Source of the DNA: a bacterium
GTDB lineage: Bacteria; Krumholzibacteriota; Krumholzibacteriia; Krumholzibacteriales; Krumholzibacteriaceae
Length of the DNA stretch: 64,000 bases
Direction: 5' to 3'
NCBI GenBank assembly: GCA_020350885.1
Contig: CP070727.1
Coordinates: 3,664,017 to 3,728,016, forward strand
In this document: positions 1 to 64,000 of the stretch, one piece after another
How positions within the stretch are numbered: the stretch's first letter is position 1
Layout: each line of letters opens with the position of its first letter
Made by a program: the position numbers and the translations under genes
Notes under the pieces: generated by a model
What the model was told of the DNA's origin: nothing
The model's input: only the letters and a program-made list of their open reading frames with translations
Database searches by the model: none

Positions 1-1
1 G

Positions 2-1306
2 CTGTGGCCGCTCAAGCTTCTGCGCGCTCTCTTCGGTGACGTCCGGGGGTCGCAGGAGATCGCACGCATGTTGGGCGAGACGGAATTCAACGGTGTCAGG
101 GTGATCCTCTTCCTCAAACCGCCCTGGACGTGGCTCATGAACCTTCATGACAAGTTCATAACCATCACAGCGATGAACGTTACCTTCAACCTCTTTCTCC
201 TCTGCTTCATTATCGTCGTGGCAAAGGCACTCACGGACAGGATCGAAATCAGGGCAGGCGTCATGCTTTTCTTTGTCACCCTCGGCGCAATGCTCTTCCA
301 TGTGGTAACAGGCATGGCGCTCGTACTGACGGTCATCGGTGCAAGCATGCTCCTGATCATATGGAGACGGATACAGAAGGCGCAGCTCCCGCCGGTCTTT
401 CAGTCGCTCGTTGTCCCCGGTTTTGCCTTGCTGGCACTGATCGCCGGACTCCCATACTTCCTCTCTCTCGCAGGAGGAGGCGGAGGTGGAAGCTTCATCC
501 GGGAACATGTGCATTTCGGCTACATCAATATCTTCACGATACTGGCCCCTCTCCTCGTTCTTTTTCCCTTCGTCCGCGCGGTCCTAAGAAAAGTCATGAG
601 ATGTGAGACGATCCACTTCGAAATCCTCGGCATGTGGCTCGTGTGCCTCCTGGTGATTGCCGTCTTCCTCGATTTACCGGGTCTCGGTGAAAACAAGGTT
701 ATCTTTCCCATCTTCATGCTCCTTTTCCCATTCATAACTTGGCGGATCGTCGAAATGTTACGCACACTCAGTGGCGTGAGGCGAACGATTCTACATATAT
801 GGCTGGCCGTACTCTTTGCAGTGCCTCCTTTCCTTGTTTTCCGGGGATTCATCCTCGAGCGGCCGAAAACAGCGCACTTCGCCAAACGACAACGTATCAC
901 GGACGAAGAGCGCGACATCTACGAGTGGATCCGCCGGAACACGGCGATCGATGCGGTGATCATAGAACGGAACTACTATCATCTGATGCCCGTCTACGCA
1001 CGGAGAAAGAACTTCGTACTCAATCCGACGATGATAGGGGTACATAACTACACGGGCGAGAATATCGATCGATACGTAGCCGTGCGCAACGAGCTCTTCT
1101 CGGACGAGCCGATCAGCGCGGAGACGATCCGATTCCTCAGGCGAAAAGAGATGGGCTTCTATGTCGTCATCTGGCGGGAGGATCTCGAGCAGGACCCGGA
1201 TCTCGATCTCCGGTTCCGGTCGCATCCGAACTGGTTTGAAATACAGTACGAAAATTCCGCCGGTACGGTCTATTACGTGAACCATGATAACGGCCTTAAA
1301 CAATAG
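2..1306 (+). CDS. Polytopic membrane protein with C-terminal soluble domain (GT-C-like glycosyltransferase?), 5' truncated by the window edge
   Basis: The reading frame is open from nt 2 through the annotated ORF at 68..1306. It has more than 8 hydrophobic helices, a Gly-rich loop (GGGGGGS) and a ~170-aa hydrophilic C-terminal domain. This architecture resembles ArnT/PMT/YfhO-type GT-C enzymes. The function is inference only. Confidence 0.4.
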   Translation: MWPLKLLRALFGDVRGSQEIARMLGETEFNGVRVILFLKPPWTWLMNLHDKFITITAMNVTFNLFLLCFIIVVAKALTDRIEIRAGVMLFFVTLGAMLFHVVTGMALVLTVIGASMLLIIWRRIQKAQLPPVFQSLVVPGFALLALIAGLPYFLSLAGGGGGGSFIREHVHFGYINIFTILAPLLVLFPFVRAVLRKVMRCETIHFEILGMWLVCLLVIAVFLDLPGLGENKVIFPIFMLLFPFITWRIVEMLRTLSGVRRTILHIWLAVLFAVPPFLVFRGFILERPKTAHFAKRQRITDEERDIYEWIRRNTAIDAVIIERNYYHLMPVYARRKNFVLNPTMIGVHNYTGENIDRYVAVRNELFSDEPISAETIRFLRRKEMGFYVVIWREDLEQDPDLDLRFRSHPNWFEIQYENSAGTVYYVNHDNGLKQ

Positions 1307-1321
1307 GAGGATCGAAGTACG

Positions 1322-2494
1322 ATGATTCGAGAGAAGATAGAGCAGGCCAAGGGCATTCTCAAGGAAGAAGGTATCGATCTCTGGGTAACATTTGTGAGGG
1401 AGAGCGAGGTCGTGGGAGATCCGGCTCTGGATCTCATCCTCGGAGCGAACTGCACCTGGCAGTCCGCATTCATGATCCCCGCCGAAGGAGAGGCTACAGC
1501 CATCGTCGGAAGCCTCGACGTATCCCGCATTAGAGAGACGGGCGGCTTCGAGGTCGTGGGCTACACCACCTCCATCAAGGAATCGCTTCTCGAGCATCTC
1601 GACCGCCTGAAACCCGGTAAGATCGCCATCAATTACTCCGAAAACGACTGCATGGCCGACGGTCTCTCGCACGGCATGTACCGGTTGCTTACGGGTTACC
1701 TCGAAGGCACGCCGTATCGGGAGGGGCTCGTGAGCTCCGAGAGTGTCATCTCCAAACTCAGAGGCCGGAAGAGCGCCGAGGAGATACGACGGATCACGGC
1801 GGCAGTGGAGCTAACGGAAGAGATCTTCTCCCGGGTCTCCACATTCATGAGACCGGGAATGACCGAAAAGGAGGTCGCCGCATTCATCCTCAAGGAGGTG
1901 GACAAGGAGGGTGTCGAGACCTCGTGGGAGCGTGCCCTCTGCCCGTCGGTCTTCACGGGGCCCGAATCGGCGGGCGCCCATGCGGGTCCGACGGACCGAA
2001 AGATCGAACGGGGGCACGTACTCAATATAGACTTCGGCGTTCGAGTGAACGGCTACTGCTCGGATCTCCAGAGGACCTGGTACTTCCTTCGTGAAGGCGA
2101 AACCACGGCACCGGACGACGTGTTACGGCCTTTCGAGACCATCAGGGAGGCTATCGCGCTGGCGGCCGAGCGGATACGCCCTGGTATGGAGGGTCGCGCA
2201 ATTGATGCACTCGCACGTAACTACATAACCGACAAGGGATACGACGAATATCCGCACGCGCTCGGGCACCAGGTCGGCCGCAGCACGCATGACGGTGCGG
2301 GCCTGCTCTGCCCCGAATGGGAGCGCTACGGCAATCTCCCGTATCTTGCAATCGAGGAAAACCAGGTATACACCATAGAGCCTCGTATCAATATTCCCGG
2401 CTTTGGTATCGCTACGATGGAAGAGATCATCGTCGTCCGCCCGGATGGCGGTGAATTCCTCTCACATCCGCAGCGGGAGCTCTTCCTGATATAG
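1322..2494 (+). CDS. M24 family Xaa-Pro aminopeptidase/dipeptidase
   Basis: The N-terminal creatinase-like region is followed by a pita-bread catalytic domain. The motif HALGHQVGRSTHDG matches the HxxGHxxGxxxH signature of M24 metal ligands, with EEI/E residues downstream. Confidence 0.8.
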   Translation: MIREKIEQAKGILKEEGIDLWVTFVRESEVVGDPALDLILGANCTWQSAFMIPAEGEATAIVGSLDVSRIRETGGFEVVGYTTSIKESLLEHLDRLKPGKIAINYSENDCMADGLSHGMYRLLTGYLEGTPYREGLVSSESVISKLRGRKSAEEIRRITAAVELTEEIFSRVSTFMRPGMTEKEVAAFILKEVDKEGVETSWERALCPSVFTGPESAGAHAGPTDRKIERGHVLNIDFGVRVNGYCSDLQRTWYFLREGETTAPDDVLRPFETIREAIALAAERIRPGMEGRAIDALARNYITDKGYDEYPHALGHQVGRSTHDGAGLLCPEWERYGNLPYLAIEENQVYTIEPRINIPGFGIATMEEIIVVRPDGGEFLSHPQRELFLI

Positions 2495-2531
2495 GATACG
2501 GTGGGAAAATTTCTACTCCCGGGTACCTTTT

Positions 2532-4016
2532 TTGCTTATACTTACATGTGGTATGAGGGAACTCAAACCTATATTCATGGAACGGGTGGAACCGGGACGG
2601 TGGCCCGTCCTGCGGTCGCTTTTCGATCGTATCCGGCCGATCTTCTTTACCCTGGCGGTGGGGCTCATCGCCGGCTGGCAGATCTACAACCCTTCCAAGC
2701 GTGTCATCGAGGCGATCGTCGGACTCGTGCTCGTGTTCCTGCTCTGGCAGTACTCGACCCTCAGCGCCCTTTGGATGCTCCTGCTTATATACCCCTTCCC
2801 GTTCGCCATTGCGGTCGGCACCTCGACACTTATATTCACCGTAATCATATTCATTATCTATCTCATCAGGGTTTCGGCGGGTTTGGACAAGATCCATGCA
2901 GCGGGCAGCTTCAACCTTCCAATCATCCTGTTCTCTATCGCACTCATTATATCCTTCTATAACTTCAAGCCATCCCCTTACGCCTCACGCTATGCCTTCT
3001 CACTCGCAACCAACTACTTCGGATCGATCATCCTGTTCCTGATGGTAATCAACTTCATCGACGATGAAGCGAAACTGAGAAAGACGGTAAAAGTGGCGAT
3101 GACCACCCTCGGCCTCATCGTTTTCTTCACACTTTATGAGATGCTCTTTCCCGGCAAAGTGCTCGTTCCCGGCTGGCTCGCCACCCACCACAGGGAACAA
3201 CTCATCATGAAAGGCATACGGTTGGCTGGGCCGTTTCGGGACTTCGAGCTACTCGCCGAGTTCTTCGCAATGAATATACCGATCGTATTCTATATGTTCA
3301 TCCGCTCGAAAAGGCTGGCAACGCGATCACTCTATGCCCTGCTTCTCGTCGGGACACTCTTCATGCTCTTCGCCACAGTCACGCGCGGCGCCTTCATCAG
3401 CCTTACTATAGCAGTCATTTACATGGCATTTCTGTGTAGGAAGGACCTCAGCTTCGTACGGATCGTCTCGATCACCGCAACCATTATTCTCGTCGTCGTG
3501 GTGCTGGAAGGATTCGTTGCCCGGTATACGATATCAGGATCAATGTTTCAACGGCTCTCGCAAACGACCCTCGAACGTGGAGTAATCCCGGATACGCGCA
3601 TACTTTCCTGGGGATACGCCGTGGAGCGTGCGATGGAGCACCCGATTATCGGGCACAGCCCGGGTTGGGACTTCTCGAAGAAGCTCGAACGTGAAATGTA
3701 CCCTCACAGCGGGTACCTCTTCATACTGAATATAACCGGATTTTTCGGACTCCTCTCATTCATCTATCTACTCTTCCGTTTGGTGAAGACATCGATGATA
3801 AGCATCAAGGAATCACTGATACATTCATCATTCCCGGCCGGTCTCCTGAAGATCCTCCATGTATCGCTTACAATCTTCATTATCGATCAGATCAAGATCG
3901 AGTATCTCAGAAACGACATCTACGGATATTTCGTCTTGTTCTTCTTCGGTCTCATCGCCGCAACGAACGTAATCATCCGCAAACAAAAAGGGGAACAGGG
4001 TAGTCCTGTTCCCTAG
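2532..4016 (+). CDS. O-antigen ligase / Wzy_C family polytopic membrane protein
   Basis: There are about 12 TM helices. A large loop carries RGAFISL...HPIIGHSPGWDF...YPHSGYLFIL, which resembles the Wzy_C His/Gly loop. Confidence 0.5.
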   Translation: MLILTCGMRELKPIFMERVEPGRWPVLRSLFDRIRPIFFTLAVGLIAGWQIYNPSKRVIEAIVGLVLVFLLWQYSTLSALWMLLLIYPFPFAIAVGTSTLIFTVIIFIIYLIRVSAGLDKIHAAGSFNLPIILFSIALIISFYNFKPSPYASRYAFSLATNYFGSIILFLMVINFIDDEAKLRKTVKVAMTTLGLIVFFTLYEMLFPGKVLVPGWLATHHREQLIMKGIRLAGPFRDFELLAEFFAMNIPIVFYMFIRSKRLATRSLYALLLVGTLFMLFATVTRGAFISLTIAVIYMAFLCRKDLSFVRIVSITATIILVVVVLEGFVARYTISGSMFQRLSQTTLERGVIPDTRILSWGYAVERAMEHPIIGHSPGWDFSKKLEREMYPHSGYLFILNITGFFGLLSFIYLLFRLVKTSMISIKESLIHSSFPAGLLKILHVSLTIFIIDQIKIEYLRNDIYGYFVLFFFGLIAATNVIIRKQKGEQGSPVP

Positions 4017-4045
4017 ATTCCACACTGACCGGCATTCCCTTACGA

Positions 4046-4990
4046 TCACTTCACTAGATACCTGCCGCCTTTAATGATCGTTTTAGTGCCGGCCGTGAGT
4101 GTTACCTTGTCCACGAGTGCATCGAAGTGAAACTTGCTCTTGTTCTTGCCGAGACCGTAGCTGTCTCCGATGGCGAAGTGAACGGTTCCGAATGCCTTTT
4201 CCGCCTCGAGCATATTCTTGCAGATCTTGGCCCCCCGGTTCGTACCGATACCGAACTCGCCGATGATCCTGCCCGTTGGATCCTTCCCGATGCCCTTGAG
4301 AATCTCCTTGATACCCTTGCCCTTGAAATCGACGAGTGTTCCCTTCTCGAAGATCATCTCGCCGCGGCCGATCTTGTCGTCGATCAGGCTGAAAACGATA
4401 CGGCCGGTGAAGGTACGCTCCACCGGGCAAGTGTAGCATTCACCGGCTGGAAGATTACCATGCATTCCTTTCTTGCTGATATCCCCGTTATCGTTCTCCC
4501 ATTTCCTTCCCTTCACGCTGAAGGTGATATCGGTGCCGAACCGGTTGGTTACACGAACATCGGGACAATCCTTGATGATCCGGATCACCTTCCGCGTGAG
4601 CCGATCCATGTTCTTGAAGTCGATATTCACGAGCCGTTCCATCATGTCGACAGTGATCCCCGGCATCATACAGATACGTCCATACTTGAATCCGGCCTCG
4701 ACCATGAATCCCCTAAAGGGTTTCTCCTCGATCCGCGCATCGAGCATGTAGACGATCACATTCGCCTTCTTGATCATGTTCTCGAAAAGCGATGTCGGCC
4801 CCGTGATGGGACGGAGCGTCTCCGTCATGAGATAGGTAGTAACCTCGGCCCCGCTCTTCTTCGCCCATAAGGCGAGGGCCTCGGCGATACGCATCTTTTG
4901 GCGATCGGTAACGAGCAGCAGCTTCTCGTTTCTCTTCACCTTGAGCGAGCTGATGATCGCCTTCTTCCCCGCACTGATGAGTTTGTTCAT
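4046..4990 (-). CDS. Aminopeptidase, M29 (AmpS/PepS)-like family
   Basis: The start was chosen at MNKLISAG (ATG at 4990). The ORF track extends further upstream. The GEFGIGTN and HFAIGDSYG motifs resemble thermophilic aminopeptidase T-like proteins. The family assignment is tentative. Confidence 0.45.
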   Translation of the reverse strand: MNKLISAGKKAIISSLKVKRNEKLLLVTDRQKMRIAEALALWAKKSGAEVTTYLMTETLRPITGPTSLFENMIKKANVIVYMLDARIEEKPFRGFMVEAGFKYGRICMMPGITVDMMERLVNIDFKNMDRLTRKVIRIIKDCPDVRVTNRFGTDITFSVKGRKWENDNGDISKKGMHGNLPAGECYTCPVERTFTGRIVFSLIDDKIGRGEMIFEKGTLVDFKGKGIKEILKGIGKDPTGRIIGEFGIGTNRGAKICKNMLEAEKAFGTVHFAIGDSYGLGKNKSKFHFDALVDKVTLTAGTKTIIKGGRYLVK

Positions 4991-5173
4991 CCGCCTTCCC
5001 TCCTTGATGGATAGAGCTTGATCTGATCCAGTCCTATCGTCGTACCCCCGCATCTGGATATGGGCTACGGGGCAGGGCACAGGATACTCTATGAACGCCG
5101 GTTCGGGCAAGCGCGATGTTGAAAGCCATCCGGCTCTCATTGTAAATACCGGTTGACCCCAGCCGGATCCAAA

Positions 5174-5506
5174 TCACCGCAGAAGCACCATCTTCCTTGT
5201 GAGGGATCGGCCTTCTACCGTGAGGCGCATGAAATACACTCCGCTCATAAGCATCCTGCCGACGGCATCGGTGCCGTTCCAAGTGACCGAGTACTGTCCC
5301 GGTGGCAGAAAATCCCGTAGGACGGTGGTTACCCGGCGGCCTGCGACATCGAATACATCGAGGACCACGCTTCTCTTTCCGTTATACATGTCGACCGCTC
5401 CTCCCACCATGAAGCGGATCGTCGTGGTGGGATTGAAGGGGTTGGGGTAGTTCTGAGCGAGCGCCGTACCGACGGCCGGCGTCCGGGCGGGGGTCAGGTC
5501 GCTCAC
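5174..5506 (-). pseudogene. T9SS (Por) C-terminal sorting domain fragment, frame-shifted relative to the M14 carboxypeptidase
   Basis: It contains the canonical type-A T9SS C-terminal motif (QNYPNPFNPTTTIRF...GVYFMRL). It has no ATG start of its own. Its first codon overlaps the stop codon of the 5503..7491 ORF in a different frame. Confidence 0.6.
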
Positions 5507-7491
5507 CGTATGGAAGACGGTGTTGCTCCGAGGCTCTTGTGGCCTTCATCATCGATCGCCCGGACGAGGTAGGCGAATTCACCCGTCTCCTCGGGCCACC
5601 GGTGGTAGACGGTATCGGGGTGCGCCTCAGCCAGCACGGTTCTCTTCTCGTAGGAGGATACCGGGTAGATGAGGTCTACGTAGAATCCCTCGTTGGTGAC
5701 ATAGTCATCGGTGATGTAGCTGAAGCGGAGCAGGATGATGAGGTCGGGCCAGATGATGCCAAGCTGATCGAGGTAGAACTCGGCTGAGATCCAACCACCG
5801 GATAAACCCGTGATCCCGTTACCGCGATTATTCCCGTTTGGGTCGCTGGTGGTCGTCCTATCTCCGGGCACGGTTTGCCATGTCAGGCCCTGATCAATGC
5901 TCGCCTCTAGGTAGGCGTAATCCCAGTCCTGCTCGATATCGTACCACAGATAGCAGGAGAGTGTATCGCCCAAGTTGAACGGGTAGATTGCATCCATGCT
6001 CAGGTAGTGTGAGAGATTATCACCGCTACCCGAGTAGAAGCTGTAGATCCCCGCATACGAGCGTGATGGGGAGAGTGTGAAACCATCCGTCGTCCAGAGG
6101 GTGTCACCGGCCTCGCACGAGTCGACGACACCGGAGAGGTTTTTAAACTCGACGAGCTCCCACGAGACAGCCTGGTTGGGATCGGATGGGCTCGGACCGT
6201 TCCAGGTAAGCTCGTAATTGGGCGGATTCAGCATCACTATATCCTCCAACACCGGCGCATAGGGTCCGAGGACACTGTACGGATTATCCGCCCTCCTGAG
6301 TAGGGTCAGGTTGAGGCCGAGCACCTTGTTGAACGTCGGCAGAATGAGATCATCGGGCGGTCCGAATCCCCCGTCCTCGTAGGTATTCATCTCGATCGTG
6401 AAACAGGGGAAACTGTTCTTTTGTACCGCCTCCCCGTATGCCCAGTCGCCGGTATCCCCGTTCGTAGGATACAGGACATCCATGGCCGTGCAGCCCGGTG
6501 TGTAGTCGTTGCCTCGTCTCAGGGAATCGGCGAGGGTGATGAAGAGCTCATGATCGTCGGTGTAGATCGGTGCGTATCCCCACGGGAAGAGGATCAGCTC
6601 TCCGTACGTGTGGTACGAGAGGGCCAGTGTAAAGGACCGTCCGGCACAGAAGTCCCGCACAGCCTGAGTCTCCGGTTCGCTGAACGGTGCAGTACCCCGG
6701 TAGACTTCGGATGATGGACTCGGTGAGCTCCCGATGTCGTCGTAGCCCCACATGTAGCTATAGTTCCGGTTTGGATCCACACCGAATGAGCCGTCCCCGT
6801 TATCTCGCCGGTTCTTTCTCCACCACTGCCACCACGGGTCGCTGTGATTGTTTTGCACATAGACGTGGCCGTCCGGATTGATCATCGGGGCGATCCAGAT
6901 CTCGCGCCCTTCGACGAGACCGGTGATCTCGGAGCTCGTACCGTAGTTGTCGAGGAGGTACTGAGCGAGCCTGAGCGGAACATCGACCGACATGATCTCC
7001 CGTGCATGGTGGCATCCCATGATGAGTACCTCGGGCTCATCCTCGTCCGTACCGGCGTTATCGGAGATCTTGATCGCCCGTATCAGCCGGCCCTCTATGC
7101 TCGTCCCGAGGGTATCCAATCTCGCCAGCGTGGGATAGGTCGAGACCAATGCGTCGAGAACAACATTCATCTCGTCGTACGTATGGTACAGGCCGAGGTT
7201 CTCGTCGAGCTGGGTGGGGGCAGCGTGCTCGGCGCGTTCGAGGACGGCGACGATCACGCCCTTCGATCGCAACCAGTCGAGCTGCTCGTCCGTCACGGCG
7301 CAGTCCACCCTCCCATCACGGTACAGGGCAAGCACATCGACACCGCCTCGTACAAGCTCACTGTACGTAAGGTTCCTTCCGAGCCTCGTCCGGATCAGGG
7401 CCGATGCCGGACGGTCACCGGCGCGAGGCGATACCGCCAACACCGCCAGCACGAGTGCCGTAGAAACAAAAAGAGAAAACGCTTTCTTCAC
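5503..7491 (-). CDS. Secreted zinc carboxypeptidase, M14 family (body; C-terminal T9SS domain lies in a different frame)
   Basis: It has a signal peptide (MKKAFSLFVSTALVLAVLAVSP). The M14 motifs GCHHAREIMS (HxxE zinc ligands) are present. The sequence downstream is rich in beta strands. Confidence 0.8.
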   Translation of the reverse strand: MKKAFSLFVSTALVLAVLAVSPRAGDRPASALIRTRLGRNLTYSELVRGGVDVLALYRDGRVDCAVTDEQLDWLRSKGVIVAVLERAEHAAPTQLDENLGLYHTYDEMNVVLDALVSTYPTLARLDTLGTSIEGRLIRAIKISDNAGTDEDEPEVLIMGCHHAREIMSVDVPLRLAQYLLDNYGTSSEITGLVEGREIWIAPMINPDGHVYVQNNHSDPWWQWWRKNRRDNGDGSFGVDPNRNYSYMWGYDDIGSSPSPSSEVYRGTAPFSEPETQAVRDFCAGRSFTLALSYHTYGELILFPWGYAPIYTDDHELFITLADSLRRGNDYTPGCTAMDVLYPTNGDTGDWAYGEAVQKNSFPCFTIEMNTYEDGGFGPPDDLILPTFNKVLGLNLTLLRRADNPYSVLGPYAPVLEDIVMLNPPNYELTWNGPSPSDPNQAVSWELVEFKNLSGVVDSCEAGDTLWTTDGFTLSPSRSYAGIYSFYSGSGDNLSHYLSMDAIYPFNLGDTLSCYLWYDIEQDWDYAYLEASIDQGLTWQTVPGDRTTTSDPNGNNRGNGITGLSGGWISAEFYLDQLGIIWPDLIILLRFSYITDDYVTNEGFYVDLIYPVSSYEKRTVLAEAHPDTVYHRWPEETGEFAYLVRAIDDEGHKSLGATPSSIR

Positions 7492-7599
7492 TGGTCCCTC
7501 CTCGATATTCCTCCGTCGTCACGATAACATTCCATTGAAAATCCCCACAGTTACAATAATGATAACATATTACGGGTATTAAGGAAAGAGATGTCTTCA

Positions 7600-7628
7600 T
7601 TGACATTTATACGGGTTTTCCATATATA
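7600..7628 (+). promoter_or_regulatory. Sigma70-like promoter (TTGACA-17-TATATA) ending 8 nt before the ATG at 7636 (near-leaderless mRNA)
   Basis: TTGACA lies at 7600-7605, followed by a 17-nt spacer and TATATA at 7623-7628. The start codon is at 7636. Confidence 0.4.
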
Positions 7629-7635
7629 GAATACA

Positions 7636-9231
7636 ATGAGCAGAAAGACACTTCTCATCGGCCTCGACGGGGCAAGCTTCGATCTCCTGGAACCGTGGAT
7701 CAGGCAGGGGAAGCTGGCCGTTTTCTCATCGATTCTCGAGCGTGGCGTACACGGGATCCTCAAGAGCACGATCCCGTGTCAGACCTGCCCCGCCGTCCCC
7801 TCGCTGTACACGGGGAAGAATCCGGGCAATACGGGACTGTTCTCGTTTCTGGATCCGGACGGCAATCTCGTCACGAGTGCGACCCTCCCCGATAAACCCC
7901 TCTGGGAGATCCTGAACGAACACGGTAAACGGGTTGTCGTTCTGAACCTCCAGACCACCTATCCGGCGGAGAAAATCGATGGGGCCATGGTCTGTCATAC
8001 GAACCATCCCGAGGGCAAGAACGACCTCTGGCACCCCGCCGATCTAGCCCCCCTCCTTTCCGATTTCTACCAGGGTACGGACGATTTCAATCGAGAACAC
8101 GATCTTCTCTATGACGGGGATGAGACGGGGGTTCGGCAAACGTACGAACTCGTGGAAAAGCGGTATGAGATCTTCGAAAGGATCATTGACCGTATCGATC
8201 CGCAATTCGCTGTTTTCTGGATCGCCAAGAGTGATGACGTGCATCACTTTTCATGGCGGCATCCGGATAGGATCCTTGAATTCTATCAACACATGGAAAA
8301 GTTACTGAAACGTATAATCGATACACACGATGATACTGATATATTGATCGTATCGGATCACGGTGTGGCAGACATGCCGGAGCACACATTCGCTATCAAC
8401 GAATGGCTTTCTCGCGAAGGGTACTTCGTCAGACGGACTTCACTTACGACAGCGATCAAATGCAGAATACGGAGCTTTCTCCTGGCACACCTGCCGGTCT
8501 CCATTCTCAACAAACTCGTCGCATTGCGGGAACGGAGGGCACAAAAGAAAGATACTACGACGGTAACAACAGAGAAAGCCGTGCTCGTGGATATGCGAGC
8601 GAAGCTCGTCGATGTCGATTGGAAAACGACACGCGCATACTGTGAAAACGCATGGGGTATCAGGCTCAACAGGAAGATCGTCGATTCCAATTCAAAAGAG
8701 TTCGATACGTTGCGGGACGAAATCATACGACAAATGAAAGAACTTACGATAGACGGAGTCAGAATCTTCAGGGAAGTCCACACGCGTAAAGAGCTCTATC
8801 CCGGAAAGTATGTCGAACAGCTACCCGACATCATCTTTACACTCGGTCCCAAACTAGCCCTCGATCGGCAGGAATACGGCGGGCTTCTCAAGCCGTACAA
8901 GCCAAGGGCCAAATACGGCTACCATACATACGAACGCGACGGCATATTCATCGGAGTGGGTCCCGACTTCAAGAGAAACCACAGAACAGCCCCTATGGAA
9001 ATCTATGATATTCCACCTCTCATACTCTTCCTGAATGACCTGCCTGTACCGAAGGATTTTGACGGATCGGTCCATAAGGAGATCCTCGCGGAGGATTCAG
9101 CCTATGCGGGCAAGGATGTAGAGTATACGGACGCACGGTCCATCCGGAAACGGAAGGTGCGGGATATAACGGAGAGAGAGCGGGAAGAAATGATGGACTC
9201 TCTTCGCGCCCTCGGGTACCTGGACGAGTAA
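7636..9231 (+). CDS. Alkaline-phosphatase-superfamily phosphodiesterase/pyrophosphatase (COG3379-like type I phosphodiesterase)
   Basis: LLIGLDGASFDLLE is a metal-site GLDG motif. TIPCQTCPAVPSLYTGKNP matches the NPP-type T-x-P...TG nucleophile motif. The downstream region carries DHG...H motifs. Confidence 0.75.
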   Translation: MSRKTLLIGLDGASFDLLEPWIRQGKLAVFSSILERGVHGILKSTIPCQTCPAVPSLYTGKNPGNTGLFSFLDPDGNLVTSATLPDKPLWEILNEHGKRVVVLNLQTTYPAEKIDGAMVCHTNHPEGKNDLWHPADLAPLLSDFYQGTDDFNREHDLLYDGDETGVRQTYELVEKRYEIFERIIDRIDPQFAVFWIAKSDDVHHFSWRHPDRILEFYQHMEKLLKRIIDTHDDTDILIVSDHGVADMPEHTFAINEWLSREGYFVRRTSLTTAIKCRIRSFLLAHLPVSILNKLVALRERRAQKKDTTTVTTEKAVLVDMRAKLVDVDWKTTRAYCENAWGIRLNRKIVDSNSKEFDTLRDEIIRQMKELTIDGVRIFREVHTRKELYPGKYVEQLPDIIFTLGPKLALDRQEYGGLLKPYKPRAKYGYHTYERDGIFIGVGPDFKRNHRTAPMEIYDIPPLILFLNDLPVPKDFDGSVHKEILAEDSAYAGKDVEYTDARSIRKRKVRDITEREREEMMDSLRALGYLDE

Positions 9232-9236
9232 AGGCG

Positions 9237-11108
9237 GTGAAGGAACCTGTGAGTAAAGCTGCAACCCGAAACGGAACGAAACTCGTCGTGCTGGGTTTCG
9301 ACGGCCTCGACCCCAAGACCATGGAGTCCCTGATGGCACAAGGAAAGCTGCCAAACTTTTCCCGCCTGCGAGACGAAGGTTGTTTTCACCGGCTTGCCAC
9401 GACCAATCCCTCGCAATCCCCCGTGGCCTGGGCTGGATTCGCCACGGGAAGAAATCCCAGCAAGACCGGGATATTCGACTTTGTGGTGCGGGATCCCGGA
9501 ACCTACCGGCTGCGGCTGTCACTCTCGAACTTCGTGGACGACAAACCAACGAGAGTCATCCGGGGTAACTGCTTCTGGGATTATACATCCCAGCGGAAGA
9601 TCCCGACCGTCGTCATCACCTGTCCTCTCACTTTCCCCCCCGATGCCGTGCACGGGCGGATGCTCTCGGGTATGGGAGTGCCCGATATCCTTCGCACAGA
9701 GGGAACGTTCTCGTACTATACGTCCCAGCGTGAGGAGAAGCGGAAGGACGCAGGCGGCAAGGTGTTCGATATAAAAAAATCTCCGGTCATGGTCATGCAT
9801 CTCGTCGGGCCTCGGACAACCGGGAAGGACGGTAAGACCGATTTTCTCAAGGTACCGTTCAAGGTTGTCCATCCGCCGGGTTCGTCACGCGTTACTATAG
9901 AGTTCCAGAAAAACAAATTCGAACTCGAATGCAACAGTTGGAGCGGGTGGAAGGAGGTCTCCTTCAAGCTGGGACTGATGAAAAAAGCCAAGGGGATCGT
10001 GAATTTCTATCTCGTCGAGACGGATCCCGAATTCAAACTATACGCAAGCCCGATCAATTTCGATCCGCGCAATCCGCAATTCGATATCTCTTACCCGCGC
10101 GGCTACAGCAGGGAACTCGCCGCCCGGATCGGCCTCTTCTACACGCAGGGGATGCCCATGGATACCTGGGCAGTGAATGAGAAACGGCTCCTCGAGGATC
10201 CGTTCATCGAGCAGATGAACGAGGTGCTCAGGGAAAAGCGGGCGATGCTCGACTACGAACTCGGTCGTCTCACCGGGGGAGTCCTCTTTTGCTACTTCGA
10301 ATCCTCGGACATCGTCCAGCACATGTTCTGGCGATACATAGATCCACAGCACCCGCTCCACGAGCCCGATGCACCGGCCGAATACAAGGAAATGATCGAG
10401 AACTGGTACCGGAAGGTCGACGATGTCCTTGCTACAACGAGGGAGAAGCTCGATGGCAACGATACACTGATCGTTCTCTCCGATCACGGCTTCGGTACGT
10501 TCCGCCGGACTGTACACCTCAACAGCTGGTTACGCAAGCACGGCTACCTGGAGCTCAAGGACAGCCAAGCGGACACGGGTGCAGATTTACTCTCCGATAT
10601 CGACTGGACGGCGACGAAAGCCTATGCAATCGGATTCGGTGCCATCTATATCAATCTCGAAGGGCGGGAAGGCTACGGTATCGTGCCTCCCGGCGATGAG
10701 GCTGACGCACTCAAATCGGAGATCGCAGATCGCATCGTTCAATGGATCGACGATAAATACAACCAGCCGGTGATCAGCAGGGTATACAAACAGAAGGAGA
10801 TATTCGGCTCACAGAGCAGCGACGAGATACCCGACCTCTTTGTCGGATTCAACATCGGCTACCGCGCATCGAGACAGACGGCACTGGGTGGTGTGCCGGA
10901 TACACTGATCGAGGATAACCTCAAGAAATGGTCAGGCTCCCATCTCTTCGACCCTTCATTGGTGCCGGGAGTTTTATTCAGCAACAGACCGATTAGGATA
11001 GAGAATCCGAGCATCTATGATATCACGCCAACGATACTGAAGATCGTCGGCTACAGCGCGGACGAAATCCGATCCCTCGACATGGACGGAACCCCGCTCT
11101 TCGACTAG
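9237..11108 (+). CDS. Alkaline-phosphatase-superfamily phosphodiesterase paralog (COG3379-like)
   Basis: LVVLGFDGLDP, TTNPSQSPVAWAGFATGRNP and LSDHGFG match the same motif set as the upstream gene. The two genes are tandem paralogs. Confidence 0.75.
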   Translation: MKEPVSKAATRNGTKLVVLGFDGLDPKTMESLMAQGKLPNFSRLRDEGCFHRLATTNPSQSPVAWAGFATGRNPSKTGIFDFVVRDPGTYRLRLSLSNFVDDKPTRVIRGNCFWDYTSQRKIPTVVITCPLTFPPDAVHGRMLSGMGVPDILRTEGTFSYYTSQREEKRKDAGGKVFDIKKSPVMVMHLVGPRTTGKDGKTDFLKVPFKVVHPPGSSRVTIEFQKNKFELECNSWSGWKEVSFKLGLMKKAKGIVNFYLVETDPEFKLYASPINFDPRNPQFDISYPRGYSRELAARIGLFYTQGMPMDTWAVNEKRLLEDPFIEQMNEVLREKRAMLDYELGRLTGGVLFCYFESSDIVQHMFWRYIDPQHPLHEPDAPAEYKEMIENWYRKVDDVLATTREKLDGNDTLIVLSDHGFGTFRRTVHLNSWLRKHGYLELKDSQADTGADLLSDIDWTATKAYAIGFGAIYINLEGREGYGIVPPGDEADALKSEIADRIVQWIDDKYNQPVISRVYKQKEIFGSQSSDEIPDLFVGFNIGYRASRQTALGGVPDTLIEDNLKKWSGSHLFDPSLVPGVLFSNRPIRIENPSIYDITPTILKIVGYSADEIRSLDMDGTPLFD

Positions 11109-11118
11109 ACGTGCACGC

Positions 11119-12351
11119 GTGTTGACTGGTATACTGCGTACTATGAAACGATTCCTATTCTATATCTTTATGTTCGGGCTCACGGTCATTGTTTGCTTCG
11201 TGATCCTCGAATTCGCCGTCGCCCGTTTCTACTACTTCGATGTCCATGGGGTCAAGGACTACGTCCATGACGATGAGATCGGTTGGTGCCTGAAACCGGG
11301 TACATACCATGTCAAAGCACCGAATAGATACAGAAAACACACCGTCACAATCAACGAGTACGGCTTCCGGGGCACAGAGATTACACCCGAGAGACGTGAT
11401 GGAGTAACGAGGATCATCATCCTTGGAGATTCATTCACGTACGGACAGATCAACAGTCAAGATGAAATATTCCCATCGAAGCTCGAGGACCTGTTGAACG
11501 ACGGTGAAGATGAGCATGCGTTCGAGGTGCTGAACGCGGGTGTAATGGGATATGGGAACGCCCAGGAATGGTTGCTCATGAAACGGCTGGCCGATAGTGG
11601 CATCATCGGAGACATATATCTCGTGATGCTCTTTACGAATGATATCCTGGACAACATGCACCTCAGATACGCGGACCTATCGGAGAATTCCTACCAGCCC
11701 GGGTATTCTTTGGATGATGATGGACAGATCGTCCTCGAACACCCTGTCAGGGAACGGCGCCCTGAGGAGAAAAACCCGTCACGTGAAACGACACGAAAAC
11801 CGATACGGGCCAGGCTCACACGGGTGCTCAAGATACGGATCGAATCATTTCTACAAACAAAACCGGGCTGGATACGGGGATTGAACAGGATCGGTTTCGA
11901 TGTCGAGTTCCCCCGGATACCAGGCCTGCTGAACGCCTGGTACCACGATGATATTCTGGAGATGGGCGTCCCCCTGATGAAAGCCCTGTTGCACGAGATG
12001 CGGGACGAGGCAACGCGCAGGGATGCCATGCTGCTCGTGAGCCTCATCCCCTCGCAGATCCAGATTTACTCGGAGGTCTACGGTCCCATGCTCGAGCGGA
12101 CATTTACGGACGACGAGCTTATCGACAGGTTCATGTCGGACCAGCAGCGGCCGCAACGGATCGTGCAATCAATGTGCGATGAACTCGGGATCCCGTTTCT
12201 CGACCTCTATCCCATACTTCACGGCAACAACGACCGCTCCTTCTACATTCCCCGTGAGGGTCACTTCAACGCAAACGGTCACGACATCGTCGCTCGGAGC
12301 CTTGCGGAATTTATAAGGGATCACATTTCGGCTATCGAAGGGTCTCAGTGA
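11119..12351 (+). CDS. Membrane-anchored SGNH/GDSL hydrolase family protein
   Basis: It has an N-terminal TM helix. [12 protein letters not shown] is the block I GDS motif. The C-terminal [11 protein letters not shown] carries the D-x-x-H block V. Confidence 0.7.
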
Positions 12352-13564
12352 TGATGCCCGCCCCCAGTAGCTCGTGACCCTGTTCCACGACAAACCTGCC
12401 GAGTTCCTCGATAAAGGCGAAGTTTTCCACGATGATCGGCTGCTCGGTTTTGAAGACGAGGGTACCGCTCTCGTTGATCCCGAGTTCCCGGGCATTCTCG
12501 CCGATCACCTCGAGCGTGGAGGTGTCAACGCGCTTCTCTATCCGTTCGACGGCACAGTTCACTTCCTGGGTGGAGCACCGCAGCGTCATGGTGCTCTCGA
12601 GCTGGAGCGGTCTCTCCGATATCCAGAATATATTTCCTCTGAAGCGGTTGGTTGGCTGTAGCTTCTCATCATGGTCGACGAGCACATTCCCCCGCATCAC
12701 CGAATGATCCCCCCCGAGCGTAACGGCGATATTTTCGCCGCCCTGTGCCTGATGCTTCCTCCCCCCGAAGATCCTGATCTCATCAACCGTTGCGTCCGTG
12801 CTCGACGGCAATACCGTTAGCCGCTGCCCTTCCGTGATGGCCCCGGAGGTTATTCGCCCGGCTATGAGCCTATCTCCGTCTATCTCGTAGACATCCTGGA
12901 TGGGGAACCGGAGCGGACGCTCCATCTTCGCCTTTGATTCCATCGACTCAAGGGCCTTGAGGAAGCTCTCCCCCTTATACCAGCGCATCTTCGAAGATTT
13001 CTTCGAGATGTTCGTTCCCTCCCTGGCCGAGACCGGTACCATGTGTACCGGTGTAATTCCAAGAGTCTCTGCAAACGTAATGAAATCACCCTTCACCCGC
13101 TCGAAGACGTCCTGCCGGTAATCGACCAGATCCATCTTATTGAATACTGCGACCACGCGGTCGAGTCCGAGCATGTGAAGTATATAGGCGTGGCGTCTCG
13201 TCTGTTCCTGAACTCCCTCGTGCGTATCGATGATAAGCACGGCGGCCTCCGCATGCGCCGCCCCGGTCATCATATTCTTGATAAACTCCACGTGGCCGGG
13301 GGCATCGATAATGACGAAGTTCTTGCGTTTCGTGTTGAAGAATATCTGGGTCGTATCGATCGTGATGCTCTGTTCCCGTTCCTCCTTGAGCTGATCGGTG
13401 AGATACGCAAGCTCGGCTTCCTTCCCGAGCTCCTTGGATATCCGTTTGATCTCCTCGACCTTTTCCTTCGGCAGGGAATCCGTATCCAGCAGGAGCCTGC
13501 CGATCAGCGTAGATTTACCGTGATCAACGTGTCCGACGATTACAATCTTTACGGTCTCCTTCAT
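12332..13564 (-). CDS. cysN: Sulfate adenylyltransferase subunit 1 (GTPase)
   Basis: The G1 motif is [20 protein letters not shown] is present and NKMDLV is G4. The protein aligns with E. coli CysN throughout. There is no fused APS-kinase domain. Confidence 0.85.
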
Positions 13565-13577
13565 TTGTCACCTCATC

Positions 13578-14381
13578 TTACATATATCCAAGGCTTCTGA
13601 GTTTCTGCATCGTGTAGGTATCCTCTTTGTCCTGCGCCCTGCCGCTCCGCTCGGCCTCCTTTGTCGTTTCGAGCTCATGTATGACCTTCTTGATCGTATC
13701 GGCTTTCGAATCGACCGGGGCGCAGCAGGTCTCACACCCGATACTCCTGTACCGTTTGCCTTTCTTGGCGAAGTAGAGATCAACGATGGGAATGTTCTCC
13801 CTCTCGATATAACGCCAGATGTCGACCTCCGTCCAGTGAAGCATCGGGTGGATCCTGAGATGCTGCGATGCTTCGACCTGCGATTTGTACAGATCCCAGA
13901 GCTCGGGAGGCTGATCCTGGTAGTTCCACTTGAAATCGGCCGTTCTGGGTGAGAAGTATCGTTCTTTTGCCCTGATACCGTGCTCGTCCCTCCGTATGGC
14001 CAGAAGCAGCGCTTCGAATCCGTACTCCTTGATCGACTGCTTGAGGGCTTCGGTCTTCAAAGCATTGCAGCAGTCGAGCTTCTCCCCCTTACCCGGACCC
14101 ATCCCGCCGGAGAGTGCATCCTCGTTCCGGCTGATGAGAAGTTCGAATCCCCATTTCTTAGAATAGGAATCGCGATAGTCGTATATCTCCTTGAATTTGT
14201 AACTCGTATCGATGTGGACAACCGGAAAGGGAATCTTTCCGAAGAACGCCTTACGGGCGATCCATACCATCGTCGTGGAATCCTTCCCGATCGACCACAG
14301 GAGTGCGATTTTATTGAATCGTGCGTACGACTCCCGGATGATGTAGATCGTCTTATTCTCGAGTTCTCCCAGATAGTCCAT
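13578..14381 (-). CDS. cysD: Sulfate adenylyltransferase subunit 2 (PAPS-reductase fold)
   Basis: SIGKDSTTM is a PP-loop. The protein is collinear with E. coli CysD, including HIDT, RRDE and ELW motifs. Confidence 0.85.
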   Translation of the reverse strand: MDYLGELENKTIYIIRESYARFNKIALLWSIGKDSTTMVWIARKAFFGKIPFPVVHIDTSYKFKEIYDYRDSYSKKWGFELLISRNEDALSGGMGPGKGEKLDCCNALKTEALKQSIKEYGFEALLLAIRRDEHGIRAKERYFSPRTADFKWNYQDQPPELWDLYKSQVEASQHLRIHPMLHWTEVDIWRYIERENIPIVDLYFAKKGKRYRSIGCETCCAPVDSKADTIKKVIHELETTKEAERSGRAQDKEDTYTMQKLRSLGYM

Positions 14382-14791
14382 CGTTCCATTCCTCCAGCAT
14401 CTCTTTAAATTATAATACGTTATGAGAACAGATTCTGCAACAAAATAGTAACCCTATATCCCGAAAGCAATCTCCGTACCCACGGGATCGATTTCCACAA
14501 AATCCATTCCCGATTTAGCCATATATAATAAAATAAACCGAGATCATATTCAAATATTATCTTACGTTATAGTGATTACTGATGCATTTCACACAGGACC
14601 GACACTGCGATGGTGAATCCGGAATGGCATATCGTGAAAGTGCCCGGCCGAAAACGACATGCAGTGATATCCCCGTCATCCGTGGCCAACAAGTTTCCCT
14701 TGCATCCCGAGCAGGAAATCACGTACGTTCATACGCTTAATATGCCGCTGCCAAGCGGTATATGACCACCCATCGAGAGGAAGGATCGTTG

Positions 14792-15058
14792 ATGCCGACG
14801 TATCACTACCTATGTGAACGCTGCGGACACGAGTTTGAAGTCGTTCAGCGGATTACCGATCCGCCCCGGAAACGTTGTCTGAAATGCCGGGGTCCCATTT
14901 ATCGTGTCATTCACCCCGTTGGACATATCCTGAAGGGAAGCGGATTTTACCGGACTGACTACCGTACCGATGAATTCAAGAAGCAGGAGAAGGCAGAAAC
15001 TGCGTCGACTACCCCCGACAAGACCGAGAAACCAAAGAAATCGAAGGATAAGGATTGA
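14792..15058 (+). CDS. FmdB-family zinc-ribbon protein with Lys-rich tail
   Basis: MPTYHYLCERCGHEFE...CLKCRG carries CxxC...CxxC. A GAGAGGAAGG ribosome-binding site lies upstream of the ATG at 14792. Confidence 0.7.
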   Translation: MPTYHYLCERCGHEFEVVQRITDPPRKRCLKCRGPIYRVIHPVGHILKGSGFYRTDYRTDEFKKQEKAETASTTPDKTEKPKKSKDKD

Positions 15059-15159
15059 AATCCATCTATCGGATGCGATTAAAAACGTGCAGCATGCAAG
15101 AATTGAGCGAATGTGCAGGCCGCCTCTCCGTTGCTCGCCCCTCTCCGGCTTTGCCTGCC

Positions 15160-16563
15160 CTATAGATACCCGAGGCTCCGTAACTCCTCCTCGAGCTTTT
15201 CCTGTTCGGCCGCACTGAGCTTGAATCCGGAATCGAGAATATCCGACCTTCTCTTGGTCACCCGGATGTGTTGTTTGAGCAATGAGGATAGTGGGCGTAA
15301 CTGCGTACTCTGATTTGCCAGGTTGTCCTTTTCCCGAGGATCGATTCCAAGATCATAGAGCTCTCGACGAAGCTCACCCATCCAGAGAATGCGCAGCACA
15401 GATCTCAGGCGTTTCACTTTCGAGAGATAGTGACATGGTGAGGCCTCGATCAATTTCAGGTTCCCCTGCCGGACCGCTGCCTTATGCGGACCGATACAGA
15501 AAACGAGATTCGGCTGGTCAATCGAGGATTTCCGCTCCATATCCGTTGTGAAATCAAACGAAACGAGCTGTTTCGGAAGCGCCCGCACCCCCGCAAGACG
15601 CATCAAACTCGGCATTACCTGGATGTGGCTTATCGGCTCTGCCTTTCGCACCGCTTCCGTACGCAGAGGATCATGGATAATACCAACCGTTCGTATAACC
15701 TCCTCGTAGAGGTGCACATCGGCATGCCCGAATTGACCGTGATCCCACAACTCCTCCCCATGATCGGAGAAGACCGCAAAGATCGTGTCACGGTACCGGT
15801 CATGCGACTTGAGTGATTCAAAGACCCTGGCGACATTGTCGTCCGTGCATTTGATGCTTGCATCATACTTGTCGATTATCCATTGGCGGGTTGCTTTATT
15901 CACTTTCCTGCGTCCGGTATTCATAGCGTTAACCAACTGGTGCTTTCGTGGAAATGTCCTCTCACCTTTTTTCTTTGGTTTTGGCCGTTCTATATGCTGG
16001 GGGAAGAACACCTCGACGATCTCCTGGTCGATATCATCTGGATCAGTCGAATCGAACAATGTTTCATATTCCGCTGGGAGGCGGTAGGGTGCGTGCCCCC
16101 CGCGGTAGTGTAGGAAGAGGCAGAAGGGTCTATCCCCATCCCACCGCTCCAGCCACTCGATCGCACCGTCACTCACGGCCCCGGTGAGCTCCTTGCTGAA
16201 ATCGAAGCTCCGTGTTTCAGTTACTACCTCGAGCCCTCCCCATATGCGCGATAGCAAATTCTTGAAGAAACCGAAAGTGACGATGGCGTGTGTATCGAAA
16301 CGATGTGCATCGAGGCATTCCTTAATTGGAGAATTTGCTATCTGCTTGTTGAAAAAGAAGTTGCCATGATAATAGGGATAGGTGGACGTGAACAGCGATG
16401 TGAAGGCCGGAGCGGTGAAGTTGGAGGTGGAATAGCAGGCATCGAGCACACTGCTCTGTTCGGCCAGCGTATCCAAAAACGGTGACGTGGATCTATGGTA
16501 GCCATAACAGCCGAGATGATCGGCTCGTAGAGTATCGACAACGATGAAGACAATACTGCGCAT
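15160..16563 (-). CDS. Sulfatase-fold (alkaline phosphatase superfamily) protein with Thr in place of the formylglycine Cys. Predicted phospho-/sulfo-transferase or esterase rather than a classical sulfatase
   Basis: The N-terminus VVDTLRADHLGCYGY is sulfatase-like. The segment TAPAFTSLFTS aligns to the C-T-P-S-R-A-S-L-L-T-G signature with C to T and R to F substitutions. There is no signal peptide or TM segment. Confidence 0.6.
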   Translation of the reverse strand: MRSIVFIVVDTLRADHLGCYGYHRSTSPFLDTLAEQSSVLDACYSTSNFTAPAFTSLFTSTYPYYHGNFFFNKQIANSPIKECLDAHRFDTHAIVTFGFFKNLLSRIWGGLEVVTETRSFDFSKELTGAVSDGAIEWLERWDGDRPFCLFLHYRGGHAPYRLPAEYETLFDSTDPDDIDQEIVEVFFPQHIERPKPKKKGERTFPRKHQLVNAMNTGRRKVNKATRQWIIDKYDASIKCTDDNVARVFESLKSHDRYRDTIFAVFSDHGEELWDHGQFGHADVHLYEEVIRTVGIIHDPLRTEAVRKAEPISHIQVMPSLMRLAGVRALPKQLVSFDFTTDMERKSSIDQPNLVFCIGPHKAAVRQGNLKLIEASPCHYLSKVKRLRSVLRILWMGELRRELYDLGIDPREKDNLANQSTQLRPLSSLLKQHIRVTKRRSDILDSGFKLSAAEQEKLEEELRSLGYL

Positions 16564-16978
16564 TTCATCGGCTCCGGGATCAATTCCTATTCACCGGTCT
16601 CACAGCTCGACATCGAATCCGTATCGATTCACACGAACCGCTCCTTGCCGGTGCATGGTACCATATGCGGCAGAAATTGTGCAACATCAATGACCTGCGA
16701 GTGATAGGAAGGATGCATATCCTCGATGAGATACAGTCCGGTTGGATACTATCGAGAGAAAAGTTTACATTTCGTACTGAATGCCTACGACCCGATAAAG
16801 GGAGCAGGGAAAGCAATAACGGTAGGGTCTCCATTTATTTCCAAAGCTACTCAGGAGTATTTTGGAAAAAGCTGGAAAGGACCGGCAATCACGTTATCAC
16901 TTTCCCTGACTTCCCTTTTCGTTTATGAGATGATCGGCCTACTCCACGCGCCCGTTCGTAGAACCCTCGAACATCCTA

Positions 16979-17302
16979 CTAGTATTCGAATCGTTTTCGC
17001 CTGTTTTCCGGCCAGAAGCGGTTTTTCTTTATCAGGTTGGAATCCTCGTCGAAGACGAATTCGACACCTATTTCGAGATACCGCCAGTACTCCTTGACAG
17101 TACCGTACCCGCGCACGCGCACACGGTGGACAGGGTAACCATACTCCTCGTATATACGAAGCTTGTCGTTGCGGAGATTATCGACGAGGGAGAGGCGGCG
17201 CAGGTACTTGCGGCCCTTTTTCCCCCGGCGAATGGTCACTGCCTCTGATGCGGTGCTGATCAGGGCTGCGAGGAGCAGTAACAAGATCAGACGCTTGACC
17301 AT
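16979..17302 (-). CDS. Small basic secreted protein, hypothetical
   Basis: It has a signal peptide (MVKRLILLLLLAALISTASEA). It is rich in K/R/Y/W. There is no recognisable domain. Confidence 0.35.
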   Translation of the reverse strand: MVKRLILLLLLAALISTASEAVTIRRGKKGRKYLRRLSLVDNLRNDKLRIYEEYGYPVHRVRVRGYGTVKEYWRYLEIGVEFVFDEDSNLIKKNRFWPENRRKRFEY

Positions 17303-17532
17303 CGCCCTCACATCCTTTCCGATGTTTAACCTCAAGTTGCTCTTCTTGCCACCCCACGACTTCTTATTATATCATATATTACCTTATTGTTTCAATATGC
17401 TCCTTGTGAAGATGCAGGAACAGTGAGGGACCTGGTGAACTTCATCATGGAAGTGATGAGGCTCCACACGATTCCGTCCAGCGATCGAGTAGTGTATCTT
17501 TTTTTATAACAGAGCATTAAGGAATATAGAAT

Positions 17533-18471
17533 ATGGCTCATGTACCACACGAGAGCGCCTCGCCGGGACGAGACGGCACCGTGACGATCAGGATTTTTCT
17601 CGTCGTCCTCTTCGCCATATGGTCAATTGCCTTCACGGCGATAAAACACCTTCGTGAAATCTTTTCTCCGATGGAGCTGGTCTGTGCCCGTTTCCTCCCC
17701 GCCTCCATCATCTGCCTGGTCTACCTCCTCCTCCGTCGGGAGCACCGAAGGGAGATCCTGCTGGTGCTCCAATCGGCACCTCTGCGGATCCTGGCGATGG
17801 GGCTGTGCGGCGTTGCCGGCTATAACTACTTCCTCTATCTCGGTCAGAGTGAGATCAAGCCCGGTGCGGCTGCCCTCATCACCACACTCGCACCATTGTT
17901 TACCCTGCTGCTGGCGATCCCCTTCCTGCGCGAACGGGTTCCCTTGCGCCGGATCGTGGGTATCGTACTCGCATTCGCCGGCCTCTACTTCGTCGTCCGA
18001 TGGGGCCGGGTCGGTCTGGGAAACGTCATCGGAATCGCGATGCCGGAGATCAAATATGCACTGATTACCACACTGGCACCGCTCTGCTGGACACTCTACA
18101 CGGTCATCGGGAAAAAGCTTGTGCACGAGAGATCCCCCCTCGTCGTCACCTACCTTTCGATCGTATTCGGCACGATCCCCGTCCTTCCATTCGTGAGTGG
18201 AGATTTTCTCCATACATTCGTACATATGGATGCCACACACTGGCTGGCCCTTTTTCACCTCTCGGTATTGAGCACACTGATCGGTTTCTGGATATGGTTC
18301 GCCGCACTACGCCGGCTACCGGCAACTTCCGTGGCCTCGTTCATATACCTCAATCCACCGTTTGCGGCCGCTTTCGGCTGGCTCTTCTTCGGCGAAGAGG
18401 TCACGGAGCTGTTCCTTCTCGGAAGTGCGGTGGTGCTATTCGGACTCTATCTCTCCCAATCGAGAAGGTGA
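17533..18471 (+). CDS. EamA/DMT-family transporter (10 TM)
   Basis: It has two 5-TM EamA-like repeats. The hydrophobicity pattern is typical of drug/metabolite transporters. Confidence 0.7.
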   Translation: MAHVPHESASPGRDGTVTIRIFLVVLFAIWSIAFTAIKHLREIFSPMELVCARFLPASIICLVYLLLRREHRREILLVLQSAPLRILAMGLCGVAGYNYFLYLGQSEIKPGAAALITTLAPLFTLLLAIPFLRERVPLRRIVGIVLAFAGLYFVVRWGRVGLGNVIGIAMPEIKYALITTLAPLCWTLYTVIGKKLVHERSPLVVTYLSIVFGTIPVLPFVSGDFLHTFVHMDATHWLALFHLSVLSTLIGFWIWFAALRRLPATSVASFIYLNPPFAAAFGWLFFGEEVTELFLLGSAVVLFGLYLSQSRR

Positions 18472-18644
18472 TTTCCTCCACTGTCCATGCGTGCACCCCG
18501 CCTCATACCCGCTCGGCTTGTCCGCTTCCGCCGATGTGCCACCGAAGACACCTGTTAAAAAATGATTGCTTGGTAAGTGCCTCGTACGGTAAGGTTTGGT
18601 CTATTCGATAGAGGTCTTCCGAGTCAGCAGTACGATACAATAAT

Positions 18645-19991
18645 ATGAGCGGTGACATCGGTAAAGTAGAGCGTGGGGAATGGAGCTCCCGCGTGGGCTT
18701 CATACTCGCCGCCGCCGGTTCGGCGATCGGCCTCGGCAACATATGGCGTTTTCCCTACGTGACGGGTCAGCACGGCGGAGCGGCGTTTCTCGTTCTCTAT
18801 CTTCTATGTGTCCTCGTTGTGGGCCTCCCCATCATGGTGGCGGAGCTTACGATCGGACGGTTCAGCCGCCGGAATCCCGTCGGCGCAATCGAGGTGATCA
18901 GACCCGGAAGCCCCTGGAAGATAGTGGGTTACATGGGTGTTCTGACCGGGATCTTCATCCTCTCCTACTATTCCGTGATGGCGGGATACACACTGGGGTA
19001 TATCGGCAAGACCGTTGCACGCAGCCAGATCACATTCGCCGATTTCACCGCCAATGCCTGGATCAGCATCCCCCTCTTCCTGGCATTCTCGGTCCTGACG
19101 GTCCTGGTCGTTCAAGGCGGCGTCAGGGACGGGATAGAGCGCTGGGCCAAGATACTCATGCCGGTGCTACTCTGTCTTCTCGTCGTTCTCATCATCCGCG
19201 CCGTTACACTCGAGGGAGCCGGGGCCGGGCTCTCGTTCTATTTAAAACCCGACTTCAGTAGGGTGACCATAAAGACGGTGCTGGCGGCCCTCGGCCAGGC
19301 CTTCTTTTCGCTGAGCCTGGGAATGGGGGCGATGATCACGTATGGGAGCTACCTCTCAAAGAAGGACAATATCGTGACATCGGGTTGCTACGTCGCCCTG
19401 TTCGATACGTTGATCGCCGTCATGGCCGGCCTCATCATCTTTCCGGCTCTCTTCGCCATGCACATGGATCCGGCCGAAGGGCCAGGGCTCGTCTTCGTAG
19501 TTTTCCCGAAGATCTTCGCCGCCATTCCCGGCGGAAACGTCATCGGGATGGGATTTTTCCTCCTGCTCTCCATCGCCGCCCTGACCTCGACGGTGTCACT
19601 CCTCGAGGTTGTCACGTCGTACCTCGTCGATGAGAGGCACTGGCTCAGGCGGCACGCCGTCTGGATCGTGGCCGGCTTATGCTTCTGTCTGGGCGTTCCG
19701 TCGGCGCTCTCGATGGGTATCGTACCGGCACTCGGCGATCTCCCGATACCGGGCGGAAGCATCCTCGGATTCATGGATTGGCTCTTCGGGAACATGATGC
19801 TTGCCGTCGGGGCGGTTCTCATATCGATATTTACCGGCTGGGTATGGAGGGTCTCGAGGGCCGCCGCGGAGATCACGATCGGCTATCCGGGATTCGGACG
19901 CATATCCGTGATACTCTCGTTCATGCTCAGATTCATCTGTCCCGTTCTGATTCTCGTCGTGCTCGTCTTCCTTATACTTGACGCGTTCTGA
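18645..19991 (+). CDS. Sodium-dependent transporter, NSS/SNF family
   Basis: WSSRVGFILAAAGSAIGLGNIWRFPY is the canonical NSS TM1 signature. There are 11-12 TM helices. Confidence 0.85.
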   Translation: MSGDIGKVERGEWSSRVGFILAAAGSAIGLGNIWRFPYVTGQHGGAAFLVLYLLCVLVVGLPIMVAELTIGRFSRRNPVGAIEVIRPGSPWKIVGYMGVLTGIFILSYYSVMAGYTLGYIGKTVARSQITFADFTANAWISIPLFLAFSVLTVLVVQGGVRDGIERWAKILMPVLLCLLVVLIIRAVTLEGAGAGLSFYLKPDFSRVTIKTVLAALGQAFFSLSLGMGAMITYGSYLSKKDNIVTSGCYVALFDTLIAVMAGLIIFPALFAMHMDPAEGPGLVFVVFPKIFAAIPGGNVIGMGFFLLLSIAALTSTVSLLEVVTSYLVDERHWLRRHAVWIVAGLCFCLGVPSALSMGIVPALGDLPIPGGSILGFMDWLFGNMMLAVGAVLISIFTGWVWRVSRAAAEITIGYPGFGRISVILSFMLRFICPVLILVVLVFLILDAF

Positions 19992-20048
19992 CATGCAACG
20001 GGTACAGGACCCGTGAAACAGGGAGAGCCTACGCAAACGGAGTGATAC

Positions 20049-21758
20049 ATGGACGCTGTGAAGAACGTCATCGATTTCGTCTATGAGTATGTCTGGGAAT
20101 TTCCAAAGGCCCTTCCCTATTTCGTCGTCCTGCTTCTCGGTACCGGTATCTTTCTCACAATCCGGATGCGTTTCATACAGGTCCGCAAGCTGAATCACAG
20201 CATCGCCGTGATCGCAGGATTCTACGACAATCCCGAGGATACGGGAGAGATAAACCATTTCCAGGCCCTCTCCGCCGCTCTCTCGGCCACGATCGGAATC
20301 GGTAACATCGCCGGCGTCGCAACGGCGATCCATTACGGGGGACCGGGAGCACTCTTCTGGATGTGGATCACGGCCATATTCGGCACGACATCGAAGTTCG
20401 TCGAGTGTACCTTGAGCATGCACTACCGCCAGGTACATCCCGACGGGGTCGTCTCTGGCGGCCCCATGTACTACATCGAGAAGGGCCTCGGTAGCAAATG
20501 GAAACTCCTTGCCATCATGTTTGCCGTCTGTGCCGTGATCTCGTCCTTTGGGAGCGGTAACAGCGTGCAGGCATTCACCGTGGCCGACTCCTTCCGGAGC
20601 GACTTCGGTATACCCACCTGGATAACCGGCTCGGTGATGGCGGTGCTCATCGGCCTCGTTATTATCGGCGGAATCAAACGGATTGGGATGGTGGCCAGCC
20701 GCCTGGTGCCATTCATGTCCGCCATTTACTTCATCGGCGCCGTAACGGTGCTGCTTATCCATGCACGGTTGGTACCGGAGGCGTTCTCCAGTATCATACA
20801 CGATGCCTTTCATCCGCGGGCGGAGGTGGGAGGATTCCTCGGTTCGACATTCATCTTCACGCTTGTATGGGGAGTCAAGCGGGGTATCTTCTCGAACGAA
20901 GCGGGTCAGGGAAGTGCTCCGATCGCCCACGCGGCCGCCAAGACCCAGGAGCCGGTTCGTGAAGGGATCGTCGCAATGCTCGGCCCGTACATCGACACAC
21001 TCCTTATCTGCACACTCACCGGTCTCGTAATCGTTACCGTGGGGGTCTGGAAGGACAAGAAGATCGATACGATCCCCTTCACGAACAAGGAAGAGATAAG
21101 CGTTTTGAAGACGGGCGGGAGGATATATAAAAATGGCGAGATCCTCGATGAGGACCTCTTCGTCGGAAGCTTCGCCGTCATCGACGGTAAGGCAAAGCAT
21201 GTAATCTTCTCGAAGAACAGCAGTACCGTGGACGACGCCATGCTCATGTACGACGACAAGCCGTTCAGCGGTCTCGCGACCGTGGACGAGGAAGAGGAGG
21301 TCCTCTTCAGGGATTCGGAGGGCACCGAAGTCCCGGGATCGGAGATCCAGCTTCGTGGTGCCTTTCTGCAGAACGGGTCCCCCCTTACTGCATGGGCGTT
21401 TAAACGTGGCCTTTCTCCGATCGGGAGCTGGGGGAACTATATCGTCACCATCGCCGTCTTCCTCTTTGCAATATCCACAGCCATCTCATGGTCGTACTAC
21501 GGCGATCGGAGCATCGAGTATCTTCTCGGATCACGGGCCATCCTTCCGTACCGCGTGATCTTCTGCATCGTGCATTTCCTCGGAGCAATCTTCTCGCTCG
21601 AGATCGTCTGGGGATTCGGAGACACGGCACTCGGCCTCATGGCCATACCAAACCTGATCGCCATTATCGTGCTCTCAGGAGTGACACGGAAACTAACCCT
21701 CGATTACTTCACCCGGTCGCACAAGCGTTATAAAGATTCACTATTCGGCAAACGGTAG
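20049..21758 (+). CDS. Sodium:alanine symporter family (AGCS) transporter with ~120-aa hydrophilic insertion
   Basis: The motif GEINHFQALSAALSATIGIGNIAGVATAI..GGPGALFWMWI is a canonical AgcS signature. The segment from residues ~340-460 (TNKEEISVLKTGGRIYKNGEILDED...EEEEVLFRDSEG) is an acidic soluble insert between TM helices. Confidence 0.8.
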   Translation: MDAVKNVIDFVYEYVWEFPKALPYFVVLLLGTGIFLTIRMRFIQVRKLNHSIAVIAGFYDNPEDTGEINHFQALSAALSATIGIGNIAGVATAIHYGGPGALFWMWITAIFGTTSKFVECTLSMHYRQVHPDGVVSGGPMYYIEKGLGSKWKLLAIMFAVCAVISSFGSGNSVQAFTVADSFRSDFGIPTWITGSVMAVLIGLVIIGGIKRIGMVASRLVPFMSAIYFIGAVTVLLIHARLVPEAFSSIIHDAFHPRAEVGGFLGSTFIFTLVWGVKRGIFSNEAGQGSAPIAHAAAKTQEPVREGIVAMLGPYIDTLLICTLTGLVIVTVGVWKDKKIDTIPFTNKEEISVLKTGGRIYKNGEILDEDLFVGSFAVIDGKAKHVIFSKNSSTVDDAMLMYDDKPFSGLATVDEEEEVLFRDSEGTEVPGSEIQLRGAFLQNGSPLTAWAFKRGLSPIGSWGNYIVTIAVFLFAISTAISWSYYGDRSIEYLLGSRAILPYRVIFCIVHFLGAIFSLEIVWGFGDTALGLMAIPNLIAIIVLSGVTRKLTLDYFTRSHKRYKDSLFGKR

Positions 21759-21865
21759 CCCCATCCCGGACCACCGGAGCCGGCAGACCGACCACATCGT
21801 AAGAGTAAAAACCTAAATTAGTTAAGATATTGCTGACGGATAAAAAGTAATGCGGCTTTGACTCA

Positions 21866-21894
21866 TTGACAGTATTGAAAAAACCGTATATAAT
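21866..21894 (+). promoter_or_regulatory. Perfect-consensus sigma70 promoter (TTGACA-17-TATAAT) with an AT-rich UP-like region upstream
   Basis: TTGACA lies at 21866-21871. It is followed by a 17-nt spacer and TATAAT at 21889-21894. An A/T-rich stretch precedes it at 21800-21860. Confidence 0.6.
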
Positions 21895-21900
21895 GGAAAT

Positions 21901-22074
21901 GGAGGTCCCTGCTGGAATGGTGAGAAGGTTTGTCTAGGATAAAATAAAAACCGCGGGCTCAACTCTATATTTGATAGAGAGACCCTCGACGACCTACCAC
22001 GTTACAGCGGGGACATCTTTATGTGCTCACACTGTCGCGTGGGTTTACGAACCACACGGTGTGGGTATTTTTTT
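21901..22074 (+). ncRNA. Candidate structured small RNA (~174 nt; identity unknown, possibly 6S-like or novel)
   Basis: It starts ~7 nt downstream of the consensus -10. The 5' GUCCCUGCUG (21905-21914) pairs 10/10 (one G-U) with CAGCGGGGAC (22005-22014), giving a closing helix. An internal hairpin GGGCUC..CUCUAU-auuug-AUAGAG.GACCC is present. The transcript ends in an intrinsic terminator. No credible ORF is present (the longest is 13 codons). Confidence 0.5.
22052..22074 (+). terminator. Rho-independent terminator (CCACA-cgg-TGTGG + T7)
   Basis: A 5-bp GC-containing stem is followed by a TTTTTTT run at 22068-22074. There is no U-tract in the minus orientation, so it serves the plus-strand sRNA. 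Confidence 0.5.
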
Positions 22075-22099
22075 ATGGGGAAGGGTGTGTGGTACCGGT

Positions 22100-22702
22100 C
22101 TATTCTTCGTACTTATCCACGAGCCCGTCACGCAACCAAACATACCGCTTCTTGGTCTGCTGACGGGGATCCTTGAAAATCCACTGCTCCTCAAGAACTC
22201 CGCCGAGTTCGGTGCTTTTCATCTCGTCCGGATACCCCCAGGACTCGAGCGCGGCCTGTCGCTTCATACCCTTGAAGATCTCGTGATTGAATATCGCCTT
22301 GGCCGTCTTCTTTCCGTATCTTCGAAGGTTCATCCGGTACCGGTATTCGGGTTTCTTGAACCAGAAGAGCCTGCCCATCTTCTCCTCGAAGATTTCCTTG
22401 GTGATCGGCCGTTCGAGATTGAGATGGTGCCTGATCCGCTTCCTGCCCGGCCCCTTCACGGTGACGGCGCCGCTCCAGTGCATATCGAGACCTACGATCA
22501 TAACCTTCGTATCACGGTCGATAATCCCACCACCCTTGCTGTCTATGAGAAGGGATCTCGTCCAAGCTGTTCTCCCGCTGTAGTGGTCTTTCAGAGAATC
22601 CATGTCGTGGATGGGGATATCCTTCCTGATGTTATCGATCACCTTACAGCCTGCTAACACCACAATGAGAATAAGGGCGAACAGACATGTTCTTTTACCC
22701 AT
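22100..22702 (-). CDS. Lipoprotein, hypothetical
   Basis: It has a lipoprotein signal peptide with lipobox LAGC (MGKRTCLFALILIVVLAGC). The mature protein is basic and has no recognised domain. Confidence 0.5.
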   Translation of the reverse strand: MGKRTCLFALILIVVLAGCKVIDNIRKDIPIHDMDSLKDHYSGRTAWTRSLLIDSKGGGIIDRDTKVMIVGLDMHWSGAVTVKGPGRKRIRHHLNLERPITKEIFEEKMGRLFWFKKPEYRYRMNLRRYGKKTAKAIFNHEIFKGMKRQAALESWGYPDEMKSTELGGVLEEQWIFKDPRQQTKKRYVWLRDGLVDKYEE

Positions 22703-22784
22703 CGCTCGATCTCCTCCTTACCGTTTCATATCTGTATTAGCAGTACATAACATAGGAAGTGAATGCTTCTAAATCAAGTATTTT

Positions 22785-23147
22785 CTATGCGATTCCCTTC
22801 AGATGTCGAAGCACCATCCTATCTGCGGTCCGATCGATATCGATCGCCACTAGGTCGAATCGTATTTCGTCGTATTTGAGCAGGCCGCCGGATCGTGCCA
22901 GGATGATTCGGGCGGCTTTCCGTATATTCCGTAATTTATAGGGATTGATCGCCTCTACGGCACTGCCGTAGGAATCATCCCGCCGCATCTTGACCTCGAT
23001 GAAGGCGAGGCAGCCTCCATCGTCCGCCACAATGTCGATTTCACACCGGCCCGCCCGGGCATTCCGTTCGATGATCCGGTATCCCCTCAGCTCGAGATAG
23101 AGAGCTGCGATCCCTTCGCCGAGGATTCCCGGCGCACCCTCCACCAT
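22785..23147 (-). CDS. yraN: YraN/UPF0102 family PD-(D/E)xK endonuclease-like protein
   Basis: GEGIAALYLELRGYRIIERN...EIDIVA...LAFIEVKMR is the YraN signature. The start was chosen at MVEGAPG (ATG 23147) to avoid a 49-nt overlap with rnhB. Confidence 0.7.
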   Translation of the reverse strand: MVEGAPGILGEGIAALYLELRGYRIIERNARAGRCEIDIVADDGGCLAFIEVKMRRDDSYGSAVEAINPYKLRNIRKAARIILARSGGLLKYDEIRFDLVAIDIDRTADRMVLRHLKGIA

Positions 23148-23161
23148 TACGTCCACCACCC

Positions 23162-23788
23162 TTACCCGAGGGAGTTGACCTTGAAACTCCTCCTGTGGAT
23201 AGAAGTCCAACCATGTTCGCGGATAGCCTCTATATGTTGCCTGGTCCCGTACCCCTTGTTGCGACTGAAACCGTATCCTGCATACTCAGTGTCCTGCTCC
23301 CGCATGATCCGGTCCCGTGTAACTTTGGCGACAATCGAAGCAGCCGCTATCGAGAAGCTCCTTCGATCCCCCGCCTTCACCGCTCGTGCGGGGAGATTCA
23401 CGTCCGGGATGTGCCGGCCATCGATGAGCACCAGTACTGGCGCCGGATCGAGCGAGTTGATCGCTTCGGTCATCGCCTTGAGTGTTGCGTTGAAGATATT
23501 GAACCGGTCGATATCCTCGGGGCCGACGATCCCCACACCCACAGCCTCACTGAATCGCCGGATATTATCATACAACTCCTCGCGGAGCGGCTCGCTGACG
23601 AGCTTGCTGTCCCTCACCCTTGAAAGCCTGTCATGCGGCTTGCATATTACGGCCGCTGCGACAACGGGACCGGCAAGGGCCCCGCGCCCCGCCTCATCCA
23701 CACCGGCCAGCAGCTGCGAGGCGGCACCCGCCATGTCGCGATCGAAGCAAACCAGATCCTCGAAACAGATCCGGCCCCGGAGGGTCAT
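23162..23788 (-). CDS. rnhB: Ribonuclease HII
   Basis: [21 protein letters not shown] is the catalytic DEAGRG motif. Confidence 0.9.
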
Positions 23789-24141
23789 CGATCCCCCTTC
23801 TCACTCTTCTCGGCGATCCGGGCCGCCTTTCCTCTCAGCTTGCGCAGATAGTAGAGTTTTGCCCTTCGGACCTTGCCTCGCCTGAGAACCTTGATGGATG
23901 TAACATTCGGCGAATGAAGTGGAAAGACCCGTTCCACACCTATCCCCTGGCTTATCTTCCTGACGGTGAACGTTTCCCTGACACCGCCCCCACGCCGCTG
24001 CATAACGGTTCCCTGAAAAGCCTGAACCCTTTTTCTGCCTCCCTCGACGACCTGCACATCGACCCGAACCGTATCCCCAACATTGAATTCGGGAACCGAG
24101 TCCTTCATATGCTTTGCCGAGATGTGATCGAGCATATCCAT
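23785..24141 (-). CDS. rplS: 50S ribosomal protein L19
   Basis: [28 protein letters not shown]...[18 protein letters not shown] is full-length L19. Confidence 0.9.
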
Positions 24142-24231
24142 GACAACTCCTTACCTCTCTTGTCTGCACGCTGTATCGGTTATCCAATGAACATCGTATA
24201 TTCCAGGCAAACGGATTCCGTGTAGCTCCCG

Positions 24232-24978
24232 TCAATTCCTGGGATCCGGGTGCGTCGAATCATCCCCCTCCTTTATCAGGTCGGGCCTGAACCGGCGAGT
24301 CCGCTCGAGAGCTGAATGCTTTCTCCATTCATCGATCTTGGCATGGTTGCCCGAGAGAAGGATCTCAGGAACCGCAAGTCCCCGGTACTCGGGAGGCCTT
24401 GTATAGTATGCAGCATCGAGCTGGAAACGACGCATCGCCGAGAACGAATCCGACTCTCTCGATCGCTCGTCCCCGAGAACACTCGGCAGGTGCCGAACCA
24501 CCGCATCGGCAACGATGAGTGCGGGAAGCTCGCCGCCGCTCACGACAAAATCGCCGATGGATATCGCTTCGGTTACAACGAGATCGCTCACCCGCTCATC
24601 CACACCCTTGTACCGTCCACAGACGAAAACAATCTTGCGCTTCTCTGAGAGCTCTATCGCCTTTTTCTGATCGAAGATCCGTCCACTCGGGGAGAGCAGG
24701 ATCACCGGTACCTCGTCACTCTCATCGGCTGTTCGGACCGACTCGACCGCCTCTACAATGACGGGTGCCATCATGATCATCCCCGGACCGCCCCCGTAGG
24801 GGTAATCGTCGACTGTACCGTAGGCATCCACGGCGAAGTCACGAAGATTGACGACATTGTAAACTGCGGCATTTTTCTTTGCAGCGATGCCGAGTACACC
24901 CGTCTCGAGTACACCGGTGAACAGCTCTGGACAGATCGTTATGAAATGCATCTCTATCATGTCCATCAGTGCTACCAC
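24232..24978 (-). CDS. trmD: tRNA (guanine37-N1)-methyltransferase
   Basis: MHFITICPELF...DDYPYGGGPGMIMMAPVI is a TrmD signature, including the SPOUT knot region. The start is ambiguous. The true start is probably MIEMHF or MHF at 24960 or 24951. Confidence 0.85.
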   Translation of the reverse strand: MVALMDMIEMHFITICPELFTGVLETGVLGIAAKKNAAVYNVVNLRDFAVDAYGTVDDYPYGGGPGMIMMAPVIVEAVESVRTADESDEVPVILLSPSGRIFDQKKAIELSEKRKIVFVCGRYKGVDERVSDLVVTEAISIGDFVVSGGELPALIVADAVVRHLPSVLGDERSRESDSFSAMRRFQLDAAYYTRPPEYRGLAVPEILLSGNHAKIDEWRKHSALERTRRFRPDLIKEGDDSTHPDPRN

Positions 24979-25496
24979 TTGAAATCCAGCAACCCCTGCG
25001 GCGGATTCACCTCCATGGTCCTCTCGTCGGGATTGACGCTTCGCACGACCTCCCCAACATCGGGGATGAGATACCGCTCACTCCCGCCCTCGACGATGAA
25101 GCAGTTCTGAGAATTGCCGATGAGCATATCAACCACCGTGCCCAGGCAAGAACCATCGGACAAGAGAACAGAAAAACCCATAAGCTGACAGGGAAGCAAC
25201 CTGGAAGGCCGCACCTCCTCTTCGAGCCCGTCCAGCGAAATGCGCAGCTCGAGACCGATGAGTGATTCCGCTTTATCGATCGAATCGATGTCCGACAATC
25301 TGAGGATGTACGTCCCCCCTTTGGTGCGGTACCGTTCGATTGATACCTCTCTGCAAACAGTGCCGTCGGAAACGAGCTCGTGGCCCGATGCATTGAGCGA
25401 TTCAGGCCAGAAGTCATAGCCCGGAAGCAGCTTTACTTCCCCCTTGAGACCGACCGCTTTCACTATTGTACCGAGTACTGCATACTGAGAGTCCAT
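24972..25496 (-). CDS. rimM: 16S rRNA processing protein RimM
   Basis: LGTIVKAVGLKGEVKL is the RimM N-terminal motif, followed by a PRC barrel. Confidence 0.85.
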   Translation of the reverse strand: MDSQYAVLGTIVKAVGLKGEVKLLPGYDFWPESLNASGHELVSDGTVCREVSIERYRTKGGTYILRLSDIDSIDKAESLIGLELRISLDGLEEEVRPSRLLPCQLMGFSVLLSDGSCLGTVVDMLIGNSQNCFIVEGGSERYLIPDVGEVVRSVNPDERTMEVNPPQGLLDFKW

Positions 25497-25505
25497 CGAG
25501 ACACC

Positions 25506-25751
25506 CTATTCGCGTATTTCGAGTAATACCTTCTCACCCATGCGGGTTGCCGCGGCGTTGACGAGCGCACGGAGCGCCTTGGCCGTCTGACCGCTTCTGC
25601 CGATCACCTTGCCCACATCCATTTTGTTGACGGAGAGAACAATGATGTGTGTATCGTCCCGCATCTCTTCGTTCACAACGATATGCTCAGGTCTGTCTAC
25701 CAGCATTTCGGATATCTTGTGAATCATCACCTTGATTTGTTCAACACTCAT
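25506..25751 (-). CDS. KH-domain RNA-binding protein (YlqC/UPF0109)
   Basis: VGKVIGRSGQTAKALRALV is a KH GxxG loop. The size and its position between rpsP and rimM are conserved. Confidence 0.85.
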   Translation of the reverse strand: MSVEQIKVMIHKISEMLVDRPEHIVVNEEMRDDTHIIVLSVNKMDVGKVIGRSGQTAKALRALVNAAATRMGEKVLLEIRE

Positions 25752-25802
25752 GGATCCTCAACTCCCTGTCACCATACACTCACAGTCGGGATTGTGTGTG
25801 GA

Positions 25803-26402
25803 TCATTCGCCTTTCGCCTCACCCTCGCCGATACTCTCCTCGGAGGGGGCTTCGGCTTCCGACTCGGGCTTGGCCGGTTTCGCTTCCTTCTTCTTTTCCC
25901 GACTGGCACCTGTTTTTTCCTCGGATTTCAATTCCTCGCCCGTCTCCGCGCTTCCTTCGAGCTTCGCTCCTTCATCGCCTGGAGCCTCGGAACCCGCCTC
26001 AACCTCTTCTGTTATCTCCGCATCCGACGCGGCTGTTTTCTTCTCCGAGGGCTCCTTCTCGCTCTTCGGCATGGGCCGTGGCTGCTTCTGGCGGCGCGCC
26101 TCGATCGTGGAATCGAGCTCGTGGATCTTCACCCCAGATTTAAGCAACTGCCAGCGTTCGAGCAATCCGGCCTTTTTCAGAACCTGCATTGCATTGGCGG
26201 TCGGCTTGGCACCGACATCGAGCCACTTGTAGACCTTGTCCTCATCGAGCTTGATCTCGGGAGGATCCGACATCGGATTGTAGTAACCGATCGTTTCGAT
26301 AAACCGTCCGTCACGCGGGGAGCGTTCATCCGCCGCAATGATACGATAGAAGGGCCTTTTCTTCGATCCCATCATCTTCATTCTGATCTTAACAGCCAAC
26401 AT
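25803..26402 (-). CDS. rpsP: 30S ribosomal protein S16 with ~115-aa acidic/Lys-rich low-complexity C-terminal extension
   Basis: The N-terminal ~80 aa ([25 protein letters not shown]...GYYNP) are canonical S16. The tail is rich in E/K/A/S/P. Confidence 0.85.
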
Positions 26403-26433
26403 GTACCTCCAGAATTGTTGTCCACCGTCATAT

Positions 26434-27756
26434 TCAAAGCTGTGGAAAATCCGCCGGTAATGCCTTTGACAGCTTTGTAAACCGTTTCATCATCTTCTTC
26501 ATCTGCTGGAACTGATTGAGCAGTCTGTTTACATCCTGTACACTCGTTCCACTTCCCGATGCAATCCTCCTCCTGCGCGAACCATCGATGAGGTTTGGTG
26601 ATCGACGTTCCTCGATCGTCATCGATCGTATGATCGCCTCGATCTTTTCAAGCTCCTTCTCACCGACATCCGACGCTGCGACCTTGAGCCCCTTCATCCC
26701 CGGTATCATTCCGATGAGTTGATCGAGTGGCCCCATTCGCTTAAAGCGTTGGAGCTGATCGAGAAAGTCCTCCAAGGAGAAGGTTTCCTTACGGAGCTTC
26801 CGTTCCAGCTCCTGCGCCTTTTTCTCGTCGATCGTCTCCTGGGCCTTATCGATGAGGGATAGCACATCCCCCATTCCGAGGATCCTGCCGGCCATCCGGT
26901 CGGGGAAGAACGGTTCGAGATCGCCGACTTTTTCTCCGGTCCCGGCAAACTTGATCGGTTTACCGGTGATCGAGGCCACCGAAAGGGCCGCTCCACCCCT
27001 TGTATCACCATCCAGCTTTGTTAGAACGACACCGGTGAAATCGACCTCTCCGAGAAAGCTCTTGGCAACGGCAACGGCCTCCTGCCCGGTCATGGAGTCG
27101 AGCACAAGAAGTATCTCCTCCGGTGCGAGAACCTCCTTAATGGAGCTGAGCTCCGCCATCATCTCCGTATCGATGTGGAGCCTGCCGGCGGTGTCCACTA
27201 TTATCGAATCGTTCAATCCCCGTTTGGCTTCACGTACCGCACCGTGAATTATCTCCGTTACCCCCATCCCGGCTCCCGGTGCATAGACGGGAGTGTTGAT
27301 CTGATCCCCGAGTATCTTGAGCTGGTCGATGGCAGCCGGCCGATAGATATCCGCGGCGACGAGGAGCGGTTTTCTCCCCTTCTTACCGAGGTGAACGGCG
27401 AGTTTCGCCGCGAAACTGGTCTTTCCCGAACCCTGAAGCCCCACGACCATTACACCCGCAGGGGCACCGGAGAGTACAAACGGTACCGGCTTCCCGCCAA
27501 GAACACGAACCAGTTCCTCGTGTACGATCTTTACGATGTGCTGATCGGGAGTCAGACTCTCCAACACCTTCTGCCCGAGGGCCCGCTCGTTGATATGATC
27601 GACAAAACTCTTTACAACTTTGTAGTTTACATCCGCTTCGAGGAGAGCTCTGCGGACCTCGCGCATCGCCGTCCGGATATGGCCTTCACGCACCTTTCCA
27701 TGGCCGCGCAGCTCCTTGAAGATCCGGGCAAACTTTTCGCTAAGGTCCTGGAACAT
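26434..27756 (-). CDS. ffh: Signal recognition particle protein Ffh
   Basis: The NG domain carries GLQGSGKTS and DTAGR. The C-terminal domain is Met-rich (M domain). Confidence 0.9.
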
Positions 27757-27931
27757 CGATACAAACTCCCGTTCATAAATGAGTCAAGGTAACACAATTT
27801 AAGGGTGTTGGCAAGATAATTTGGCTCGGGAACACGGGAGCCGAGATACCGCAAATCCCCTGGTTGAACAGGGCTAATGGAAACCCTCCCGTTCCCGTAT
27901 TGTAAATGATGCGGGTAGAATAGACCGGCCA

Positions 27932-28615
27932 TTAACCCCGTATCGCCTCTATCGCTTCTGCATAGTCGGGGCTCTTGAATACAGCCGTACCGGCAACGAG
28001 GATCTGCCCACCGGCCTCCCTGACCATGGCGGCGTTTGCCGGCTTGATGCCGCCGTCGACCTCGATCACGTACCCATAGCCGTGTTCGTCACGAAGCCGG
28101 GTAGCCTCTCGCACCTTTGCGAGCACATCGGAGATAAAGGCCTGCCCCCCAAAACCGGGGAAAACGGTCATGCAAAGCAGAAGATCAACGGAGGGAAGAA
28201 GATGCCGTATCGCCTCAATCGGCGTATCCGGATTGATGGCCAATCCTGCCAGGCAACCGAGATCGTGAAGCTTCTCCACAATACCAAGATGCCCGTCTGC
28301 ACATGCCTCCCAGTGAAAGCTGACCACAGCGCTCCCGCACTCGACGAACGCCTCCGCATATCTGAGCGGGTCGCTGATCATGAGATGCGTGATAAGGGGA
28401 AGTTTGGCGTGCGATGCTATCGCACGGATAATGATAGGACCCATGCTGATATTTTCAACAAAGTGGCCGTCCATGACATCTATATGGAGGAATCCGGCCC
28501 CGGCCCTCGTCACGGATTCGATCTCCTCCCCCAGGCGGGAAAAATCGGCGGAAAGCAGTGAGGGTGCAACGGCAATCCCTCCCAGGTCATTCAACCGTTG
28601 ATACAACGAGTTCAA
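27932..28615 (-). CDS. rpe: Ribulose-phosphate 3-epimerase
   Basis: APSLLSADFSRLGEE..HIDVMDGHFV is canonical Rpe. The annotated ORF extends to 28750 and overlaps the upstream PASTA gene. A TTG at 28615 is the most plausible start, and it still overlaps the PASTA gene by 29 nt. The start is uncertain. Confidence 0.75.
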   Translation of the reverse strand: MNSLYQRLNDLGGIAVAPSLLSADFSRLGEEIESVTRAGAGFLHIDVMDGHFVENISMGPIIIRAIASHAKLPLITHLMISDPLRYAEAFVECGSAVVSFHWEACADGHLGIVEKLHDLGCLAGLAINPDTPIEAIRHLLPSVDLLLCMTVFPGFGGQAFISDVLAKVREATRLRDEHGYGYVIEVDGGIKPANAAMVREAGGQILVAGTAVFKSPDYAEAIEAIRG

Positions 28616-29336
28616 TCGTCTCTCCTTCCTCGATGCACGAACCGGGCTCAGGGTGCTGGTCGAGTATGGTATTCGGGAACTTATCGGAAACCCGGCGGCT
28701 GACGACGCGGCCGATCTGAAATCCGAGCCTCGCGAGCCTGTCCCGCACAAACGGCAGATCCATTCCTATGAGATTCGGCATATAATATTTGCGCGGCTCG
28801 CCGCGCATGCAGATCAGGATATCAACCCGCGAGCCATGCGGCACTGATTCTCCCGCCGGGGGGAAGGTGGAAATGATGTTGTTCTGCCCATCTATGGGAC
28901 TGAAGATCCGTACGATTCGTCCCTTACGTAATCCCGAGCTCTCGAGAAGGAGTTCGGCCTGCCTGAGGGATTTATTCCTGAGTTCGGGAACAAACTCCAT
29001 GCGCCTCCCCGCGCTGACGACAACCCGTATTACCCGCCCCTCCTTGAGCTTTTCCTCGGGCTCGGGATCCTGCTCGATGATATACCCCTGAGGAACATCA
29101 TCCGAATGGCGTTCTCCTACAACGACGAGCTCCAATCCCCCATCGCTGCACTTTTCTTCCGCCAGTGCCAGACTCAAGCCCTCGAGCCCCGGCACGATCG
29201 TAACATCACCCCTGCCAACGAGCCCCGGCATGATTATGTAGTTGAAGATCAAGATGCCGACCAGAAACGCCCCGACGATGACCAGCGTGTAATAAATGAC
29301 AGGATGGACTTCCCGCCTCTTCCGCTCCGAATTCAT
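28587..29336 (-). CDS. PASTA-domain protein (N-terminal TM + 3 PASTA repeats), no kinase/PBP domain
   Basis: It has one TM helix followed by three ~65-aa PASTA-like repeats (VPGLEGLSLALAEEKCS..., VPELRNKSLRQAELLLE..., MPNLIGMDLPFVRDRL...). Confidence 0.65.
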   Translation of the reverse strand: MNSERKRREVHPVIYYTLVIVGAFLVGILIFNYIIMPGLVGRGDVTIVPGLEGLSLALAEEKCSDGGLELVVVGERHSDDVPQGYIIEQDPEPEEKLKEGRVIRVVVSAGRRMEFVPELRNKSLRQAELLLESSGLRKGRIVRIFSPIDGQNNIISTFPPAGESVPHGSRVDILICMRGEPRKYYMPNLIGMDLPFVRDRLARLGFQIGRVVSRRVSDKFPNTILDQHPEPGSCIEEGETIELVVSTVE

Positions 29337-30277
29337 CCCTCACCTCCCAGCATCTCCCCTGCCTCGAGAGGATATCCCCGAAGGAATTGGGCGGCATCGA
29401 GGGGACGCTTCCCCTCGCTCTGGAGGCGCACGAGCCGCACGGACCCCCTCCCGCACGCGACGATGACGTGCTCTCCCTCACAGACGAGGATCTGCCCCGG
29501 CCTGTGATCGTGCGGGATACAGTCCCACGGTTGGGCACGATGCACCTTGAGATACCGGCCCCGGTAGTATGTGAAGCTTCCGGGCCAGGGATTCATGCCC
29601 CTGATATGGTTATGCACACCGATCGCATCCCGGTCCCAGGGGATTAATCCATCCCGTTTCCCGAGTCTCGGCGCGCTATGTACGCCCTCCTCGGGTTGGG
29701 GGACGGGAGCGATCGTACCGGCTTCGATGCCCTGAAGTGTTTCGATCAGCAGTGAGGCCCCCTGAGCCGCAAGCCGATCGGAGAGCTCCCCCGCATTCTC
29801 CATGGGGTCGATCGGGACGGTACGCTGGAGATAGATCGGGCCCGCATCGAGCGCTTTGACCATCTCCATTGTGGTGACACCGGTGAAGAGCTCGCCGTTG
29901 ACGATCGCTCCGTTTACGGGGCTGGCTCCGCGGTATGAGGGCAGAAGCGAGGCGTGTAGATTGATACTTCCCCTGGAAGGGATCTCGAGCACGGATACGG
30001 GAAAGATCAGGCCGAAGGCAACAGCGACGCTGAAGTCCGGCTCGAGTGAGCGGAGCCGGTCGATTACATCGCCTTTTTTAAAAGTCTCGATCACGAGCGT
30101 CGGAATTTCCAGCTCCTCGGCGAACCTGCGAACGGGTGTCGGCTGCATCGAACGGCCTCTCCCGGCTGGCCTGTCGGGCTGCGTGACGACAAGGACCGGC
30201 TTGTATGATGTTCGAGCGAGTGCTTCGAGTGAAGGAAGGGCAAAATCGGGCGATCCGAAGAACACGACCCGTGGCAT
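29333..30277 (-). CDS. fmt: Methionyl-tRNA formyltransferase
   Basis: MPRVVFFGSPDFALPSLEAL...VVTQPDRPAGRG and the SLLP motif are present. The start was chosen at the ATG at 30277. Confidence 0.9.
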   Translation of the reverse strand: MPRVVFFGSPDFALPSLEALARTSYKPVLVVTQPDRPAGRGRSMQPTPVRRFAEELEIPTLVIETFKKGDVIDRLRSLEPDFSVAVAFGLIFPVSVLEIPSRGSINLHASLLPSYRGASPVNGAIVNGELFTGVTTMEMVKALDAGPIYLQRTVPIDPMENAGELSDRLAAQGASLLIETLQGIEAGTIAPVPQPEEGVHSAPRLGKRDGLIPWDRDAIGVHNHIRGMNPWPGSFTYYRGRYLKVHRAQPWDCIPHDHRPGQILVCEGEHVIVACGRGSVRLVRLQSEGKRPLDAAQFLRGYPLEAGEMLGGEG

Positions 30278-30278
30278 A

Positions 30279-30797
30279 TCAGCTCTCCCGACCGGCCCGT
30301 TTGGCAAGCTCCCGCAGCTTGGGTCTCAGCAACGCCCGCTTTGCGAGGGACAGGCGATCGACAAATAGGACACCGTTTAGGTGGTCGATCTCGTGCTGTA
30401 TGATCCGTGCGAGAAGCCCGTCCGCTTTGAGCCTGTGCTTTCGACCCTCCTCATCCTGAAATTCAATCCGGATCACCGAGGGGCGAACGACATTCGCGCG
30501 AATTCCCGGTATGCTGAGACACCCCTCCTCGAAGGACTCGGTTTCATCCGAGTGTGAGATAATCCGGGGATTGATCAATTTGATCAATGTAGAGTTTTTC
30601 CCCGGCTCCGGATTGATGACGGATATGAGCTTTGATATACCGACCTGCGGTGCGGCGAGGCCCACGCCATCTTCGTGGATCATCGTCTCCACCATCTCGT
30701 CAAGCAGCGGTGAGAGCTCGCTACCGAACGTCTCGACGCGCTCGCCCTTTTTTCGCAGAACCTCGTCCCCGTATATACGAATCTCGAATGAATGCAA
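30279..30797 (-). CDS. def: Peptide deformylase
   Basis: GVGLAAPQVG, EGCLSIPG and QHEIDHLNG are the three PDF motifs. Confidence 0.9.
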   Translation of the reverse strand: MHSFEIRIYGDEVLRKKGERVETFGSELSPLLDEMVETMIHEDGVGLAAPQVGISKLISVINPEPGKNSTLIKLINPRIISHSDETESFEEGCLSIPGIRANVVRPSVIRIEFQDEEGRKHRLKADGLLARIIQHEIDHLNGVLFVDRLSLAKRALLRPKLRELAKRAGRES

Positions 30798-30830
30798 TCC
30801 GGTACTCCAGTCGGTATAGTGATCGTCGCC

Positions 30831-31151
30831 TCAGTCTTCCCGTTTCTCGATTATGGTCGCTACGGCGCTTTTAACGACCTCGATCTTCACATCCTCGGAG
30901 ATGCGCAGAACGATGACATGCTCCTTGACATCGGAAACCGTACCGTAGATACCACCATTGGTGACGATCTTATCACCTTTCCGGAGGTTGGCTACCATCT
31001 CCTGGTGCTGCTTCTGCTTCCTCTGCTGCGGTCTGATAAGAAGAAAATAGAATATAACAAAGATCAACAGTATGGGAATCAGGCTCGTGAAGAGCGAGGG
31101 TCCCCCTTCGGTGCCTGATGGACTACTGAGGGCGAACAACAGAAAAGACAT
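30831..31151 (-). CDS. yajC: Preprotein translocase subunit YajC
   Basis: It has a single TM helix followed by the YajC motif GDKIVTNGGIYGTV. Confidence 0.8.
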   Translation of the reverse strand: MSFLLFALSSPSGTEGGPSLFTSLIPILLIFVIFYFLLIRPQQRKQKQHQEMVANLRKGDKIVTNGGIYGTVSDVKEHVIVLRISEDVKIEVVKSAVATIIEKRED

Positions 31152-31161
31152 CCTTCCTCCT

Positions 31162-32316
31162 TTACCGTTCCTCTTTATAGGATCCCGTTCCGGAATCTCG
31201 ATACGAGCGATAGAATCGTTCTCTCCATTCCAGAAAGGATCCTTCCCGTATAACTTGCCTTATTTCAGAGAGTAGATGCAAGTAAAAATAGAGACTATGG
31301 TATGTTGCGAGTCTCGGCCCCAACAGCTCACCGGCATTGAAGAGGTGGCGCAGGTAAGCTCTGCTGTAGGTATGGCATATCTCGCACCCACAGTCCGGAT
31401 CGAGGGGCCCGAAGTCCCTTGCATGGACCGAATTCTTCACGACGAGCTTGCCGCCCGATGTAAATACCGTCCCGTTCCGGGCGTTGCGCGTCGGGATCAC
31501 ACAATCGAACAGGTCGACTCCACTACCGATCGCCTCGACGATATCCTCAGGGTACCCGACCCCCATGAGGTAACGGGGCTTCCCGGCCGGCAGGAGCGAG
31601 GTCGTATGCGCCACCATCTCGAGGGTTTCGTTCTTGGGTTCCCCCACCGAGAGCCCGCCGATTGCGTATCCGGGGAAATCTAAGGCAGCGAGCTGGTTCG
31701 CCGACCGCTCACGCAGATCGGGATACACGGATCCCTGAACGATACCGAAGAGCACACGCTCGTACCCGTTCCGTGTGAACCGCGGACCGTAGAGCGAGAT
31801 GCTTTGCTCCGCCCAGCGGGTGGTCCGCTGTACCGCCTCCTCTGTTGTCGGCCGGTCGCACGGGTAGCTGGTGCACTGATCCAGAACCATCATGATATCC
31901 GAGCCGATGGCGATTTGTATGTCGACCACCCGTGACGGCGTCAGCAGGTGAGAGGAGCCGTCGATATGAGAACGAAACGCCACCCCCTCATCGGTGATAC
32001 GGCTGAGGTCGGCGAGACTGAAGACCTGATAACCGCCGCTGTCAGTGAGAACCGGTCTCCGCCAGGACATGAATTCATGAATTCCCCCCGCTTCGGCGAT
32101 CAGCTCTTCGCCGGGCCTGAGATAGAGATGATATGTGTTTGCTAGGATGATCTCGGCACCGATTGCGTAGAGGTCCTCTGACGATATCGTCTTGACGGTT
32201 CCCTGCGTACCGACCGGCATGAACATGGGGGTCTCGAAGGTACCATGATCCGTCGTGATGCGGCCCATCCTGGCCCCGCCCGGGTCCTGTGCGATCAGGG
32301 AAAAGTCGAATGCCAT
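31162..32316 (-). CDS. tgt: Queuine tRNA-ribosyltransferase
   Basis: FETPMFMPVGTQGTVK and a C-terminal CxCxxC..H zinc site are present. Confidence 0.9.
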   Translation of the reverse strand: MAFDFSLIAQDPGGARMGRITTDHGTFETPMFMPVGTQGTVKTISSEDLYAIGAEIILANTYHLYLRPGEELIAEAGGIHEFMSWRRPVLTDSGGYQVFSLADLSRITDEGVAFRSHIDGSSHLLTPSRVVDIQIAIGSDIMMVLDQCTSYPCDRPTTEEAVQRTTRWAEQSISLYGPRFTRNGYERVLFGIVQGSVYPDLRERSANQLAALDFPGYAIGGLSVGEPKNETLEMVAHTTSLLPAGKPRYLMGVGYPEDIVEAIGSGVDLFDCVIPTRNARNGTVFTSGGKLVVKNSVHARDFGPLDPDCGCEICHTYSRAYLRHLFNAGELLGPRLATYHSLYFYLHLLSEIRQVIREGSFLEWRERFYRSYRDSGTGSYKEER

Positions 32317-32334
32317 GCGGCGTACCCCTCTGTC

Positions 32335-33390
32335 TCATCGTATGAACATGCAGTCACCATAGCTGTAGAACCTGAATCGGCGGCGTACGGCCCATCGGTA
32401 ACTTGCGAGCACATTCTCACATCCGGCAAAGGCCGAGACGAGCAGCAGGAGGCTCGAACGCGGCAGGTGCAAATTCGTAAGCATTGCATCGACGATCCGG
32501 AAGCGAAAGCCCGGATAGATGAAGACGGGTGCCCAGCCGCCGATGTACGGTTCCCCATCGATGATCCTCTCCTCCTGCTCCTCCAACGGTCCCGCAACGA
32601 GTGACTCCAAGGCCCTGGTCGTCGTGGTCCCCACGGCAACGATACGGCGCCCGCTCCGTTTGGCCGCTCGGATCTCTTCCCAGTACTCACGTTTGATGAG
32701 AAGATACTCCGGTTCGAGGGTGTTCTCCTCAACCGTTTCACAGGGCAGCGGCCTGAATGTGCCGGGACCTACATGCAGGGCAAGAGGCACGACGGTAACG
32801 CCGCGGCGCCGTATCCTTCGCAATACGTCGTCCGTGAAGTGTAGTCCGGCTGTCGGTGCGGCAACCGAGCCCTCCCGTCGTGCAAAGATCGTCTGGTAGC
32901 GTAGGGTATCGGCACTGCCGTCTTCCCGCTTAATGTACGGCGGGAGGGGTACATGGCCGAAGGTGCGTAAAAATACGTCTTCGGTGAACGCATCCGGGAG
33001 CTGTACCGTCCATTCTCCGTGACCGGTGCGATCCAGAATCTTGACCGGGAAGTCCTCGTCACCAACGAGGATAGTCCCTCCGCTCCTGAGACGCCTTGCG
33101 GGCCTGAGCATTGCCGACCAGCGCCGCCTGCCGAGCCGGTGTGTGAGGAAGATCTCGACGCGACCACCCGTGGCCTTCCGACCGAATATGCGTGCAGGGA
33201 TGACCTTTGTCTCGTTCACAACGAGAAGATCACCGATCTGTAAGTATCGGGGGAAATTCGAAAATCGCGTCTCCCGCACTCCACCGGATTTCCGTTCCAG
33301 AAGCATCATACGGCTCTCGTCGCACCTGGAGGCAGGATACTGGGCTATGCGTTCCTTCGGTAGATCGTAATCGAAATCACTGAGCTTCAT
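32335..33390 (-). CDS. queA: S-adenosylmethionine:tRNA ribosyltransferase-isomerase
   Basis: MKLSDFDYDLPKERIAQYP and GTTTTRALES are present. Confidence 0.9.
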   Translation of the reverse strand: MKLSDFDYDLPKERIAQYPASRCDESRMMLLERKSGGVRETRFSNFPRYLQIGDLLVVNETKVIPARIFGRKATGGRVEIFLTHRLGRRRWSAMLRPARRLRSGGTILVGDEDFPVKILDRTGHGEWTVQLPDAFTEDVFLRTFGHVPLPPYIKREDGSADTLRYQTIFARREGSVAAPTAGLHFTDDVLRRIRRRGVTVVPLALHVGPGTFRPLPCETVEENTLEPEYLLIKREYWEEIRAAKRSGRRIVAVGTTTTRALESLVAGPLEEQEERIIDGEPYIGGWAPVFIYPGFRFRIVDAMLTNLHLPRSSLLLLVSAFAGCENVLASYRWAVRRRFRFYSYGDCMFIR

Positions 33391-33423
33391 GGTAGTATCG
33401 ATTTCGTGAAGAGAACTGCCGTG

Positions 33424-34473
33424 CTAGAGGAACCTTTGCTGCTTCCCGTCACCGGACCGCTCGATGCCGAGGTGCTGGTAACCCGCCTCGGTGACGACCC
33501 GCCCGCGCGAGGTTCGCTGGAGGAAACCCTCCTGGATGAGATACGGTTCGTAAACATCCTCGATCGTTTCCGTTTCCTCGAATACCGCAACAGAAAGCGA
33601 GTTGATACCGACCGGACCGCCGGAGAACTTTTCGATGATCGTTATGAGGATCCGCCGGTCCATCTCGTTTAATCCTTTCTCGTCGACCTCCAGCATGCCG
33701 AGGGCATAATCGGCGATCTTCAGGTCGATCCTCCCCTCACCCTTGATCTGTGCATAGTCCCGCACCCTTCGCAGCAATCTGTTCACGATGCGCGGTGTGC
33801 CCCGGGAACGGCGGGCGATCTCGATGGCACCCCCTTCCTCTATCTCGATCCCGAGAAGCTGCGCCGATCTCGAGACGATTCTGACAAGATCCTCGGCGGA
33901 GTAGAAATCAAGCCGTGCCACAACACCGAACCTGCTCCGCATCGGTGGTGTTATCATCCCCGCCCGCGTCGTTGCCCCAACAAGCGTAAAAGGAGCGATC
34001 GAAAGTGAGTAGTGGCGGGCGTGCGGCCCCTTGTCGACGATGAGCTCACAGCGGAATTCCTCCATCGCCGGGTAGAGATGCTCCTCGATGACCCTGTTGA
34101 GCCGGTGGATCTCGTCGATGAATACAACATCCCGCTTCTCGAGCTGTGTGAGCACGCCGAGAAGCTCCGCCGGATTCTGAAAGACGGGACCCGATGTGGG
34201 ACGAATGTTGACATCGAGCTCGTGGGCAATGATGTGGGCAAGTGTTGTCTTCCCCAGGCCTGGCGGACCGTAGAGGAGAACGTGATCGAGCTGTTTCCCC
34301 CGCTGTTTGGCCGCCTCGATGAAGATCGAGAGATTCTCCTTGACCTTCTCCTGGCCTACGAACTCACCCAGGGTTTTTGGCCGGAGCGTCGATTCTGATT
34401 GCAGTTCCTCCGGTGAAAGTTTTGGATCCGTTATGAGCCCGTCGGTCATCCGTGCATTCCTTCCCGGCAACAT
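33424..34473 (-). CDS. ruvB: Holliday junction ATP-dependent DNA helicase RuvB
   Basis: [13 protein letters not shown] and [14 protein letters not shown] are Walker A motifs, and FIDEIHRL is Walker B. The start is ambiguous and may be MTDGL. Confidence 0.9.
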
Positions 34474-34477
34474 TGCC

Positions 34478-35080
34478 TCACACGTTTTTCAGGGCCTCGC
34501 GTACGATATGTTCCACGCGACGGGGGTCCTCGAGATTTTCGACTGCTATCCTGCTGACCGCCTTTTCCGCCACCGCGCGTGTCAATCCCAGTGCCATGAG
34601 AGCCGTCATCACTTCCTCCGTTACCTCGCGCTCGATCCCCGGCACCGCACGCGGTACATGGGGCAGATAGCGTTCGATGTCGATCCTATCCTTGAGTTCG
34701 AGTACGATCCTCTCTGCGGTTTTCCTTCCGATCCCCGGAAAAGACATAAGCACGCGTGTTTTCTTCTCGTAGATTAACCGGGCAAGCTCTGCCGCCTCGC
34801 TGACGGAAAGGATACCAAGCGCCACTTTGGGTCCCACACCGGACACCCCGAGCAGCGCCTGGAAGAGGCGTTTCTCGTTTTCATCGAGAAATCCGTACAG
34901 CGTGAGGGCATCCTCCTTCACGTGCAGGTAGACCTGAAGCCGTACTCGTTCCCCCTCCCCGCCGATCCTCTCGAGCGCCCTGAGGGGCACGAAGACATCC
35001 AGCCCTATCCCCCCGCCCACCTCGATCATGAGCCTATTGCCCTCTCGACCTCTGATGGTTCCTTCGATAACGGATATCAC
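34478..35080 (-). CDS. ruvA: Holliday junction branch-migration protein RuvA
   Basis: MISVIEGTI...[11 protein letters not shown] and HhH motifs are present. Confidence 0.9.
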
Positions 35081-35571
35081 GGCAGCCTCCCGGCCGCACT
35101 CGTTGCCCGCAGGGAATGGCAGAATGCAACGGCGAGTGCATCCGTCTCGTCGACTGTTGCGGGCTCATGGTCGGGCTTGAGGAGACGGCTTACCATTGCA
35201 GCCACCTGGCTCTTGTGCGCCGCTCCCGCCCCAACGACACTGCTCTTGACCTCCCGCGGTGTGTACTCGAATACCGGTACCCCGGCCCCGGCCGCGGCAA
35301 CCAGAATCACTCCCCGCACCTCCCCGAGCGTCAACGTACTCTTCGGATTTTTCGCCATAAAGATCTCCTCGACGGCGACCGCATCGGGAGCAAAACGTTG
35401 CAGTACCTCGTCGAGCTTCTGTTTGATTGTAAGGAGCCGCTCCGGTTTGGATTTCGAGCGCCCCACACGTATGATCCCCGATGCGATATAGCGAATATCC
35501 CGTCCCTGCCGTTCGACGATACCGTATCCGGTGATATGACTTCCTGGATCGATGCCTAGAGTGAGGGACAC
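35077..35571 (-). CDS. ruvC: Crossover junction endodeoxyribonuclease RuvC
   Basis: LGIDPGSHITGYG carries the catalytic Asp. The start overlaps the ruvA stop. Confidence 0.9.
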   Translation of the reverse strand: MSLTLGIDPGSHITGYGIVERQGRDIRYIASGIIRVGRSKSKPERLLTIKQKLDEVLQRFAPDAVAVEEIFMAKNPKSTLTLGEVRGVILVAAAGAGVPVFEYTPREVKSSVVGAGAAHKSQVAAMVSRLLKPDHEPATVDETDALAVAFCHSLRATSAAGRLP

Positions 35572-35669
35572 CCGTGTACTCCCGCCCGTCGCTTGTTCCT
35601 GCCCGCCTTTCCGCCTCCCCCAAGAAGACCTTTTCCTGCCGCTGCCGGAACGTTCACGGAGGATGGTAG

Positions 35670-36425
35670 CTACAGCTCGCCCTCTATCTCCTTCATGACA
35701 CTGTCGGGAATGTCGAAGTTCGCGCTCACCTGCTGAACATCATCGTTGTCCTCGAGTGCGCTGACGAGCTTGAGCACCTTGACCGCCTGCTTGCGATCGA
35801 GTTTGACGGTGGTCTTCGGATACAGTGAGACCTCGGCCAGTTGATACGCAATGCCTGCATCACGGAACTTCTCTCGAAGTGATTCGAAATCTTCTGGCTT
35901 GCAGATAACCTCGAAGACACCGCCCTCGGAGCGAATATCCTCGGCACCGTTATCGAGTGCGATCTCGAATACCTTTTCTTCATGTGCCTCCGACTCGTCG
36001 ATCACGACGATCCCCTTGGTATCGAACAGAAAGAGCACCGAATTCGGTTCTCCGAGATGACCGCCGTGCTTCGAGAAGAGGTGGCGAACCTCCGCACTGG
36101 TGCGCTTGTGGTTGTCCGTGAGCGATTCGACGAGGATGGCGATTCCGCCCGGTGCGTATCCCTCGAAGGTATAGGACTGGTAGTTGACGCCGGGGAGCTC
36201 CCCTGTGCCGCGCTTGATGGCACGATCGATGTTGGCCGTCGGCATGTTGTTTTCCCGGGCGTTCTGAATGGCGGTTCTGAGACGCGGATTCGAATCGGCA
36301 TCCCCGCCCCCCTCCCGGGCGGCCACCACGATTTCACGGATCAGTTTCGTGAAGACCTTGCCCCGTTCGGCATCGACCTTCGCCTTCTTCCGCTTGATCG
36401 TGCTCCATTTGGAATGTCCGGACAC
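35670..36425 (-). CDS. yebC: YebC/PmpR family DNA-binding regulator
   Basis: MSGHSKWSTIKRKKA..DA.RGK.F.K is the YebC signature. Confidence 0.9.
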   Translation of the reverse strand: MSGHSKWSTIKRKKAKVDAERGKVFTKLIREIVVAAREGGGDADSNPRLRTAIQNARENNMPTANIDRAIKRGTGELPGVNYQSYTFEGYAPGGIAILVESLTDNHKRTSAEVRHLFSKHGGHLGEPNSVLFLFDTKGIVVIDESEAHEEKVFEIALDNGAEDIRSEGGVFEVICKPEDFESLREKFRDAGIAYQLAEVSLYPKTTVKLDRKQAVKVLKLVSALEDNDDVQQVSANFDIPDSVMKEIEGEL

Positions 36426-36443
36426 GGGAAGCCTCCTGGTACG

Positions 36444-38537
36444 CTACTTGTGACCTTCCTCCTTGGCGGCTTCGGTCTCTGTGACGAGCTTCTGAGCGAC
36501 GTCGTGCGGCACCTCTTCGTAATGCGAAAACTCCCTGCCATGCGTTCCCCTGCCCTGCGTCATCGATCGAAGCGATGTCGAGTACCGGTGCAGCTCCGCC
36601 AGCGGCACCTGTGCCTTTATCTTTTGCAGGCTTCCTTCCTGCTCGGTGCCCTGTATCTTGCCGCGCCGCATGGAAAGATCCCCCATTACATCACCCATGT
36701 ACTCTTCAGGCACGAGCACATCCACGGTTATGATAGGCTCGAGAATCACCGGTTTCGCTCCTTGGACGGCCTTCTTGAAACCGAGTGAGCCGGCGACCTT
36801 GAATGCATTATCCGATGAATCGACTGTATGATAGGAACCGTCATACAGTGTTACCTTGATATCCATGACCGGGTATCCGGCCACAACACCCTGCTTCATC
36901 GCCTCCTTGACGCCCTTCTCTACAGCCGGTATGTACTTCGAGGGAACCACTCCGCCCACGATGGCATTGACGAATTCGAATCCCGATCCACGTGGGAGCG
37001 GTTCGAGCTTCACCCAGACATCACCATACTGCCCCCGCCCCCCGCTCTGTTTCTTGTACTTGCCTTGGGCTTCGGAAACACCCATGATCGTCTCCCGGTA
37101 TGGGATCCGCGGTGGGACCATTTCCACGCCGACCTGGTGCTCGCGCATGAGCCGCGCGAGAATCACCTCGAAATGCAACTCACCCTGACCCGAGAGCACT
37201 GTCTGCCTGAGCTCGGGATTGACCTCGACTTTGAAGGTCGGATCTTCCTCCCGTAACTTGTTGAGAGCTGTTCCCACCTTCTCGACGTCCGCCTTTGACT
37301 TTGGAACAATCGCCGTGTGAAGTGTAGGTTCCGGGAATTTTGTTCCCGTAATGATCACCGCATGCGACCGTTCGCATAATGTGTGATTGATCTTGGCGGA
37401 CTTGAGCTTCACCGCCGCACCGATATCCCCGGCTCCAATCAATGCGGTCTCCACCCGGTTCTTTCCCTGAATGAAGTACAGCTGTCCAACACGCTCCGAT
37501 GAGTCGATGTTGGCGTCCAGTAATTCCTCTCCTACCTTGACCTGACCGCCGTACACTCTGATGAAGGAGAGATCACCTACGTGCTTCTCCGTGAGGGCCT
37601 TATAGATGAAGCACATCGCCGGATTATCCGGTCCGGTCTCCACCGTCTCTGTTTCCCCGGACGAGACCGATGTGACCTCAATCTCGCTGCGCCACTCGGG
37701 CGATGGCAGCATCGAAACGATCGTATCCATGAGCTGCTTGACGCCGATATTCGAAGGTGAAGCGCAGTACACGAGCGGCACGAGGGTTCCTGCGAGACAC
37801 CCAGCCGCAAGCCCCGTGGTCAGCTCGTCGTCAGAGAGCGTCCCCTCATTGAAAAACTTCTCGAGCAGCGTGTCATCGGTTTCGGCGGCGAAATCCATGA
37901 GCTTCTGGCGCCATTCGTCGACATGCTCCGTCAGGTCTTCCGGAATGTCCCCCTCGGTGTACTTTCCGTCGGAACCATCGTAGATGTAGGCCTTCCCTTT
38001 CAGGATATCGACGACCCCCTTGAACGAGGGACCCTGCCCGATCGGCAGCTGCACCGGCATGACTATCTTGCCAAGGTACTTCTGTGCGTCGGAGAGACAC
38101 TTTTCATAATCGGCATGCTCCTTGTCCATCCTGTTTATGCATATGATCCTCGGCTTACCGTAACCGTCGAGGTAGCGCCAAGCCTTCTCAGCACCCACTT
38201 CAATCCCGGCATCGGCGCTCACGACCACGACTCCGCCCTCGACGACGGGCAGGCAGGAAAGTACCTCACCAACGAAGTCCTCGTAGCCTGGTGTGTCAAG
38301 AATATTGATCTTTGCCTTGGAGTATTCACAAAATGCCAGACTCGCCGTGATCGATATCTTCCTCTCGATTTCGTCCGGGGAGGAATCCATCACCGTATTC
38401 CCGTCCTCCACACTGCCGATCCGGTTCGTCACACCGGCATTGAATAGTATCGCTTCCGCCAGTGTCGTTTTCCCTGATGATTGGTGACCCATGAGAATCA
38501 CGTTTCTGAGTCTGTCGATACTGTACTGTTTCAACAT
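36444..38537 (-). CDS. Elongation factor G family GTPase, divergent paralog (non-canonical G1 and switch II)
   Basis: It has the five-domain EF-G length and order. G1 is GHQSSGKTT (canonical AHIDAGKTT). Switch II is DTPGYEDF (canonical DTPGHVDF, so the catalytic His is replaced by Tyr). G4 is NRMD. Confidence 0.75.
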   Translation of the reverse strand: MLKQYSIDRLRNVILMGHQSSGKTTLAEAILFNAGVTNRIGSVEDGNTVMDSSPDEIERKISITASLAFCEYSKAKINILDTPGYEDFVGEVLSCLPVVEGGVVVVSADAGIEVGAEKAWRYLDGYGKPRIICINRMDKEHADYEKCLSDAQKYLGKIVMPVQLPIGQGPSFKGVVDILKGKAYIYDGSDGKYTEGDIPEDLTEHVDEWRQKLMDFAAETDDTLLEKFFNEGTLSDDELTTGLAAGCLAGTLVPLVYCASPSNIGVKQLMDTIVSMLPSPEWRSEIEVTSVSSGETETVETGPDNPAMCFIYKALTEKHVGDLSFIRVYGGQVKVGEELLDANIDSSERVGQLYFIQGKNRVETALIGAGDIGAAVKLKSAKINHTLCERSHAVIITGTKFPEPTLHTAIVPKSKADVEKVGTALNKLREEDPTFKVEVNPELRQTVLSGQGELHFEVILARLMREHQVGVEMVPPRIPYRETIMGVSEAQGKYKKQSGGRGQYGDVWVKLEPLPRGSGFEFVNAIVGGVVPSKYIPAVEKGVKEAMKQGVVAGYPVMDIKVTLYDGSYHTVDSSDNAFKVAGSLGFKKAVQGAKPVILEPIITVDVLVPEEYMGDVMGDLSMRRGKIQGTEQEGSLQKIKAQVPLAELHRYSTSLRSMTQGRGTHGREFSHYEEVPHDVAQKLVTETEAAKEEGHK

Positions 38538-38648
38538 TACCTCCTGATTCGTCTTGAGACCGGATTATTTGTCCGTCCGTGGATCCCCGCAGATGGGATG
38601 CAGGCATTGCCTATCATATGCGGCCTGTTTACGGATACCGCCCGACTA

Positions 38649-39389
38649 TCAGCGCATCCCCCCTCCGAGTGTCTGTAGATACGTAAGAACAATGGTTAAC
38701 AACCAGATCGGGATCACCGGAACGAGCGCCTTGCTGCGTTCCACCTTGAAGATGGCGGCGATACCCAGGAGAAAGATGATGTAGAACCAGATATTGAAAA
38801 GACCCAGACTTTCCACAAATGCCTTCAGAAATCCCGCCAGTTCGGGAAAGAGCGGTGCGAGACTGAAGCTCAACTGAAGATCAGCAGTCGACTCCACGCT
38901 CTCTATGCCTTTCATTCGTAGCACGATCACCATGATTATCTGACCGAGCATTGGTATGAGGTTCGTGTAACTGGTGAGGCTCAGGGTCTTCTTGAAATTG
39001 GCATCCGAACTCACGAAGGAGATAAAGAGGTGTGCGATTCCCGCAATGATCAGAAGTACAATCACGAGTAAGATCGGAACGGCGATAAGACCGATAACTC
39101 CGAACCTGTCCATACCTTGGAGCGCCTGTTCGAGCTGCTCCTCCGGCATGCCGGTTACATTCAGCTCCAACAACCGTCGCCTCATCGGCAGCATCAACCA
39201 GCCGATGATCATACTGACAACACTAACGAGGATAAAGGGCTTCCACCATGTGAGCCCCGTGTCGATCCGTTTGAATACCTTTCCCGGATCGATAAAGATA
39301 TCCATGATTGACTGTAGAAATCCGCCGGTAACCTCCTGGGATCCCTCTCCGCCGGTCTGCGATGGTTCCAATGCATTTTCATCGATCAT
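38649..39389 (-). CDS. Yip1-domain polytopic membrane protein
   Basis: It has an acidic N-terminus and 5 TM helices. The arrangement is typical of the Yip1/DUF1282 family. Assignment is by architecture only. Confidence 0.45.
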   Translation of the reverse strand: MIDENALEPSQTGGEGSQEVTGGFLQSIMDIFIDPGKVFKRIDTGLTWWKPFILVSVVSMIIGWLMLPMRRRLLELNVTGMPEEQLEQALQGMDRFGVIGLIAVPILLVIVLLIIAGIAHLFISFVSSDANFKKTLSLTSYTNLIPMLGQIIMVIVLRMKGIESVESTADLQLSFSLAPLFPELAGFLKAFVESLGLFNIWFYIIFLLGIAAIFKVERSKALVPVIPIWLLTIVLTYLQTLGGGMR

Positions 39390-39508
39390 ATCTCACACCC
39401 CTATGCACGAGAAAACCCATCCCGGTTGTATCCAGGCACACCCGGGCTCCGCGAAACACGTGTTAACATAGACAACTTTTCGCTAACTGTCAAAGGATTT
39501 AAGAGATG

Positions 39509-39540
39509 AAAAAAGGCCGGCACGGGGTGTCGCACCGGCC
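39509..39540 (-). terminator. Rho-independent terminator downstream of the PDZ protein gene (minus strand)
   Basis: On the minus strand, GGCCGGUGCGacaccccGUGCCGGCC is a GC-rich stem with wobble pairs, followed by UUUUUU. Confidence 0.45.
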
Positions 39541-39560
39541 CGTAAGAACAAACCGCGAGC

Positions 39561-40709
39561 TTATTGCTCTTTCTCGAGTTCCTCCAGCCGCTTCTTCAGA
39601 CGCTTCAGCTCCTTTTTGAGCTCCTGCATCTCTTTCTTGAATTCCACCTGATCGATGCTTTCTATTTCGGGGAGATCGTGCAGCTCGATCTCCGGCACCT
39701 CGATACTGTGATGCATCTTCAGGGGAGAGAGAAAGAAAGCCCCTTCCCAATCCTCGATCTCGACCGTAAAGGTCTTCTCCTTTCCGGATCGTATCGCCTT
39801 GACTGTGACCTCGTCTCCCTCCTCAAGATCGCGTACCACCTCGAGGACATCTTCGACCTCGGAGATATCCTCATCACCTACCATGACGATGACATCCCCG
39901 GACTTGATCCCGGCTTCATCGGCAGGGCTGCCCTCATGCACCTCGAGAACGAGGACCCCCTCATCCTCCTTGACCTTGAAATAACCGGCCAGATCCTCAT
40001 TCAGTTCCGCGAGCGTGAGTCCCAGCTTTCCCCTACCGGCAGAAGCGCTTTTCCAGTAGTAACCGAATGCCTTTCCAAAGTCCTTGGCCGATTTTCCCAG
40101 ATCTTGAGCGAAGTCCTCGATTCGTTCCCAATCGACCGAGGAGTACTGCGTTGCACGCTCGCCGATGGTAGCGGTGGTTTCGATCTTTTTACCGTCGCGG
40201 TAAAATCCGATCTCCACCTCTTCACCGGGCTTCTTCTTGTTAACCAGGGCCGAGAGGTGCGATGGGCAATCCACCTCCTTCCCGCCGAAGAGATAAATGA
40301 TATCGTCCTCCATGAGACCGGCTTCATCTGCCGGACTGTCCTCGACTACCTCCGAGATCAGCACGCCCTTCTTGTGGGGATAGTTACTCTTCCTGATGAG
40401 CTTCCGTGTCAGCTCTTCCATGTAGATCCCCAGGTATCCGCCCTTCTTCTTCGATTTGACGACCTTGATCTCCTTGTCCCCGTCGTCGTCTCCAACGACA
40501 ATCAATCCCTCCTCATCCTCCGTGATGATCTTGTCGGGGGAGGTAACGATTATCGTGGTCATACCGGGGTCTTCGTTGTGCGTTGCATCCGTGCGTACCA
40601 CATAGATGCCGTCCTGGCCGGAACGAATAATATCAGCCGAGGCTTGGCTTGTACTCACAAGGGCCGATGCCACGCAAACGGTGATCACGATTATCAATAG
40701 CTTTTTCAT
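39561..40709 (-). CDS. Secreted tandem-PDZ protein with C-terminal coiled coil
   Basis: It has a signal peptide (MKKLLIIVITVCVASALV). It has two PDZ domains (GGYLGIYMEEL...GVLISEVVEDSPADEAGL and GKLGLTLAEL...GVLVLEVHEGSPADEAGI). The K/E-rich heptad tail is KKEMQELKKELKRLKKRLEELEKEQ. There is no protease domain. Confidence 0.65.
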   Translation of the reverse strand: MKKLLIIVITVCVASALVSTSQASADIIRSGQDGIYVVRTDATHNEDPGMTTIIVTSPDKIITEDEEGLIVVGDDDGDKEIKVVKSKKKGGYLGIYMEELTRKLIRKSNYPHKKGVLISEVVEDSPADEAGLMEDDIIYLFGGKEVDCPSHLSALVNKKKPGEEVEIGFYRDGKKIETTATIGERATQYSSVDWERIEDFAQDLGKSAKDFGKAFGYYWKSASAGRGKLGLTLAELNEDLAGYFKVKEDEGVLVLEVHEGSPADEAGIKSGDVIVMVGDEDISEVEDVLEVVRDLEEGDEVTVKAIRSGKEKTFTVEIEDWEGAFFLSPLKMHHSIEVPEIELHDLPEIESIDQVEFKKEMQELKKELKRLKKRLEELEKEQ

Positions 40710-40878
40710 GACTTTCGCCGTCCCAGACGACCCCTCACCTCCTTTGTGCTCGTCTCGTGGGTCAACACGCATCCTTCCTGACATTTTTATTCGCAAGCAG
40801 GGCAAAAAGTTTCAATTTTTTTAGGGGTCTCCACGCACGTGCGCCTCGGTCTCCGCTTCGGCTCGACGAGCACCGAGA

Positions 40879-42027
40879 CTAACCCAGTAAGTCGTTGTAA
40901 ATACTTACTATCTTGTCGCCCCAGATATCGGTATCGAAGTTCTCCAGCACCCGGACCCTCGCCTTCCGGCCCAGCTCGGAGCGGCGATCGGATTCGGTGA
41001 GAAGTGTGGAGGCGGCTCTGAGGAAGCTATCCTCATCTCCCGGCTCTACGAGTTCACCGGCATCCGCCAGTATCACTCCGACATCACCAACATCGCTGGC
41101 GATGCACGCAACCCCGGAAGCCATCGCCTCCAGGAGCGCAAGCGGCACCCCCTCAGTGAGTGAGGGGAGGATGTAGCAATCGAAGAGGGGATAGAGACGC
41201 TCGGGCTCCTCCAAGAACCCTGGCATGGCAAGGATACGACCGATACCGCACGTTCGTGCAAGTGCGGTCAAGGTTTCACGCTCGTCCCCCTCGCCGATGA
41301 TCATGTACCGCACATCGCTTCCGTCCCCGGACATCGACTCGCTCAGCCTGGCAGCCATCCGTATGAAGAGGGGATAGTTCTTTACCGCCTTCAACCCGCC
41401 GACCGCCCCGACCAGGAGGCACGACTCGTGGTCCGTTCCGGGAAAATAGCGTTCGAATAGCGACCGCCGCGCCGCGCTCCTCTCACCCGGTTCCAAAGGC
41501 TTGAACCGTCTCGTATCGACCGCATTCGGCAGCACGATTACCGTCCCGTCCGGAAAACCCTGCCGCCGCGCTTCCCGGGCGGCATCCCGGCTTACGGTGA
41601 TGATCCTTTTGAACCGTGACCGCAGGCACCTGATGAGAGTCACGCGCCACCACGCAAACTCGAGACCGCTGCTGTGCCTCGTCGAGATGGCGGGCACGCC
41701 CGAGAGAATCGAAGCGCAGGCAGCCACGATCTCGGCATGGAAGAGATGGGAATGGATGATGTCGGGCCGGAACCGGTGCATGATGCGCCTAAGGGCAACC
41801 ACGCTCTTCGGACGGATCAGATCTCCGAGTGAGAAGAGTGGTATGCGAAAGAGTGAAATCCCCTCTTCGATGAGGTTCCGCTCGAGACCGTCCTCCACCA
41901 CCGAGAGGGTACAGACGGCACAGCTATACGCAGAGGCTTTGAGATGGCGGCACAGGTTCAGGAGATGGTTTTCAGCACCACCACCCTGTAAGGAGCTGAT
42001 AATGAAAAGGATACGATAGTTTTCCAT
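40879..42027 (-). CDS. Glycosyltransferase family 4 (GT-B, GT1 clan)
   Basis: ILFIISSLQGGGAENHLLNL is the N-terminal Gly-rich motif. EGVPLALLEAMASGVACIASD is the E-x7-E region. The start was chosen at the ATG at 42027 (MENYRILF). Confidence 0.8.
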   Translation of the reverse strand: MENYRILFIISSLQGGGAENHLLNLCRHLKASAYSCAVCTLSVVEDGLERNLIEEGISLFRIPLFSLGDLIRPKSVVALRRIMHRFRPDIIHSHLFHAEIVAACASILSGVPAISTRHSSGLEFAWWRVTLIRCLRSRFKRIITVSRDAAREARRQGFPDGTVIVLPNAVDTRRFKPLEPGERSAARRSLFERYFPGTDHESCLLVGAVGGLKAVKNYPLFIRMAARLSESMSGDGSDVRYMIIGEGDERETLTALARTCGIGRILAMPGFLEEPERLYPLFDCYILPSLTEGVPLALLEAMASGVACIASDVGDVGVILADAGELVEPGDEDSFLRAASTLLTESDRRSELGRKARVRVLENFDTDIWGDKIVSIYNDLLG

Positions 42028-42041
42028 GTAGAGAATTCGTG

Positions 42042-43322
42042 TTAGGTGATGCGCTCGATGTTCTCCACGCTCTTCCTGCTGTCGGAATAGGAAAGCTTCT
42101 GGCTCCCCTCGATAACACGGAGCTTCGTGGTGATATGCGAGTGTTCGTAGACGTCCCTCGTGGTCTCGGCCTTTTCCCAGGCGGAACAACGGCTGCCACC
42201 GAGATAGGTGAGAATGGCCGTAAGTGCCGCACCATTCACGAGCACGAAGTAGAACGGCACGAAGAAGACCCGCGATTGAATCCTTCCCCGCCGCAGGAGA
42301 GAACCGATAATCGCCAGTATGTAGAAGATATTCTGCAGGATGAATAGTGTGAGGAAGAATGGTTGCGATACGAGCACCAGATTGGTGAAGTACAGCAGCG
42401 GTAGCATCGGCCCGATCCACCACCTGAGGAGTTTCCTCGATACGAACTGGAATATCCTCAGATGCCCGCCAAAACAGCTTCTCAGGGACCTGAATCCGGT
42501 CAATCCACGAACGATGATGCGGCGCTTGCGGGCGAATTCCTCCCGGAAGAAATAGGTCGATTTCTCGTATGCGACTGCCTCTCGCTCGTATACGACGTCA
42601 TACCCTTGATTGGCGACCTCGGCGGGAAGCTGAAAGTCGTTGGCGACATTACTGATAACGGGGCGGAACAGCTCCCTTCTGATGGCGAATATCGTACCGG
42701 TTCCGACAAGGACCGACCCGACCCGGCTCTCGAGCCGGTTCAGAAGCGATTCGTACCGCCAGTACAGGTTCTCACCCTTCCCGACGTACGAGTGGTTGCT
42801 GAGATAGACGAGCCTTCCAACGACACACCCGACATCCTCGTCCGCAAAGTTCTTGACGAGTTGTTGTATGGCATCCTCCCGGTAGAAGGCATTGGCGTCC
42901 GAGAAGACAAGGATATCATCATCGAGGCCGAGTACCGCACGGTTCAGCGTGGCGCTCTTGCCTTCCCTCGTATCGAAGGCCTTCAATACAAGATTCACAC
43001 CCTCGTAGCTACGCACGACGTCGTTGGTCTCGTCCATCGATCCATCACTCGCAATAACGATCTTGAGACGATCCCTCGGGTAATCGAGCTTCAGGCTGTT
43101 CTCGATCTTTTCCCTGATGATGCGTTCCTCGTTGTAGGCGGATATGATGAGGGCTACGCTCGGTACGTAGCGTTCATTCGAGGAGTGGCGGCGCCTTCTG
43201 AACAACCCGACGACGGCGAGTGCGAGCGGGTATCCGGCATAGACATACAGGATAACACTTATCACAGCGAGAAACAGGAGCTTCGCCGCAACCTGCATTT
43301 CAGCCTCCACAGATGTGGGCAA
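42042..43322 (-). CDS. Membrane glycosyltransferase family 2 (processive PgaC/CESA-like)
   Basis: N-terminal TM helices are followed by the GT-A domain (ALIISAYNEE, DGSMD, VFSDAN for D,D,D). C-terminal TM helices follow. Confidence 0.8.
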   Translation of the reverse strand: MPTSVEAEMQVAAKLLFLAVISVILYVYAGYPLALAVVGLFRRRRHSSNERYVPSVALIISAYNEERIIREKIENSLKLDYPRDRLKIVIASDGSMDETNDVVRSYEGVNLVLKAFDTREGKSATLNRAVLGLDDDILVFSDANAFYREDAIQQLVKNFADEDVGCVVGRLVYLSNHSYVGKGENLYWRYESLLNRLESRVGSVLVGTGTIFAIRRELFRPVISNVANDFQLPAEVANQGYDVVYEREAVAYEKSTYFFREEFARKRRIIVRGLTGFRSLRSCFGGHLRIFQFVSRKLLRWWIGPMLPLLYFTNLVLVSQPFFLTLFILQNIFYILAIIGSLLRRGRIQSRVFFVPFYFVLVNGAALTAILTYLGGSRCSAWEKAETTRDVYEHSHITTKLRVIEGSQKLSYSDSRKSVENIERIT

Positions 43323-43536
43323 GGTGACCTATTAATAACATACCCCGGTAAATCTGCAAAAGATTTTTTTCCGGGGTATCCATAAATAAAACGCTCCCGT
43401 TTTCATCCCATAGGGATTTCTGATTCCCTACATGTACCAAAAACAGTAGCGTTCTATCTATAAGGCTCCTCTTTATTACAAAATAATTGCTTACATGGCC
43501 GCTGTCAATACAGAGACCGGCATTCGGAGGAAAATT

Positions 43537-46500
43537 TTATCGCATGATAATGAGCTTCCTCGTCTCACTCACGCCGGTACTTGTTACCAATCTATAGAAA
43601 TAGATGCCACTTGCAACGCTGCGGCCGTAATTGTTCTTCCCCTCCCAGCCGACTTCGTACCTGCCCGGTCTGCGATGACCGCCGAGGAGGGTCCGCACGA
43701 GTGCTCCCCGGCTATCGAAGATCGAAAGCTCCACGGTACACTCATGGGAGATGTCGTACCGTATGATCGTCGCCGGATTGAAGGGGTTCGGGTAGTTCTG
43801 GTGAAGGGCGGTCCGCTGAGGCGGTGTAGGGAACACATCTTCGTTCTCGTCTATGAACTCTGTGCTCCCGACTATCAGGACGAAGCGGGTCTCCCGCTCG
43901 AACGAGACGGGTGTGCGGGAGCCGAGATGGAATCCGTATGTTCCCTCCTCCTTCAGATCGGCCACGGTTCCGAGGTGCCTGTCGATGAGATAGATACGTG
44001 CATGGGAAGGCAGCCGCTCTAACCCGGTGAAGGACAGATCCACGGGGTCGCCGGCGGTCTCTACGGTAAAGTTCTTCGCCACATCGAAGTGCCAGATATG
44101 ACCCCAAAGGTCCTCCTCCCTTCCGATACCCTCCACAAGGGAGCGGGGGAGTACCCCATACCCTCCCCTGATGTCGACCGCATACCGCCCGGGATTCCGG
44201 CGCCAGCCCCCATGGGGAAAGTAGAGCGACACGGAACGTCCCGGGCTCATGGGTGGCTCGGAACGATCGAGCGGATCCTTTGTACTGACGGCTCGGTGGC
44301 GTACTCCCAGGGCATTCTCGATATCGCATGCGCCCTCAGTCCGCGCCTGAATCGTCAGCATCCACTCGTCCTCACCGAGCCCGTCATCCATCTGCGAGAG
44401 ATGGTCCGCCGATGCGATCTCCGGCTGACCCTGCGGTGCCTCATCCGGCGGAATGCTGAGTATGATGATGGTGTCGCGCAGGTTCTTGACCCAGTACCCC
44501 ACGAAGGGCTCCAGCATGTCCGTCCCGAAGAGATACCCGTCCTTCTCCCAGCGCACAGGCGGCTCGAGAACCGTCCCCACAGCCTCCGCCATCGCAAGAA
44601 GCGGTCCGCCGAGCGTATCGACACGTACCGAATCCCACGCGACCGGGAAGGCGAACGGCGTACCGATCATGTTGTATCCGGGAACGAGTGGAAGTGCGAA
44701 GGGGCCGCCGGTCGGTGTCGAAAGCCCCCGGGCCGGACCGGTTCCGATCTGGTGGCGATCCCGTGAGATGAGCCAGTAGGCCCGGCCCTGCTCGAATGAT
44801 TGCACGGTCTCATTCGGCACCTCGACATAGGCCGAATCGAGCGAATCGTATAGAAAGAGGCGCCACAGCGTGATATCGACCGGACCGAGATCGTCGATGA
44901 GAGCTCCCTCGATGGTCCCCTCCATGTCGAGGGGTATCGACATCATCCGGTATGTGCCCCCCGGATGCTCCCGGGCCTCCACGAGATCCTCCACCGTCAC
45001 CTGTAACGTCTTCGGATTGGTGATCATATCCGATGCCGGATCGGAGAGCGTGCTCGTAAGGGTCTGAATCTCCGCCCAGTACTCGATACCTCTGGCCCCC
45101 ACGATCGTATCGGGGATCGTCGCAAACGGAAGCGGGTCACCGTGTCCGAAATCGAACGTTTCGAAACCCACGGTGCCCCCCCGGCGTACATGAAGATCCC
45201 CCGCACTGAAGTGCGCACCGACGGGGAGGCTTACCTGGACGAGCACATCCCTGCCCGTGATGAAGTCCTGGCCCTCGTTCGGAATCGGTGTCGCCGTGAC
45301 GGATATCGGAGGTACGACTGGCCGGTACCACACGGAATCAGGCGCATTGGGCGGATCGGTCGTGAAGACGCCGCTGTTCTCGACACGGATGTAGTATTCG
45401 AGCCCCGCCTCCGTAACGGCCTCGCCCGGTATCACTACCATGAATGCGTCCTGTAATCTGGTGAGCGCTACGCTGTCCGCAAACACTCCGTCGGCGGCCG
45501 GGCGGTGGTACAGGTATCCCCTCTCGACACGGACATCGGGTGCGGGTGTCACGATCACGGTAACCGCCTCCCCGAGCGGCAGCTCATCCGCCTGCGCGAG
45601 AAGCATCGACTCGATCTCGAGGGCACGTATATCGGCCGTCACCGGGATGGCGATCTCCTGGCGGAGGGGATCGTTGCTTGCGATCCGCATCTCTCCCGAG
45701 GCAGAGAGGATCGTGCGCGGCTCGAGAAATACGCTGATCGTATCGGCTTCACCGGGGGCGACCGAGAGCGGGATCGTCTCCCCGATACGCATCTCGGGAG
45801 AAGGCAGCACGACTCCGGTCGCGGTGAGCACCAGGTTGCCACTGTTTTCGATCTCGATTTCGAGCGAGCAGGTATCACCGACATTGACCGTCGGAAAGGC
45901 GAGGGAGTCCGGTGCGGCCTCTATGGCCGGGCGGCTCGGGACGATCCGACCGACCCTCTTGTGATACGATGTGACATGCTGGCCCAGGCTGACCGAGGCG
46001 GGGATCGAGACGACCCTGAGCCGCAGGACGACGTCCCTCGAATCGAACGGCACGAGAGTAACATCACAATCGAGCGAATCCGGAACGCCTACTGGCGAGG
46101 TCCCGACAGGGCCCACGGGTATCGATGAGCCCAGTACCTCGAGGGGATACCACGTGGGCTCGCCCTCGAATTGATAGGCGGGGACGATCCAGGCTCTATC
46201 CGACTCGACATCGAAGCCGGTATACCAGATACGGTACGTGTTCATATCGACCTTCCGGACCTTCACAAAACGCAGGAAGGCGGGATTATCCGGGAGCTGA
46301 TTCGTCGGCGCGAGCAGGTCCCCCCGGTAGGCGGGGGTCCTGAGACCGGGGAACAGCTCGTTGTCGTGCCCGTCGTTTCCGCACACGAGGTCGAGGTCGC
46401 CATCGGCATCGACATCTCCGAGTGCCATCGAGTAGGTGATATACTCCTTGGTGACAGACCAGTATTGATACATCTGGAAGAGACCATCGTCGTTCAGGTA

Positions 46501-48522
46501 TACCCCGTAGAATCTTACATTTCCACACACCATATCGAGATCGCCGTCATTGTCGAGATCACCGAGAGAGATGCTATAGTCTCCCCCATAGGCGGACGTC
46601 CATGCAGGCGAGGATTGAAAGAGACCACCGTCGTTCAGGTACAATCTACTCGGGGCGCGCATGTTTGCACATACGAGGTCGAGTCGGCCGTCGTAGTCGA
46701 TATCCCCCAGCGCGACACACGCCGTTCCCGACGAAGGGGTCGATGACCACTCCGGCACCCCCCCGAAAACCTCCCCCCCGTTGAGATACAGTGTATTCTG
46801 CCCCATGTTGCCGCAAGCCAGATCCAGGTCCCCGTCGCCATCTGTATCCCCCAGAGCTATGGAGAAGGTGTTTAAACTCTCGGACTGCCAATCAGGAGGT
46901 TCACTGAACACACCGTCTTTGTTCAGGTACAGCCTGTTCCCATTCGGGTCGCCGCACAAGATATCGGTATACCCGTCACCATTGATATCATCCAGCACGA
47001 GGCTCTCGCCACCCTCAAAATCGGAAACCCACGAAGGCTCACTGGGGAAGGTTCCGCCGTCGTTCTCGTAGAGCTGCATCGAAACCCCCGGTGAGCCTCC
47101 CCAGAGGAGATCGAGATCCCCGTCATTGTCGACATCACCGAGAGCCGCCCCGGCGCTTACATCTCCTGAGGTCCAGAAGGGGGTATCCTCGAAGGTTGCG
47201 CCGTTGTTACGGTACATCGCGTTGTTGGGCCCACCGCCGGCCACGAGATCGGGGGCATCGTCTCCATTCAGGTCCCCCAGTACGACGACCATGGTCTGGT
47301 TTGACGGCAAGCCCGCCGACCATGTGGGCTCGGCCGGGAAGAGGTACCCGTTGTTCGTGTAGAGGGTGCTGACCTCTTGGTTGCCGAAGACGAGATCGAG
47401 ATCGCCGTCGCCGTCGACATCCGCGAAACCCATCCCCTCCGATTGGAACGACGGGGCCGTAGACCAGGCCGCAGCCGATTGGAGGCTGTCCCCGAGGTTG
47501 AGGTAGAGCCTGTTCGGTCCTTCGTTTGCGACGGCGAGATCGAGATCGCCGTCGCCGTCGGCATCACCCAGTTCGAGGGAATACGTCGTATCCGCCTCCT
47601 GGGATGTCCAGGAGGGGGTTTCCTCGAAGAGACCGCCAATGTTCATGTAGACGGTATTCGGCTCCATGTAGCTACCGCAGACGAGATCGAGGAGTCCGTC
47701 GCCGTTGATGTCGCCGAGGGCGAGGCATGCAGTCATCTCTTCCGGAATCGATTGCCATGAAGGAACGGTCCGCAGCGAATCGCCGTCGTTCAGGTAGAGC
47801 TCGTTCGCCTGGCCTAAGTTGCCGCACACGAGGTCCAGGTCGTTGTCGTTATCGATATCCCCCAGCGCGACGGCTGTTGTCCACATCGTGGCTCCCGCCG
47901 ACCAGGCCGGCTGCTGCGGAAAGGTCCCGTCCCCGTTGTTCAGAAAGAGCTTGTTCTGCTGAAAAAGGTTTCCGCAGACGAGGTCGAGGTGCCCGTCGCC
48001 GTTCACGTCGGCGAATGCGATACCGAATGTGCTGTCGGGGGATTCCGAGATCCATGCCGGCTCCTCCTGAAACACGCCCCCGTCACCGAGATACAACTTG
48101 TTATATCTGATACCCTCGAGGCCCCCGCAGGTGAAGATGTCGAGATCGCCGTCCCTATCCACATCACCGAGTGCGAACCGTAAACAGTCTATCGGACTCG
48201 ACGTCCAGAACGGCATGAGATCAAATACACGACCGTTGTTTCGGTATAGGGTCAGGTCACCGCCGGTAGCGATAATCAGGTCGAGGTCACCGTCACGGTC
48301 CAGGTCACAGAGCGCAGCATATTCCGCTCCCGCGGCTGTACCCGAAGTCCAGACGGGATCGACCGGGAATGGGGGCTCCTGCCCCTGGCATGGAACAGAA
48401 GCGGCAATGACAACAAGAAACGCAAGAACCGTTACGGTAAGACAAAACCGTGAAGCGGACGCCTGTACAACCGCGTACCTGCCCCGTCTGCGGGGATAGA
48501 TATGAGATCTTTCCATTTCCAT
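43537..48522 (-). CDS. Giant secreted FG-GAP/VCBS-repeat protein with T9SS C-terminal sorting domain
   Basis: It has a signal peptide (FCLTVTVLAFLVVIAASVPCQGQ). There are more than 14 repeats of the Ca-binding D-x-D-x-DG-x-x-D-L FG-GAP signature (GDVDRDGDLDIF, GDIDNDNDLDLV...). The C-terminus QNYPNPFNPATIIRYDI...GIYFYRL is a type-A T9SS C-terminal domain. The ATG at 48522 overlaps the kinase gene's TGA stop (TGATG). Confidence 0.85.
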   Translation of the reverse strand: MEMERSHIYPRRRGRYAVVQASASRFCLTVTVLAFLVVIAASVPCQGQEPPFPVDPVWTSGTAAGAEYAALCDLDRDGDLDLIIATGGDLTLYRNNGRVFDLMPFWTSSPIDCLRFALGDVDRDGDLDIFTCGGLEGIRYNKLYLGDGGVFQEEPAWISESPDSTFGIAFADVNGDGHLDLVCGNLFQQNKLFLNNGDGTFPQQPAWSAGATMWTTAVALGDIDNDNDLDLVCGNLGQANELYLNDGDSLRTVPSWQSIPEEMTACLALGDINGDGLLDLVCGSYMEPNTVYMNIGGLFEETPSWTSQEADTTYSLELGDADGDGDLDLAVANEGPNRLYLNLGDSLQSAAAWSTAPSFQSEGMGFADVDGDGDLDLVFGNQEVSTLYTNNGYLFPAEPTWSAGLPSNQTMVVVLGDLNGDDAPDLVAGGGPNNAMYRNNGATFEDTPFWTSGDVSAGAALGDVDNDGDLDLLWGGSPGVSMQLYENDGGTFPSEPSWVSDFEGGESLVLDDINGDGYTDILCGDPNGNRLYLNKDGVFSEPPDWQSESLNTFSIALGDTDGDGDLDLACGNMGQNTLYLNGGEVFGGVPEWSSTPSSGTACVALGDIDYDGRLDLVCANMRAPSRLYLNDGGLFQSSPAWTSAYGGDYSISLGDLDNDGDLDMVCGNVRFYGVYLNDDGLFQMYQYWSVTKEYITYSMALGDVDADGDLDLVCGNDGHDNELFPGLRTPAYRGDLLAPTNQLPDNPAFLRFVKVRKVDMNTYRIWYTGFDVESDRAWIVPAYQFEGEPTWYPLEVLGSSIPVGPVGTSPVGVPDSLDCDVTLVPFDSRDVVLRLRVVSIPASVSLGQHVTSYHKRVGRIVPSRPAIEAAPDSLAFPTVNVGDTCSLEIEIENSGNLVLTATGVVLPSPEMRIGETIPLSVAPGEADTISVFLEPRTILSASGEMRIASNDPLRQEIAIPVTADIRALEIESMLLAQADELPLGEAVTVIVTPAPDVRVERGYLYHRPAADGVFADSVALTRLQDAFMVVIPGEAVTEAGLEYYIRVENSGVFTTDPPNAPDSVWYRPVVPPISVTATPIPNEGQDFITGRDVLVQVSLPVGAHFSAGDLHVRRGGTVGFETFDFGHGDPLPFATIPDTIVGARGIEYWAEIQTLTSTLSDPASDMITNPKTLQVTVEDLVEAREHPGGTYRMMSIPLDMEGTIEGALIDDLGPVDITLWRLFLYDSLDSAYVEVPNETVQSFEQGRAYWLISRDRHQIGTGPARGLSTPTGGPFALPLVPGYNMIGTPFAFPVAWDSVRVDTLGGPLLAMAEAVGTVLEPPVRWEKDGYLFGTDMLEPFVGYWVKNLRDTIIILSIPPDEAPQGQPEIASADHLSQMDDGLGEDEWMLTIQARTEGACDIENALGVRHRAVSTKDPLDRSEPPMSPGRSVSLYFPHGGWRRNPGRYAVDIRGGYGVLPRSLVEGIGREEDLWGHIWHFDVAKNFTVETAGDPVDLSFTGLERLPSHARIYLIDRHLGTVADLKEEGTYGFHLGSRTPVSFERETRFVLIVGSTEFIDENEDVFPTPPQRTALHQNYPNPFNPATIIRYDISHECTVELSIFDSRGALVRTLLGGHRRPGRYEVGWEGKNNYGRSVASGIYFYRLVTSTGVSETRKLIIMR

Positions 48523-50471
48523 CACCTTCGCCGAAACAGTGATGAAAGAAACGATCCTCCCTCTGTGCCCCCGGCCTGCTGTGCCAGGATGAAATCGTTC
48601 AACGTCTTCGAGCAGATCGAGTACTCCCCGTCCGAGGCGAGCAGGTATCCCCTGCGCATGAGATCCTCGTTTACGAACTGATACTTCTTGCTTATCGACT
48701 TGCCCGAGGCGATGCGGCCGAGGTTCTCCCGCTCCTCCTCATTCATGCGCTCCCACAGGAACTGGTAGTGGGGAGAGACCTCGTCTATGTACGAACGAGC
48801 AATCTGCTCCCAATCGGGCTCGGAGTCGGGATTGTCGAGGAGGAATTCGAAGACGTTCGAGCAGGCGATCTGGAGGAAAAGGGGGAAGTAACCCGCCAGC
48901 TCGATGATCCTTCCCGCGTGCGCCCCGAGCGGAATCCCCTCTCGCTCGGAAGGGTCTGTGATGAGCTCTACTGCCTCGTCCCGGCTGAAGGCCCTGAGCG
49001 GCAGGTTCGAGAATATGTTGAAGAACGGCGAATCGGAGATGTCCTTGTTGTGGCACATGAGCTGGAGCTCCTCGCAGGAGGAGGTGACGTAGGCGACATG
49101 GTAGCTGTTCGCCAGCGAGCGCAGGAAGGAGAAAAAGTCCTCCTCGAACTTCTCGTTCTTCGTGATCACCTCGAATTCATCCATGAGAACGATGATTCTG
49201 TTGCCCTGATCGTGGAGCTCCTGTACCACTTCCTTGAGCTGGTCCAGCGTCCTGTCCCGTCCGGAGTACCCCTCGCTGTCCTGCGTCTCGAAGCTGAAGA
49301 CGTTGAAGAGAAAATCGATGAATTTGGGCACGTCGAAGTCGACGTTGCGCTGGAAATCGAGATAGACGAAGATTGCATTCTCGTAGTGCTGCATGTTCTG
49401 CTTACGGTTCCGGCGGTTGTAGATGAAGTTCAGGAGCGACGACTTTCCGATACGCCGTTCGCCGACGACTGAGATCGATTGCGGATGGGGCGCATCGAGG
49501 CGCGAATAGATCTTCCGGACCTCCTTGCTCCTGCCCACTAAATCGACCGGGTTCTTGATCATGACTCTGTTGAGATAGGGATTGCGCTTGCTGCTGCGCT
49601 TGGCGAATGCCTTGACATCCGGAAGAGAAGCGATCACAGCGCTCTCGTCATCGGCATACTTCTTGAGCAGCGTAGCAAGATCGTCTGCGAGTTCGTTGAA
49701 GTCGCTGTACCGCTTGTTCGGGCTCTTCTCGAGGCACCGCCGGATGACGGTCTTGAAATCCGTGGGTACCTCGTCGACGAATTCGAGATTCGATTCATTC
49801 ACGATTGAATACATGAGGGCAGCCGGGTGTTCGGCTTCGAACGGGAAGTAGCCGTTGAGGATGCGGAAGAGACAGACACCGAAGGAGAAGATATCGGTGC
49901 GCTCGTCGACCGGCTCGCCGAGTATCTGCTCGGGTGATATATACGAGGGAGTTCCCATCATCGTATTGCCGGTGGTCTGGATCGACGTGTTTACGAGCTT
50001 GACGAGACCGAAATCGAGGATCTTCACCCGGGCACCCTCGCCGCTCGCCGTATCGAGCATGATATTCTTGAGCGTGAGATCCCGATGTATGACCCCCTGG
50101 CCGTGTGCGCACAACATCGCCTTGCAGACCTGGAGTGCCAGCGAGCATTCCTGTGAGATCGTAAGCGATCCTTTCCCGATAAATTCTTCGAGTGAGGGAC
50201 CGTGTATGTGTTCCATGACGAGGAAGGTCTTTCCCTCGAAGTCCCCGCAGTCGAAGACCGTCACGATGTTCGGATGGTTTATCCTCGCAAGGGTTTCCGC
50301 CTCCCGGATCAACCGCTCACGGGCACTGCTATTGACACCGCCTGCGGTGAGGATCTTCACTGCAACCGGCCGCTTCAGTTTCATATCGACCGCCTGGTAG
50401 ACGGTGCCGAAGCCGCCCTCTCCGATCTTCTTCTCGATCTCGTACTTTTCTAAGAGAACCGTTCCAATCAT
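48522..50471 (-). CDS. Hanks-type Ser/Thr protein kinase fused to a C-terminal P-loop NTPase (AAA_16/STAND-like) domain
   Basis: Kinase motifs are IGEGGFGTVY (GxGxxG), AVKIL (VAIK), HRDLTLKN (catalytic loop), DFG and PSYISPE (APE). The C-terminal half carries LVGRSKEV...SVVGERRIGKSSLLNFI (Walker A) and DEFE (Walker B-like). Confidence 0.85.
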   Translation of the reverse strand: MIGTVLLEKYEIEKKIGEGGFGTVYQAVDMKLKRPVAVKILTAGGVNSSARERLIREAETLARINHPNIVTVFDCGDFEGKTFLVMEHIHGPSLEEFIGKGSLTISQECSLALQVCKAMLCAHGQGVIHRDLTLKNIMLDTASGEGARVKILDFGLVKLVNTSIQTTGNTMMGTPSYISPEQILGEPVDERTDIFSFGVCLFRILNGYFPFEAEHPAALMYSIVNESNLEFVDEVPTDFKTVIRRCLEKSPNKRYSDFNELADDLATLLKKYADDESAVIASLPDVKAFAKRSSKRNPYLNRVMIKNPVDLVGRSKEVRKIYSRLDAPHPQSISVVGERRIGKSSLLNFIYNRRNRKQNMQHYENAIFVYLDFQRNVDFDVPKFIDFLFNVFSFETQDSEGYSGRDRTLDQLKEVVQELHDQGNRIIVLMDEFEVITKNEKFEEDFFSFLRSLANSYHVAYVTSSCEELQLMCHNKDISDSPFFNIFSNLPLRAFSRDEAVELITDPSEREGIPLGAHAGRIIELAGYFPLFLQIACSNVFEFLLDNPDSEPDWEQIARSYIDEVSPHYQFLWERMNEEERENLGRIASGKSISKKYQFVNEDLMRRGYLLASDGEYSICSKTLNDFILAQQAGGTEGGSFLSSLFRRR

Positions 50472-52711
50472 TGCCGCTCACTCTCTTGTGCAAAACTGTA
50501 CTCGAACGGAACTGTCTGGCCCGATTTCACCTCGACGGTACGCTCGACCGTTTCGTAGGATGGATGACGCAGTTCGATCCGGTAGGTCCCCGGGGCGAGC
50601 TCGACAGGCAGATAGACCGCACTCTCCTCGATCAACTCACCATTTATCCATATCTCGGCATAGGGTGTGATCTGGAATACCAGTGTCCCGGGGGGAAGGG
50701 GTCCGAGTGTCACCCGGACACGGTTGTTCGGTGCCGGAATCGAGATCCTGCTCCTCTCCGTACGGAATCCCTCAAGTCTCAGCTCGAGAACATGCTCCCC
50801 CTGGGAAACGGAGGCGAGGCTCGTCGGCGCCGTTGCGATCTTCCGCCCATCGAGATACACAACGGCCCCCGCCGGTTCGGAATCGACAGTAAGCGGGTGG
50901 GTGAGCTTCGAGAATGAGTGATGGAGGGCGACCATCGAGTCGTTGTACACCGACACACCTTGAAAGCTCCGGCTGCTGTACCCCGAAAGACGGAGGTCGA
51001 TGTCGTACCGCTGGTTGACCGAGAGCCCGGTGAGCGTGTCCGGGGTCACCGATCCGGAGTCCTCCCCGTCTACGACGATACGTGCCCCGGGTGGATCGGT
51101 GGTGACGTGGAGGTTCCCCCGAAGCTCCTCGAGAACGATCATGCGTTCGAACGGCTCGTTCTTCACCAGCTCTACCGAATCGATGTACTCCTGGTATCCC
51201 GAAAGCTCGGCCCGTACTGTGGTATGCCTGGCCGCCACCGTTTCTCGTTCTACAGGTGATCTGCCGATCCACTGCTCTCCGATGAAGATGTTGGCCTGGG
51301 CTGGTTGTGTCCTGACCGTTACGACCGTAGAATCGCGAGCGCGACCGCCCCCGATACCACCGGCACCCGGCACACCGGCCCGAAAGAATATCTGGTAGAG
51401 AAACAGAAGGGCAACCACAACGATAACGGCCGAGGAAACAGCAATGATGCGTGTACGGGAGAATCGCTTTCCGACCGGTCTGAGCCCCTCCTCGAGCTCC
51501 TCTTCGCTACCACCGATCTCGTTTATCACCTGCCAGATCGAATGCATGCGGGCCATCCACAGCCGCCACAGGTCCATCTTGAACGTATAGGTATCCCCCC
51601 GTGCGTTCTTCTCCAGCAGGTCATGGTAAAAGAGCCGCTCCACCGTCTCCCGCACCTTGTTCCCGTCGAGCTGGTAGCCGATTTTTTCTTCTGCGGAAAA
51701 CGCAACGATCTCGTCAGGAGCGACCTCACGGATATCCTCCTTGCTCAACTCCGCAATGATCGAGATCGACACCTTTTCGAGGGCCGAGAGCGATGTCCAC
51801 GAAAAGATCATCTGGGGGAGCGGGTTCTCTATGATCTCCCGTGTGACTTCCCGCACGTCTTCCTGTGTCACCCGGTTCTTCTCCTTCTCGTTCAGGTGGT
51901 CCACCAGTGATTGACACAGGACCTGTGTATAGAAGGGCTGTCCGGCCGTGAGCGAATAAATCTCTTCCGGTACATCTTCGTCGTAGGAAACCGAGTCCCG
52001 CACCGGATCGCGTATCAGCCGCATGGTATCGGCCTCACTCAGAAAGCTTATTCTCCGGTGGAGTGCCTTGCCCAGGAAGTGCTCCCAGTACCGGGGATTG
52101 CGTGCTTCGAGCTTGTCGGAGCCGGTGAAGATGATAAAGACCCCTGCCCTGTGTTCCATCCATCCCGCCAGGGCGTTCAGTATGTCCGTGCTGAAACGGT
52201 TCTTGTCGATATGTGTCTCGAAGAGCTCGTATTCATCGAACATCAAAACGAGCTTTCTATCTCCCAGCCTTGCACCAATCCTCTCGGTTAAGATCTGGAA
52301 TGCTGCATATGGATTATCAGTTGCACGGGCTGTGAAATCCCGCTCGAATATGATCTCCGGATCACCGATCGACTCGGTAACCTCCCGGGCGAGTGATTCG
52401 AGGAACTCGTGATCGTTTTCCACCGTCATCGACTGCATATCGATGAGTATCGGAATATAACTCTCGCCGAGTCGCCCCCCCTTGATCTGAAAGAGTATCG
52501 ACGTCTTTCCGCTTCGCCGTGTCCCGCACAGAACGATCAAACCTCCCCGCGTGGCACCCGTGACCTTTTTCCTGATGTACTCGAAGTCATCCTCACGGCC
52601 GAAGAACATCCTGCGGTCCTCGATTGGATTGCCAACGATGTATGGATTGTGGATCATCTGGAATGTGTCATCATCTTCTGGTCGCATCGCGGGGCTCCTT
52701 ACACGTACCAC
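50468..52711 (-). CDS. P-loop NTPase (AAA_16/STAND-like)-TM-4xPEGA domain protein
   Basis: The N-terminus NPYIVGNPI..FFGRED...LCGTRRSGKTSILFQI is Walker A, with MFDEYE downstream. There is a single TM helix (IIAVSSAVIVVVALLFLYQIFF). Four PEGA-like repeats follow (PAQANIFIGEQWIGRSP..., PPGARIVVDGEDSGSVTP..., PAGAVVYLDGRKIATAP..., PYAEIWINGELIEE...). Its stop overlaps the kinase start (ATGA). Confidence 0.8.
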   Translation of the reverse strand: MVRVRSPAMRPEDDDTFQMIHNPYIVGNPIEDRRMFFGREDDFEYIRKKVTGATRGGLIVLCGTRRSGKTSILFQIKGGRLGESYIPILIDMQSMTVENDHEFLESLAREVTESIGDPEIIFERDFTARATDNPYAAFQILTERIGARLGDRKLVLMFDEYELFETHIDKNRFSTDILNALAGWMEHRAGVFIIFTGSDKLEARNPRYWEHFLGKALHRRISFLSEADTMRLIRDPVRDSVSYDEDVPEEIYSLTAGQPFYTQVLCQSLVDHLNEKEKNRVTQEDVREVTREIIENPLPQMIFSWTSLSALEKVSISIIAELSKEDIREVAPDEIVAFSAEEKIGYQLDGNKVRETVERLFYHDLLEKNARGDTYTFKMDLWRLWMARMHSIWQVINEIGGSEEELEEGLRPVGKRFSRTRIIAVSSAVIVVVALLFLYQIFFRAGVPGAGGIGGGRARDSTVVTVRTQPAQANIFIGEQWIGRSPVERETVAARHTTVRAELSGYQEYIDSVELVKNEPFERMIVLEELRGNLHVTTDPPGARIVVDGEDSGSVTPDTLTGLSVNQRYDIDLRLSGYSSRSFQGVSVYNDSMVALHHSFSKLTHPLTVDSEPAGAVVYLDGRKIATAPTSLASVSQGEHVLELRLEGFRTERSRISIPAPNNRVRVTLGPLPPGTLVFQITPYAEIWINGELIEESAVYLPVELAPGTYRIELRHPSYETVERTVEVKSGQTVPFEYSFAQESERQ

Positions 52712-52755
52712 CTGGATGAATCGAGGAGACGGAGCACGGACACTCCCTCTGGGGA

Positions 52756-53511
52756 TTACTGACCCGGTGGCGCGGGAGGTTCGGGCAGCGGCTCAGGCTG
52801 GGGAGCTCCTTCGCCGCCGGCGCCGCCGAGGGTCACGGCGAGGATGATGCCCGCCGCAACCGCTGGGCCGATACGGTAGAACCACCAGCGCTTGTTGCGC
52901 CGACGGTCCATTGAGACTTCCAGGATATGTTTTCCGCTCGGATCGATCCTGATCGTCTCTTTATAATCGTAATATCCGGACTTCGTAACCATGAGCTCAT
53001 ATGAGCCGATCCTGATGAGATCGAGCTTGAGCGGCGTTTCCCCCTTGAATTCTTCACCGAGAAAAACTCTACAGTCCCCTGGCTTAGTGATCTCCAAGGT
53101 GCCGAACATCTCGCTCCGGAGCTGGTTGTATATTTCATTTACCCGCGGGGGGAACTCGACCGGATCGGCTACCAGGTCGGCAAACTGCTCCAATCCTTCG
53201 CGGGCCTGTGCAATGGCGCTTGCATCCTCTTTCATCAAAAGGAACGTAAACACTATGTGGTTATACGCACGCTTCAGGATATCATCCGATTCGGAATACT
53301 GATTGATGATGTTGTTGAGCAGCTGTATCGCCTCGTTGAACTCACCCCGTGCCCTGAGAGAGCTTACCAGCTCCCACTTCTGATATATCTGCTCCTGAGC
53401 GGCACCACGGGCAACCGAGGCGTAAGACGAGATCAAAAACAGTACGCACAGTAGTATGGTAAACGAACAGAAACGCCGCGAGAACGAGAAACGGATCTCT
53501 GAAAGGCACAT
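52756..53511 (-). CDS. TPR-like + PEGA domain membrane protein with Pro-rich tail
   Basis: It has a signal/TM segment (FCSFTILLCVLFLISSYASVA) and a helical TPR-like region. The PEGA domain is GDCRVFLGEEFKGETPLKLDLIRIGSYELMVTKSGYYDY. A TM helix and a PQPEPLPEPPAPP tail follow. The start was chosen at the ATG at 53511. Confidence 0.65.
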   Translation of the reverse strand: MCLSEIRFSFSRRFCSFTILLCVLFLISSYASVARGAAQEQIYQKWELVSSLRARGEFNEAIQLLNNIINQYSESDDILKRAYNHIVFTFLLMKEDASAIAQAREGLEQFADLVADPVEFPPRVNEIYNQLRSEMFGTLEITKPGDCRVFLGEEFKGETPLKLDLIRIGSYELMVTKSGYYDYKETIRIDPSGKHILEVSMDRRRNKRWWFYRIGPAVAAGIILAVTLGGAGGEGAPQPEPLPEPPAPPGQ

Positions 53512-53637
53512 GGCCCGACCTCCATCCAAGGGCTTCGACGATATCTTTTCGTAAATATTCCCTGTATAACTTATCATATATGAAGAGGATAGATTATAGC
53601 AAGACAAATCTGCGCAGCGTGTGGGAAACCCCGTTCA

Positions 53638-55635
53638 CTATGGCATGACCTTCGTCACACCTCCATATTGCGTTCCGATCCACAGCGAGCCGGAATGATC
53701 CTCACAGAGCGTGCGGATGTGTCCATCGGTCAATCCCTGTGAGATCTGCACATGAATCCACTCTCCCCGGCGTCTGACATAGACCCCGTCACTCTCCGTC
53801 CCGACCCAGATCTCGCCCCTGCTCGTACCGATGATCGCCGTCGGCACGAAACCGGAGACACGCTGTGGCGGATCGATTATCTGCCACCCCGTACCCGTCA
53901 GCCGGAAGATGCCGTCTTGCCGAGCCAGCAGACAATTACCGGCCATATCGAGCCCGAGTATGTTGCCCCGTGACCGGGTACCCTCCGGTTCGCTCCCCTC
54001 GAGCCTGCCGAGGAATCGGATCCCGGGATCGAGTCGCAGAAGCGTATCCTGCTGGGCACCGGACGTATCGGCTCCCGCTCCGTAGGGAACCGGTAAGACC
54101 GCCTCCTCCCAGCGTCCCTCCGAATACCTCGCCAATGTACCGTCCGCGGTGAGAATCCATGGATACCCCGCTCCATCGACGACGAGGGAGCCGATACGGT
54201 TCTGCGGAAGTCCGTTCCTCTCGGTATAGTGAATCCACTCCCGCCCGGTGAACTCGAGTACGCCGCGATCGAACGAAGCGAACCATAAACTACCTGAAGG
54301 ATCGAAGGAGAGCGCCACGAAATGCTCCGTCGGCAATCCCTGACGCCTGTCGAACAGATTCCATGATCGGCCGTCGAAGTGAAGTATCCCGAAACGTGTG
54401 GCGACCCACATCTCCTCATCGTCTGTGACGAAGAGATCAGTCATCGTCCCGGAGCACCATTCCAGCGGCGGGGTGACTTCGGTTAGATCCTCCCCGAGTC
54501 GGTAGATGCTCCGCTCGGCAAGAAACCAGAGCGCCGGGCCGAACCGTTGCACGGATATGACATGCTTGCTCGGAAATCCTTGGGGCATAGCAACTTCCCG
54601 CACTGCGTCCCTCGAGAGGACGAAGACGGTGCCCTCGTCGGTGCCGAGGTAACAGATCCCCTCGAGGTCATGATGAATCGACAGGAACCGGTACTGTGTA
54701 AGATTCACGCCCGGTAGCCGATAGGGTGTCCACGCCGAGCCATCGAAGCTACTCACGCCCGCCCCGCCCGCAGCCCACAGGCGGCCCGTAGGATCGAGGC
54801 TGAAGCCATGGATCTCATCGCTGGGAAGACCATCCCTTACCCCAAACAGCCGAACACGCCCGAGATTGTACAGAACAACCCCCTTGCGTGCGATCGCCAG
54901 AAAAAGATTTCCTTCCTCATCCAGCGCAAGTTCCTCCACTGCACCGATGGGAATACGGCTCCCGTACCGCATCGATTCCCAACTCAGTGTATCCGACCTG
55001 CACAGTCCGCTCGCAGTTCCGAACCATACCGTGTGTGGGTCCTGCTCGAGGATCGTCAGCACACGGTCGTCGAGCAGGGAATCCTGCCGGGTATAGACGG
55101 TGAGTGAATCGTCTCGTATATAGGCGCATCCATCGCCGTATGTCGCGATCCACACCACGGCATCGCCGCGAACGATGTCCGTGACCCTCCTGAAAAAACC
55201 GCGGTGCCCGGAGGGTAGATGAATCCACCTGCCGTCCCGTCTCACACTTACGCCCCCGTCGCCCCCCACCCAGAGCGAACCGGTATCATCGGCCATGATT
55301 GTCCGTATCGAGACAAATGCCGGTCCCCTGACCGATGAAACGGAGTCCTCCACCGTGTTGTAGGCGAAGAGCCCGCCCTCCGTCCCGACCCATAATGTAT
55401 CATCCTGGCTGAGAAGCGCTCTGATCTCCCTGGCGGGAACATGCCGAACGATGGTTCCTGAAAGGCCAAAAGGACCGAGCCGGTCAACCCAGTACAGGGG
55501 CTTCCGGTCACCTGAAACGATCCACCCACCGGGTTCTCTCGGTTCCTCCTCGGGGATTTCTTCGCCGGCAAGAGGGGTGGCACCGATCACGAGTGCGAGA
55601 ATTCCAAGCAATGAGACGACTGTCCGAATGTTCAT
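53638..55635 (-). CDS. Secreted double beta-propeller protein built from ~14 two-component-regulator propeller (Reg_prop) repeats. There are no kinase or HTH domains
   Basis: It has a signal peptide. It contains about 14 recurring ~45-aa units with the [LF]W[VIF][GA]T..G[LV] signature (DDTLWVGTEGGLFAYN, GSLWVGGDGGVSV, HTVWFGTASGLCR, EEMWVATRFGILHF, GEIWVGTESDGVYV, GSLWIGTQYGGVTKV...). Confidence 0.75.
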   Translation of the reverse strand: MNIRTVVSLLGILALVIGATPLAGEEIPEEEPREPGGWIVSGDRKPLYWVDRLGPFGLSGTIVRHVPAREIRALLSQDDTLWVGTEGGLFAYNTVEDSVSSVRGPAFVSIRTIMADDTGSLWVGGDGGVSVRRDGRWIHLPSGHRGFFRRVTDIVRGDAVVWIATYGDGCAYIRDDSLTVYTRQDSLLDDRVLTILEQDPHTVWFGTASGLCRSDTLSWESMRYGSRIPIGAVEELALDEEGNLFLAIARKGVVLYNLGRVRLFGVRDGLPSDEIHGFSLDPTGRLWAAGGAGVSSFDGSAWTPYRLPGVNLTQYRFLSIHHDLEGICYLGTDEGTVFVLSRDAVREVAMPQGFPSKHVISVQRFGPALWFLAERSIYRLGEDLTEVTPPLEWCSGTMTDLFVTDDEEMWVATRFGILHFDGRSWNLFDRRQGLPTEHFVALSFDPSGSLWFASFDRGVLEFTGREWIHYTERNGLPQNRIGSLVVDGAGYPWILTADGTLARYSEGRWEEAVLPVPYGAGADTSGAQQDTLLRLDPGIRFLGRLEGSEPEGTRSRGNILGLDMAGNCLLARQDGIFRLTGTGWQIIDPPQRVSGFVPTAIIGTSRGEIWVGTESDGVYVRRRGEWIHVQISQGLTDGHIRTLCEDHSGSLWIGTQYGGVTKVMP

Positions 55636-55706
55636 TGTACTCGTTCTTTCGGGACGGTAGTTGCCTATTCTTGATGGAAAAACTGTAGTATAGAGCCGCG
55701 ATTAAT

Positions 55707-57116
55707 TCAAGAGGATTGCTGTGTTCCGGTAAGGGCCGAGGGTGCCGGCCGGTGTATGATCTCATGAAGAAATCCGGAAATATCATGTCCGCTCAGCCTC
55801 CGCACCGCTGCCGTCAAAGCTTCCTCATCGATGTATGTGGTCCCTCCCGCCTCCTCGTACATCATCCGGAGAATGTCGATTAATCCGATACGGTTCCGGG
55901 TGATCTCAGTGATATGGGCGTCGAGGGCCTCAGCGGCGAGAAAGCCGCCGTCGTAGAGAAGATTCACAAGGTCCTTGTCTCCCAGGTCACTGTTGACCGC
56001 TTCACCGATGGGGACGGCCTCGAGATAGCTGTTCTCCATGTAACGTTTGGCGATGAGATCGCGATTGCGCCGGTGCTGCTCCGGGGTGATGATATTCGCA
56101 TCGAGGAGGGTTTTATAGGAATAGTAGACGGTGACACCTTCCGTGAACCAGAGAAATTCATCCGTGCGGGGCCGCAGGGTTTCTCCGTTCCAGTTGTGAA
56201 AGAACTCGTGCGCAACGATCGCCATCGGCGTATCGAAGAGTTGGCTGCGATCGAGCTTCGTATCCAGCAGCAACACGATGCTTCCGGTGAAGTGAACTCC
56301 GTAGAGGTTGAATCCCCTGTAGCCCTTAATCGGATTCCGGTCGCACACGAAGAGGTACCGCTCGTGAGGGGAGGAGCCGAAGAGAGCCGTTTCGCTCGTT
56401 ACGATCCTCTCGATCACCTCGAGCAGCTCCTCGTCGTGAAACGTCCACGAACTCGCTATCGCCATGACGAGTTCCGTCTGTCCCGCCCATCTCCGGAACA
56501 ACCGGTAGTTACCTGATACAACAACAGTCGATGGGAGATCACCGATCGACGGGACCGTGATCCTCGTACCCGTACCGGCCCAGGCGGAGCAAACCGGCAT
56601 GCCCGGAAAGATCGCGGTATCGACCACCACGCCCTCCGAGACAGCCTCCGCAGGCATGATGAATAGATCACCACCCAGGAGTCGGCAGCGGTCGTGATCG
56701 ATGAAGCTCAGCATCGTTTTAATGTCGGGGGAATACCGGTTCTCGACTGTCAGAACGACATCGTAGTACACAGAGAAATCTTTGCCCCCATGCTCGACGA
56801 TCCAATCCCCCTCCCCTTCCGTTACGGAAAGTGCCCTCCCCTCACGGTCAAGGGCCGTAATACCGATCGGCACGGGTGAACGATCCCAGGTCCCGTGTGG
56901 TGAAACGAACCGCATTGTTTTCCCGATGGAACCGAATAGATCGATCCGTACGCGTACGATGTTCAAATCGTGATCCTTCAGCGTCACCCGATACTGGACG
57001 AACGGATGCGATCGGTTAACCGGTCCTACCGGAAACGAGCACCCGCTCACGAGAAGAAGCGCGAGTAGGGCCGTAACGGAAAACGATATAACTGCTTTAT
57101 TTACAGGTCGTTTCAT
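55707..57116 (-). CDS. Gluzincin metallopeptidase lipoprotein (M1/M61-like, HEFFH...E)
   Basis: It has a lipoprotein signal (VTALLALLLVSGCSF). IVAHEFFHNWNGETL is the HExxH motif, and WFTEGVTVYYSY carries the third ligand Glu. The start was chosen at the ATG at 57116. Confidence 0.7.
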   Translation of the reverse strand: MKRPVNKAVISFSVTALLALLLVSGCSFPVGPVNRSHPFVQYRVTLKDHDLNIVRVRIDLFGSIGKTMRFVSPHGTWDRSPVPIGITALDREGRALSVTEGEGDWIVEHGGKDFSVYYDVVLTVENRYSPDIKTMLSFIDHDRCRLLGGDLFIMPAEAVSEGVVVDTAIFPGMPVCSAWAGTGTRITVPSIGDLPSTVVVSGNYRLFRRWAGQTELVMAIASSWTFHDEELLEVIERIVTSETALFGSSPHERYLFVCDRNPIKGYRGFNLYGVHFTGSIVLLLDTKLDRSQLFDTPMAIVAHEFFHNWNGETLRPRTDEFLWFTEGVTVYYSYKTLLDANIITPEQHRRNRDLIAKRYMENSYLEAVPIGEAVNSDLGDKDLVNLLYDGGFLAAEALDAHITEITRNRIGLIDILRMMYEEAGGTTYIDEEALTAAVRRLSGHDISGFLHEIIHRPAPSALTGTQQSS

Positions 57117-57401
57117 TATAGCGTCTCGCTGCGGGGTGGCGGTGCCCTTGCGTGCTCTTACTACCTTCTTCGAACCGTTCATGCAAACCGCATTCCAAAC
57201 TCCGCGCAAGGCAATCACCGGTCGTTCAAAAACCGATTCACCCTACCGGCGGCTTCTCGAACGTGTCATCCTTTGGCCTCCCACATTCCAACGGTCGTCT
57301 CCATTGCCCGGCCGGATTGACTGATGCAGACCGATCGACTACAATGAATAGCGTACGGATTTCCGCTGTAGAGAACATTTCCTGTTGCCGGGCATCGTGT
57401 C

Positions 57402-58166
57402 ATGCACGCAATTGAACACGACAGGGAGAAGCTGGAGCAGGCCGCCGGACGCCTCTCCCGATCGGAACGAACCATCGTCTCGACGGGGTCCGGCATTTCG
57501 CGAGAGAGCGGCATTCCCACCTTCAGGGGTGAGGACGGACTCTGGCAGAACCATCGCCCCGAAGAACTCGCCTCCCGGGAAGGATTCCTCTCGAATCCCG
57601 GGCTCGTCTGGCGTTGGTACCGTGAGCGGCTCGGGACCGCCAGAGCAAAGCAACCGAATCCGGGTCATCGTGCCATCGCCAGGCTCGAACCTCTGATCCC
57701 AAACTTTCTCCTCATCACCCAGAACATCGACAACCTGCACCGGCGCGCCGGCAGCAAGGAGATCGTTGAGCTTCACGGAAACATCGAACGGTACCGCTGC
57801 TTCGAGTATTCGCATCCCGCCGAGGAGGATCCTCAGTGGGGTGACGAGCCGCCCCGGTGCCACTGCGGCTCCATAATACGACCCGACGTGGTCTGGTTCG
57901 GGGAACCGTTACCCGAAGCCGAGATCGAGTGTGCCTTCCGGGAATCGGCGCGCTGCGATACATTCCTCGTCGTCGGTACTTCGGGCATGGTGCAGCCTGC
58001 TGCCCTCCTTCCGCAGGTCGCAAGAAACGCCGGGGCACTGCTTATCGAGGTCAATGAAACGCCTTCGGAGATCACTCCCATCGTCGACATCTTTCTGCAA
58101 GGCAAGGCCGGTGAGACCCTGCCGCCGCTCGTGGACCGGATCGAAGAGCTGGTCTCTCGAGGGTAA
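57402..58166 (+). CDS. cobB: NAD-dependent protein deacylase, Sir2 family
   Basis: GSGISRESGIPTFRG, QNIDNLH and the CxxC...CxC zinc ribbon (RCFEYSHP...CHCGS) are present. Confidence 0.85.
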   Translation: MHAIEHDREKLEQAAGRLSRSERTIVSTGSGISRESGIPTFRGEDGLWQNHRPEELASREGFLSNPGLVWRWYRERLGTARAKQPNPGHRAIARLEPLIPNFLLITQNIDNLHRRAGSKEIVELHGNIERYRCFEYSHPAEEDPQWGDEPPRCHCGSIIRPDVVWFGEPLPEAEIECAFRESARCDTFLVVGTSGMVQPAALLPQVARNAGALLIEVNETPSEITPIVDIFLQGKAGETLPPLVDRIEELVSRG

Positions 58167-58202
58167 TACCGATAGGGATACGTTTCTTCGTGGATTACAA
58201 AC

Positions 58203-59381
58203 TCAGAGTCTGAGCAGTTTTCGGAGCCGCCTAAGGTCGTTTGTGGCGATCTCGATCAGCTCGGATAAGGCGTTCGATTCGTCTTCGTCACGCGTTCTCA
58301 TCCCGACCCATCCCCACCACGCCACCAGGACGGCGGACCATACGAATCCAATGGCGGTCGAAACGATCACGATGGCCCACCGGGGAAATCCCGCAGGCTT
58401 CTCCGGCAGATTCGGTTCATCGATGACCTGAACGGTCGGCGTATTGCGGGCTTTTTCTATTCCGGCCTCTTCATACTGCTCGCGCAGGAACGAGTACACA
58501 CGCTCGTTGACCTCGAGATCCCGTTCCATCGTGGCGTATTGCTGATAGAGTTCCGGCAGCTGCCGGAGCGGAACAAAAACCGCCTCGGCGGTATCGCCTT
58601 CCATGATCTTGTTGAGTTCCTGGAGATAGTTTTGGTATTCCGCCTCCTTGCGGAGGAGCTCGACGGCGTCCCTGCGGGCGAACTCCCTCAGAAGATCGAG
58701 CTCGATCTTTGTAATCGTAGTCCTGACCTTGATGTCGGCGGCCACATCGATCGCACCCCGAACCTGCTCCTCGAAGTCGACGATACCGTACTCATGCTGG
58801 AAACGGGATATCTCTTCACGTACCGCATCGAGCTGTTGCCGGTATTTTACGATCTGCTCGGATATAAAGCCGATCGTATTGGCGGCCCGGGTAAACTGAA
58901 GATAATGGTTCAACGTGTCGAGACCCTCGATATAGTACCGGGCGATCCTGACGGCCATCTCGGGTTCCTCATCCCGCACCTTGAGCCGTATCAAGCCTGT
59001 CTTGGTCACCGAGATCCTGGTGCGGGAATGCAGCTCCCCCACCGCCTCCTCCACCGTATCCGCGTCGTAACGCTTCTTGAGCCCGAGTGTCCTCACGATC
59101 ATCTCGCCCAGACGACGGCTCTCGATGATATCGGCAAGTATCGCAGCCGATGTGGAACCTCCCGTCGCCGGAATAACCACGGAGGGAAGGTTCAACTGGG
59201 CCATCCACGCGGTGAGCAACCCTTCACCCCCCTCCTCGAAGGGCGGCAGCAAGAGTGCCTTCGTTTCGTACTTGCGATCGGCGATCAAGGCGTACAGCAA
59301 GGATACGAAGAAGAACAGGAAGGTTACCAACAGAATAGGGCGTCGTTTGAGTATTACGAAATGCAAGAGGCGAAATCCCAT
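58203..59381 (-). CDS. Polysaccharide chain-length determinant (Wzz/PCP) family protein without kinase domain
   Basis: An N-terminal TM helix is followed by a long coiled-coil periplasmic region and a C-terminal TM helix (WAIVIVSTAIGFVWSAVLVAWWGW). The architecture is Wzz/GumC-like. Confidence 0.6.
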   Translation of the reverse strand: MGFRLLHFVILKRRPILLVTFLFFFVSLLYALIADRKYETKALLLPPFEEGGEGLLTAWMAQLNLPSVVIPATGGSTSAAILADIIESRRLGEMIVRTLGLKKRYDADTVEEAVGELHSRTRISVTKTGLIRLKVRDEEPEMAVRIARYYIEGLDTLNHYLQFTRAANTIGFISEQIVKYRQQLDAVREEISRFQHEYGIVDFEEQVRGAIDVAADIKVRTTITKIELDLLREFARRDAVELLRKEAEYQNYLQELNKIMEGDTAEAVFVPLRQLPELYQQYATMERDLEVNERVYSFLREQYEEAGIEKARNTPTVQVIDEPNLPEKPAGFPRWAIVIVSTAIGFVWSAVLVAWWGWVGMRTRDEDESNALSELIEIATNDLRRLRKLLRL

Positions 59382-59437
59382 TGCTCTGCTCCTATAGGGA
59401 TCGGGAGGTGCATCCGTGGAATCGTATTATCCCTGTT

Positions 59438-60457
59438 TCAATCATACCGTTTACTCTGTTTGATACAGAAGGTAAACATAAAACCCTGCGGATTTCCCCC
59501 GACCGCCAGATCCTCGAGTACATATATATATTCGGCATCCAGCTGGAACTGGAAGTTATACGTCCTGAAAACGGTGATCCCTCCACCGGCGATGAGTGCC
59601 AGACCCATCCCGCTATCGGCCCGGTCGTTGACCAGGATATCGCCGTTGATCTCCACGATCCGTTCCTTGGCCCTGATCCAGTGAACCCCCACGCCGGCGC
59701 TGAGAAAGGGTGCGAAGTCACCCCGGCTGAAGTATCTGCCGATCTTCGCATCGAGCAGTGCAATATCGATCGCCGAACCGCCGTCCTCGTTCATGCTGCC
59801 GCCCCAGCGGATCCCCGATCGTCCCGAGAGGAAAAAGTCCCTTGTGTCGTGTTGATAGGCGAGATCGAGCACGATCAGACGGATATCTCCCCCCATCGAT
59901 CCGTTGGCCGTCCACATGAATCCCGCCCGGAGACTCCTCGAAGAGTAAGAGGAGCGTCTCCGGGGTTCCTCCGCTTCCTCCTCCGTAATCAATCCGATCT
60001 CGGCGGTCGACTCGATCTTTCTCCCTTCACTCAACCCTATGGCGAGCCGCTTGAGGACGATATCCAGATCCTCCTCGTCAAGGGATACACCGTCGTCGCT
60101 GAAGATAATTGATTCGCTTCCGGCATCCACCAACTGAACCATTATAATGAGCTTGTATCCCAACCTCGTCAGGGTGCCGGTGATGGCCCGTGCGTAACCC
60201 GCCTCACGTGCCAGGGCGGCCGTGCAGGATACGTCGGAGCAATCGGTGTACCCTACGACATCGAATGCATTGACGGGTATATACTTACCCTCCTGTTCCA
60301 AGGCCCCCTGAAATACGAGCATGACCGCATCAATGAGCTCCTCGTCCACCCCAACCCCCTTGAAACGGAAGAGAAGTACCCGATCGGCTGCCGAGAGCGA
60401 TCCCGTTGCTACGAGAAGAAGCACGATGAACAATGAGACTCTGTAGAGCTTCGTCAT
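59438..60457 (-). CDS. Secreted hypothetical protein (possible beta-rich/outer-membrane domain)
   Basis: It has a signal peptide (MTKLYRVSLFIVLLLVATGSLSA). The C-terminal half has alternating beta-like segments rich in Gly/aromatic residues. There are no known motifs. The start was chosen at the ATG at 60457. Confidence 0.35.
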   Translation of the reverse strand: MTKLYRVSLFIVLLLVATGSLSAADRVLLFRFKGVGVDEELIDAVMLVFQGALEQEGKYIPVNAFDVVGYTDCSDVSCTAALAREAGYARAITGTLTRLGYKLIIMVQLVDAGSESIIFSDDGVSLDEEDLDIVLKRLAIGLSEGRKIESTAEIGLITEEEAEEPRRRSSYSSRSLRAGFMWTANGSMGGDIRLIVLDLAYQHDTRDFFLSGRSGIRWGGSMNEDGGSAIDIALLDAKIGRYFSRGDFAPFLSAGVGVHWIRAKERIVEINGDILVNDRADSGMGLALIAGGGITVFRTYNFQFQLDAEYIYVLEDLAVGGNPQGFMFTFCIKQSKRYD

Positions 60458-60643
60458 CCCAGCCTCCACCCCCTCTCCGCGATCCACTTCGCACCCGATC
60501 GTTTGATAATTCAGGGGAGTGTATCGCCTGAAACAAGCATAAAGCAAGGAAAAAGCGGGTCGTCTCCTAAAGTGGCCGGCTATCCATCTCAATAAGTAAT
60601 TTCCCCCACATTAGGACATTGCCAAATAGAGGGTGTCCCGCAG

Positions 60644-60994
60644 TTATCCCTTTTCGAATAAGATCTCGAGGCGTTCGGCCGCAAGACGGATGTGTGGAAT
60701 CACTATCGACCCGCCGACGACCAGTGCAATGTTGAACGCTTCGTAGAACTCCTCCTTCGAAATCCCCGCTTCCTTGCACTTGATGAGATGGTAGGAGATA
60801 CAATCGTCGCAGTGCAGTACAATCGAAGCGGTAAGCCCCATGAGCTCCTTGACATTTGCCGGTAGCACCCCAGCGTGATAGGCCTGTTCATCGAGTGCAA
60901 AGAACCGTTTGATACCCAGGTTACCGCTCGATAGCACAACCTCGTTGAGCCGGGAGCGCTCGTTCTCGAATTCCCTTCTCCATTTGGATGTCAT
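60644..60994 (-). CDS. Carboxymuconolactone decarboxylase / AhpD-like family protein
   Basis: LHCDDCISYH is the AhpD-core C-x-x-C-x-x-x-H motif. The size is ~115 aa. Confidence 0.75.
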   Translation of the reverse strand: MTSKWRREFENERSRLNEVVLSSGNLGIKRFFALDEQAYHAGVLPANVKELMGLTASIVLHCDDCISYHLIKCKEAGISKEEFYEAFNIALVVGGSIVIPHIRLAAERLEILFEKG

Positions 60995-61091
60995 ACCACT
61001 TACACCAGCCTTTCAGGATCGGCCTCCGAGCCGATTGTAACGCTCCCCACCGCCTCGAAGGGTCCAGTCCGTTGCGTAATTACGGTTTTGA

Positions 61092-62318
61092 TCACATGGG
61101 TTTTATCCGAAGATACTTCTTTTTCCCGGCTCGTAGCAGAATTAAACCTGCCTCGAGATTCTCTCCCGATATCAACTCGTCGAACTTCTCGATGCGTCGG
61201 CCGTTCACATAAGCACCGCCCTGAGCTATGAGCCGCCGTGCCTCGCCCCGGGTCTTTACGAGACCTGCATCGGTGAAGAGGACAAAGGCCGGGATCCCGT
61301 CGGCGAGCCGCTGCCCTTCGATTTCGTATGTGGGAACGGCACCGTCGTCTCCCCCACCCACTTCCGCGAAGAGTGCCTGCGCTGCCGCCCTGGCTTTATC
61401 CGCCTCATCGGCACCGTGGTTGATCGTGGTCGCTTCGTTGGCGAGTACCTCCTTCGCTTCGCGCAGCTTCGCTCCCCCCTGGGACGTGAGCCGCCCGATC
61501 TCATCCATCGGTAGAAATGTAAAGAGCTTCAAGAACTTCTCTGTATCCCGGTCGTCGGTATTGATCCAGTACTGGTAGTAATCATAGGGGGAGGTTCGGG
61601 CCGCATCGAGCCAGACGGCACCCTGTTCGGACTTGCCCATCTTGGCACCGCCCGATGTGGTCAAGAGCGGGAACGTCATGGCCTCTGCTTCGCCCTGTTC
61701 GAGCCGTCGTATCAAATCGGCACCAGCCAGAATGTTGCCCCACTGATCGTTCCCCCCCATCTGGAGCGTGCAGCCGTAATTACGGTAGAGATGGAGAAAA
61801 TCGTACGACTGCAGCAACATGTAGTTGAACTCGATGAAGGTCAGCCCCGTCTCCAGCCTCTGGCGGTAGGACTCGGCGGCGAGCATCCGGTTCACACTGA
61901 AGTGACGGCCGATATCCCGCAGGAACTCGATGTAGTTGAGGGGCAGGAGCCACTCGGCGTTGTCCAGCATCAATGCCTTGTCCTGGGAGAATTCGAAAAA
62001 TCGGCCGAGCTGCCTCTTGAGCCCCCTGCTGTTCGAGGCTATCTCCTCTTTGGAGATGAGCTGCCTGAGTTCCGTTCTCCCGCTCGGATCACCGATCATG
62101 ACCGTGCCGCCGCCCATGAGAACGATAATCTGGTGGCCGTGCCGCTGCATATGGGCGAGCGCCATGATCGGTATGAGACTCCCCGCATGGAAGCTGTCGG
62201 ATGTCGGATCGAAGCCGATGTAGCAGGTGGTCGGGGTGGACAGCATTGCCCTGACTTTCTCCGCATCGGTGACCTGCTCTATGAAGCCCCGCTCCTTGAG
62301 AACATCGTAGGCGTTCAT
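61092..62318 (-). CDS. tyrS: Tyrosine--tRNA ligase
   Basis: YIGFDPTSDSFHAGSL is the HIGH-class motif and KMGKS is the KMSKS motif. There is a C-terminal S4-like domain. Confidence 0.9.
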   Translation of the reverse strand: MNAYDVLKERGFIEQVTDAEKVRAMLSTPTTCYIGFDPTSDSFHAGSLIPIMALAHMQRHGHQIIVLMGGGTVMIGDPSGRTELRQLISKEEIASNSRGLKRQLGRFFEFSQDKALMLDNAEWLLPLNYIEFLRDIGRHFSVNRMLAAESYRQRLETGLTFIEFNYMLLQSYDFLHLYRNYGCTLQMGGNDQWGNILAGADLIRRLEQGEAEAMTFPLLTTSGGAKMGKSEQGAVWLDAARTSPYDYYQYWINTDDRDTEKFLKLFTFLPMDEIGRLTSQGGAKLREAKEVLANEATTINHGADEADKARAAAQALFAEVGGGDDGAVPTYEIEGQRLADGIPAFVLFTDAGLVKTRGEARRLIAQGGAYVNGRRIEKFDELISGENLEAGLILLRAGKKKYLRIKPM

Positions 62319-62645
62319 ATATCAGATGCTCCTTACCACAGGATCGAATCGAATATTATCAGACAGTATATCTACTAAACATTAAAACGATTTCACGATT
62401 CAGTAAACAGTAAAGAGTTCGAAGCGTGTAAGCGCCGAACGTTTTTGGTGATTAGTGAAAGCATATTTCCAACACTTCGGATTCTGTTTTCGATTGACCG
62501 ATTCACCGTAATGGAGGTATACAGAGTAACAAACATCGTGAGACCGATACGACAATCCATATAGCTAACCTCTTGGGAGTGCAGCACTTGCCACAAGGTG
62601 CTCCACTTCAGCGTTGCATAGACCGTCAAAGCGAAGGAAGATACA

Positions 62646-64000
62646 ATGAAGCTGATCAGATGTATTCCCATAGCGATACTTATCGTTGTGACTTGCCCTG
62701 CCATTGCACAATCGGACCTTCCCCCGTATCACGGTGAATACGACTTTCTCATGGCCTCCCCCGGAGGGCTTACCTACGGGCTCTACGGTTATGTGAACCC
62801 GGCGCTCATCCGCTATGTCGAGCGTCCGGATCTCCTCTTTGCCTTCTCCGATTCAGAGGGTGACCTGGAGGACTTCGACCGATGGGGTCTCTTTGGGGCG
62901 AGACACCTCTTCAATCTTCCGATCGGATTCGGTGCCGTACACAGAAGCACGGATCTCGGGAGTGTGACCGATTACCGGATCTCCATTGCAAGGGGAAACA
63001 GGAACCTCTGCTACGGCATCGGTTTCGGCTGGTCGGGAGGCGATACCGATGCACTCGGTCGCACGGATGTCGTAACCCTCGGAACACTCGTAAGACCCAA
63101 CCGCTACCTCTCGCTCGGACTCTCGTCGGTCCTGGCCACCAACGGGGACCACCGTGAAGGCGTCGTCGATCTGGCGATCCGCCCGTTGGCCGACGAGAGG
63201 ATCACACTCTTCTCCGATTACGCGCTCCAGGACGACGAGCGTCTCGAGGATGGCCACTGGAGCGCCGGCCTCGCCGTCGAGGCGCTGCCCGGCGTGCGTA
63301 TCACGGGGCGCTACTTCGACACCGAGGCCTTCGCATTCGGGCTGGCGGTAAGCTTCGGGCGGATCGGCCTGGGGAGCCAGGCCTTCTACGATGAGGAGCA
63401 GAACTACGGCTACAACACATACAGTGTGCGGCTCGGCGCCACCGACCGTAATATATTCCGCACCTACCTCGCCCGAAGGAAACGCTACCTCAAGCTCGAT
63501 ATCCACGGTCCCGTCAGGTACCAACGGTACCGCCTCTTCGACAGGTCGATCACACTCACGGGGCTCCTCTCCGCCATCGACGCCGCCATGACGGACGATA
63601 CGATCGCCGGCATCGCACTCGACATCTCCGGCATGCGCATCAACCGGGAGATGGGATGGGAGCTTCGCGAGAAGCTCGCTGAGTTCAAGAGAGCGGGCAA
63701 GCATACAATCGTCTTCGCCGACGGGTTGGACATCGACGGTTACCACCTCGCTTCAGTCGCCGACCGTATCGTCATGGATCCGTCGGTCGGAATGATACTC
63801 GAGGGATACCTCCTCGGGCGGACCTACCTGAAGGGGACAATGGAAAAGGTGGGGCTCGGATTCGACGAATGGCGTTTCTTCACGTACAAATCGGCATACG
63901 AGGGATATTCCAGAAAGACAATGTCGGATGCGGACCGGGAGCAGCGTCAGCGCCTCGTCGATGAATACTACCGTCTGGCACGGAGTGAAATATGCGAATC
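62646..64000 (+). CDS. sppA: Signal peptide peptidase SppA-like (S49 family) protein with a novel N-terminal beta-rich domain. It is 3'-truncated by the window end
   Basis: The frame is open from the ATG at 62646 to the window end (the ORF track missed it because there is no stop). It has a signal peptide (MKLIRCIPIAILIVVTCPAIA). The C-terminal part (IAGIALDISGMRINREMGWELREKLAEFKRAGKHTIVFADG...VADRIVMDPSVGMI) matches the ClpP/crotonase-fold S49 non-catalytic half. Confidence 0.55.
   Translation, partial: MKLIRCIPIAILIVVTCPAIAQSDLPPYHGEYDFLMASPGGLTYGLYGYVNPALIRYVERPDLLFAFSDSEGDLEDFDRWGLFGARHLFNLPIGFGAVHRSTDLGSVTDYRISIARGNRNLCYGIGFGWSGGDTDALGRTDVVTLGTLVRPNRYLSLGLSSVLATNGDHREGVVDLAIRPLADERITLFSDYALQDDERLEDGHWSAGLAVEALPGVRITGRYFDTEAFAFGLAVSFGRIGLGSQAFYDEEQNYGYNTYSVRLGATDRNIFRTYLARRKRYLKLDIHGPVRYQRYRLFDRSITLTGLLSAIDAAMTDDTIAGIALDISGMRINREMGWELREKLAEFKRAGKHTIVFADGLDIDGYHLASVADRIVMDPSVGMILEGYLLGRTYLKGTMEKVGLGFDEWRFFTYKSAYEGYSRKTMSDADREQRQRLVDEYYRLARSEICE

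Follow-up and report, generated by a model that had tools for sequence, protein, structure and literature searches.

A probable new family of structured small RNAs with its own promoter and terminator in Candidatus Krumholzibacteriota

The described RNAs that come closest to the locus presented here are 6S RNA (SsrS), a rod of 150-200 nt with a two-stranded central bubble and closing stems that vary in sequence, the small SRP RNA (4.5S), marked by a GNRA tetraloop and by the symmetric and asymmetric loops of domain IV, and the Y RNAs and YrlA, partners of Ro60/Rsr, characterized by a bulged-C helix and a tRNA-like domain. A short form of 6S RNA, 6S-Flavo (RF01685), has been described in Bacteroidetes. 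Seed-type small RNAs (sRNAs), such as cyanobacterial Yfr1 and the Hfq class II sRNAs with ARN motifs, and bidirectional intrinsic terminators located between convergent transcription units are also relevant for comparison. To our knowledge, the Krumholzibacteriota are known only from metagenomes, and a literature search on their non-coding RNAs, on 6S-Flavo and on motif sequences found nothing relevant. In the window (the whole 64-kb stretch of DNA from this phylum that was analysed), positions 21866-22074 very probably contain a genuine non-coding RNA gene of a new family, as judged from its sequence. Rfam 15 does not include this family, whose kind is a familiar one, that of structured sRNAs delimited by a promoter and a terminator. 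No Rfam 15 match at gathering score was obtained in the whole window or in 20 homologous loci, and searches at E<=10 with element queries of 136, 151 and 501 nt gave nothing meaningful, the permissive noise consisting of a 6.8-bit lncRNA match and of terminator-like NsiR1 and anti-hemB matches of 10-12 bits. The initial annotation had proposed either 6S RNA or an undescribed sRNA. The latter alternative survives, and its interpretation as a structured RNA with a transcription unit of its own is strongly supported by 40 further loci that share the promoter, the fold and the terminator, and by a fold that covaries and is specific to one strand.

The promoter, which had been described as a perfect sigma70 promoter, scored 12/12 (Table 1) and is the only such match between 16000 and 28000 in the promoter scan, the chance expectation of a 12/12 site being about 0.02 per 64-kb window by our own arithmetic. 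Weaker promoter-like sites in the same interval were not in excess (nine found vs 7.4 expected from shuffles). Among the 37 homologous loci with enough upstream sequence, the -10 hexamer reads TATAAT in 21 and TATACT in 16, and the spacing from the -10 hexamer to the closing helix P1 is 10 nt in 31, i.e., the RNA gene has its own promoter at a conserved, fixed distance. The AT-rich UP stretch reported next to it (about 21836-21850) is present in the window; relatives do not conserve it. Farther upstream, an (A/G)AGATAT block occurs in both of the clades that differ in their upstream neighbour (AGCS-flanked and DMT-flanked), and could represent the site of a regulator or belong to a second promoter.

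Table 1. Coordinates of the features of the RNA gene and of its neighbourhood in the window.
Feature	Coordinates	Strand	Remarks
Sodium:alanine symporter gene (AGCS)	20049-21758	+	Upstream of the RNA gene
Mechanical ORF, 46 aa	21822-21962	-	Overlaps the element
(A/G)AGATAT block	21824-21830	+	Fixed distance of 35-36 nt to the -35 hexamer downstream; in about half of the loci
-35 hexamer TTGACA	21866-21871	+	12/12 match; retained in all 37 homologous loci whose upstream sequence is long enough
-10 hexamer TATAAT	21889-21894	+	17-nt spacer in 37/37 loci
Putative 5' end and purine-rich leader	21901-21904	+	Transcription start site (TSS) inferred at about 21899-21902 from the distance to the -10 hexamer
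P1, 5' strand GUCCCUGCUG	21905-21914	+	Partner 22005-22014; 8/10 pairs invariant or nearly so
P2 and P2b, 5' strands	21920-21930	+	Alignment columns 26-36; GUGAG with invariant bulged A, then 3-bp segment
P3, 5' strand	21932-21938	+	7 bp; partner 21984-21990; compensatory changes in 4/7 pairs
A-rich bulge	21939-21950	+	5' strand only; 12 nt in the window, 12-18 nt in relatives
Invariant CCGCGGGCUCA	21951-21961	+	Contains palindrome CCGCGG; first 4-5 nt unpaired, remainder in weak, irregular P4
Apical domain P4-P5	21955-21983	+	Irregular stem, then CUC..GAG hairpin with variable loop
Mechanical ORF, 228 aa	21971-22657	+	Overlaps the element; antisense to the 200-aa gene
3' strands of P3, P2b and P2	21984-22000	+	P3 21984-21990, P2b 21992-21994, P2 (CCAC) 21997-22000
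P1, 3' strand CAGCGGGGAC	22005-22014	+	
Decayed proximal U-tract AUCUUUAU	22015-22022	+	Position of the terminator U-run in relatives
Second terminator	22023-22074	+	Hairpin 22023-22068 and T7 22068-22074; specific to this genome
200-aa lipoprotein-like gene	22100-22702	-	Convergent; lipobox LAGC, no Pfam domain
Cluster ffh, rpsP, rimM, trmD, rplS, rnhB, yraN, then 200-aa protein	ffh 26434-27756	-	

Homologues were collected in two ways. An anchor search with the neighbouring 200-aa protein, taking one representative genome per species, gave 12 loci labelled as Candidatus Krumholzibacteriota, -ia or -aceae (9/12), uncultured bacteria (2/12) or Patescibacteria (1/12), and 11 of them gave an nhmmer match to the element, which there lies convergent to the anchor gene. 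In the remaining locus, L012, which has the most divergent anchor (53% identity), nhmmer detected no element and another convergent gene occupies that position. A scan of metagenome contigs by the RNA-only pattern GTCCCTG-N-CCGCGGGCTCA-N-GCGGGG yielded 42 loci, 29 of which were true members; the other 13, chance matches in GC-rich coding DNA, had neither promoter, U-run nor model match and were discarded. The collection comprises 41 loci including the window (40 further) with 33 distinct RNA sequences, from Krumholzibacteriota MAGs and metagenomes, and the RNA family is, as far as sampled, restricted to Candidatus Krumholzibacteriota. A mobile-element origin was rejected, as neither blastn against phages and plasmids nor the pattern in IMG/VR gave a match.

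The conserved block delimited by nhmmer begins at the promoter and stops at the U-run. The RNA alignment has a mean column identity of 81% over about 130 columns and 43 invariant columns, the invariance of GTCCCTG, CCGCGGGCTCA and GCGGGG being imposed by the search pattern in the 27 metagenome loci, so that only the window and the 12 protein-anchored loci are unbiased for these motifs. Among the flanking proteins, YraN, RNase HII and the 200-aa lipoprotein show about 50-66% identity in most loci, rising to about 78% in the closest relative, L031, and L19 shows 67-85%. The RNA is therefore more conserved than most neighbouring proteins, and this, together with its textbook promoter, makes it likely that the RNA is abundant and matters to the cell.

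Conservation extends to the pairing itself. The closing helix predicted earlier is conserved in the homologues, and the fold shows covariation: pair cells of the alignment were paired in 95-97% of cases vs 45-53% with slid partners, and double (compensatory) changes were found in eight pairs, a number matched by 0 of 500 shuffles. Folded one by one, the 23 main-group members recovered 30-34 of the 34 consensus pairs in their minimum free energy structures (all 34 in 15 members), compared with 18-27 of 32-33 for the window and its closest relatives, an agreement that is lower because the apical domain differs there. The z-scores of the minimum free energies ranged from -3.0 to -7.0 against mononucleotide shuffles (28/32 members folded), and the 174-nt transcript of the window folds at -65.1 kcal/mol (z -4.39), with 0 of 200 shuffles as stable. 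The covariance model R1 gave 86-155 bits on the plus (RNA) strand vs 12-38 bits on the reverse strand; on the basis of these scores and of the G-U pairs, the fold was assigned to the plus strand. R1 matched exactly once at each locus and had no other match in the 64-kb window. The earlier statement that the transcript has no meaningful ORF agrees with the alignment, in which the two overlapping mechanical ORFs (Table 1) are not conserved and the length variation is not in multiples of three; coding constraint is therefore absent. In summary, a conserved covarying structure is found on one strand, with no conserved ORF.

The family fold, derived from alignment A1 with RNAalifold, manual refinement and then the model-based realignment A3, is a single rod of about 40 bp consisting of a leader/tail extension followed by P1, P2, P2b, P3, P4 and P5, with both the 5' and 3' ends paired. 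The 10-bp closing helix proposed in the initial annotation corresponds to P1 and includes one U-G wobble, which is kept in 33/33 sequences. With its 10 GC-rich pairs and about four extension pairs between leader and U-rich tail, mostly A-U or G-U, P1 is paired in every predicted ensemble (P(unpaired) near 0). A variable internal loop separates it from P2 (GUGAG/CCAC), which is invariant in sequence, whereas all three P2b pairs have changed on both sides. The covariation sits in P2b and P3, and P1 and P2 are fixed in the same sequence set. Beyond P3, the 5' strand carries a bulge that is always A-rich, varying in length and sequence, and then CCGCGGGCUCA, which is invariant in the window and in all 12 protein-anchored loci, none of them chosen by this motif. 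The bulge and the first 4-5 nt of CCGCGGGCUCA form the sole large accessible region, with P(unpaired) of 0.85-0.98 in the ensembles of 32 members. Opposite the bulge, the 3' strand is fully paired, with P3 and P4 directly adjoining each other, and the distal stem counts about 10 irregular pairs. The CUC/GAG core of P5 is invariant, and its outer pairs and loop differ among three subgroups.

The 3' end is built differently in the window and in its relatives. The terminator scanner supports the intrinsic terminator reported earlier, a 5-bp core at 22052-22064 followed by GTATTTTTTT, and on folding this distal hairpin extends to 17 pairs (22023-22068; dG -22.8 kcal/mol, z -4.9) with the T7 at 22068-22074. 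In the other 38 loci, the approximately 30 nt that follow the RNA show no hairpin with a T-run of this type, and on the minus strand side of the hairpin no U-run follows, as read from the sequence. At least five consecutive T directly follow the closing helix in 36/39 loci, while the longest run in the window is three T. Since the U-run directly follows the closing helix, the conserved RNA is about 120 nt long, and the unit from TSS to U-run measures about 116-126 nt in 32 members. The length of about 174 nt first assigned to the transcript thus holds for the window, from the putative start site to the distal terminator, but the conserved unit is only about 120 nt (about 21901-22022), and the compatibility with the length of 6S RNA noted at that time was due to the terminator hairpin that relatives lack. 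From the sigma-70-type promoter, transcription would begin at about 21901; in relatives, the closing helix and U-run would end the transcript at about 120 nt, and in this genome, where the proximal U-run has decayed, the second hairpin with its U7 would take over, producing species of about 121 and 174 nt. We read the hairpin at 22023-22074 as serving only to halt plus-strand transcription, 25 nt short of the convergent gene. The addition of a strong terminator acting on the plus strand only, where the U-run has decayed, argues indirectly that the plus strand is indeed transcribed, with selection acting against read-through. A 3' intrinsic terminator is thus present in addition to the promoter, as in an independently transcribed sRNA gene.

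The absence of a plus-strand gene downstream, pointed out in the initial annotation, is borne out, the next real gene being the convergent 200-aa ORF. The RNA is convergent to this gene in 39/39 full loci, at 25-120 nt from the stop codon (25 nt in the window). The 200-aa protein family numbers 157 clusters, with identities of at least 59% throughout the best 120 and none of the clusters above the Pfam threshold, and looks confined to the Krumholzibacteria clade; an impression of a BamE-like C-terminus was confirmed by no tool. The genes within about 3.5 kb encode an SNF transporter, the AGCS transporter, the lipoprotein, YraN, RNase HII, L19, TrmD and RimM. The upstream neighbour is a symporter pair in the sub-clade of the window and a 10-TM transporter, EamA/DMT-like by eye, in the main sub-clade. 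As it varies while the right-hand block is constant, the RNA belongs to the right-hand block, with rearrangements just upstream of its promoter. The RNA keeps its place beside the 3' end of one operon in 39/39 loci, which could indicate a cis role. A type I toxin-antitoxin antisense RNA was considered and rejected, the convergent gene being lipoprotein-like and 200 aa long, with no overlap and a 25-nt gap here.

A role in cis at the end of the ffh-rpsP-rimM-trmD-rplS-rnhB-yraN-lipoprotein cluster, either as a bidirectional terminator or insulator, or as a 3'-UTR antisense RNA affecting processing or stability, would agree with the convergent position 25-120 nt from the lipoprotein stop in every full locus next to an upstream gene that differs by clade, with the A-rich leader and U-tail flanking a long hairpin, and with the lack of an obvious separate operon terminator in the few spacers read by eye. 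However, a terminator needs neither a promoter perfectly conserved in 37/37 loci nor 43 invariant positions, and plain cis-antisense pairing imposes no sequence conservation. In addition, the G-U pairs and model scores favour the plus-strand fold (12-38 bits on the minus strand), and the sequence that follows the rod on the minus strand has only a weak U bias (CUCCAUUUCC in the window), so that we regard a cis role as very unlikely.

The convergent operon would also be the target if the RNA were a ligand-sensing, riboswitch-like molecule in which P1 doubles as terminator stem and controls antisense read-through into lipoprotein-yraN-rnhB-rplS. The aptamer-like architecture, with many invariant positions at bulges and junctions, and the U-run directly after P1 in 36/39 loci are compatible with this scenario. 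It is nevertheless scarcely probable, as P1 with its extension is formed in every predicted ensemble, no conserved alternative pairing was found, and the unconditional strong terminator downstream here would abolish read-through control while the RNA stays conserved. A conventional riboswitch or cis-regulatory leader was rejected, there being no plus-strand gene downstream at any locus and P1 being always formed in the predicted ensembles.

The distribution of fixed and covarying helices bears more directly on function. The fixed sequence of P1 and P2, while P2b and P3 covary freely, is the pattern of a readout by protein or tertiary contact, beyond the mere need for a helix. We tentatively prefer, at somewhat short of an even chance, that the RNA may act in trans by binding a partner protein, as a scaffold or decoy. 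The invariant P1 with its fixed U-G wobble, P2 with its bulged A and the exposed A-rich/CCGCGG bulge would form the protein-binding surface, and the RNA, if abundant and protected from exonucleases, would act in trans and not simply as an antisense pairing partner. An abundant, stable, trans-acting RNA fits the consensus promoter, the single copy and the termini locked in a helix. Protein binding is further favoured over plain pairing by the paired-end rod and by an exposed bulge with P(unpaired) of at least 0.85. No candidate partner protein is encoded beside the RNA, where the neighbours are the secreted lipoprotein, transporters, YraN, RNase HII and L19. The 200-aa protein was considered as partner and set aside, since its lipobox, in the absence of a Pfam domain, indicates that it is probably extracytoplasmic. 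The invariant, accessible, GC-rich 11-mer beside the unstructured A-tract also resembles a base-pairing seed.

It is possible, if somewhat unlikely, that this 11-mer is the seed of a trans base-pairing sRNA, with CCGCGGGCUCA pairing to UGAGCCCGCGG-like mRNA sites, the A-rich bulge serving as landing or chaperone site and the terminator hairpin with its U-tail as a stability or Hfq-type module. The 11-mer adjoins the region with P(unpaired) of at least 0.85, the part of it held in P4 sits in a weak and irregular stem, and the gene comes with a promoter of its own and a U-tailed intrinsic terminator, all of which would suit an sRNA of this type. However, the 64-kb window contains two targets complementary to CCGCGGGCUCA at <=1 mismatch vs 1.68 expected, one of them being the RNA gene itself and the other lying inside a 662-aa ORF. 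Moreover, conservation of about 81% over the whole 120 nt, with invariant P1 and P2, is unusual for seed-type sRNAs at such a level of divergence, and both ends are locked in one rod that has no separate 3' hairpin module.

The accessible tract can also be viewed as the single-stranded region of a miniature functional 6S analogue, in which the rod and an A/U-rich stretch would imitate an open promoter and tie up the sigma-70 holoenzyme. The rod with paired ends, the single copy and a consensus promoter like those of stable RNAs are in line with this possibility; invariant G-C pairs flank the 12-18-nt unpaired tract (G43-C93; G44-C92 in 32/33 sequences), the bulge often contains UAAAAU, and canonical 6S RNA was not seen in the approximately 350 kb scanned. 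Nevertheless, we consider it distinctly unlikely, given that the 3' strand facing the bulge is fully paired, leaving no two-stranded bubble, that the distal stem has only about 10 irregular pairs, and that a UAAAAU-like motif is missing in several members, e.g., L002 and L031. As for membership of the 6S class, the suggestion made in the initial annotation was abandoned, as neither RF00013 nor RF01685 was matched at E<=10, the core is about 120 nt compared with 150-200 nt, and the bulge is one-sided, with no two-stranded central bubble.

These results provide the phylum with a well-delimited, covariation-supported RNA family, represented by 33 different sequences at 41 loci, and with a usable covariance model, in addition to a locus that can serve as a clade marker and a concrete test case for the use of stable regulatory RNAs in an uncultured lineage. 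Going beyond the protein-binding reading preferred here, the RNA might be the subunit or decoy of a Krumholzibacteriota-specific housekeeping ribonucleoprotein, either as the smallest 6S-type regulator, with a one-sided bubble, or as the partner of a protein reading the P1 U-G helix and the A-rich/CCGCGG bulge, a proposal that we consider unlikely. If correct, it would add a new phylum-wide class of stable RNA alongside 6S, SRP and Y RNAs; a true 6S analogue would redefine the minimal architecture of the 6S class.

Set against the known systems, the locus combines features of several of them. The absence of tmRNA and SRP signatures stated earlier is consistent with the lack of Rfam matches, and ARAGORN found 0 tRNA or tmRNA genes in the whole window, which removes these two classes. 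SRP RNA (RF00169) was considered since ffh heads the adjacent cluster, at the tail of which the RNA gene lies; the RNA shares with small SRP RNA the shape of a rod, about 115 nt long, whose ends pair, but no model match was obtained, the GNRA tetraloop is replaced by variable apical loops (UAAUA, AUUUG, AUGAA, GAAUA and UAA), and the symmetric and asymmetric loops of domain IV are missing. Similarly, it resembles Y RNA and YrlA in its size of about 100-120 nt, its conserved end stem (here GGUCC...GGAC), which hints at recognition by a protein, its 3' oligo-U and its large internal unpaired region, and GGUCC/AGUGAG recalls hY3, a resemblance that we take to be probably superficial. This class was rejected because there is no Rfam match, no bulged-C helix in the stem, no tRNA-like domain and no TROVE/Rsr among the Pfam-scanned genes within about 3.5 kb. 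The own promoter, the terminator with U-tail and the ultraconserved accessible stretch beside an A-rich tract are shared with seed-type sRNAs, from which the RNA differs in that the whole molecule is one closed rod, with stems that keep both their sequence and their pairing. Bidirectional intrinsic terminators likewise present a purine- or A-rich tract, a long hairpin and a U-tract between convergent units, and lack the conserved interior of 100 nt, the own conserved promoter and the strand-specific fold observed here. Finally, in common with 6S RNA, this is a gene of the stable-RNA type, present once and driven by a consensus sigma-70 promoter, that encodes an elongated, irregular rod whose termini pair and whose middle contains a sizeable unpaired stretch flanked by G-C pairs; unlike 6S RNA, the molecule has an unpaired tract confined to one strand, a short distal stem, a core of about 120 nt instead of 150-200 nt, and a P1 of invariant sequence where the closing stems of 6S RNA vary.

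No Rfam family reached its gathering score across positions 1-64000 of the window, and neither tRNA nor tmRNA was found across the same span. The features discussed here are collected in the table, including the convergent neighbour of the structured RNA and the adjoining ffh cluster, in which the S16 ORF encodes 199 aa with the S16 domain confined to residues 11-68, implying a long C-terminal extension, and the rnhB and yraN ORFs, as mechanically called, overlap by about 49 nt.

Features in the vicinity of the structured RNA and elsewhere in the window
Feature	Position	Strand	Description
Promoter-like site, strong	17366-17395	-	TTGAAA-18 nt-TATAAT, 11/12, extended -10 TG
(A/G)AGATAT conserved block	21824-21830		35-36 nt 5' of the -35 hexamer
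Long hairpin and T7	22023-22074		3' of the RNA
200-aa neighbour	22100-22702	-	lipoprotein signal LAGC; no Pfam domain
ffh-rpsP-rimM-trmD-rplS-rnhB-yraN	23162-27756	-	classic cluster

The 200-aa neighbour, which served as the anchor gene for locating homologous loci, belongs to a family of 157 clusters, the best 120 of which all share at least 59% identity with it, and is a clade-specific protein that always accompanies the RNA. Its most divergent homologue (53% identity) lies at 4609 in locus L012 (CAZPAH010000007.1). The RNA is missing from the site downstream of this anchor gene, and its usual position is taken by another convergent gene, accompanied by a hairpin/T-run. This lineage may lack the RNA altogether or carry it elsewhere. 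Some records carrying a Krumholzibacteria-type locus or protein, namely locus L002 (DATKWS010000207.1) and proteins P0087 and P0107, bear the source labels Patescibacteria, Bathyarchaeia, and Dadabacteria; these are probably mis-binned contigs.

Upstream of the promoter, the (A/G)AGATAT block recurs at the equal relative position in loci L002, L003, L008, L009, L015, L017, L019, L026, L027, L030, L031, L038, L040, L046, and L053, often accompanied by a TAAT-containing block that precedes the -35 hexamer by approximately 12-20 nt. The (A/G)AGATAT block is absent from the upstream regions of homologous loci in the sub-clade with a TATACT -10 hexamer. It could mark either a second promoter in tandem or a site bound by a regulator. 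Separately, the 17-nt spacer of L008 and L046 contains a second TTGACA (TTGACAGGGATTGACAT...), 11 nt after the first: the -35 motif has been duplicated locally.

At the 3' end, the long hairpin and T7 that the initial annotation had assigned as the terminator were found in this genome only, among 39 loci. The same genome has a decayed version of the ancestral U-run (ATCTTTAT), and the hairpin looks like a compensatory replacement terminator, acting on the + strand only. The other lineage with a degenerate proximal U-run is that of L002 and L037 (ATTTATC, immediately 3' of the RNA), in which the final bases of the closing helix P1 also fall within an alternative hairpin (GGCAUUUAUCG/CGAUAAUGCC) that is followed by CUUUC.

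Follow-up and report, generated by a model that had tools for sequence, protein, structure and literature searches.

Comparisons of gene neighbourhoods indicate that four consecutive minus-strand genes (g2 to g5) within the 64,000-nt window form a conserved cassette that is inherited chromosomally. Their best reading, from domain content and gene order, is a split transmembrane receptor signalling system of the STAND type, whose two halves are an ATPase that spans the membrane and a cytoplasmic kinase with an ATPase module of its own. The initial annotation had proposed a five-gene operon that also included the upstream gene g1; the g2 to g5 part of that proposal holds as a conserved unit, while g1 falls into a neighbouring backbone block. 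The arrangement recurs across phyla and is therefore far beyond chance. We found no published description of the g2 to g5 cassette in the literature.

All five genes are present on the minus strand at the positions first assigned to them, and the claimed tight coupling of g3, g4 and g5 is borne out by overlapping stop and start codons. The g4 start overlaps the g3 stop by 4 nt (ATGA, 50468–50471), and g4 and g5 meet at a TGATG. The other junctions, and the extent of the g4/g5 overlap, vary in size with the start codon chosen. The g4/g5 distance is −1 nt with the ATG at 48522 and −4 nt with the GTG at 48525, up to which the g5 frame is open. The g2–g3 gap is 44 nt with the GTG at 52711, the limit of the open g3 frame, or 68 nt with the ATG at 52687, the start used by an identical 739-aa database protein (P0001). 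The g1–g2 gap is 30 nt with the TTG at 53607, the limit of the open g2 frame, or 126 nt with the ATG at 53511; the latter start yields a 251-aa g2 protein, which fits the lengths of its orthologues (245–265 aa). Searches of the five proteins against Pfam and NCBIfam confirmed nearly all of the domains first assigned to them, with a weak TPR in g2 as the exception.

The g3 protein (50468–52687, minus strand; 739 aa) is bitopic, with the architecture that had been proposed for it. An N-terminal STAND-type NTPase of the SSO1545/ATPase_2-like kind with a winged helix (about 51490–52687) is predicted to be cytoplasmic and is followed by a single transmembrane helix (residues 414–432 of 739; 51392–51448) and four extracytoplasmic PEGA domains (about 50471–51325; Pfam, 132 bits in four stretches). 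This P-loop NTPase is sub-threshold in Pfam (25.2 versus a cutoff of 27 for AAA_22 and 23.3 versus 33.2 for ATPase_2), and its fold belongs to the STAND/ORC switch class rather than to the translocases. The g4 protein (48522–50471, minus strand; 649 aa), in which no transmembrane segment was found, joins an N-terminal Hanks-type protein kinase (about 49632–50471; Pkinase, 180 bits) to a C-terminal nSTAND2 NTPase (about 48672–49541; PF20702, 155 bits), so that the annotated fusion of kinase and NTPase stands. The NTPase modules of g3 and g4 are indeed paralogous, as had been suggested (23% identity over 303 aa, E = 2e-5). Catalytic residues are all kept in both NTPases and in the kinase, and the kinase K, HRD, N, DFG-D and APE as well as the Walker A Lys, Walker B Asp and GxP are invariant in 23/23 g4 orthologues.

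The two NTPase genes are obligate neighbours: g4 lies directly 3′ of g3 in all 28 related (FCB-type) loci that have downstream sequence, which bears out the expected co-occurrence of the kinase–NTPase and NTPase–PEGA pair. The 4-nt overlap is kept in 10/18 FCB loci, and the gap is at most 22 nt in 7 of the other 8. The wider family of g3-type membrane NTPases comprises 981 clusters (E ≤ 1e-30), and an nSTAND2 partner was found within 6 kb at 50/54 loci, spanning all lineages; 44 of these partners come with a kinase and 6 with a class III cyclase. Across these representatives, the input side swaps between lineages while the NTPase remains cytoplasmic, a single transmembrane helix joining it to PEGA, Reg_prop+Y_Y_Y, TPR, RHS or Laminin_G_3 domains outside. 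In Blastocatellia, for example, the layout is signal peptide, CarboxypepD_reg, Reg_prop, transmembrane helix and NTPase. The output side likewise swaps among signalling enzymes, with nSTAND2 partners carrying Pkinase, SpoIIE/PP2C or Guanylate_cyc domains. In one protein (P0143), nSTAND2 and a g3-type NTPase are naturally fused in a single chain.

The g2 protein (52756–53511, minus strand; 251 aa) is an accessory protein. It has one PEGA domain (33.4 bits) and hydrophobic segments at residues 9–27 (an N-terminal signal or anchor) and 214–232 (a C-terminal transmembrane helix), in keeping with its annotation as a PEGA membrane protein; the TPR also ascribed to it was detected only below threshold (TPR_14, 17.3 bits versus 23.5) and is not upheld. 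A consensus of 15 orthologues consists of a conserved helical region, the PEGA domain, the transmembrane helix and a conserved PEPLPxPPxPP tail. A basic cluster just ahead of the C-terminal helix makes the topology of g2 ambiguous. Of the 30 FCB-type loci, 24 have an orthologue: 19 immediately upstream of g3, 4 convergent and downstream of g4, and one (L014) upstream of g3 with g5 lying between. To our knowledge, no binding function has been established for PEGA domains.

We consider it somewhat better than an even chance that g2 to g5 carries signals across the cytoplasmic membrane by the following receptor–ATPase/kinase mechanism. The single-pass g3 protein would be the receptor, its four PEGA β-sandwich domains facing the periplasm with g2 as their probable partner. 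A cue from the envelope or surface would shift the oligomeric or nucleotide state of the cytoplasmic STAND-type ATPase of g3, which would then assemble with the paralogous nSTAND2 module of g4. Such an assembly would draw the kinase domains of g4 together, leading to their activation and to the phosphorylation of putative targets. The g5 protein, which many lineages have inherited together with the cassette, may be either the surface component that is sensed or a regulated output. We infer the direction of signal flow, the ligand and the activation of the kinase by proximity, while adjacency, paralogy and one natural fusion suggest that the two NTPases hetero-oligomerize. An earlier proposal that the locus is a surface-sensing or adhesion signalling module is reasonable as to surface or envelope signalling, though not as a five-gene unit with g1.

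The only published treatment of nSTAND2 points in another direction. Kaur, Iyer, Burroughs and Aravind (eLife 2021, PMC8195603, Fig. 6C) describe a two-gene nSTAND2 operon with a predicted counter-invader role, and a biological-conflict system in which two STAND NTPases sense an invader and release a kinase effector is accordingly an alternative for this cassette. As in their operon, STAND-type NTPases of the MNS-like/nSTAND2 kind, for which hetero-oligomers are proposed, are the products of a pair of neighbouring genes; g4 matches Pfam nSTAND2 at 155 bits, and their table includes one Calditrichaeota locus of the type described here. Among close homologues of nSTAND2, some stand alone and one bears a TIR_2 domain. 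Ser/Thr kinases are also known in defence, and the PADLOC models PD-T4-6 and mad6 match g4, but these matches cover only the generic kinase domain; none of the PADLOC defence models matches either NTPase. The published system is proteobacterial, is described as mobile and has one inactive NTPase with TPR–HEPN or GT4 effectors (PMC8195603). In contrast, both NTPases of the cassette are intact, one spans the membrane and bears its sensor domains on the outside, and the output side has kinases, PP2C phosphatases and cyclases in place of toxins. Across candidate phyla the g3 NTPase keeps 45–60% identity and many invariant residues, and the flanking genes are housekeeping genes that differ between lineages. 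Searches of plasmid and viral-contig collections found the NTPase family to be essentially absent there. The genomic setting, as read from these comparisons, is neither mobile nor defence-like, and we regard a counter-invader role as unlikely.

The remaining cassette gene, g5 (43537–48522, minus strand), encodes a secreted giant of 1661 aa that fits its annotation as an FG-GAP/VCBS protein with a T9SS C-terminal domain. A signal-like segment at its start (signal peptide) accompanies about 13–14 FG-GAP/VCBS repeats within the N-terminal ~750 aa (FG-GAP_3, 337 bits in 13 stretches), one Ig-like (ASH/choice-of-anchor D) domain, a FlgD_ig match (32.3 bits) and a type-A T9SS domain (about 43540–43794, minus strand) that passes the NCBIfam cutoff (TIGR04183, 26.6 versus 23 bits); the Pfam Por_Secre_tail match is below its own (19.1 versus 27). 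The middle region (~600 aa) has no relatives in Pfam or PDB. Full-length orthologues (35–48% identity over residues ~100–1662) adjoin the cassette in 15/30 loci and at L080, a repeated co-occurrence that substantiates the noted association with the kinase and NTPase genes. Gene orders are sometimes permuted (g2-g5-g3-g4), the four genes still staying together.

This co-occurrence could instead mark a machine dedicated to the biogenesis, export or quality control of g5, with the membrane ATPase and PEGA proteins handling g5 and the kinase tuning the process. Two further loci are consistent with it: L059 has an NTPase–PEGA–giant FG-GAP arrangement with no kinase gene in the available sequence, although its contig ends soon past the giant gene, and at L010 the neighbouring giant has an RCC1 propeller but its C-terminal half in common with g5. 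However, in Blastocatellia, Spirochaetota and Calditrichota the g3-type/nSTAND2 pair persists with nothing like g5, and g5, which the versions in Blastocatellia and spirochaetes lack, is therefore not essential to the core pair. The switch-type ATPase fold and the cyclases among the partner outputs also argue against such a machine, and we know of no T9SS cargo that requires a private ATPase. We therefore find a dedicated g5 machine quite improbable.

The upstream gene g1 (53638–55635, minus strand; 665 aa) encodes a secreted tandem seven-bladed Reg_prop propeller (91.6 bits), and its AlphaFold2 model (pLDDT 86.3) has about 14 blades, as annotated. The best Foldseek matches of the model are the periplasmic sensors of the hybrid two-component systems BT4663, BT3049 and BT4673, followed by PorZ. 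It could accordingly be argued that all five genes form one unit, in which this standalone propeller is a periplasmic sensor feeding the g3/g4 pair. Besides its HTCS-type structure, g1 lies directly upstream of the cassette in the window, at L081 (~61% identity) and on a 4455-bp contig common to P0273 and P0002, and other phyla have g3-type NTPases with a Reg_prop (+Y_Y_Y) sensor in the same chain. Yet g1 adjoins the cassette only in this close lineage and is absent beside it in 30/30 FCB-type genome loci and at L080. Its orthologues (about 107 full-length proteins, 40–62% identity) occupy a collinear backbone of their own (TyrRS-CMD-Wzz-M61 peptidase-g1-GT2-(flippase)-GT4-PDZ-Yip1-EF-G-YebC-RuvC), from which g2 to g5 are missing in four other related contexts. 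If g2 begins at its likely start, 126 nt separate it from g1, so that coupling of the two is not evident. By these comparisons g1 is an adjacent gene of a different conserved block rather than a cassette member, and a five-gene unit is quite improbable; by analogy with the fused sensors, g1 and g3 might nevertheless be functionally linked.

The split STAND-type receptor that we favour can be compared with several known systems. Relatives of g3 resemble HTCS proteins in bearing Reg_prop+Y_Y_Y outside the membrane, but where those have a histidine kinase as transmitter, the g3 relatives have a cytoplasmic STAND-type NTPase. The g1 protein itself has no Y_Y_Y, and modules of the histidine kinase, receiver and AraC types are absent. 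MalT, PknK-type kinase–ATPase fusions, cyclase–ATPase fusions and the TOMM kinase/cyclase TIGR03903 are cytoplasmic STAND-fused signalling proteins, all of them single and soluble, whose C-terminal repeats sense ligands in the cytoplasm. Unlike these, the cassette has two paralogous NTPases, one of them tethered by a transmembrane helix to extracytoplasmic domains. In the actinobacterial GlnH-GlnX-PknG system (PMC9769921), a soluble Ser/Thr kinase is likewise controlled by two other products of its operon, one a membrane protein and one periplasmic. None of these proteins is related to those of the cassette, GlnX being a four-helix membrane protein and GlnH a solute-binding protein, and NTPases are absent. 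The cassette looks like an undescribed bacterial route of transmembrane signalling, in which a membrane ATPase bearing domains on the outside would work with a cytoplasmic ATPase-kinase.

The sequence of the window confirms five minus-strand ORFs lying in a row: g1, encoding a Reg_prop propeller (53638–55635); g2, a PEGA accessory protein (52756–53511); g3, an NTPase-TM-4xPEGA protein (50468–52687); g4, a kinase-nSTAND2 protein (48522–50471); and g5, a giant FG-GAP T9SS protein (43537–48522). The probable start of g2 is the ATG at 53511, which gives a 251-aa product that fits the lengths of its orthologues and a 126-nt spacer between g1 and g2, and the probable start of g3 is the ATG at 52687, where an identical database protein (P0001) also begins. 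The initial annotation read the row as a single translationally coupled operon. Judged from the sequence, overlaps support coupling for g3, g4 and g5 only (a 4-nt ATGA overlap between g3 and g4, and a TGATG overlap of the g4 stop codon with the g5 ATG), and that part of the claim stands; g1 belongs to another conserved block. A scan of the window found promoter-like and terminator-like sites at chance level and defined no transcription units, while a hydropathy scan placed signal-like N-termini on g1 and g5 and found no TM segment in g4. The plus-strand ORF at 42462–43385 and other long plus-strand ORFs inside g3 to g5 (100–300 aa) are antisense to and overlap real genes, and the long antisense ORFs of the window had no family matches; they are the usual by-product of a G+C content of 56–63%, not genes.

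Searches with Pfam and NCBIfam models bore out the Reg_prop, PEGA, Pkinase and FG-GAP assignments, while the TPR call fell below threshold and the T9SS domain was borderline. The g1 protein matches Reg_prop at 91.6 bits (Pfam), corresponding to tandem propellers, and its AF2 model (pLDDT 86.3) has about 14 blades. A Foldseek search with this model returned the periplasmic sensors of BT4663, BT3049 and BT4673 as best matches (E about 1e-24), followed by PorZ. Tandem Reg_prop propellers are thus common to g1 and the sensors of hybrid two-component systems, but g1 lacks their Y_Y_Y domain, TM helix and fused histidine kinase, receiver and HTH modules. Its C-terminus falls inside a propeller blade, and its sole hydrophobic feature is the N-terminal signal segment.

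We found that g1 belongs to a family of about 107 full-length standalone propellers (40–62% identity) with a gene neighbourhood of its own. The order TyrRS-CMD-Wzz/GNVR-M61 peptidase-g1-GT2-(flippase)-GT4-PDZ-Yip1-EF-G-YebC-RuvC recurs in four independent contexts (contigs L082, L083/L084, the contig encoding database protein P0271, and L085), and g2–g5 were found in none of these four. The window backbone matches this order gene for gene, with g2–g5 sitting between g1 and GT2. It spans 35077–62318 and, compared with L082–L085, is collinear in several Krumholzibacteria-like contigs; this collinearity makes the standalone propeller g1 a partner conserved alongside a Wzz/GT2/GT4 polysaccharide-type block. 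A 174-aa minus-strand ORF with no Pfam match (57339–57863) lies between the Wzz gene and the M61 peptidase gene and is kept in contigs L081 and L082 at 42–49% identity.

Besides the window, g1 adjoins g2–g5 only in L081 and in the 4455-bp contig common to database proteins P0273 and P0002, and it is absent by tblastn from all 30 homologous loci that share the cassette's architecture. Because the g1 backbone occurs without g2–g5 in four contexts, the five-gene row is a four-gene cassette, g2–g5, beside a gene of another block. The context look-ups rule out g1 as a conserved cassette member, and a five-gene version that includes it is quite improbable and would be specific to a lineage.

The cassette itself is conserved well beyond the window. 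The 717 g3 homologues at E ≤ 1e-5 belong to Latescibacterota, Krumholzibacteriota, Eisenbacteria and their relatives. Their cytoplasmic module is strongly conserved, and most of them are about 730 aa long with 45–60% identity. A scan of one genome per species yielded 173 relatives; 79 of their loci were retrieved, 30 of them of the same architecture. Greedy ORF calling picked antisense frames in some GC-rich loci (cluster c10), and synteny counts therefore rest on tblastn of the window proteins against the 79 loci. The pairing of NTPase-PEGA and kinase-NTPase genes proposed in the initial annotation held throughout: the two are adjacent, with g4 directly after g3, in 28/28 same-architecture loci with any downstream sequence, and the same 4-nt overlap occurs in 10 of the 18 scorable loci. 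A full-length g5 orthologue is present in half of the set (15/30), with 35–48% identity over nearly its entire length. By tblastn, g2 is present in 24 of the 30; it lies directly upstream of g3 in 19 loci, g5 intervenes in one (L014), and in four Eisenbacteria-type loci it is convergent after g4. Three loci have the order g2-g5-g3-g4, and contig L080 carries g2-g3-g4-g5 flanked by genes for a PrsW protease and a VIT-VWA protein.

The g2 protein, predicted to be an accessory component, is conserved and combines a PEGA domain (33.4 bits, Pfam) with a conserved proline-rich tail. Its TPR_14 score is below the cutoff (17.3 versus 23.5 bits); it has a helical region conserved in the family, a hydrophobic segment at its N-terminus and a TM helix near its C-terminus. 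The short tail after this helix (52756–52830) contains a PEPLPxPPxPP motif conserved in 15 orthologues. A basic cluster, RRRNKRWW, precedes the helix and makes the topology ambiguous.

In g3, a single TM helix, located by hydropathy, separates the NTPase module from four stretches of PEGA sequence (132 bits, Pfam). The Walker A (GTRRSGKTS) and Walker B (LVLMFDEYE) motifs of the module show no variation across alignments of 17 and 41 sequences. The P-loop module scores below every curated cutoff (AAA_22, 25.2 versus 27; ATPase_2, 23.3 versus 33.2; nSTAND1, 19.2 versus 27.1), and NCBIfam has nothing relevant to it; no curated family model in either collection covers it. PDB sequence searches with the g3 profile and the g4 NTPase returned no related solved structure, and fold comparison was therefore used instead. 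Like STAND-class NTPases, the g3 module has a helical domain with a GxP motif and, after it, a winged helix, and its fold is like those of solved STAND/ORC-class ATPases.

The g4 protein matches nSTAND2 (PF20702) at 155.3 bits against a cutoff of 24, over model positions 3–268 of 279. The NTPase modules of g3 and g4 are paralogous and have in common an N-terminal NPY...GR motif, Walker A G-RR-GK[ST]S, Walker B DE[YF]E and GxP, all invariant among orthologues. The kinase domain of g4 (Pkinase, 180 bits) keeps its catalytic residues (Lys, HRD Asp, Asn, DFG Asp and APE) in 23/23 orthologues. Its catalytic loop (residues 129–136, in the region 49995–50087) reads HRDLTLKN, not HRDLKPxN, and HRDLTL[KR]N gives the commonest residues at each loop position among the 23 orthologues. 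Ser/Thr kinases typically carry a Lys two residues after HRD, and tyrosine kinases a basic residue four after it (HRDLAARN). The g4 loop lacks the former and has the latter, and this composition suggests that its substrate specificity may be other than plain Ser/Thr.

The closest described system is the two-gene nSTAND2 operon of Kaur et al. 2021 (PMC8195603), in which two STAND NTPase genes are adjacent, one of the NTPases bears HEPN or GT4 effectors and has degraded NTP-binding motifs, and the distribution is mobile and sporadic. Paired adjacent NTPases are common to that operon and to g3/g4. In contrast, both Walker motifs are intact and invariant in g3/g4, the fused domains are PEGA and Pkinase, and the cassette is neither mobile nor sporadic. 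The genes that flank it in the window (M61 peptidase, Wzz, GT2 and GT4) are never beside it in the 30 loci, where its flanks are lineage-specific housekeeping genes; viral contigs gave one weak partial match in 2.9 million, and plasmids one weak match in 72,556.

That the cassette is a conflict system acting against invaders follows from the sole literature on nSTAND2 (PMC8195603), but such a role is unlikely. It fits poorly with two NTPases whose motifs appear intact, with the lack of a toxin-type effector, and with housekeeping flanks and a near-complete absence from plasmids and viral contigs. PADLOC-DB v2 models match only the generic kinase domain (PD-T4-6, mad6), with one 22-bit match for g3 and none for g1, g2 or g5. 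Together with the flanks, the plasmid, viral and PADLOC results led us to reject a mobile element or defence island as the main reading. 'System 4' of Kaur et al. 2020 is a different system with EACC1 and a caspase.

We found that the g3 NTPase module extends far beyond the cassette and is widely distributed among Acidobacteriota, Spirochaetota and the Fibrobacterota-Chlorobiota-Bacteroidota (FCB) group. Counting one representative per cluster at 50% identity, a module search returned 7006 at E ≤ 1e-3, of which 981 were at E ≤ 1e-30. The module is N- or C-terminal in proteins of 600 to 2250 aa. Sampled architectures are signal peptide-CarboxypepD_reg-Reg_prop-TM-NTPase (Blastocatellia; TM at 953–971 of 1413), Reg_prop+Y_Y_Y-NTPase, Laminin_G_3-CarboxypepD_reg-Reg_prop-Y_Y_Y-NTPase, TPR-NTPase, NTPase-RHS and, in one protein, nSTAND2 and a g3-type NTPase fused in one chain. 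In the two proteins whose TM helix was located (g3 and the Blastocatellia fusion), its position leaves the NTPase on the cytoplasmic side and the variable domain outside.

In 50 of the 54 loci with room for one, an nSTAND2 partner is encoded within 6 kb. The partner bears a kinase in 44 of these loci and a class III cyclase in 6, and two loci have both. The Blastocatellia partner is an nSTAND2-kinase with the domain order reversed; the spirochaete partners are a bare nSTAND2 and a cyclase-nSTAND2, and the Calditrichota partners a bare nSTAND2 and a kinase-cyclase-nSTAND2. Five spirochaete loci (L051, at 12098–13012, L031, L035, L056 and L078) encode, between the NTPase-PEGA and nSTAND2 genes, a conserved secreted protein of ~305 aa, which is TPR-like in its N-terminal sequence, matches nothing in Pfam and may be an analogue of g2; Calditrichota versions have an outer-membrane-barrel-like protein (Phenol_MetA_deg) in its position. 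SpoIIE/PP2C domains are also found on close nSTAND2 homologues, and a TIR_2 domain on one of them. A membrane NTPase partner was found for none of the PP2C-nSTAND2 and TIR-nSTAND2 forms examined, which are solo genes; NTPase pairing therefore marks one subtype within the nSTAND2 family, not the family as a whole.

The g5 protein matches FG-GAP_3 at 337 bits (Pfam) and fits a T9SS type-A cargo, with an N-terminal hydrophobic segment and a C-terminal sorting domain of borderline score (TIGR04183, 26.6 versus 23; Por_Secre_tail, 19.1 versus 27). The g5 orthologue in L059 reaches 27.8 for Por_Secre_tail, and the related contig L082 has a gene for another Por_Secre_tail protein. The C-terminal half of g5 has no known domains except one Ig-like unit, and its middle region has no useful PDB sequence match. 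In a Fibrobacteraceae MAG (L010, 12698–17563, minus strand), the cassette-adjacent giant has RCC1 repeats (260 bits) and no FG-GAP but retains the g5 C-terminal half and a FlgD_ig-type end, so that the propeller type has changed while the stalk is conserved. A MAG labelled Deferribacteres (L059, 9983–20217) encodes a g3-type NTPase of 662 aa, a PEGA protein of 239 aa and a 2487-aa giant with 17 FG-GAP_3 units, Ig and a T9SS C-terminal domain; its available sequence, which ends shortly after the giant gene, has no kinase gene. Many FCB lineages co-inherit g5 with the cassette, but other versions lack it; g5 is therefore an add-on to the core pair. A private role of the cassette in the export or assembly of g5, proposed for the FCB form, leaves the g5-less lineages unexplained and is quite unlikely.

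In the core pair, the outside domain and the signalling enzyme on the partner vary and the two paralogous switch ATPases stay constant, a combination typical of signal transduction that suggests g3 as the receptor and g4 as its transmitter. STAND proteins are activated by nucleotide-dependent assembly, and from this established behaviour we infer that activation would proceed through nucleotide-dependent co-assembly of g3 and g4. We regard the cassette unit and its architecture as solid and hold the mechanism with moderate confidence. More tentatively, the g3 family could be an unrecognised class of transmembrane receptor, in which a STAND-type ATPase replaces the histidine kinase behind PEGA, Reg_prop+Y_Y_Y, TPR and other classical sensor domains outside the cytoplasm, and which signals for ordinary environmental sensing as a membrane-bound NLR-like signalosome, by nucleotide-dependent assembly with a kinase-, cyclase- or phosphatase-bearing nSTAND2.

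As the initial annotation supposed, the arrangement appears in no account that our literature search found. The search returned no description of membrane-spanning NTPases of the g3 family, of their pairing with kinase- or cyclase-nSTAND2, or of a link between such NTPase pairs and a giant FG-GAP protein; for PEGA with STAND and kinase, and for membrane-anchored STAND receptors, it returned only two Aravind-group papers and unrelated work.

Bacterial transmembrane signalling is usually classified under histidine kinases, chemoreceptors, membrane-bound Ser/Thr kinases, cyclases and anti-sigma factors. If the proposed receptor class is real, it would add a further route, whereby a membrane-tethered STAND ATPase passes an external cue on to a STAND-kinase or STAND-cyclase that is a separate protein, and the logic of eukaryotic NLR and apoptosome assemblies would be applied to envelope sensing. 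It would also fill an annotation gap, because a large family (981 clusters at E ≤ 1e-30), found mainly in poorly studied phyla, has no curated model. Through its link to a giant integrin-like T9SS protein, the cassette may also offer a way into the control of surface adhesion in the bacteria that carry it.

Follow-up and report, generated by a model that had tools for sequence, protein, structure and literature searches.

A secreted FG-GAP/VCBS repeat protein encoded beside a three-gene kinase, ATPase and PEGA cassette in Krumholzibacteriota and related lineages

The window analyzed here (the whole stretch of DNA, 64 kb in length) carries on its minus strand an open reading frame for a giant FG-GAP/VCBS repeat protein, together with genes for a protein kinase, a membrane-anchored ATPase and a small membrane protein (Table 1). 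ORF listing and translation of the giant revealed no internal stops. The ORF is a genuine gene, and the original prediction is confirmed in this respect.

Table 1. Coordinates of the giant, its parts and the three partner genes
Feature	Position	Strand	Details
FG-GAP/VCBS giant, longest ORF	43537..48525	minus	1662 aa from GTG 48525; stop codon 43537-43539
Signal peptide of the giant (hydropathy)	48382..48516	minus	basic n-region RRRGR, hydrophobic core FCLTVTVLAFLVVIAASVP, then CQGQ
14 FG-GAP/VCBS repeats	46321..48342	minus	residues 62-735; D-x-D-x-D-G-x-x-D calcium-type motif in each
Stalk, about four Ig-like beta-sandwich domains	45001..46305	minus	residues 741-1175; AF2 and Foldseek
ASH/choice-of-anchor-D-like domain within stalk	45652-45936	minus	residues 864-958; sub-threshold scores
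Conserved pre-CTD module	43801..45000	minus	residues 1176-1575; two beta-rich subdomains
C-terminal sorting domain, T9SS type-A/FlgD-Ig-like	43540..43794	minus	residues 1578-1662
Cytoplasmic Ser/Thr protein kinase-nSTAND2 NTPase fusion	48522..50471	minus	kinase residues 10-264; nSTAND2 residues 329-582
STAND-like ATPase-TM-4xPEGA protein	50468..52711	minus	ATPase residues about 20-320; TM helix 422-440; then PEGA
Small PEGA membrane protein	52756..53607	minus	N-terminal signal/anchor, coiled region, one PEGA, C-terminal hydrophobic segment

The junction between the kinase and giant genes reads GGTGATGGAAATGG on the minus strand. It contains the kinase stop codon TGA (48524-48522), a GTG (48525-48523), an ATG (48522-48520) and a third candidate start, ATG 48516-48514. 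It had been proposed that the giant starts at the GTG or the first ATG, each overlapping the TGA, and that its translation therefore depends on the kinase gene. Both codons are present, but neither is favored as the actual start. The Shine-Dalgarno-like sequence AAGGTG lies 6 nt before ATG 48516, Shine-Dalgarno sites are in use in the window, and an identical NCBI record (UCF05135.1, "VCBS repeat-containing protein," 1659 aa) starts at this ATG. On these sequence features, ATG 48516 is the likely true start and is better supported than GTG 48525; it would leave a 5-nt gap to the kinase stop and no overlap. The kinase-to-giant spacing in orthologous loci was -1, +1, +1, +21, +36, +58, +76, +128, +169 and >200 nt, and the gene order differed in three loci. 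Tight kinase-giant coupling is thus not conserved, and the proposed translational dependence is not upheld.

The giant has a single hydrophobic segment, which a hydropathy heuristic identified as a signal peptide with a 19-residue hydrophobic core (Kyte-Doolittle peak of 2.45 at residues 27 to 45). This agrees with the expectation of a large secreted protein of about 1,660 residues. The signal-peptide layout is common to the homologues, 35 of 50 of which have a small residue and then Gln after the hydrophobic core, and cleavage is probably before a Gln.

A repeat count by Pfam had been suggested as a check on the N-terminal region. FG-GAP_3 (PF13517) matched in 13 stretches (337.5 bits, E of 7.9e-103; Pfam cutoff, 26.9), FG-GAP (PF01839) scored 155.4 bits (E of 2.4e-46; cutoff, 22.1), and a motif scan recovered 14 D-x-D/N-x-D/N-G-x-x-D motifs with a period of 46 to 52 residues. 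Since these motifs span residues 62 to 735, the repeat region is about 675 aa long; the predicted calcium-motif repeats are borne out, but not their extent of about 800 aa. All 14 repeats are conserved in a 54-sequence alignment, and the calcium-motif columns are nearly invariant. As 14 is twice 7, the repeats probably form two seven-bladed beta-propellers. The sole sequence relative of the repeat head in the PDB was CRTAC1 (PDB 9etn; E of 2e-8).

Residues 741 to 1575 were all beta in an AlphaFold2 model (m2aa3f401528d; mean pLDDT, 89.8), in keeping with the predicted beta-rich region of about 750 aa after the repeats. Foldseek matched the stalk only to Ig-like domain chains, e.g., those of hydin/CFAP and alpha-2-macroglobulin, and the putative ASH/choice-of-anchor-D-like domain scored 18 to 20 bits for ASH and 38.5 bits for choice_anch_D, each under its cutoff. 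A sequence profile search of the PDB gave two significant matches (2qsv and FAP74), both of which map to the stalk, and none in the pre-CTD module. The module was modeled with a pLDDT of 89.9 and a pTM of 0.88 (m971a5e3c977f). It matched no Pfam or NCBIfam model, and Foldseek comparison of this model with the PDB returned nothing at an E of ≤0.001. phmmer, by comparison with cluster representatives, matched the module to 4,040 of them at an E of ≤1e-3, and in the best 150 of these 4,040 matches it generally ended about 80 to 90 residues from the C terminus. The heads above the module are FG-GAP, RCC1, beta-helix, BNR or none recognized by Pfam; by sequence comparison, these heads vary while the module and the sorting domain stay constant. 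Module-bearing proteins also are often encoded near kinase-PEGA genes, among them genes for kinase-TM-PEGA fusions, sometimes with FHA and PP2C genes (L039, L046, L047, L056, L058 and L061).

The C terminus carries the motifs NYPNPFNP and SGIYFYRL and the terminal RKLIIMR. It passes the NCBI model for T9SS type-A domains, TIGR04183 (26.6 bits against a cutoff of 23; residues 1578 to 1660, model positions 2 to 71/72), as had been predicted, although it falls under the PF18962 cutoff of 27 (19.1 bits with the whole protein and 20.5 bits with the C-terminal half). FlgD_ig, at 32 to 33 bits against a cutoff of 27, also is passed and scores above PF18962. Six DSSP strands at residues 846 to 920 of the AF2 model (pLDDT of about 90) are consistent with a beta-sandwich. 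The closest relatives of the domain are proteins annotated as having a T9SS type A sorting domain, and these carry PF18962; module-bearing relatives exceed the PF18962 cutoff with 46.3 and 28 bits. T9SS is reported from the FCB group, to which the host lineages belong (PMC11205867, PMC9170169). None of the T9SS core genes (SprA/Sov, PorV, PorU and PorK/L/M/N) was present among the approximately 45 genes of the window. An M14 carboxypeptidase with an MAM domain, also encoded in the window, ends in the same sorting domain, indicating that other cargo in this genome uses the signal.

The kinase protein matched Pkinase (E of 7e-53) and nSTAND2 (PF20702; 155.3 bits against a cutoff of 24), with the catalytic K, HRD and DFG motifs and Walker A/B conserved. 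A hydropathy scan detected no transmembrane or hydrophobic segment in it. Its ATG overlaps the stop codon of the ATPase-TM-PEGA gene (ATGA). The product of the latter has four PEGA stretches (E of 5.5e-39) after its single TM segment, placing these domains outside the cytoplasm. Its ATPase module was under the PF20702 threshold at an E of ≤0.001, and the two ATPases are paralogous, with 23% identity over 314 aa by BLASTP and an hhalign probability of 98.3% (E of 2.1e-14, 270 columns). Both ATPase sets (16 sequences each) keep Walker A (GxRRxGK[ST]S) and Walker B (DE[FY]E) without exception. The small membrane protein matched PEGA with an E of 4.3e-8 and probably starts at Met33, near position 53511; its gene was found in every cassette locus with enough sequence.

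Homologues of the giant numbered 6,951 at an E of ≤1e-10, dozens of them full length with 35 to 52% identity, which far exceeds chance expectation. In an alignment with 53 full-length relatives (32 to 55% identity), all 14 repeats are retained, as is the entire C-terminal half. The family occurs in Latescibacterota, Eisenbacteria, Krumholzibacteriota and related uncultured lineages. Among the 11 informative loci found via the giant itself, the three-gene cassette adjoins it in 10 (L002, L003, L004, L026, L027, L031, L073, L074, L075 and L076), which supports the earlier proposal that the giant is part of a kinase signaling operon; a family member in L001 is without the cassette. The genes stand in a different order in L026, L075 and L076, favoring functional linkage over inherited order. 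Searching from the kinase gave about 16 informative loci. An FG-GAP giant is directly downstream in 10 and nearby in L015 and L022, while in L020 its place is taken by an RCC1-propeller protein that shares the module and the sorting domain. Four cassettes (L009, L017, L021 and L024) have no giant as a neighbor in the sequence examined, and tandem giant duplicates were seen in L005 and L016. The cassette was present in 20 species-level genomes from several FCB-group lineages (50 to 66% identity). Housekeeping genes surround it in the window, and no mobility genes were seen. We found no published description of the linkage between giant and cassette.

We lean, with modest confidence, toward a role in envelope signaling, in which a giant exported in T9SS-like fashion is coupled via PEGA domains to the paired ATPases and kinase. 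The giant would reach the cell surface or the surrounding medium via a type IX-like pathway, and its propeller head may depend on calcium to bind a ligand or surface outside the cell. The pre-CTD module, beside the sorting domain, would communicate with the PEGA domains that the membrane proteins carry, and these proteins in turn would couple to the two ATPases, which may act as a hetero-oligomeric nucleotide switch governing the kinase. Signaling could run in either direction, as outside-in sensing or as inside-out control of the giant's display or release. PEGA domains of an inner-membrane protein would be periplasmic, whereas T9SS cargo lies beyond the outer membrane; the two could meet only in transit or via another partner. 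A bolder reading strikes us as a long shot: the four genes would encode an envelope-spanning receptor in which a surface protein with interchangeable heads, exported by the type IX-like route, senses in trans for the cytoplasmic STAND ATPase pair, with the kinase as output and PEGA and the module as connectors. If true, it would give bacteria an equivalent of the arrangement in which a separate receptor feeds an NLR-like switch, serving surface or neighbor sensing or defense.

An unlikely, though the best surviving, alternative is that the giant is a free-standing surface adhesin or matrix protein that is merely cotranscribed or coregulated with the cassette in a shared envelope or exopolysaccharide locus, with neither a physical nor a signaling connection between them. 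Glycosyltransferase genes are directly downstream of the giant in the window, the L001 homologue has exosortase, PEP-CTERM and polysaccharide genes around it but lacks a kinase neighbor, and sulfatase, sulfotransferase and PMT_2 genes flank the L002 and L003 loci; moreover, FG-GAP/VCBS proteins with sorting domains are very common, as the number of matches attests. However, the polysaccharide genes differ from locus to locus, whereas the cassette stays adjacent in nearly all of them despite changes of order and strand, and the module and sorting domain also occur beside kinase-PEGA genes under other heads.

The locus could also be an nSTAND2-type conflict system, with the exported variable-head protein as a sensor or decoy for phage or competitors and the STAND ATPases firing a kinase effector, which we consider improbable. 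In its defining paper, nSTAND2 is a two-gene system with a predicted anti-invader role (PMC8195603), and PEGA after a TM segment has been noted in iSTAND conflict systems (PMC7159879). The variety of heads on a constant base, a kinase-STAND protein without the usual C-terminal sensor repeats and the tandem duplication of giant genes are likewise in its favor. Against this, a PADLOC scan gave generic kinase-domain matches only, a toxin-type effector is absent, and the active-site motifs are intact in both ATPases, unlike in the described pairs; the housekeeping surroundings and the conservation across several phyla at 53 to 66% identity also seem neither patchy nor mobile in character. Finally, it is very unlikely that the C-terminal domain is a FlgD-Ig-like beta-sandwich for anchoring or other export, leaving the giant periplasmic or on the inner-membrane side: the FlgD_ig and PF18962 scores and the window without a T9SS gene point that way, and PEGA contact would become simple, but the TIGR04183 match, the PF18962 scores of module-bearing relatives, the annotation of the nearest relatives, the extreme C-terminal position as in known cargo (and at the end of the secreted peptidase in the window) and the reported occurrence of T9SS in the FCB group argue for a sorting domain.

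Compared with known systems, the giant itself is an ordinary kind of secreted surface protein, and it matters for its near-constant adjacency to a three-gene membrane signaling set with paired ATPases, one of them fused to a kinase. The mechanism set out above for the cassette is inferred. Like T9SS type-A FG-GAP/VCBS cargo, the giant has FG-GAP_3/FG-GAP repeats and Ig-like domains between a signal peptide and a C-terminal beta-sandwich of about 85 residues that passes TIGR04183. It differs in its fixed 14-repeat head, its module of about 400 residues and its near-obligate adjacency to the cassette.

With integrin alpha, bacterial integrin-type propellers (PMC3192720) and CRTAC1, the giant has in common FG-GAP repeats with D-x-D-x-D-G motifs followed by Ig-like "legs," and to this extent the description "integrin-like" holds. 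It goes no further: there are 14 repeats rather than 7, no TM helix or tail and a predicted export via the C-terminal sorting domain, and the window contains no beta-subunit (vWA/beta-I) partner (a VWA protein follows the giant only in L003 and L073). The giant was therefore rejected as an integrin alpha subunit.

The two-gene nSTAND2 systems described by Kaur, Iyer, Burroughs and Aravind (2021, eLife), for which a hetero-toroid was predicted, include one NTPase that has eroded nucleotide-binding motifs and carries a variable GT4 or HEPN effector (PMC8195603). The cassette likewise has two adjacent genes for STAND NTPases of the same family, one of which is recognized by PF20702. Here, in contrast, both NTPases keep Walker A/B, and they are fused to a Ser/Thr kinase and to a TM segment with four PEGA domains instead of GT4 or HEPN. 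Two further conserved partners are present, the small PEGA protein and the exported giant, and the cassette, which is chromosomal and shared across phyla, does not appear to be mobile. PknB-PASTA-type kinases and kinase-TM-PEGA fusions, the latter adjoining module-bearing cargo in L046, L047, L056 and L058, resemble the cassette in that a single TM helix connects a Hanks-type kinase with extracytoplasmic beta-sandwich repeats. Unlike in these proteins, the kinase and PEGA domains of the window are on separate proteins and are joined only through the two paralogous ATPase modules.

The giant, a large FG-GAP/VCBS protein, is encoded on the minus strand within a run of genes ordered, from upstream to downstream, small PEGA, ATPase-PEGA, kinase, giant, and GT2/GT4. 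The three genes ahead of it are referred to here as the cassette. The two ATPase modules of the cassette are paralogous, as judged by BLASTP (23% over 314 residues) and by hhalign of two 16-sequence alignments (98.3%, E of 2e-14). The Walker A and B motifs are invariant in both modules, and the catalytic residues of the kinase are retained. A promoter and terminator scan over the operon returned counts at chance level and was set aside.

Features of the window that bear on the giant, its cassette, and its sorting domain
Feature	Position	Strand	Remarks
Small PEGA membrane protein	52756-53607	-	One PEGA domain
ATPase-PEGA protein	50468-52711	-	ATPase, one TM helix (422-440), four PEGA domains
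Kinase protein	48522-50471	-	Soluble Hanks-type kinase fused to nSTAND2 NTPase (155 bits vs 24)
Giant	43537-48525	-	Directly after the kinase gene
GT2 and GT4 glycosyltransferases	Downstream of the giant	-	
Reg_prop beta-propeller protein	53638-55635	-	Secreted, 665 residues; just upstream of the cassette
Envelope-glycan genes	40879-43322; 58203-59381; 2532-4016; 12332-16563	-; -; +; -	Scattered about the cassette
Second sorting-domain copy	5177-5545	-	95.9 bits to family profile
M14 zinc carboxypeptidase and InhA-like MAM ORF	5503-7491	-	Sorting domain lies 3' in another frame, with ~43 nt of overlap

The ORF of the giant is the longest of its neighborhood, with 1662 codons counted from a GTG and no internal stops. 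At the junction with the kinase gene (GGTGATGGAAATGG), the kinase stop TGA (48524-48522) overlaps both this GTG (48525) and an ATG (48522), confirming the arrangement originally predicted. A further ATG lies downstream of both at 48516, and this is where the identical protein in NCBI begins (UCF05135.1, 1659 residues, named 'MAG: VCBS repeat-containing protein [bacterium]'; the adjoining kinase is UCF05136.1, on the same contig of 4,126,035 bp). AGGAGG-like sites often precede well-defined genes of the window (EF-G, YebC, RuvA, TyrS, and CysD). An AAGGTG is found six bases 5' of the ATG at 48516 and is not suitably spaced for either the GTG at 48525 or the ATG at 48522. Starting at 48516 leaves a 5-nt gap behind the kinase stop. 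In orthologous loci from other genomes and metagenomes (L numbers), the spacing from the kinase stop to the giant is -1 (L031), +1 (L007, L074), +21 (L073), +36 (L002), +58 (L008), +76 (L004), +128 (L018/L027), +169 (L005), and over 200 nt (L006). We reject the proposal, drawn from the start overlap, that translation of the giant depends on the kinase gene; such dependence is not conserved. The two genes are likely cotranscribed.

The linkage itself is well conserved. The cassette adjoins the giant in 10 of the 11 informative loci that were reached through the giant protein: L002 (Eisenbacteria), L003, L004 (Latescibacteria), L026, L027, L031, L073, L074, L075, and L076. The exception, L001 (Krumholzibacteriota), has exosortase and polysaccharide genes around the giant. 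Gene order is altered in three loci, with the giant first in L026 and L076 and a divergent arrangement in L075, which has the small PEGA gene after the giant. Loci also were reached through the kinase, in 20 species-level genomes of Latescibacterota, Eisenbacteria, Krumholzibacteriota, and bins labeled Fibrobacteraceae and Acidobacteriota. The three cassette genes occur together in all of these wherever the sequence extends. The giant is directly downstream of them in ten and nearby in L015 and L022; in L020, its place is taken by an RCC1-propeller protein of 1621 residues that has the same module and sorting domain, and no giant lies within the sequence covered in L009, L017, L021, and L024. 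The linkage between the giant and the PEGA, paired-ATPase, and kinase set is robust and holds in both directions. The upstream Reg_prop and M1/M61-like genes, which are not conserved at the other loci, were dropped as parts of the system.

Several features of these neighborhoods were noted in passing. In L076 (15044-16823), gene calling assigned the kinase (262 aa) and nSTAND2 NTPase (332 aa) to separate overlapping genes, which is either a natural split or an assembly frameshift. Directly after the giant there is a VWA protein gene in L003 (15281-16744) and a VIT-VWA protein gene in L073 (13172-15292), a curious neighbor given the integrin alpha/beta analogy; none is present in the window. 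A GAF-SpoIIE phosphatase gene precedes the cassette in L074 (1860-3146). For an ORF of the window at 28587-29336 (-), the only match (116.8 bits) is to the C-terminal, PASTA-repeat half of PknB-type kinases; this ORF runs into the upstream end of the ribulose-phosphate epimerase gene as called by longest ORF (27932-28750). The envelope-glycan genes of the window encode GT2, GT4, a polysaccharide chain-length determinant, a Wzy_C/O-antigen-ligase-like protein, CysD/CysN (sulfate activation), and a sulfatase. L002 and L003 likewise have sulfatase and sulfotransferase genes on their flanks, and a consistent glycan pattern was not established. A polysaccharide locus was dropped as the main reading because the neighboring genes vary between loci.

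Pfam analysis of the giant returned FG-GAP_3 (E of 7.9e-103) and FG-GAP (E of 2.4e-46), and a motif scan located 14 D-x-D/N-x-D/N-G-x-x-D loops, which recur every 46 to 52 residues between positions 62 and 735. All 14 repeats are retained in 53 full-length relatives. The calcium-motif FG-GAP repeats of the original prediction are borne out, as is the beta-rich region behind them: residues 741-1662 are all-beta in a model predicted from a 54-sequence alignment (mean pLDDT of 89.8). The modeled region comprises about four Ig-like sandwiches, a two-part module (~1176-1575), and a terminal sandwich. One of the Ig-like sandwiches resembles ASH/choice-of-anchor D, with a score under threshold, and a Foldseek search with the 922-residue model returned only generic chains of Ig-like domains. 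Among proteins of solved structure, the only one related by sequence is CRTAC1, an FG-GAP propeller protein. The description "integrin-like" is apt for the repeats and the legs of the giant and does not hold beyond them. The N terminus has the layout of a signal peptide, with a basic segment ahead of a hydrophobic core of 19 residues, after which 35 of 50 homologues have a small residue followed by Gln (e.g., AQ). This pattern (window positions 48382-48516 and the N termini of homologous proteins P0002-P0116) is reminiscent of the 'Q-rule' for pyroglutamate reported in Bacteroidetes (PMC5837995); the lineages here are of the Latescibacterota/Eisenbacteria type.

At the C terminus, residues 1578-1660 pass the NCBI type-A model TIGR04183 (26.6 bits versus 23), fail Pfam PF18962 (19.1 to 20.5 bits versus 27), and pass FlgD_ig (32 to 33 bits versus 27). 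Relatives with the same module do pass PF18962 (46.3 and 28 bits), and the closest sorting-domain sequences in a large database nearly all carry it. Those that are named are T9SS type A sorting domain proteins from Zixibacteria, Marinimicrobia, Calditrichota, and Ignavibacteria. The type-A domain predicted for the giant is upheld by TIGR04183, and the PF18962 threshold is not reached. From N to C terminus, the exported multidomain giant consists of a head of calcium-motif repeats, a stalk of Ig-like domains, a conserved module, and a sorting domain resembling type A. The second sorting-domain copy ends an M14 carboxypeptidase and MAM gene, indicating that in this genome a classic secreted hydrolase bears the signal as well; the two ORFs (5177-7491) look like a single secreted peptidase of ~770 residues that a frameshift has interrupted, as an assembly indel or a pseudogene. 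NCBIfam and Pfam searches found no T9SS core genes among the about 45 ORFs within the 64-kb window, and the match of the Reg_prop protein to PorZ was weak and partial (38.7 bits versus 260). A sorting-domain query for cargo or PorU of the same genome returned only short fragments from elsewhere.

The ~400-residue module just before the sorting domain (window positions 43801-45000 [-]) had no relative in Pfam, NCBIfam, or the PDB, and Foldseek gave no significant match to a 405-residue model of it. In contrast to this, phmmer against 1.84 billion cluster representatives yielded 4,040 matches at an E of ≤1e-3, 1,876 at 1e-10, and 292 at 1e-30. In the best 150 of the 4,040 matches, the module generally ends about 80 to 90 residues from the C terminus of host proteins of about 350 to 2,200 residues. 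When metagenomes were scanned with the middle region of the giant, 48 loci (L025-L072) were returned, 47 of them module bearing, and most of the 47 match the module and sorting domain only. Their N-terminal parts are FG-GAP, beta-helix with ASH-type Ig, BNR with fn3, or without a Pfam-recognized head. A kinase gene lies beside the module gene in six loci (L039, L046, L047, L056, L058, and L061). By tblastn, PEGA repeats are in the kinase's own ORF in L046, L047, L056, and L058, and Pfam confirmed this fusion in L046 and L056. Two more module-bearing loci have the full cassette. Genes for FHA-like and PP2C-type phosphatase proteins, their motifs read by eye, precede the kinase in L046 (2184-7728) and L061 (2487-6196). 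The FHA-like, PP2C-type or GAF-SpoIIE phosphatase, and kinase genes would, as predicted from sequence, make up a full Ser/Thr phospho-signaling set. About nine kinase genes were present in roughly 350 kb of DNA flanking module loci, by rough estimate several-fold over the usual density. The module is a candidate for a new domain definition.

In the mechanism that we propose, a type IX-like pathway would export the giant to the surface and the head of the giant would bind a ligand; the module would contact the PEGA domains, and a nucleotide-driven ATPase pair would gate the kinase. Topology is the weak point of this scheme. PEGA domains anchored in the inner membrane face the periplasm, but T9SS cargo, once finished, is beyond the outer membrane, so contact between module and PEGA would take place in transit or through another component. 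Alternatively, the linkage may reflect simple coregulation of the giant, as an adhesin, with the cassette. We also considered a non-T9SS role for the C-terminal domain. A further alternative is an nSTAND2-type conflict system with the giant as sensor or decoy; PADLOC gave generic kinase matches only and no defense-system identity.

Taken by itself, the giant adds another large FG-GAP surface protein from an uncultured bacterium to a very common kind, and NCBI has already annotated it. The main value lies instead in the conserved linkage and the unannotated module. In several candidate phyla, the giant family has a genetic tie to genes for Ser/Thr kinases, PEGA proteins, and paired STAND ATPases, and the module, found in about 4,000 protein clusters and without a domain model, shares this tie. 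The linkage offers a testable handle on the binding partners of PEGA domains, on the input wiring of nSTAND2 ATPase pairs, and on whether type IX-like cargo acts in signaling rather than in adhesion or degradation alone. Annotators gain a new domain to define.

No description of the cassette or module was found in the literature searched, and one may exist elsewhere; searches on T9SS in Latescibacteria, Eisenbacteria, and Krumholzibacteria and on PEGA with STAND and FG-GAP gave only general remarks on nSTAND2 and PEGA. In related iSTAND systems, PEGA behind a TM helix has been described as the part that associates with the cell wall (PMC7159879). nSTAND2 was introduced as a two-gene operon with an NTPase in both products and a predicted hetero-toroid, one NTPase of each pair being inactive and fused to GT4 or HEPN (PMC8195603). 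The cassette resembles this two-gene theme in its PF20702 match and its paralogous partner. Unlike the nSTAND2 pairs, neither of its NTPases is eroded, there is no GT4 or HEPN effector, and two extra conserved partners are present. Given the lack of this third nSTAND2 feature and the two added partners, we set the cassette apart rather than count it as a member of the nSTAND2 two-gene systems.

Follow-up and report, generated by a model that had tools for sequence, protein, structure and literature searches.

Two overlapping genes on the minus strand of a 64,000-nucleotide stretch of bacterial DNA (GCA_020350885.1, CP070727.1:3664017-3728016; hereafter the window) encode a membrane protein with PEGA domains (gene A) and a soluble protein with a Ser/Thr kinase domain (gene B), and each appears to carry a P-loop NTPase. 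This raises the question of whether the two NTPases are related, and if so whether they might link a membrane sensor to a kinase. A sequence-only reading had proposed that the two NTPase domains are paralogous and that hetro-oligomerization through them joins extracytoplasmic PEGA repeats (the input) to a cytoplasmic Hanks kinase (the output), i.e. a candidate split sensor kinase. Both open reading frames are where that reading placed them. The open reading frame of A spans 50468..52711, but its GTG at 52711 is probably not the start. The likely start is the ATG at 52687, which is preceded by AAGGAG at 52700..52695, and a database protein (P0001) has the matching length of 739 aa. The stop codon of A (TGA, 50470..50468) overlaps the start codon of B (ATG, 50471..50469), implying translational coupling. 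The features of the locus are collected in the table.

Features of the locus. Positions are counted from the first nucleotide of the window, and residue numbers refer to the protein of the feature.
Feature	Position	Strand	Residues	Description
Gene A	50468..52687	-	739 aa	Sensor protein: A-type STAND-like NTPase, one TM helix, four PEGA domains
A-type NTPase module of A	51503..52660	-	10-395	Nucleotide-binding domain, helical domain and winged helix
N-terminal motif of A	52580..52648	-		NPYIVGNPI…MFFGREDDFE, including an hhGRExE-type motif
Walker A of A	52499..52525	-		GTRRSGKTS
Walker B of A	52226..52249	-		VLMFDEYE
TM helix of A	51392..51448	-	414-432	IIAVSSAVIVVVALLFLYQ
PEGA-repeat region of A	50471..51322	-	456-739	Presumed input domain; outside location inferred from the topology
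Overlap of A and B	50468..50471	-		ATGA
Gene B	48522..50471	-	649 aa	Effector protein: Hanks-type kinase, disordered linker, nSTAND2 NTPase; no TM segment
Kinase domain of B	49677..50444	-	10-265	GEGGFG from aa 17, VAVK from 36, HRD from 129, DFG from 153, SPE from 179
Catalytic loop of B	50064..50087	-		HRDLTLKN
nSTAND2 module of B	48567..49571	-	301-635	Nucleotide-binding domain, helical domain and winged helix
Walker A of B	49437..49466	-		VGERRIGKSS
Walker B of B	49170..49190	-		VLMDEFE
Upstream accessory gene	52756..53607	-	283 aa (ORF)	Signal peptide or anchor, helical TPR-like region, one PEGA domain, C-terminal TM; hydrophobic segments at 41-59 and 246-264
Downstream gene	43537..48525	-	1662 aa	Secreted protein with about 13 FG-GAP repeats and a T9SS C-terminal sorting domain
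Reg_prop gene	53638..55635	-	665 aa	Secreted beta-propeller protein with signal peptide, 30 nt upstream of the accessory gene

Pfam assigns four PEGA domains to A (E = 5.5e-39), while no family reaches its threshold on the N-terminal half. Only sub-threshold hits to AAA_22 (25.2 bits against a cutoff of 27), ATPase_2 and nSTAND1 are found there, with no hit to nSTAND2 (PF20702) at E <= 0.01. A hydropathy scan finds a single TM segment in A and none in B. For B, Pfam gives Pkinase (E = 7e-53; 180.1 bits against 31.7) and nSTAND2 (E = 2.6e-45; 155.3 bits against a cutoff of 24, profile positions 3-268 of 279). The catalytic loop of the kinase departs from HRDLKPxN, the basic residue lying at the +4 rather than the +2 position. 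HRDL(T/S)L(R/K)N is the most common form among the partners in the FCB clade, whereas Blastocatellia partners have HRDIKSSN.

The two NTPase modules are homologous. They align over 314 residues at 23% identity (BLASTP E = 8e-6), and comparison of family profiles built from 22 sequences each gave an hhalign probability of 99.66% and E = 3.5e-25 over 281 columns, which is well beyond chance. A is a sister family to nSTAND2 that is detectable by profile-profile comparison. The motifs IVGNPI, FFGRED, CGTRRSGKTSILFQI and FDEYE are present in A, and LVGRSKEV (family consensus FFGRxxEV), VGERRIGKSSLLNFI and DEFE in B. Both modules share the NPY…FFGR motif, Walker A, Walker B and a GxP motif. Across 22 diverse homologues of A the residues N14, P15, V18, G19, N20, P21, F28, G30 and R31 are invariant, as are G55, R57, R58, G60, K61 and S63 of Walker A and D151, E152, Y153 and E154 of Walker B. 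In the alignment of the B module, G47, G52, K53 and S55 of Walker A and D141 and F143 of Walker B are invariant. The G and R of the hhGRExE-type motif are invariant or nearly so in both alignments. These motifs, and a helical domain with GxP followed by a winged helix, correspond to features of the STAND class of NTPases (Leipe et al. 2004), although neither protein has the C-terminal TPR, WD40 or LRR sensor that probably typifies that class; in A the NTPase is followed by the TM helix and PEGA domains, while B ends after the winged helix.

The AF2 model of the A module has a pLDDT of 88.4, and B (pLDDT 86.9) is modelled as a kinase, a linker of low confidence at residues 280-294, and an NTPase with a winged helix. 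The B module matches PDB 2fna (E = 3e-8), while a PDB sequence search with the A profile gave nothing useful. A fold search was used instead, in which A and B appeared closer in structure to ATPase_2 and Orc/Cdc6 than to the NACHT and NB-ARC clades. Foldseek with full-length B was dominated by kinase structures, the best matches being PknB, PknA and Stk1, and so was uninformative on the NTPase. The NTPase modules are the most conserved parts of both proteins, with mean pairwise identities of 60% against 37% for the PEGA region in A, and 53% against 45% in B.

Is the pairing peculiar to this locus? In 67 of 71 A-type loci an nSTAND2 gene lies on the same strand within 3.5 kb downstream; the exceptions are four loci, L034, L058, L069 and L072 in our numbering. 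The records are labelled Latescibacterota, Krumholzibacteriota, Eisenbacteria, Calditrichia, Spirochaetota, Blastocatellia and Desulfobacterales. The same 4-nt overlap occurs in 11 related loci and in locus L091, and the gap is 22 nt or less in most other intact pairs of the FCB clade. Four apparent exceptions (L005, L014, L019 and L026) have a split or truncated A or B open reading frame.

While the two modules are constant, what is attached to them is not. PEGA, SP–Reg_prop–Y_Y_Y–TM, Peripla_BP_6, TPR, FGE-sulfatase, Laminin_G, RHS and HAMP all occur on the A-type module, and in 116 of 135 multidomain A-type representatives a TM segment directly flanks the NTPase, in either topology. Kinase in either order, adenylate/guanylate cyclase, and kinase plus cyclase are found on nSTAND2 proteins next to A-type genes. 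One cyclase version is followed by a gene for a cNMP-binding PP2C, which looks like a signalling cascade. PP2C and OmpR-type winged-helix DNA-binding forms of nSTAND2 also exist, but the two loci examined (L081 and L089, respectively) had no A-type neighbour, so the pairing is not universal for every nSTAND2 protein. A protein with FG-GAP repeats and an NTPase near the nSTAND2-wHTH gene of L089, from Anaerolineae, has no similarity to the A-type NTPase of the window detectable by tblastn (>45 bits). Some loci have three NTPases, with an extra nSTAND2-only protein, so the stoichiometry may vary. We also note that single-chain fusions of the two modules occur naturally in both orders. In the proteins P0263, P0384 and P0385 nSTAND2 is followed by the A-type module (P0263 is on record from one contig, and four contigs were read for P0384), while P0370 has the A-type module, TPR and then nSTAND2.

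Other genes may take part. The accessory gene upstream of A (Pfam PEGA, E = 4.3e-8) is a frequent partner in the FCB clade, with a homologue immediately upstream of A in 14 of 24 loci. The start of the downstream gene (FG-GAP_3, E = 7.9e-103; NCBIfam Por_Secre_tail) overlaps the stop of B in a GTGA/TGATG junction, so it is probably in the same operon, and a homologue is present in 13 of 23 FCB-clade loci. The Reg_prop gene (E = 3e-27) is possibly co-transcribed, but its link to the system is uncertain. No homologue was found next to the pair in the FCB loci L001-L029 and it was rejected as a conserved part of the system in that clade, although Reg_prop is the sensor fused to the A-type NTPase in other phyla. 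A scan for promoters and terminators between 43 and 58 kb gave counts no higher than in shuffled sequence, and was uninformative.

Taken together, we think it likely that A and B form a two-protein transmembrane signalling device built on a pair of paralogous STAND-like NTPases. In the mechanism we propose, a signal at the PEGA domains, possibly involving the TPR-PEGA protein and the secreted FG-GAP protein, shifts the NTPase of A into an assembly-competent nucleotide state, whereupon it co-oligomerizes with the nSTAND2 module of B. This would concentrate and activate the kinase at the membrane, and NTP hydrolysis would reset the complex. The topology, the direct contact between A and B and the direction of signalling are inferred; operon linkage and fusions show a functional link and not a particular geometry. 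Every part of the sequence-only reading that could be tested by computation held, but the word 'split' is misleading. We found no single-chain PEGA-kinase ancestor, and the two-protein layout looks like the conserved ground state of a large modular family rather than a product of fission.

The conserved operon would be equally expected if A and B each formed homo-oligomers, as STAND and AAA+ proteins commonly do, and were co-transcribed only because they act in one pathway; A or its partners could for example be substrates or regulators of the kinase, or B could phosphorylate the juxtamembrane linker of A. The nSTAND2 effectors without an A-type neighbour fit such a reading. We consider it unlikely, however, since the two paralogous modules are the constant and most conserved elements whatever the sensor or output, and they have been fused into one chain at least twice with no sensor or output domain attached. 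A role in secretion seems more doubtful still. A has the topology expected of ExeA/GspA (i.e. a cytoplasmic AAA_22-like ATPase, TM helix and periplasmic binding domain) and a weak hit to the PEP-CTERM-associated ATPase TIGR03015; its PEGA domains might bind an envelope polymer and help to export or anchor the giant FG-GAP cargo, with B as a regulator. Yet no FG-GAP homologue of the window protein was detected (tblastn, E 1e-5) in any of the Blastocatellia loci or in nearly all other non-FCB loci, where the NTPase pair persists, and the invariant partner is an nSTAND2 protein with signalling outputs. ExeA probably binds peptidoglycan and assists secretin assembly, without a paralogous effector NTPase partner.

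A system of defence, sensing attack by phage or competitors at the envelope and shutting down the cell through the kinase, also seems improbable. It is suggested by the nSTAND2 two-gene conflict operons, by TIR-fused relatives (P0189 and P0373) that hint at conflict roles in parts of the family, and by matches of B to the PADLOC models PD-T4-6, mad6 and MkoA. While the PADLOC matches are strong (E to 1.9e-75), every one covers only the generic kinase domain (aa 1-300), and A has a single weak hit (PDC-S27, E = 1.6e-5). The neighbours are housekeeping genes (EF-G, TyrRS, glycosyltransferases and Wzz), the modules are strongly conserved rather than diversifying, and the gene order is conserved across phyla, although mobility itself was not tested phylogenetically. 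The cyclase followed by cNMP-PP2C and the OmpR-type DNA-binding outputs are typical of regulation.

The closest precedent is the nSTAND2 two-gene operon (Kaur, Iyer, Burroughs & Aravind, eLife 2021, PMC8195603), in which two adjacent co-directional genes each encode a STAND-type NTPase of the nSTAND2/MNS-like group, and for which a hetero-multimer was predicted. One Calditrichaeota row of their supplement (beta-barrel, STAND+wHTH, Pkinase+cyclase) corresponds to one type of locus found here (L055). In the described system, which is called mobile and counter-invader, both proteins are cytoplasmic and one NTPase is catalytically eroded and carries HEPN or GT4 effectors. Here both NTPases look active, one is tethered to the membrane with extracytoplasmic sensor domains, and the other carries kinase or cyclase outputs (PP2C or DNA-binding outputs elsewhere in the family) in a conserved chromosomal context. 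Our literature searches combining PEGA, Reg_prop/Y_Y_Y, STAND and kinase terms found no description of this system.

Other comparisons are more distant. The nearest mechanistic analogies are Orc1/Cdc6 heterodimers and the sensor–helper NLR pairs (NAIP–NLRC4, paired plant NLRs and the NRC network), where one STAND protein probably senses and a paralogous one carries the output; those pairs are cytosolic immune receptors with LRR sensors, while A would sense through a membrane with phosphorylation as the output. M. tuberculosis PknK, cyclase–ATPase–HTH proteins such as Rv0386, MalT and AfsR are likely to follow the same logic as B, with a STAND NTPase controlling a fused output, but they carry their own C-terminal TPR-type sensor. 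The cassette of signal peptide, Reg_prop propellers, Y_Y_Y and TM found on A-type proteins in Blastocatellia and others is that of Bacteroides hybrid two-component systems, in which the transmitter is a histidine kinase with receiver and AraC domains. In receptor Hanks kinases with extracellular repeats (PknB-PASTA and kinase–TM–PEGA proteins) the sensor and kinase are one polypeptide joined by a TM helix.

There are about 1000 A-type clusters at 50% identity, and most of the multidomain representatives examined are membrane-tethered. It is about as likely as not that the pair defines a large, unrecognized class of prokaryotic transmembrane receptors, in which an extracytoplasmic ligand-binding domain controls ATP-dependent co-assembly of a tethered and a soluble STAND NTPase to drive kinase, cyclase, phosphatase or transcription-factor outputs. 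This would be a membrane-spanning, non-immune counterpart of the sensor/helper NLR pairs, and a signalling principle distinct from two-component and one-component systems, ECF sigma factors, chemoreceptors and single-chain receptor kinases.

Bacterial transmembrane signalling is usually explained by histidine kinases, chemoreceptors, anti-sigma factors and single-chain Hanks kinases. If our model holds, it adds a modular receptor type that uses a pair of nucleotide switches to carry information across the membrane. The system is widespread in poorly studied phyla (Latescibacterota, Krumholzibacteriota, Eisenbacteria, Blastocatellia, Calditrichota, Spirochaetota and Poribacteria), where the genes are currently annotated only as 'PEGA domain-containing protein', 'protein kinase' or 'AAA ATPase'. 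The model gives the A-type NTPase, which no Pfam model reaches, a testable role, and suggests that the co-encoded TPR-PEGA and FG-GAP/T9SS surface proteins may be part of the input. It would also show that the sensor/helper logic known from NLR immunity is used for ordinary environmental sensing.

On the minus strand there is a tight run of genes, whose positions are collected in the table. Gene A and gene B overlap as ATGA, so that the stop of the first lies over the start of the second, and the stop of B in turn overlaps the start region of the 1662-aa ORF (GTGA/TGATG). The position of the AAGGAG box and the following ATG makes a 739-aa product more likely for A than the longer ORF as listed, and this length matches that of the identical database protein (P0001). 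The relation of the M61/M1-type metallopeptidase gene, 71 nt upstream of the Reg_prop gene, to the cluster is unclear.

Coordinates of the genes and elements discussed in the text
Sequence	Position	Strand	Feature
window	43537..48525	-	ORF of 1662 aa; secreted protein with about 13 FG-GAP repeats, a choice-of-anchor-D-like region and a T9SS C-terminal sorting domain
window	48522..50471	-	Gene B, 649 aa
window	50064..50087	-	Kinase catalytic loop of B, HRDLTLKN
window	50468..52711	-	Gene A, ORF as listed
window	52687	-	ATG, more likely start of A (739 aa)
window	52700..52695	-	AAGGAG box of A
window	52756..53607	-	ORF of 283 aa; signal peptide or anchor, helical TPR-like region, one PEGA domain and C-terminal TM segment
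window	53638..55635	-	Secreted Reg_prop beta-propeller protein, 665 aa; 30 nt upstream of the TPR-PEGA gene
window	55707..57218	-	M61/M1-type metallopeptidase with N-terminal hydrophobic segment
L055	13656..14726		Third protein, nSTAND2 module only
L066	13028..14038		Third protein, nSTAND2 module only
L077	3145..4233		Third protein, nSTAND2 module only
L083	1138..2208		Third protein, nSTAND2 module only
L089	7001..8344		nSTAND2 with OmpR-type Trans_reg_C DNA-binding domain

Comparison with Pfam assigns Pkinase (180 bits) and nSTAND2 PF20702 (155 bits) to B. Four PEGA domains are found in A, with only sub-threshold P-loop hits on the N-terminal half (AAA_22 25.2 against 27; ATPase_2 23.3 against 33.2; nSTAND1 19.2 against 27.1). 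The FG-GAP repeats of the 1662-aa protein were also identified in this way, and its T9SS sorting domain was found with NCBIfam. A hydropathy scan finds one TM helix in A (aa 414-432) and none in B. An ATPase must be cytoplasmic, so the PEGA repeats should face outward, although this topology is an inference.

The two NTPase regions are the same module. They align by BLASTP over 314 residues at 23% identity with an E value of 8e-6. Family alignments of 22 diverse sequences were built for each, and profile-profile comparison of these gives a probability of 99.66% and an E value of 3.5e-25 over 281 columns. Both families share the motif order noted in the sequence-only reading, i.e. NPY(I/L)…FFGR (an hhGRExE-type motif), Walker A G-x-RR-x-GK-(T/S)-S and Walker B DE(Y/F)E, together with a GxP motif in the helical domain and a winged helix. 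The catalytic residues are invariant in both families, so neither partner looks like a degenerate NTPase. There is, however, one asymmetry. A has an invariant arginine (R196) between the fourth and fifth strands of the P-loop core. B has no invariant basic residue at that position, but has an invariant arginine (R451, in FLRSLAN) in the preceding helix.

B is modelled as a PknB-like kinase, a disordered linker (280-294), and the NTPase with helical and winged-helix parts. The kinase keeps its Gly-rich loop and the VAVK, HRD, DFG and SPE motifs. We note that in the catalytic loop the basic residue is at +4, as in tyrosine kinases (HRDLAARN), rather than at +2 (HRDLKPxN). HRDL(T/S)L(R/K)N is the most common form in this clade, while the Blastocatellia partners have HRDIKSSN. 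Substrate specificity could be unusual.

A scan of one genome per species with the gene-A alignment returned 80 loci (loci have the prefix L in this text; proteins retrieved from the databases have the prefix P). Of 71 loci with at least 1.5 kb of DNA downstream of the A-type gene, 67 have an nSTAND2 gene on the same strand within 3.5 kb. In the clade that includes the window (records labelled Latescibacterota, Krumholzibacteriota, Eisenbacteria and similar) the order is always A followed by kinase-nSTAND2. Eleven of these loci have the same 4-nt overlap, and most of the other intact pairs have gaps of 22 nt or less; four loci (L005, L014, L019 and L026) show larger apparent gaps because the A or B ORF is split or truncated there. 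A homologue of the 283-aa TPR-PEGA protein lies immediately upstream of gene A in 14 of 24 loci of this clade; this protein is a candidate extracytoplasmic partner of the PEGA repeats of A. A homologue of the FG-GAP giant is present in 13 of 23 loci, on either side or strand of the NTPase pair, and this protein may be a co-receptor, ligand or regulated target. By contrast, the Reg_prop protein is not conserved beside the pair in related FCB loci.

Outside that clade the two NTPase modules stay constant while everything else changes. In Blastocatellia and other loci the A-type module is the C-terminal cytoplasmic end of proteins of 1000-1450 aa, with the layout signal peptide, CarboxypepD_reg, Reg_prop propellers, TM helix and NTPase; the propellers are here the sensor fused directly to the A-type NTPase. 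A Y_Y_Y domain is also carried in L083 (an unassigned metagenome contig) and in some database relatives (P0309 and P0361). The next gene is nSTAND2-kinase, i.e. with the domain order reversed. In L083 the partner is nSTAND2-cyclase, followed by a cNMP-binding PP2C gene. In another locus, L091, a periplasmic-binding-protein sensor (ANF_receptor/Peripla_BP_6) is fused to the A-type module and its gene overlaps by 4 nt that of an nSTAND2-kinase. In Spirochaetota, Calditrichia and Desulfobacterales the partners are cyclase-nSTAND2, kinase-cyclase-nSTAND2 or nSTAND2-cyclase. In loci from Calditrichia, Spirochaetales and Desulfobacterales, and in L083, a third protein made only of an nSTAND2 module sits between the sensor and effector genes; in the three genome loci aligned its Walker B is DDF rather than DEF. 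This suggests that there are three-component versions of the system. Other sensors on the A-type module are TPR, FGE-sulfatase, Laminin_G_3, RHS and HAMP, while other outputs on nSTAND2 are PP2C, TIR and an OmpR-type DNA-binding domain. Proteins of about 445 aa with the last of these arrangements (P0458-P0490) are numerous, and those that carry a source label are from Anaerolineae. The example examined, in L089, sits next to a classical two-component pair, and no A-type sensor was detected within 7 kb.

A full HMMER search of 1.84 billion cluster representatives with the module of A found 981 at E <= 1e-30. Among the best 150, 116 of 135 multidomain proteins have a hydrophobic segment directly flanking the NTPase, which is C-terminal of an N-terminal NTPase in 85 cases and N-terminal of a C-terminal NTPase in 31. 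The A-type module therefore behaves as the juxtamembrane cytoplasmic part of single-pass receptors in both topologies. It is not restricted to membrane sensors, however, since a cytoplasmic protein of 1214 aa (P0373) combines Pkinase, FHA, TIR and an A-type NTPase, and part of the family may act in conflict systems. Two A–B systems occur in one MAG (L025 and L028, both contigs of isolate binchicken_co165_179), and two sensor-effector sets lie in tandem on L083. Paralogous systems must therefore keep partner specificity.

Local HMM scans of all the proteins retrieved found two kinds of single-chain fusion, both soluble and lacking any sensor or output domain. In P0263 nSTAND2 (5-357) is followed by A-type (369-751), whereas P0370 (locus L086) comprises A-type (4-376), TPR and then nSTAND2 (520-856). 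The first kind is confirmed by two further 90%-identity clusters, P0384 (for which four contigs were read, the longest 23 kb) and P0385, at 83% identity with full or near-full coverage, and it is therefore not an assembly artefact. P0263, P0384 and P0385 correspond to loci L085, L087 and L088; L087 has a CopG-antitoxin-like gene and an ORF of 1897+ aa nearby. By the Rosetta-stone argument these fusions support a direct functional link, and probably a physical one, between the two modules.

Within the clade of the window the NTPase modules are the most conserved parts of both proteins. In A the mean pairwise identity is 60% for the NTPase against 37% for the PEGA region, and in B it is 53% for nSTAND2 against 45% for the kinase. 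The surrounding genes are housekeeping, encoding EF-G, TyrRS, glycosyltransferases and a Wzz-like protein. This pattern fits a constrained signalling core with a faster-evolving input, and does not fit a rapidly diversifying immune receptor.

The best-supported model is a sensor/effector pair of STAND-like NTPases. In this model the outside domains of A sense a signal, possibly together with the TPR-PEGA protein and the FG-GAP surface protein, and the NTPase of A changes nucleotide state or conformation. It would then co-assemble with the nSTAND2 module of B, so that the kinase is activated by proximity at the membrane, and hydrolysis would reset the system. The contact between the two proteins, the direction of signalling, the stoichiometry and the ligand are only inferred. 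The proposal made in the sequence-only reading, that hetero-oligomerization through paralogous NTPase domains links extracytoplasmic PEGA repeats to a cytoplasmic Hanks kinase, is supported as far as computation allows, and the observation on which it was based is confirmed.

It is not excluded that A and B act in the same pathway but as separate homo-oligomers, although this explains the fusions and the constancy of the two modules less well. A role in defence is favoured by the TIR-fused relatives and by the origin of the nSTAND2 name, but the intact NTPases, the conservation, the genomic context and the regulatory outputs count against it. The topology of A would also fit an ExeA-like assembly factor for the FG-GAP cargo. 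However, no homologue of the FG-GAP protein of the window was detected in any Blastocatellia locus or in nearly all other non-FCB loci, while the NTPase pair persists there.

The nearest described system is the nSTAND2 two-gene operon (Kaur et al. 2021), in which two adjacent STAND genes are predicted to form a hetero-multimer. That system is cytoplasmic, one partner has an eroded NTPase and carries HEPN or GT4, and it is interpreted as a mobile counter-invader system. The supplementary table of that study contains one Calditrichaeota row (beta-barrel, STAND+wHTH, Pkinase+cyclase) that corresponds to the L055-type locus found here, but the membrane sensor partner and the signalling interpretation are not discussed. 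We found no paper describing PEGA or Reg_prop sensors coupled to STAND pairs. Mechanistically the nearest analogues are probably sensor/helper NLR pairs and Orc1/Cdc6 heterodimers, while architecturally they are PknK- and MalT-type STAND-output fusions, Bacteroides hybrid two-component sensors, receptor Hanks kinases and ExeA/GspA. Paired STAND NTPases are already known, but the system analysed here has a membrane-spanning, signalling character that appears to be undescribed.
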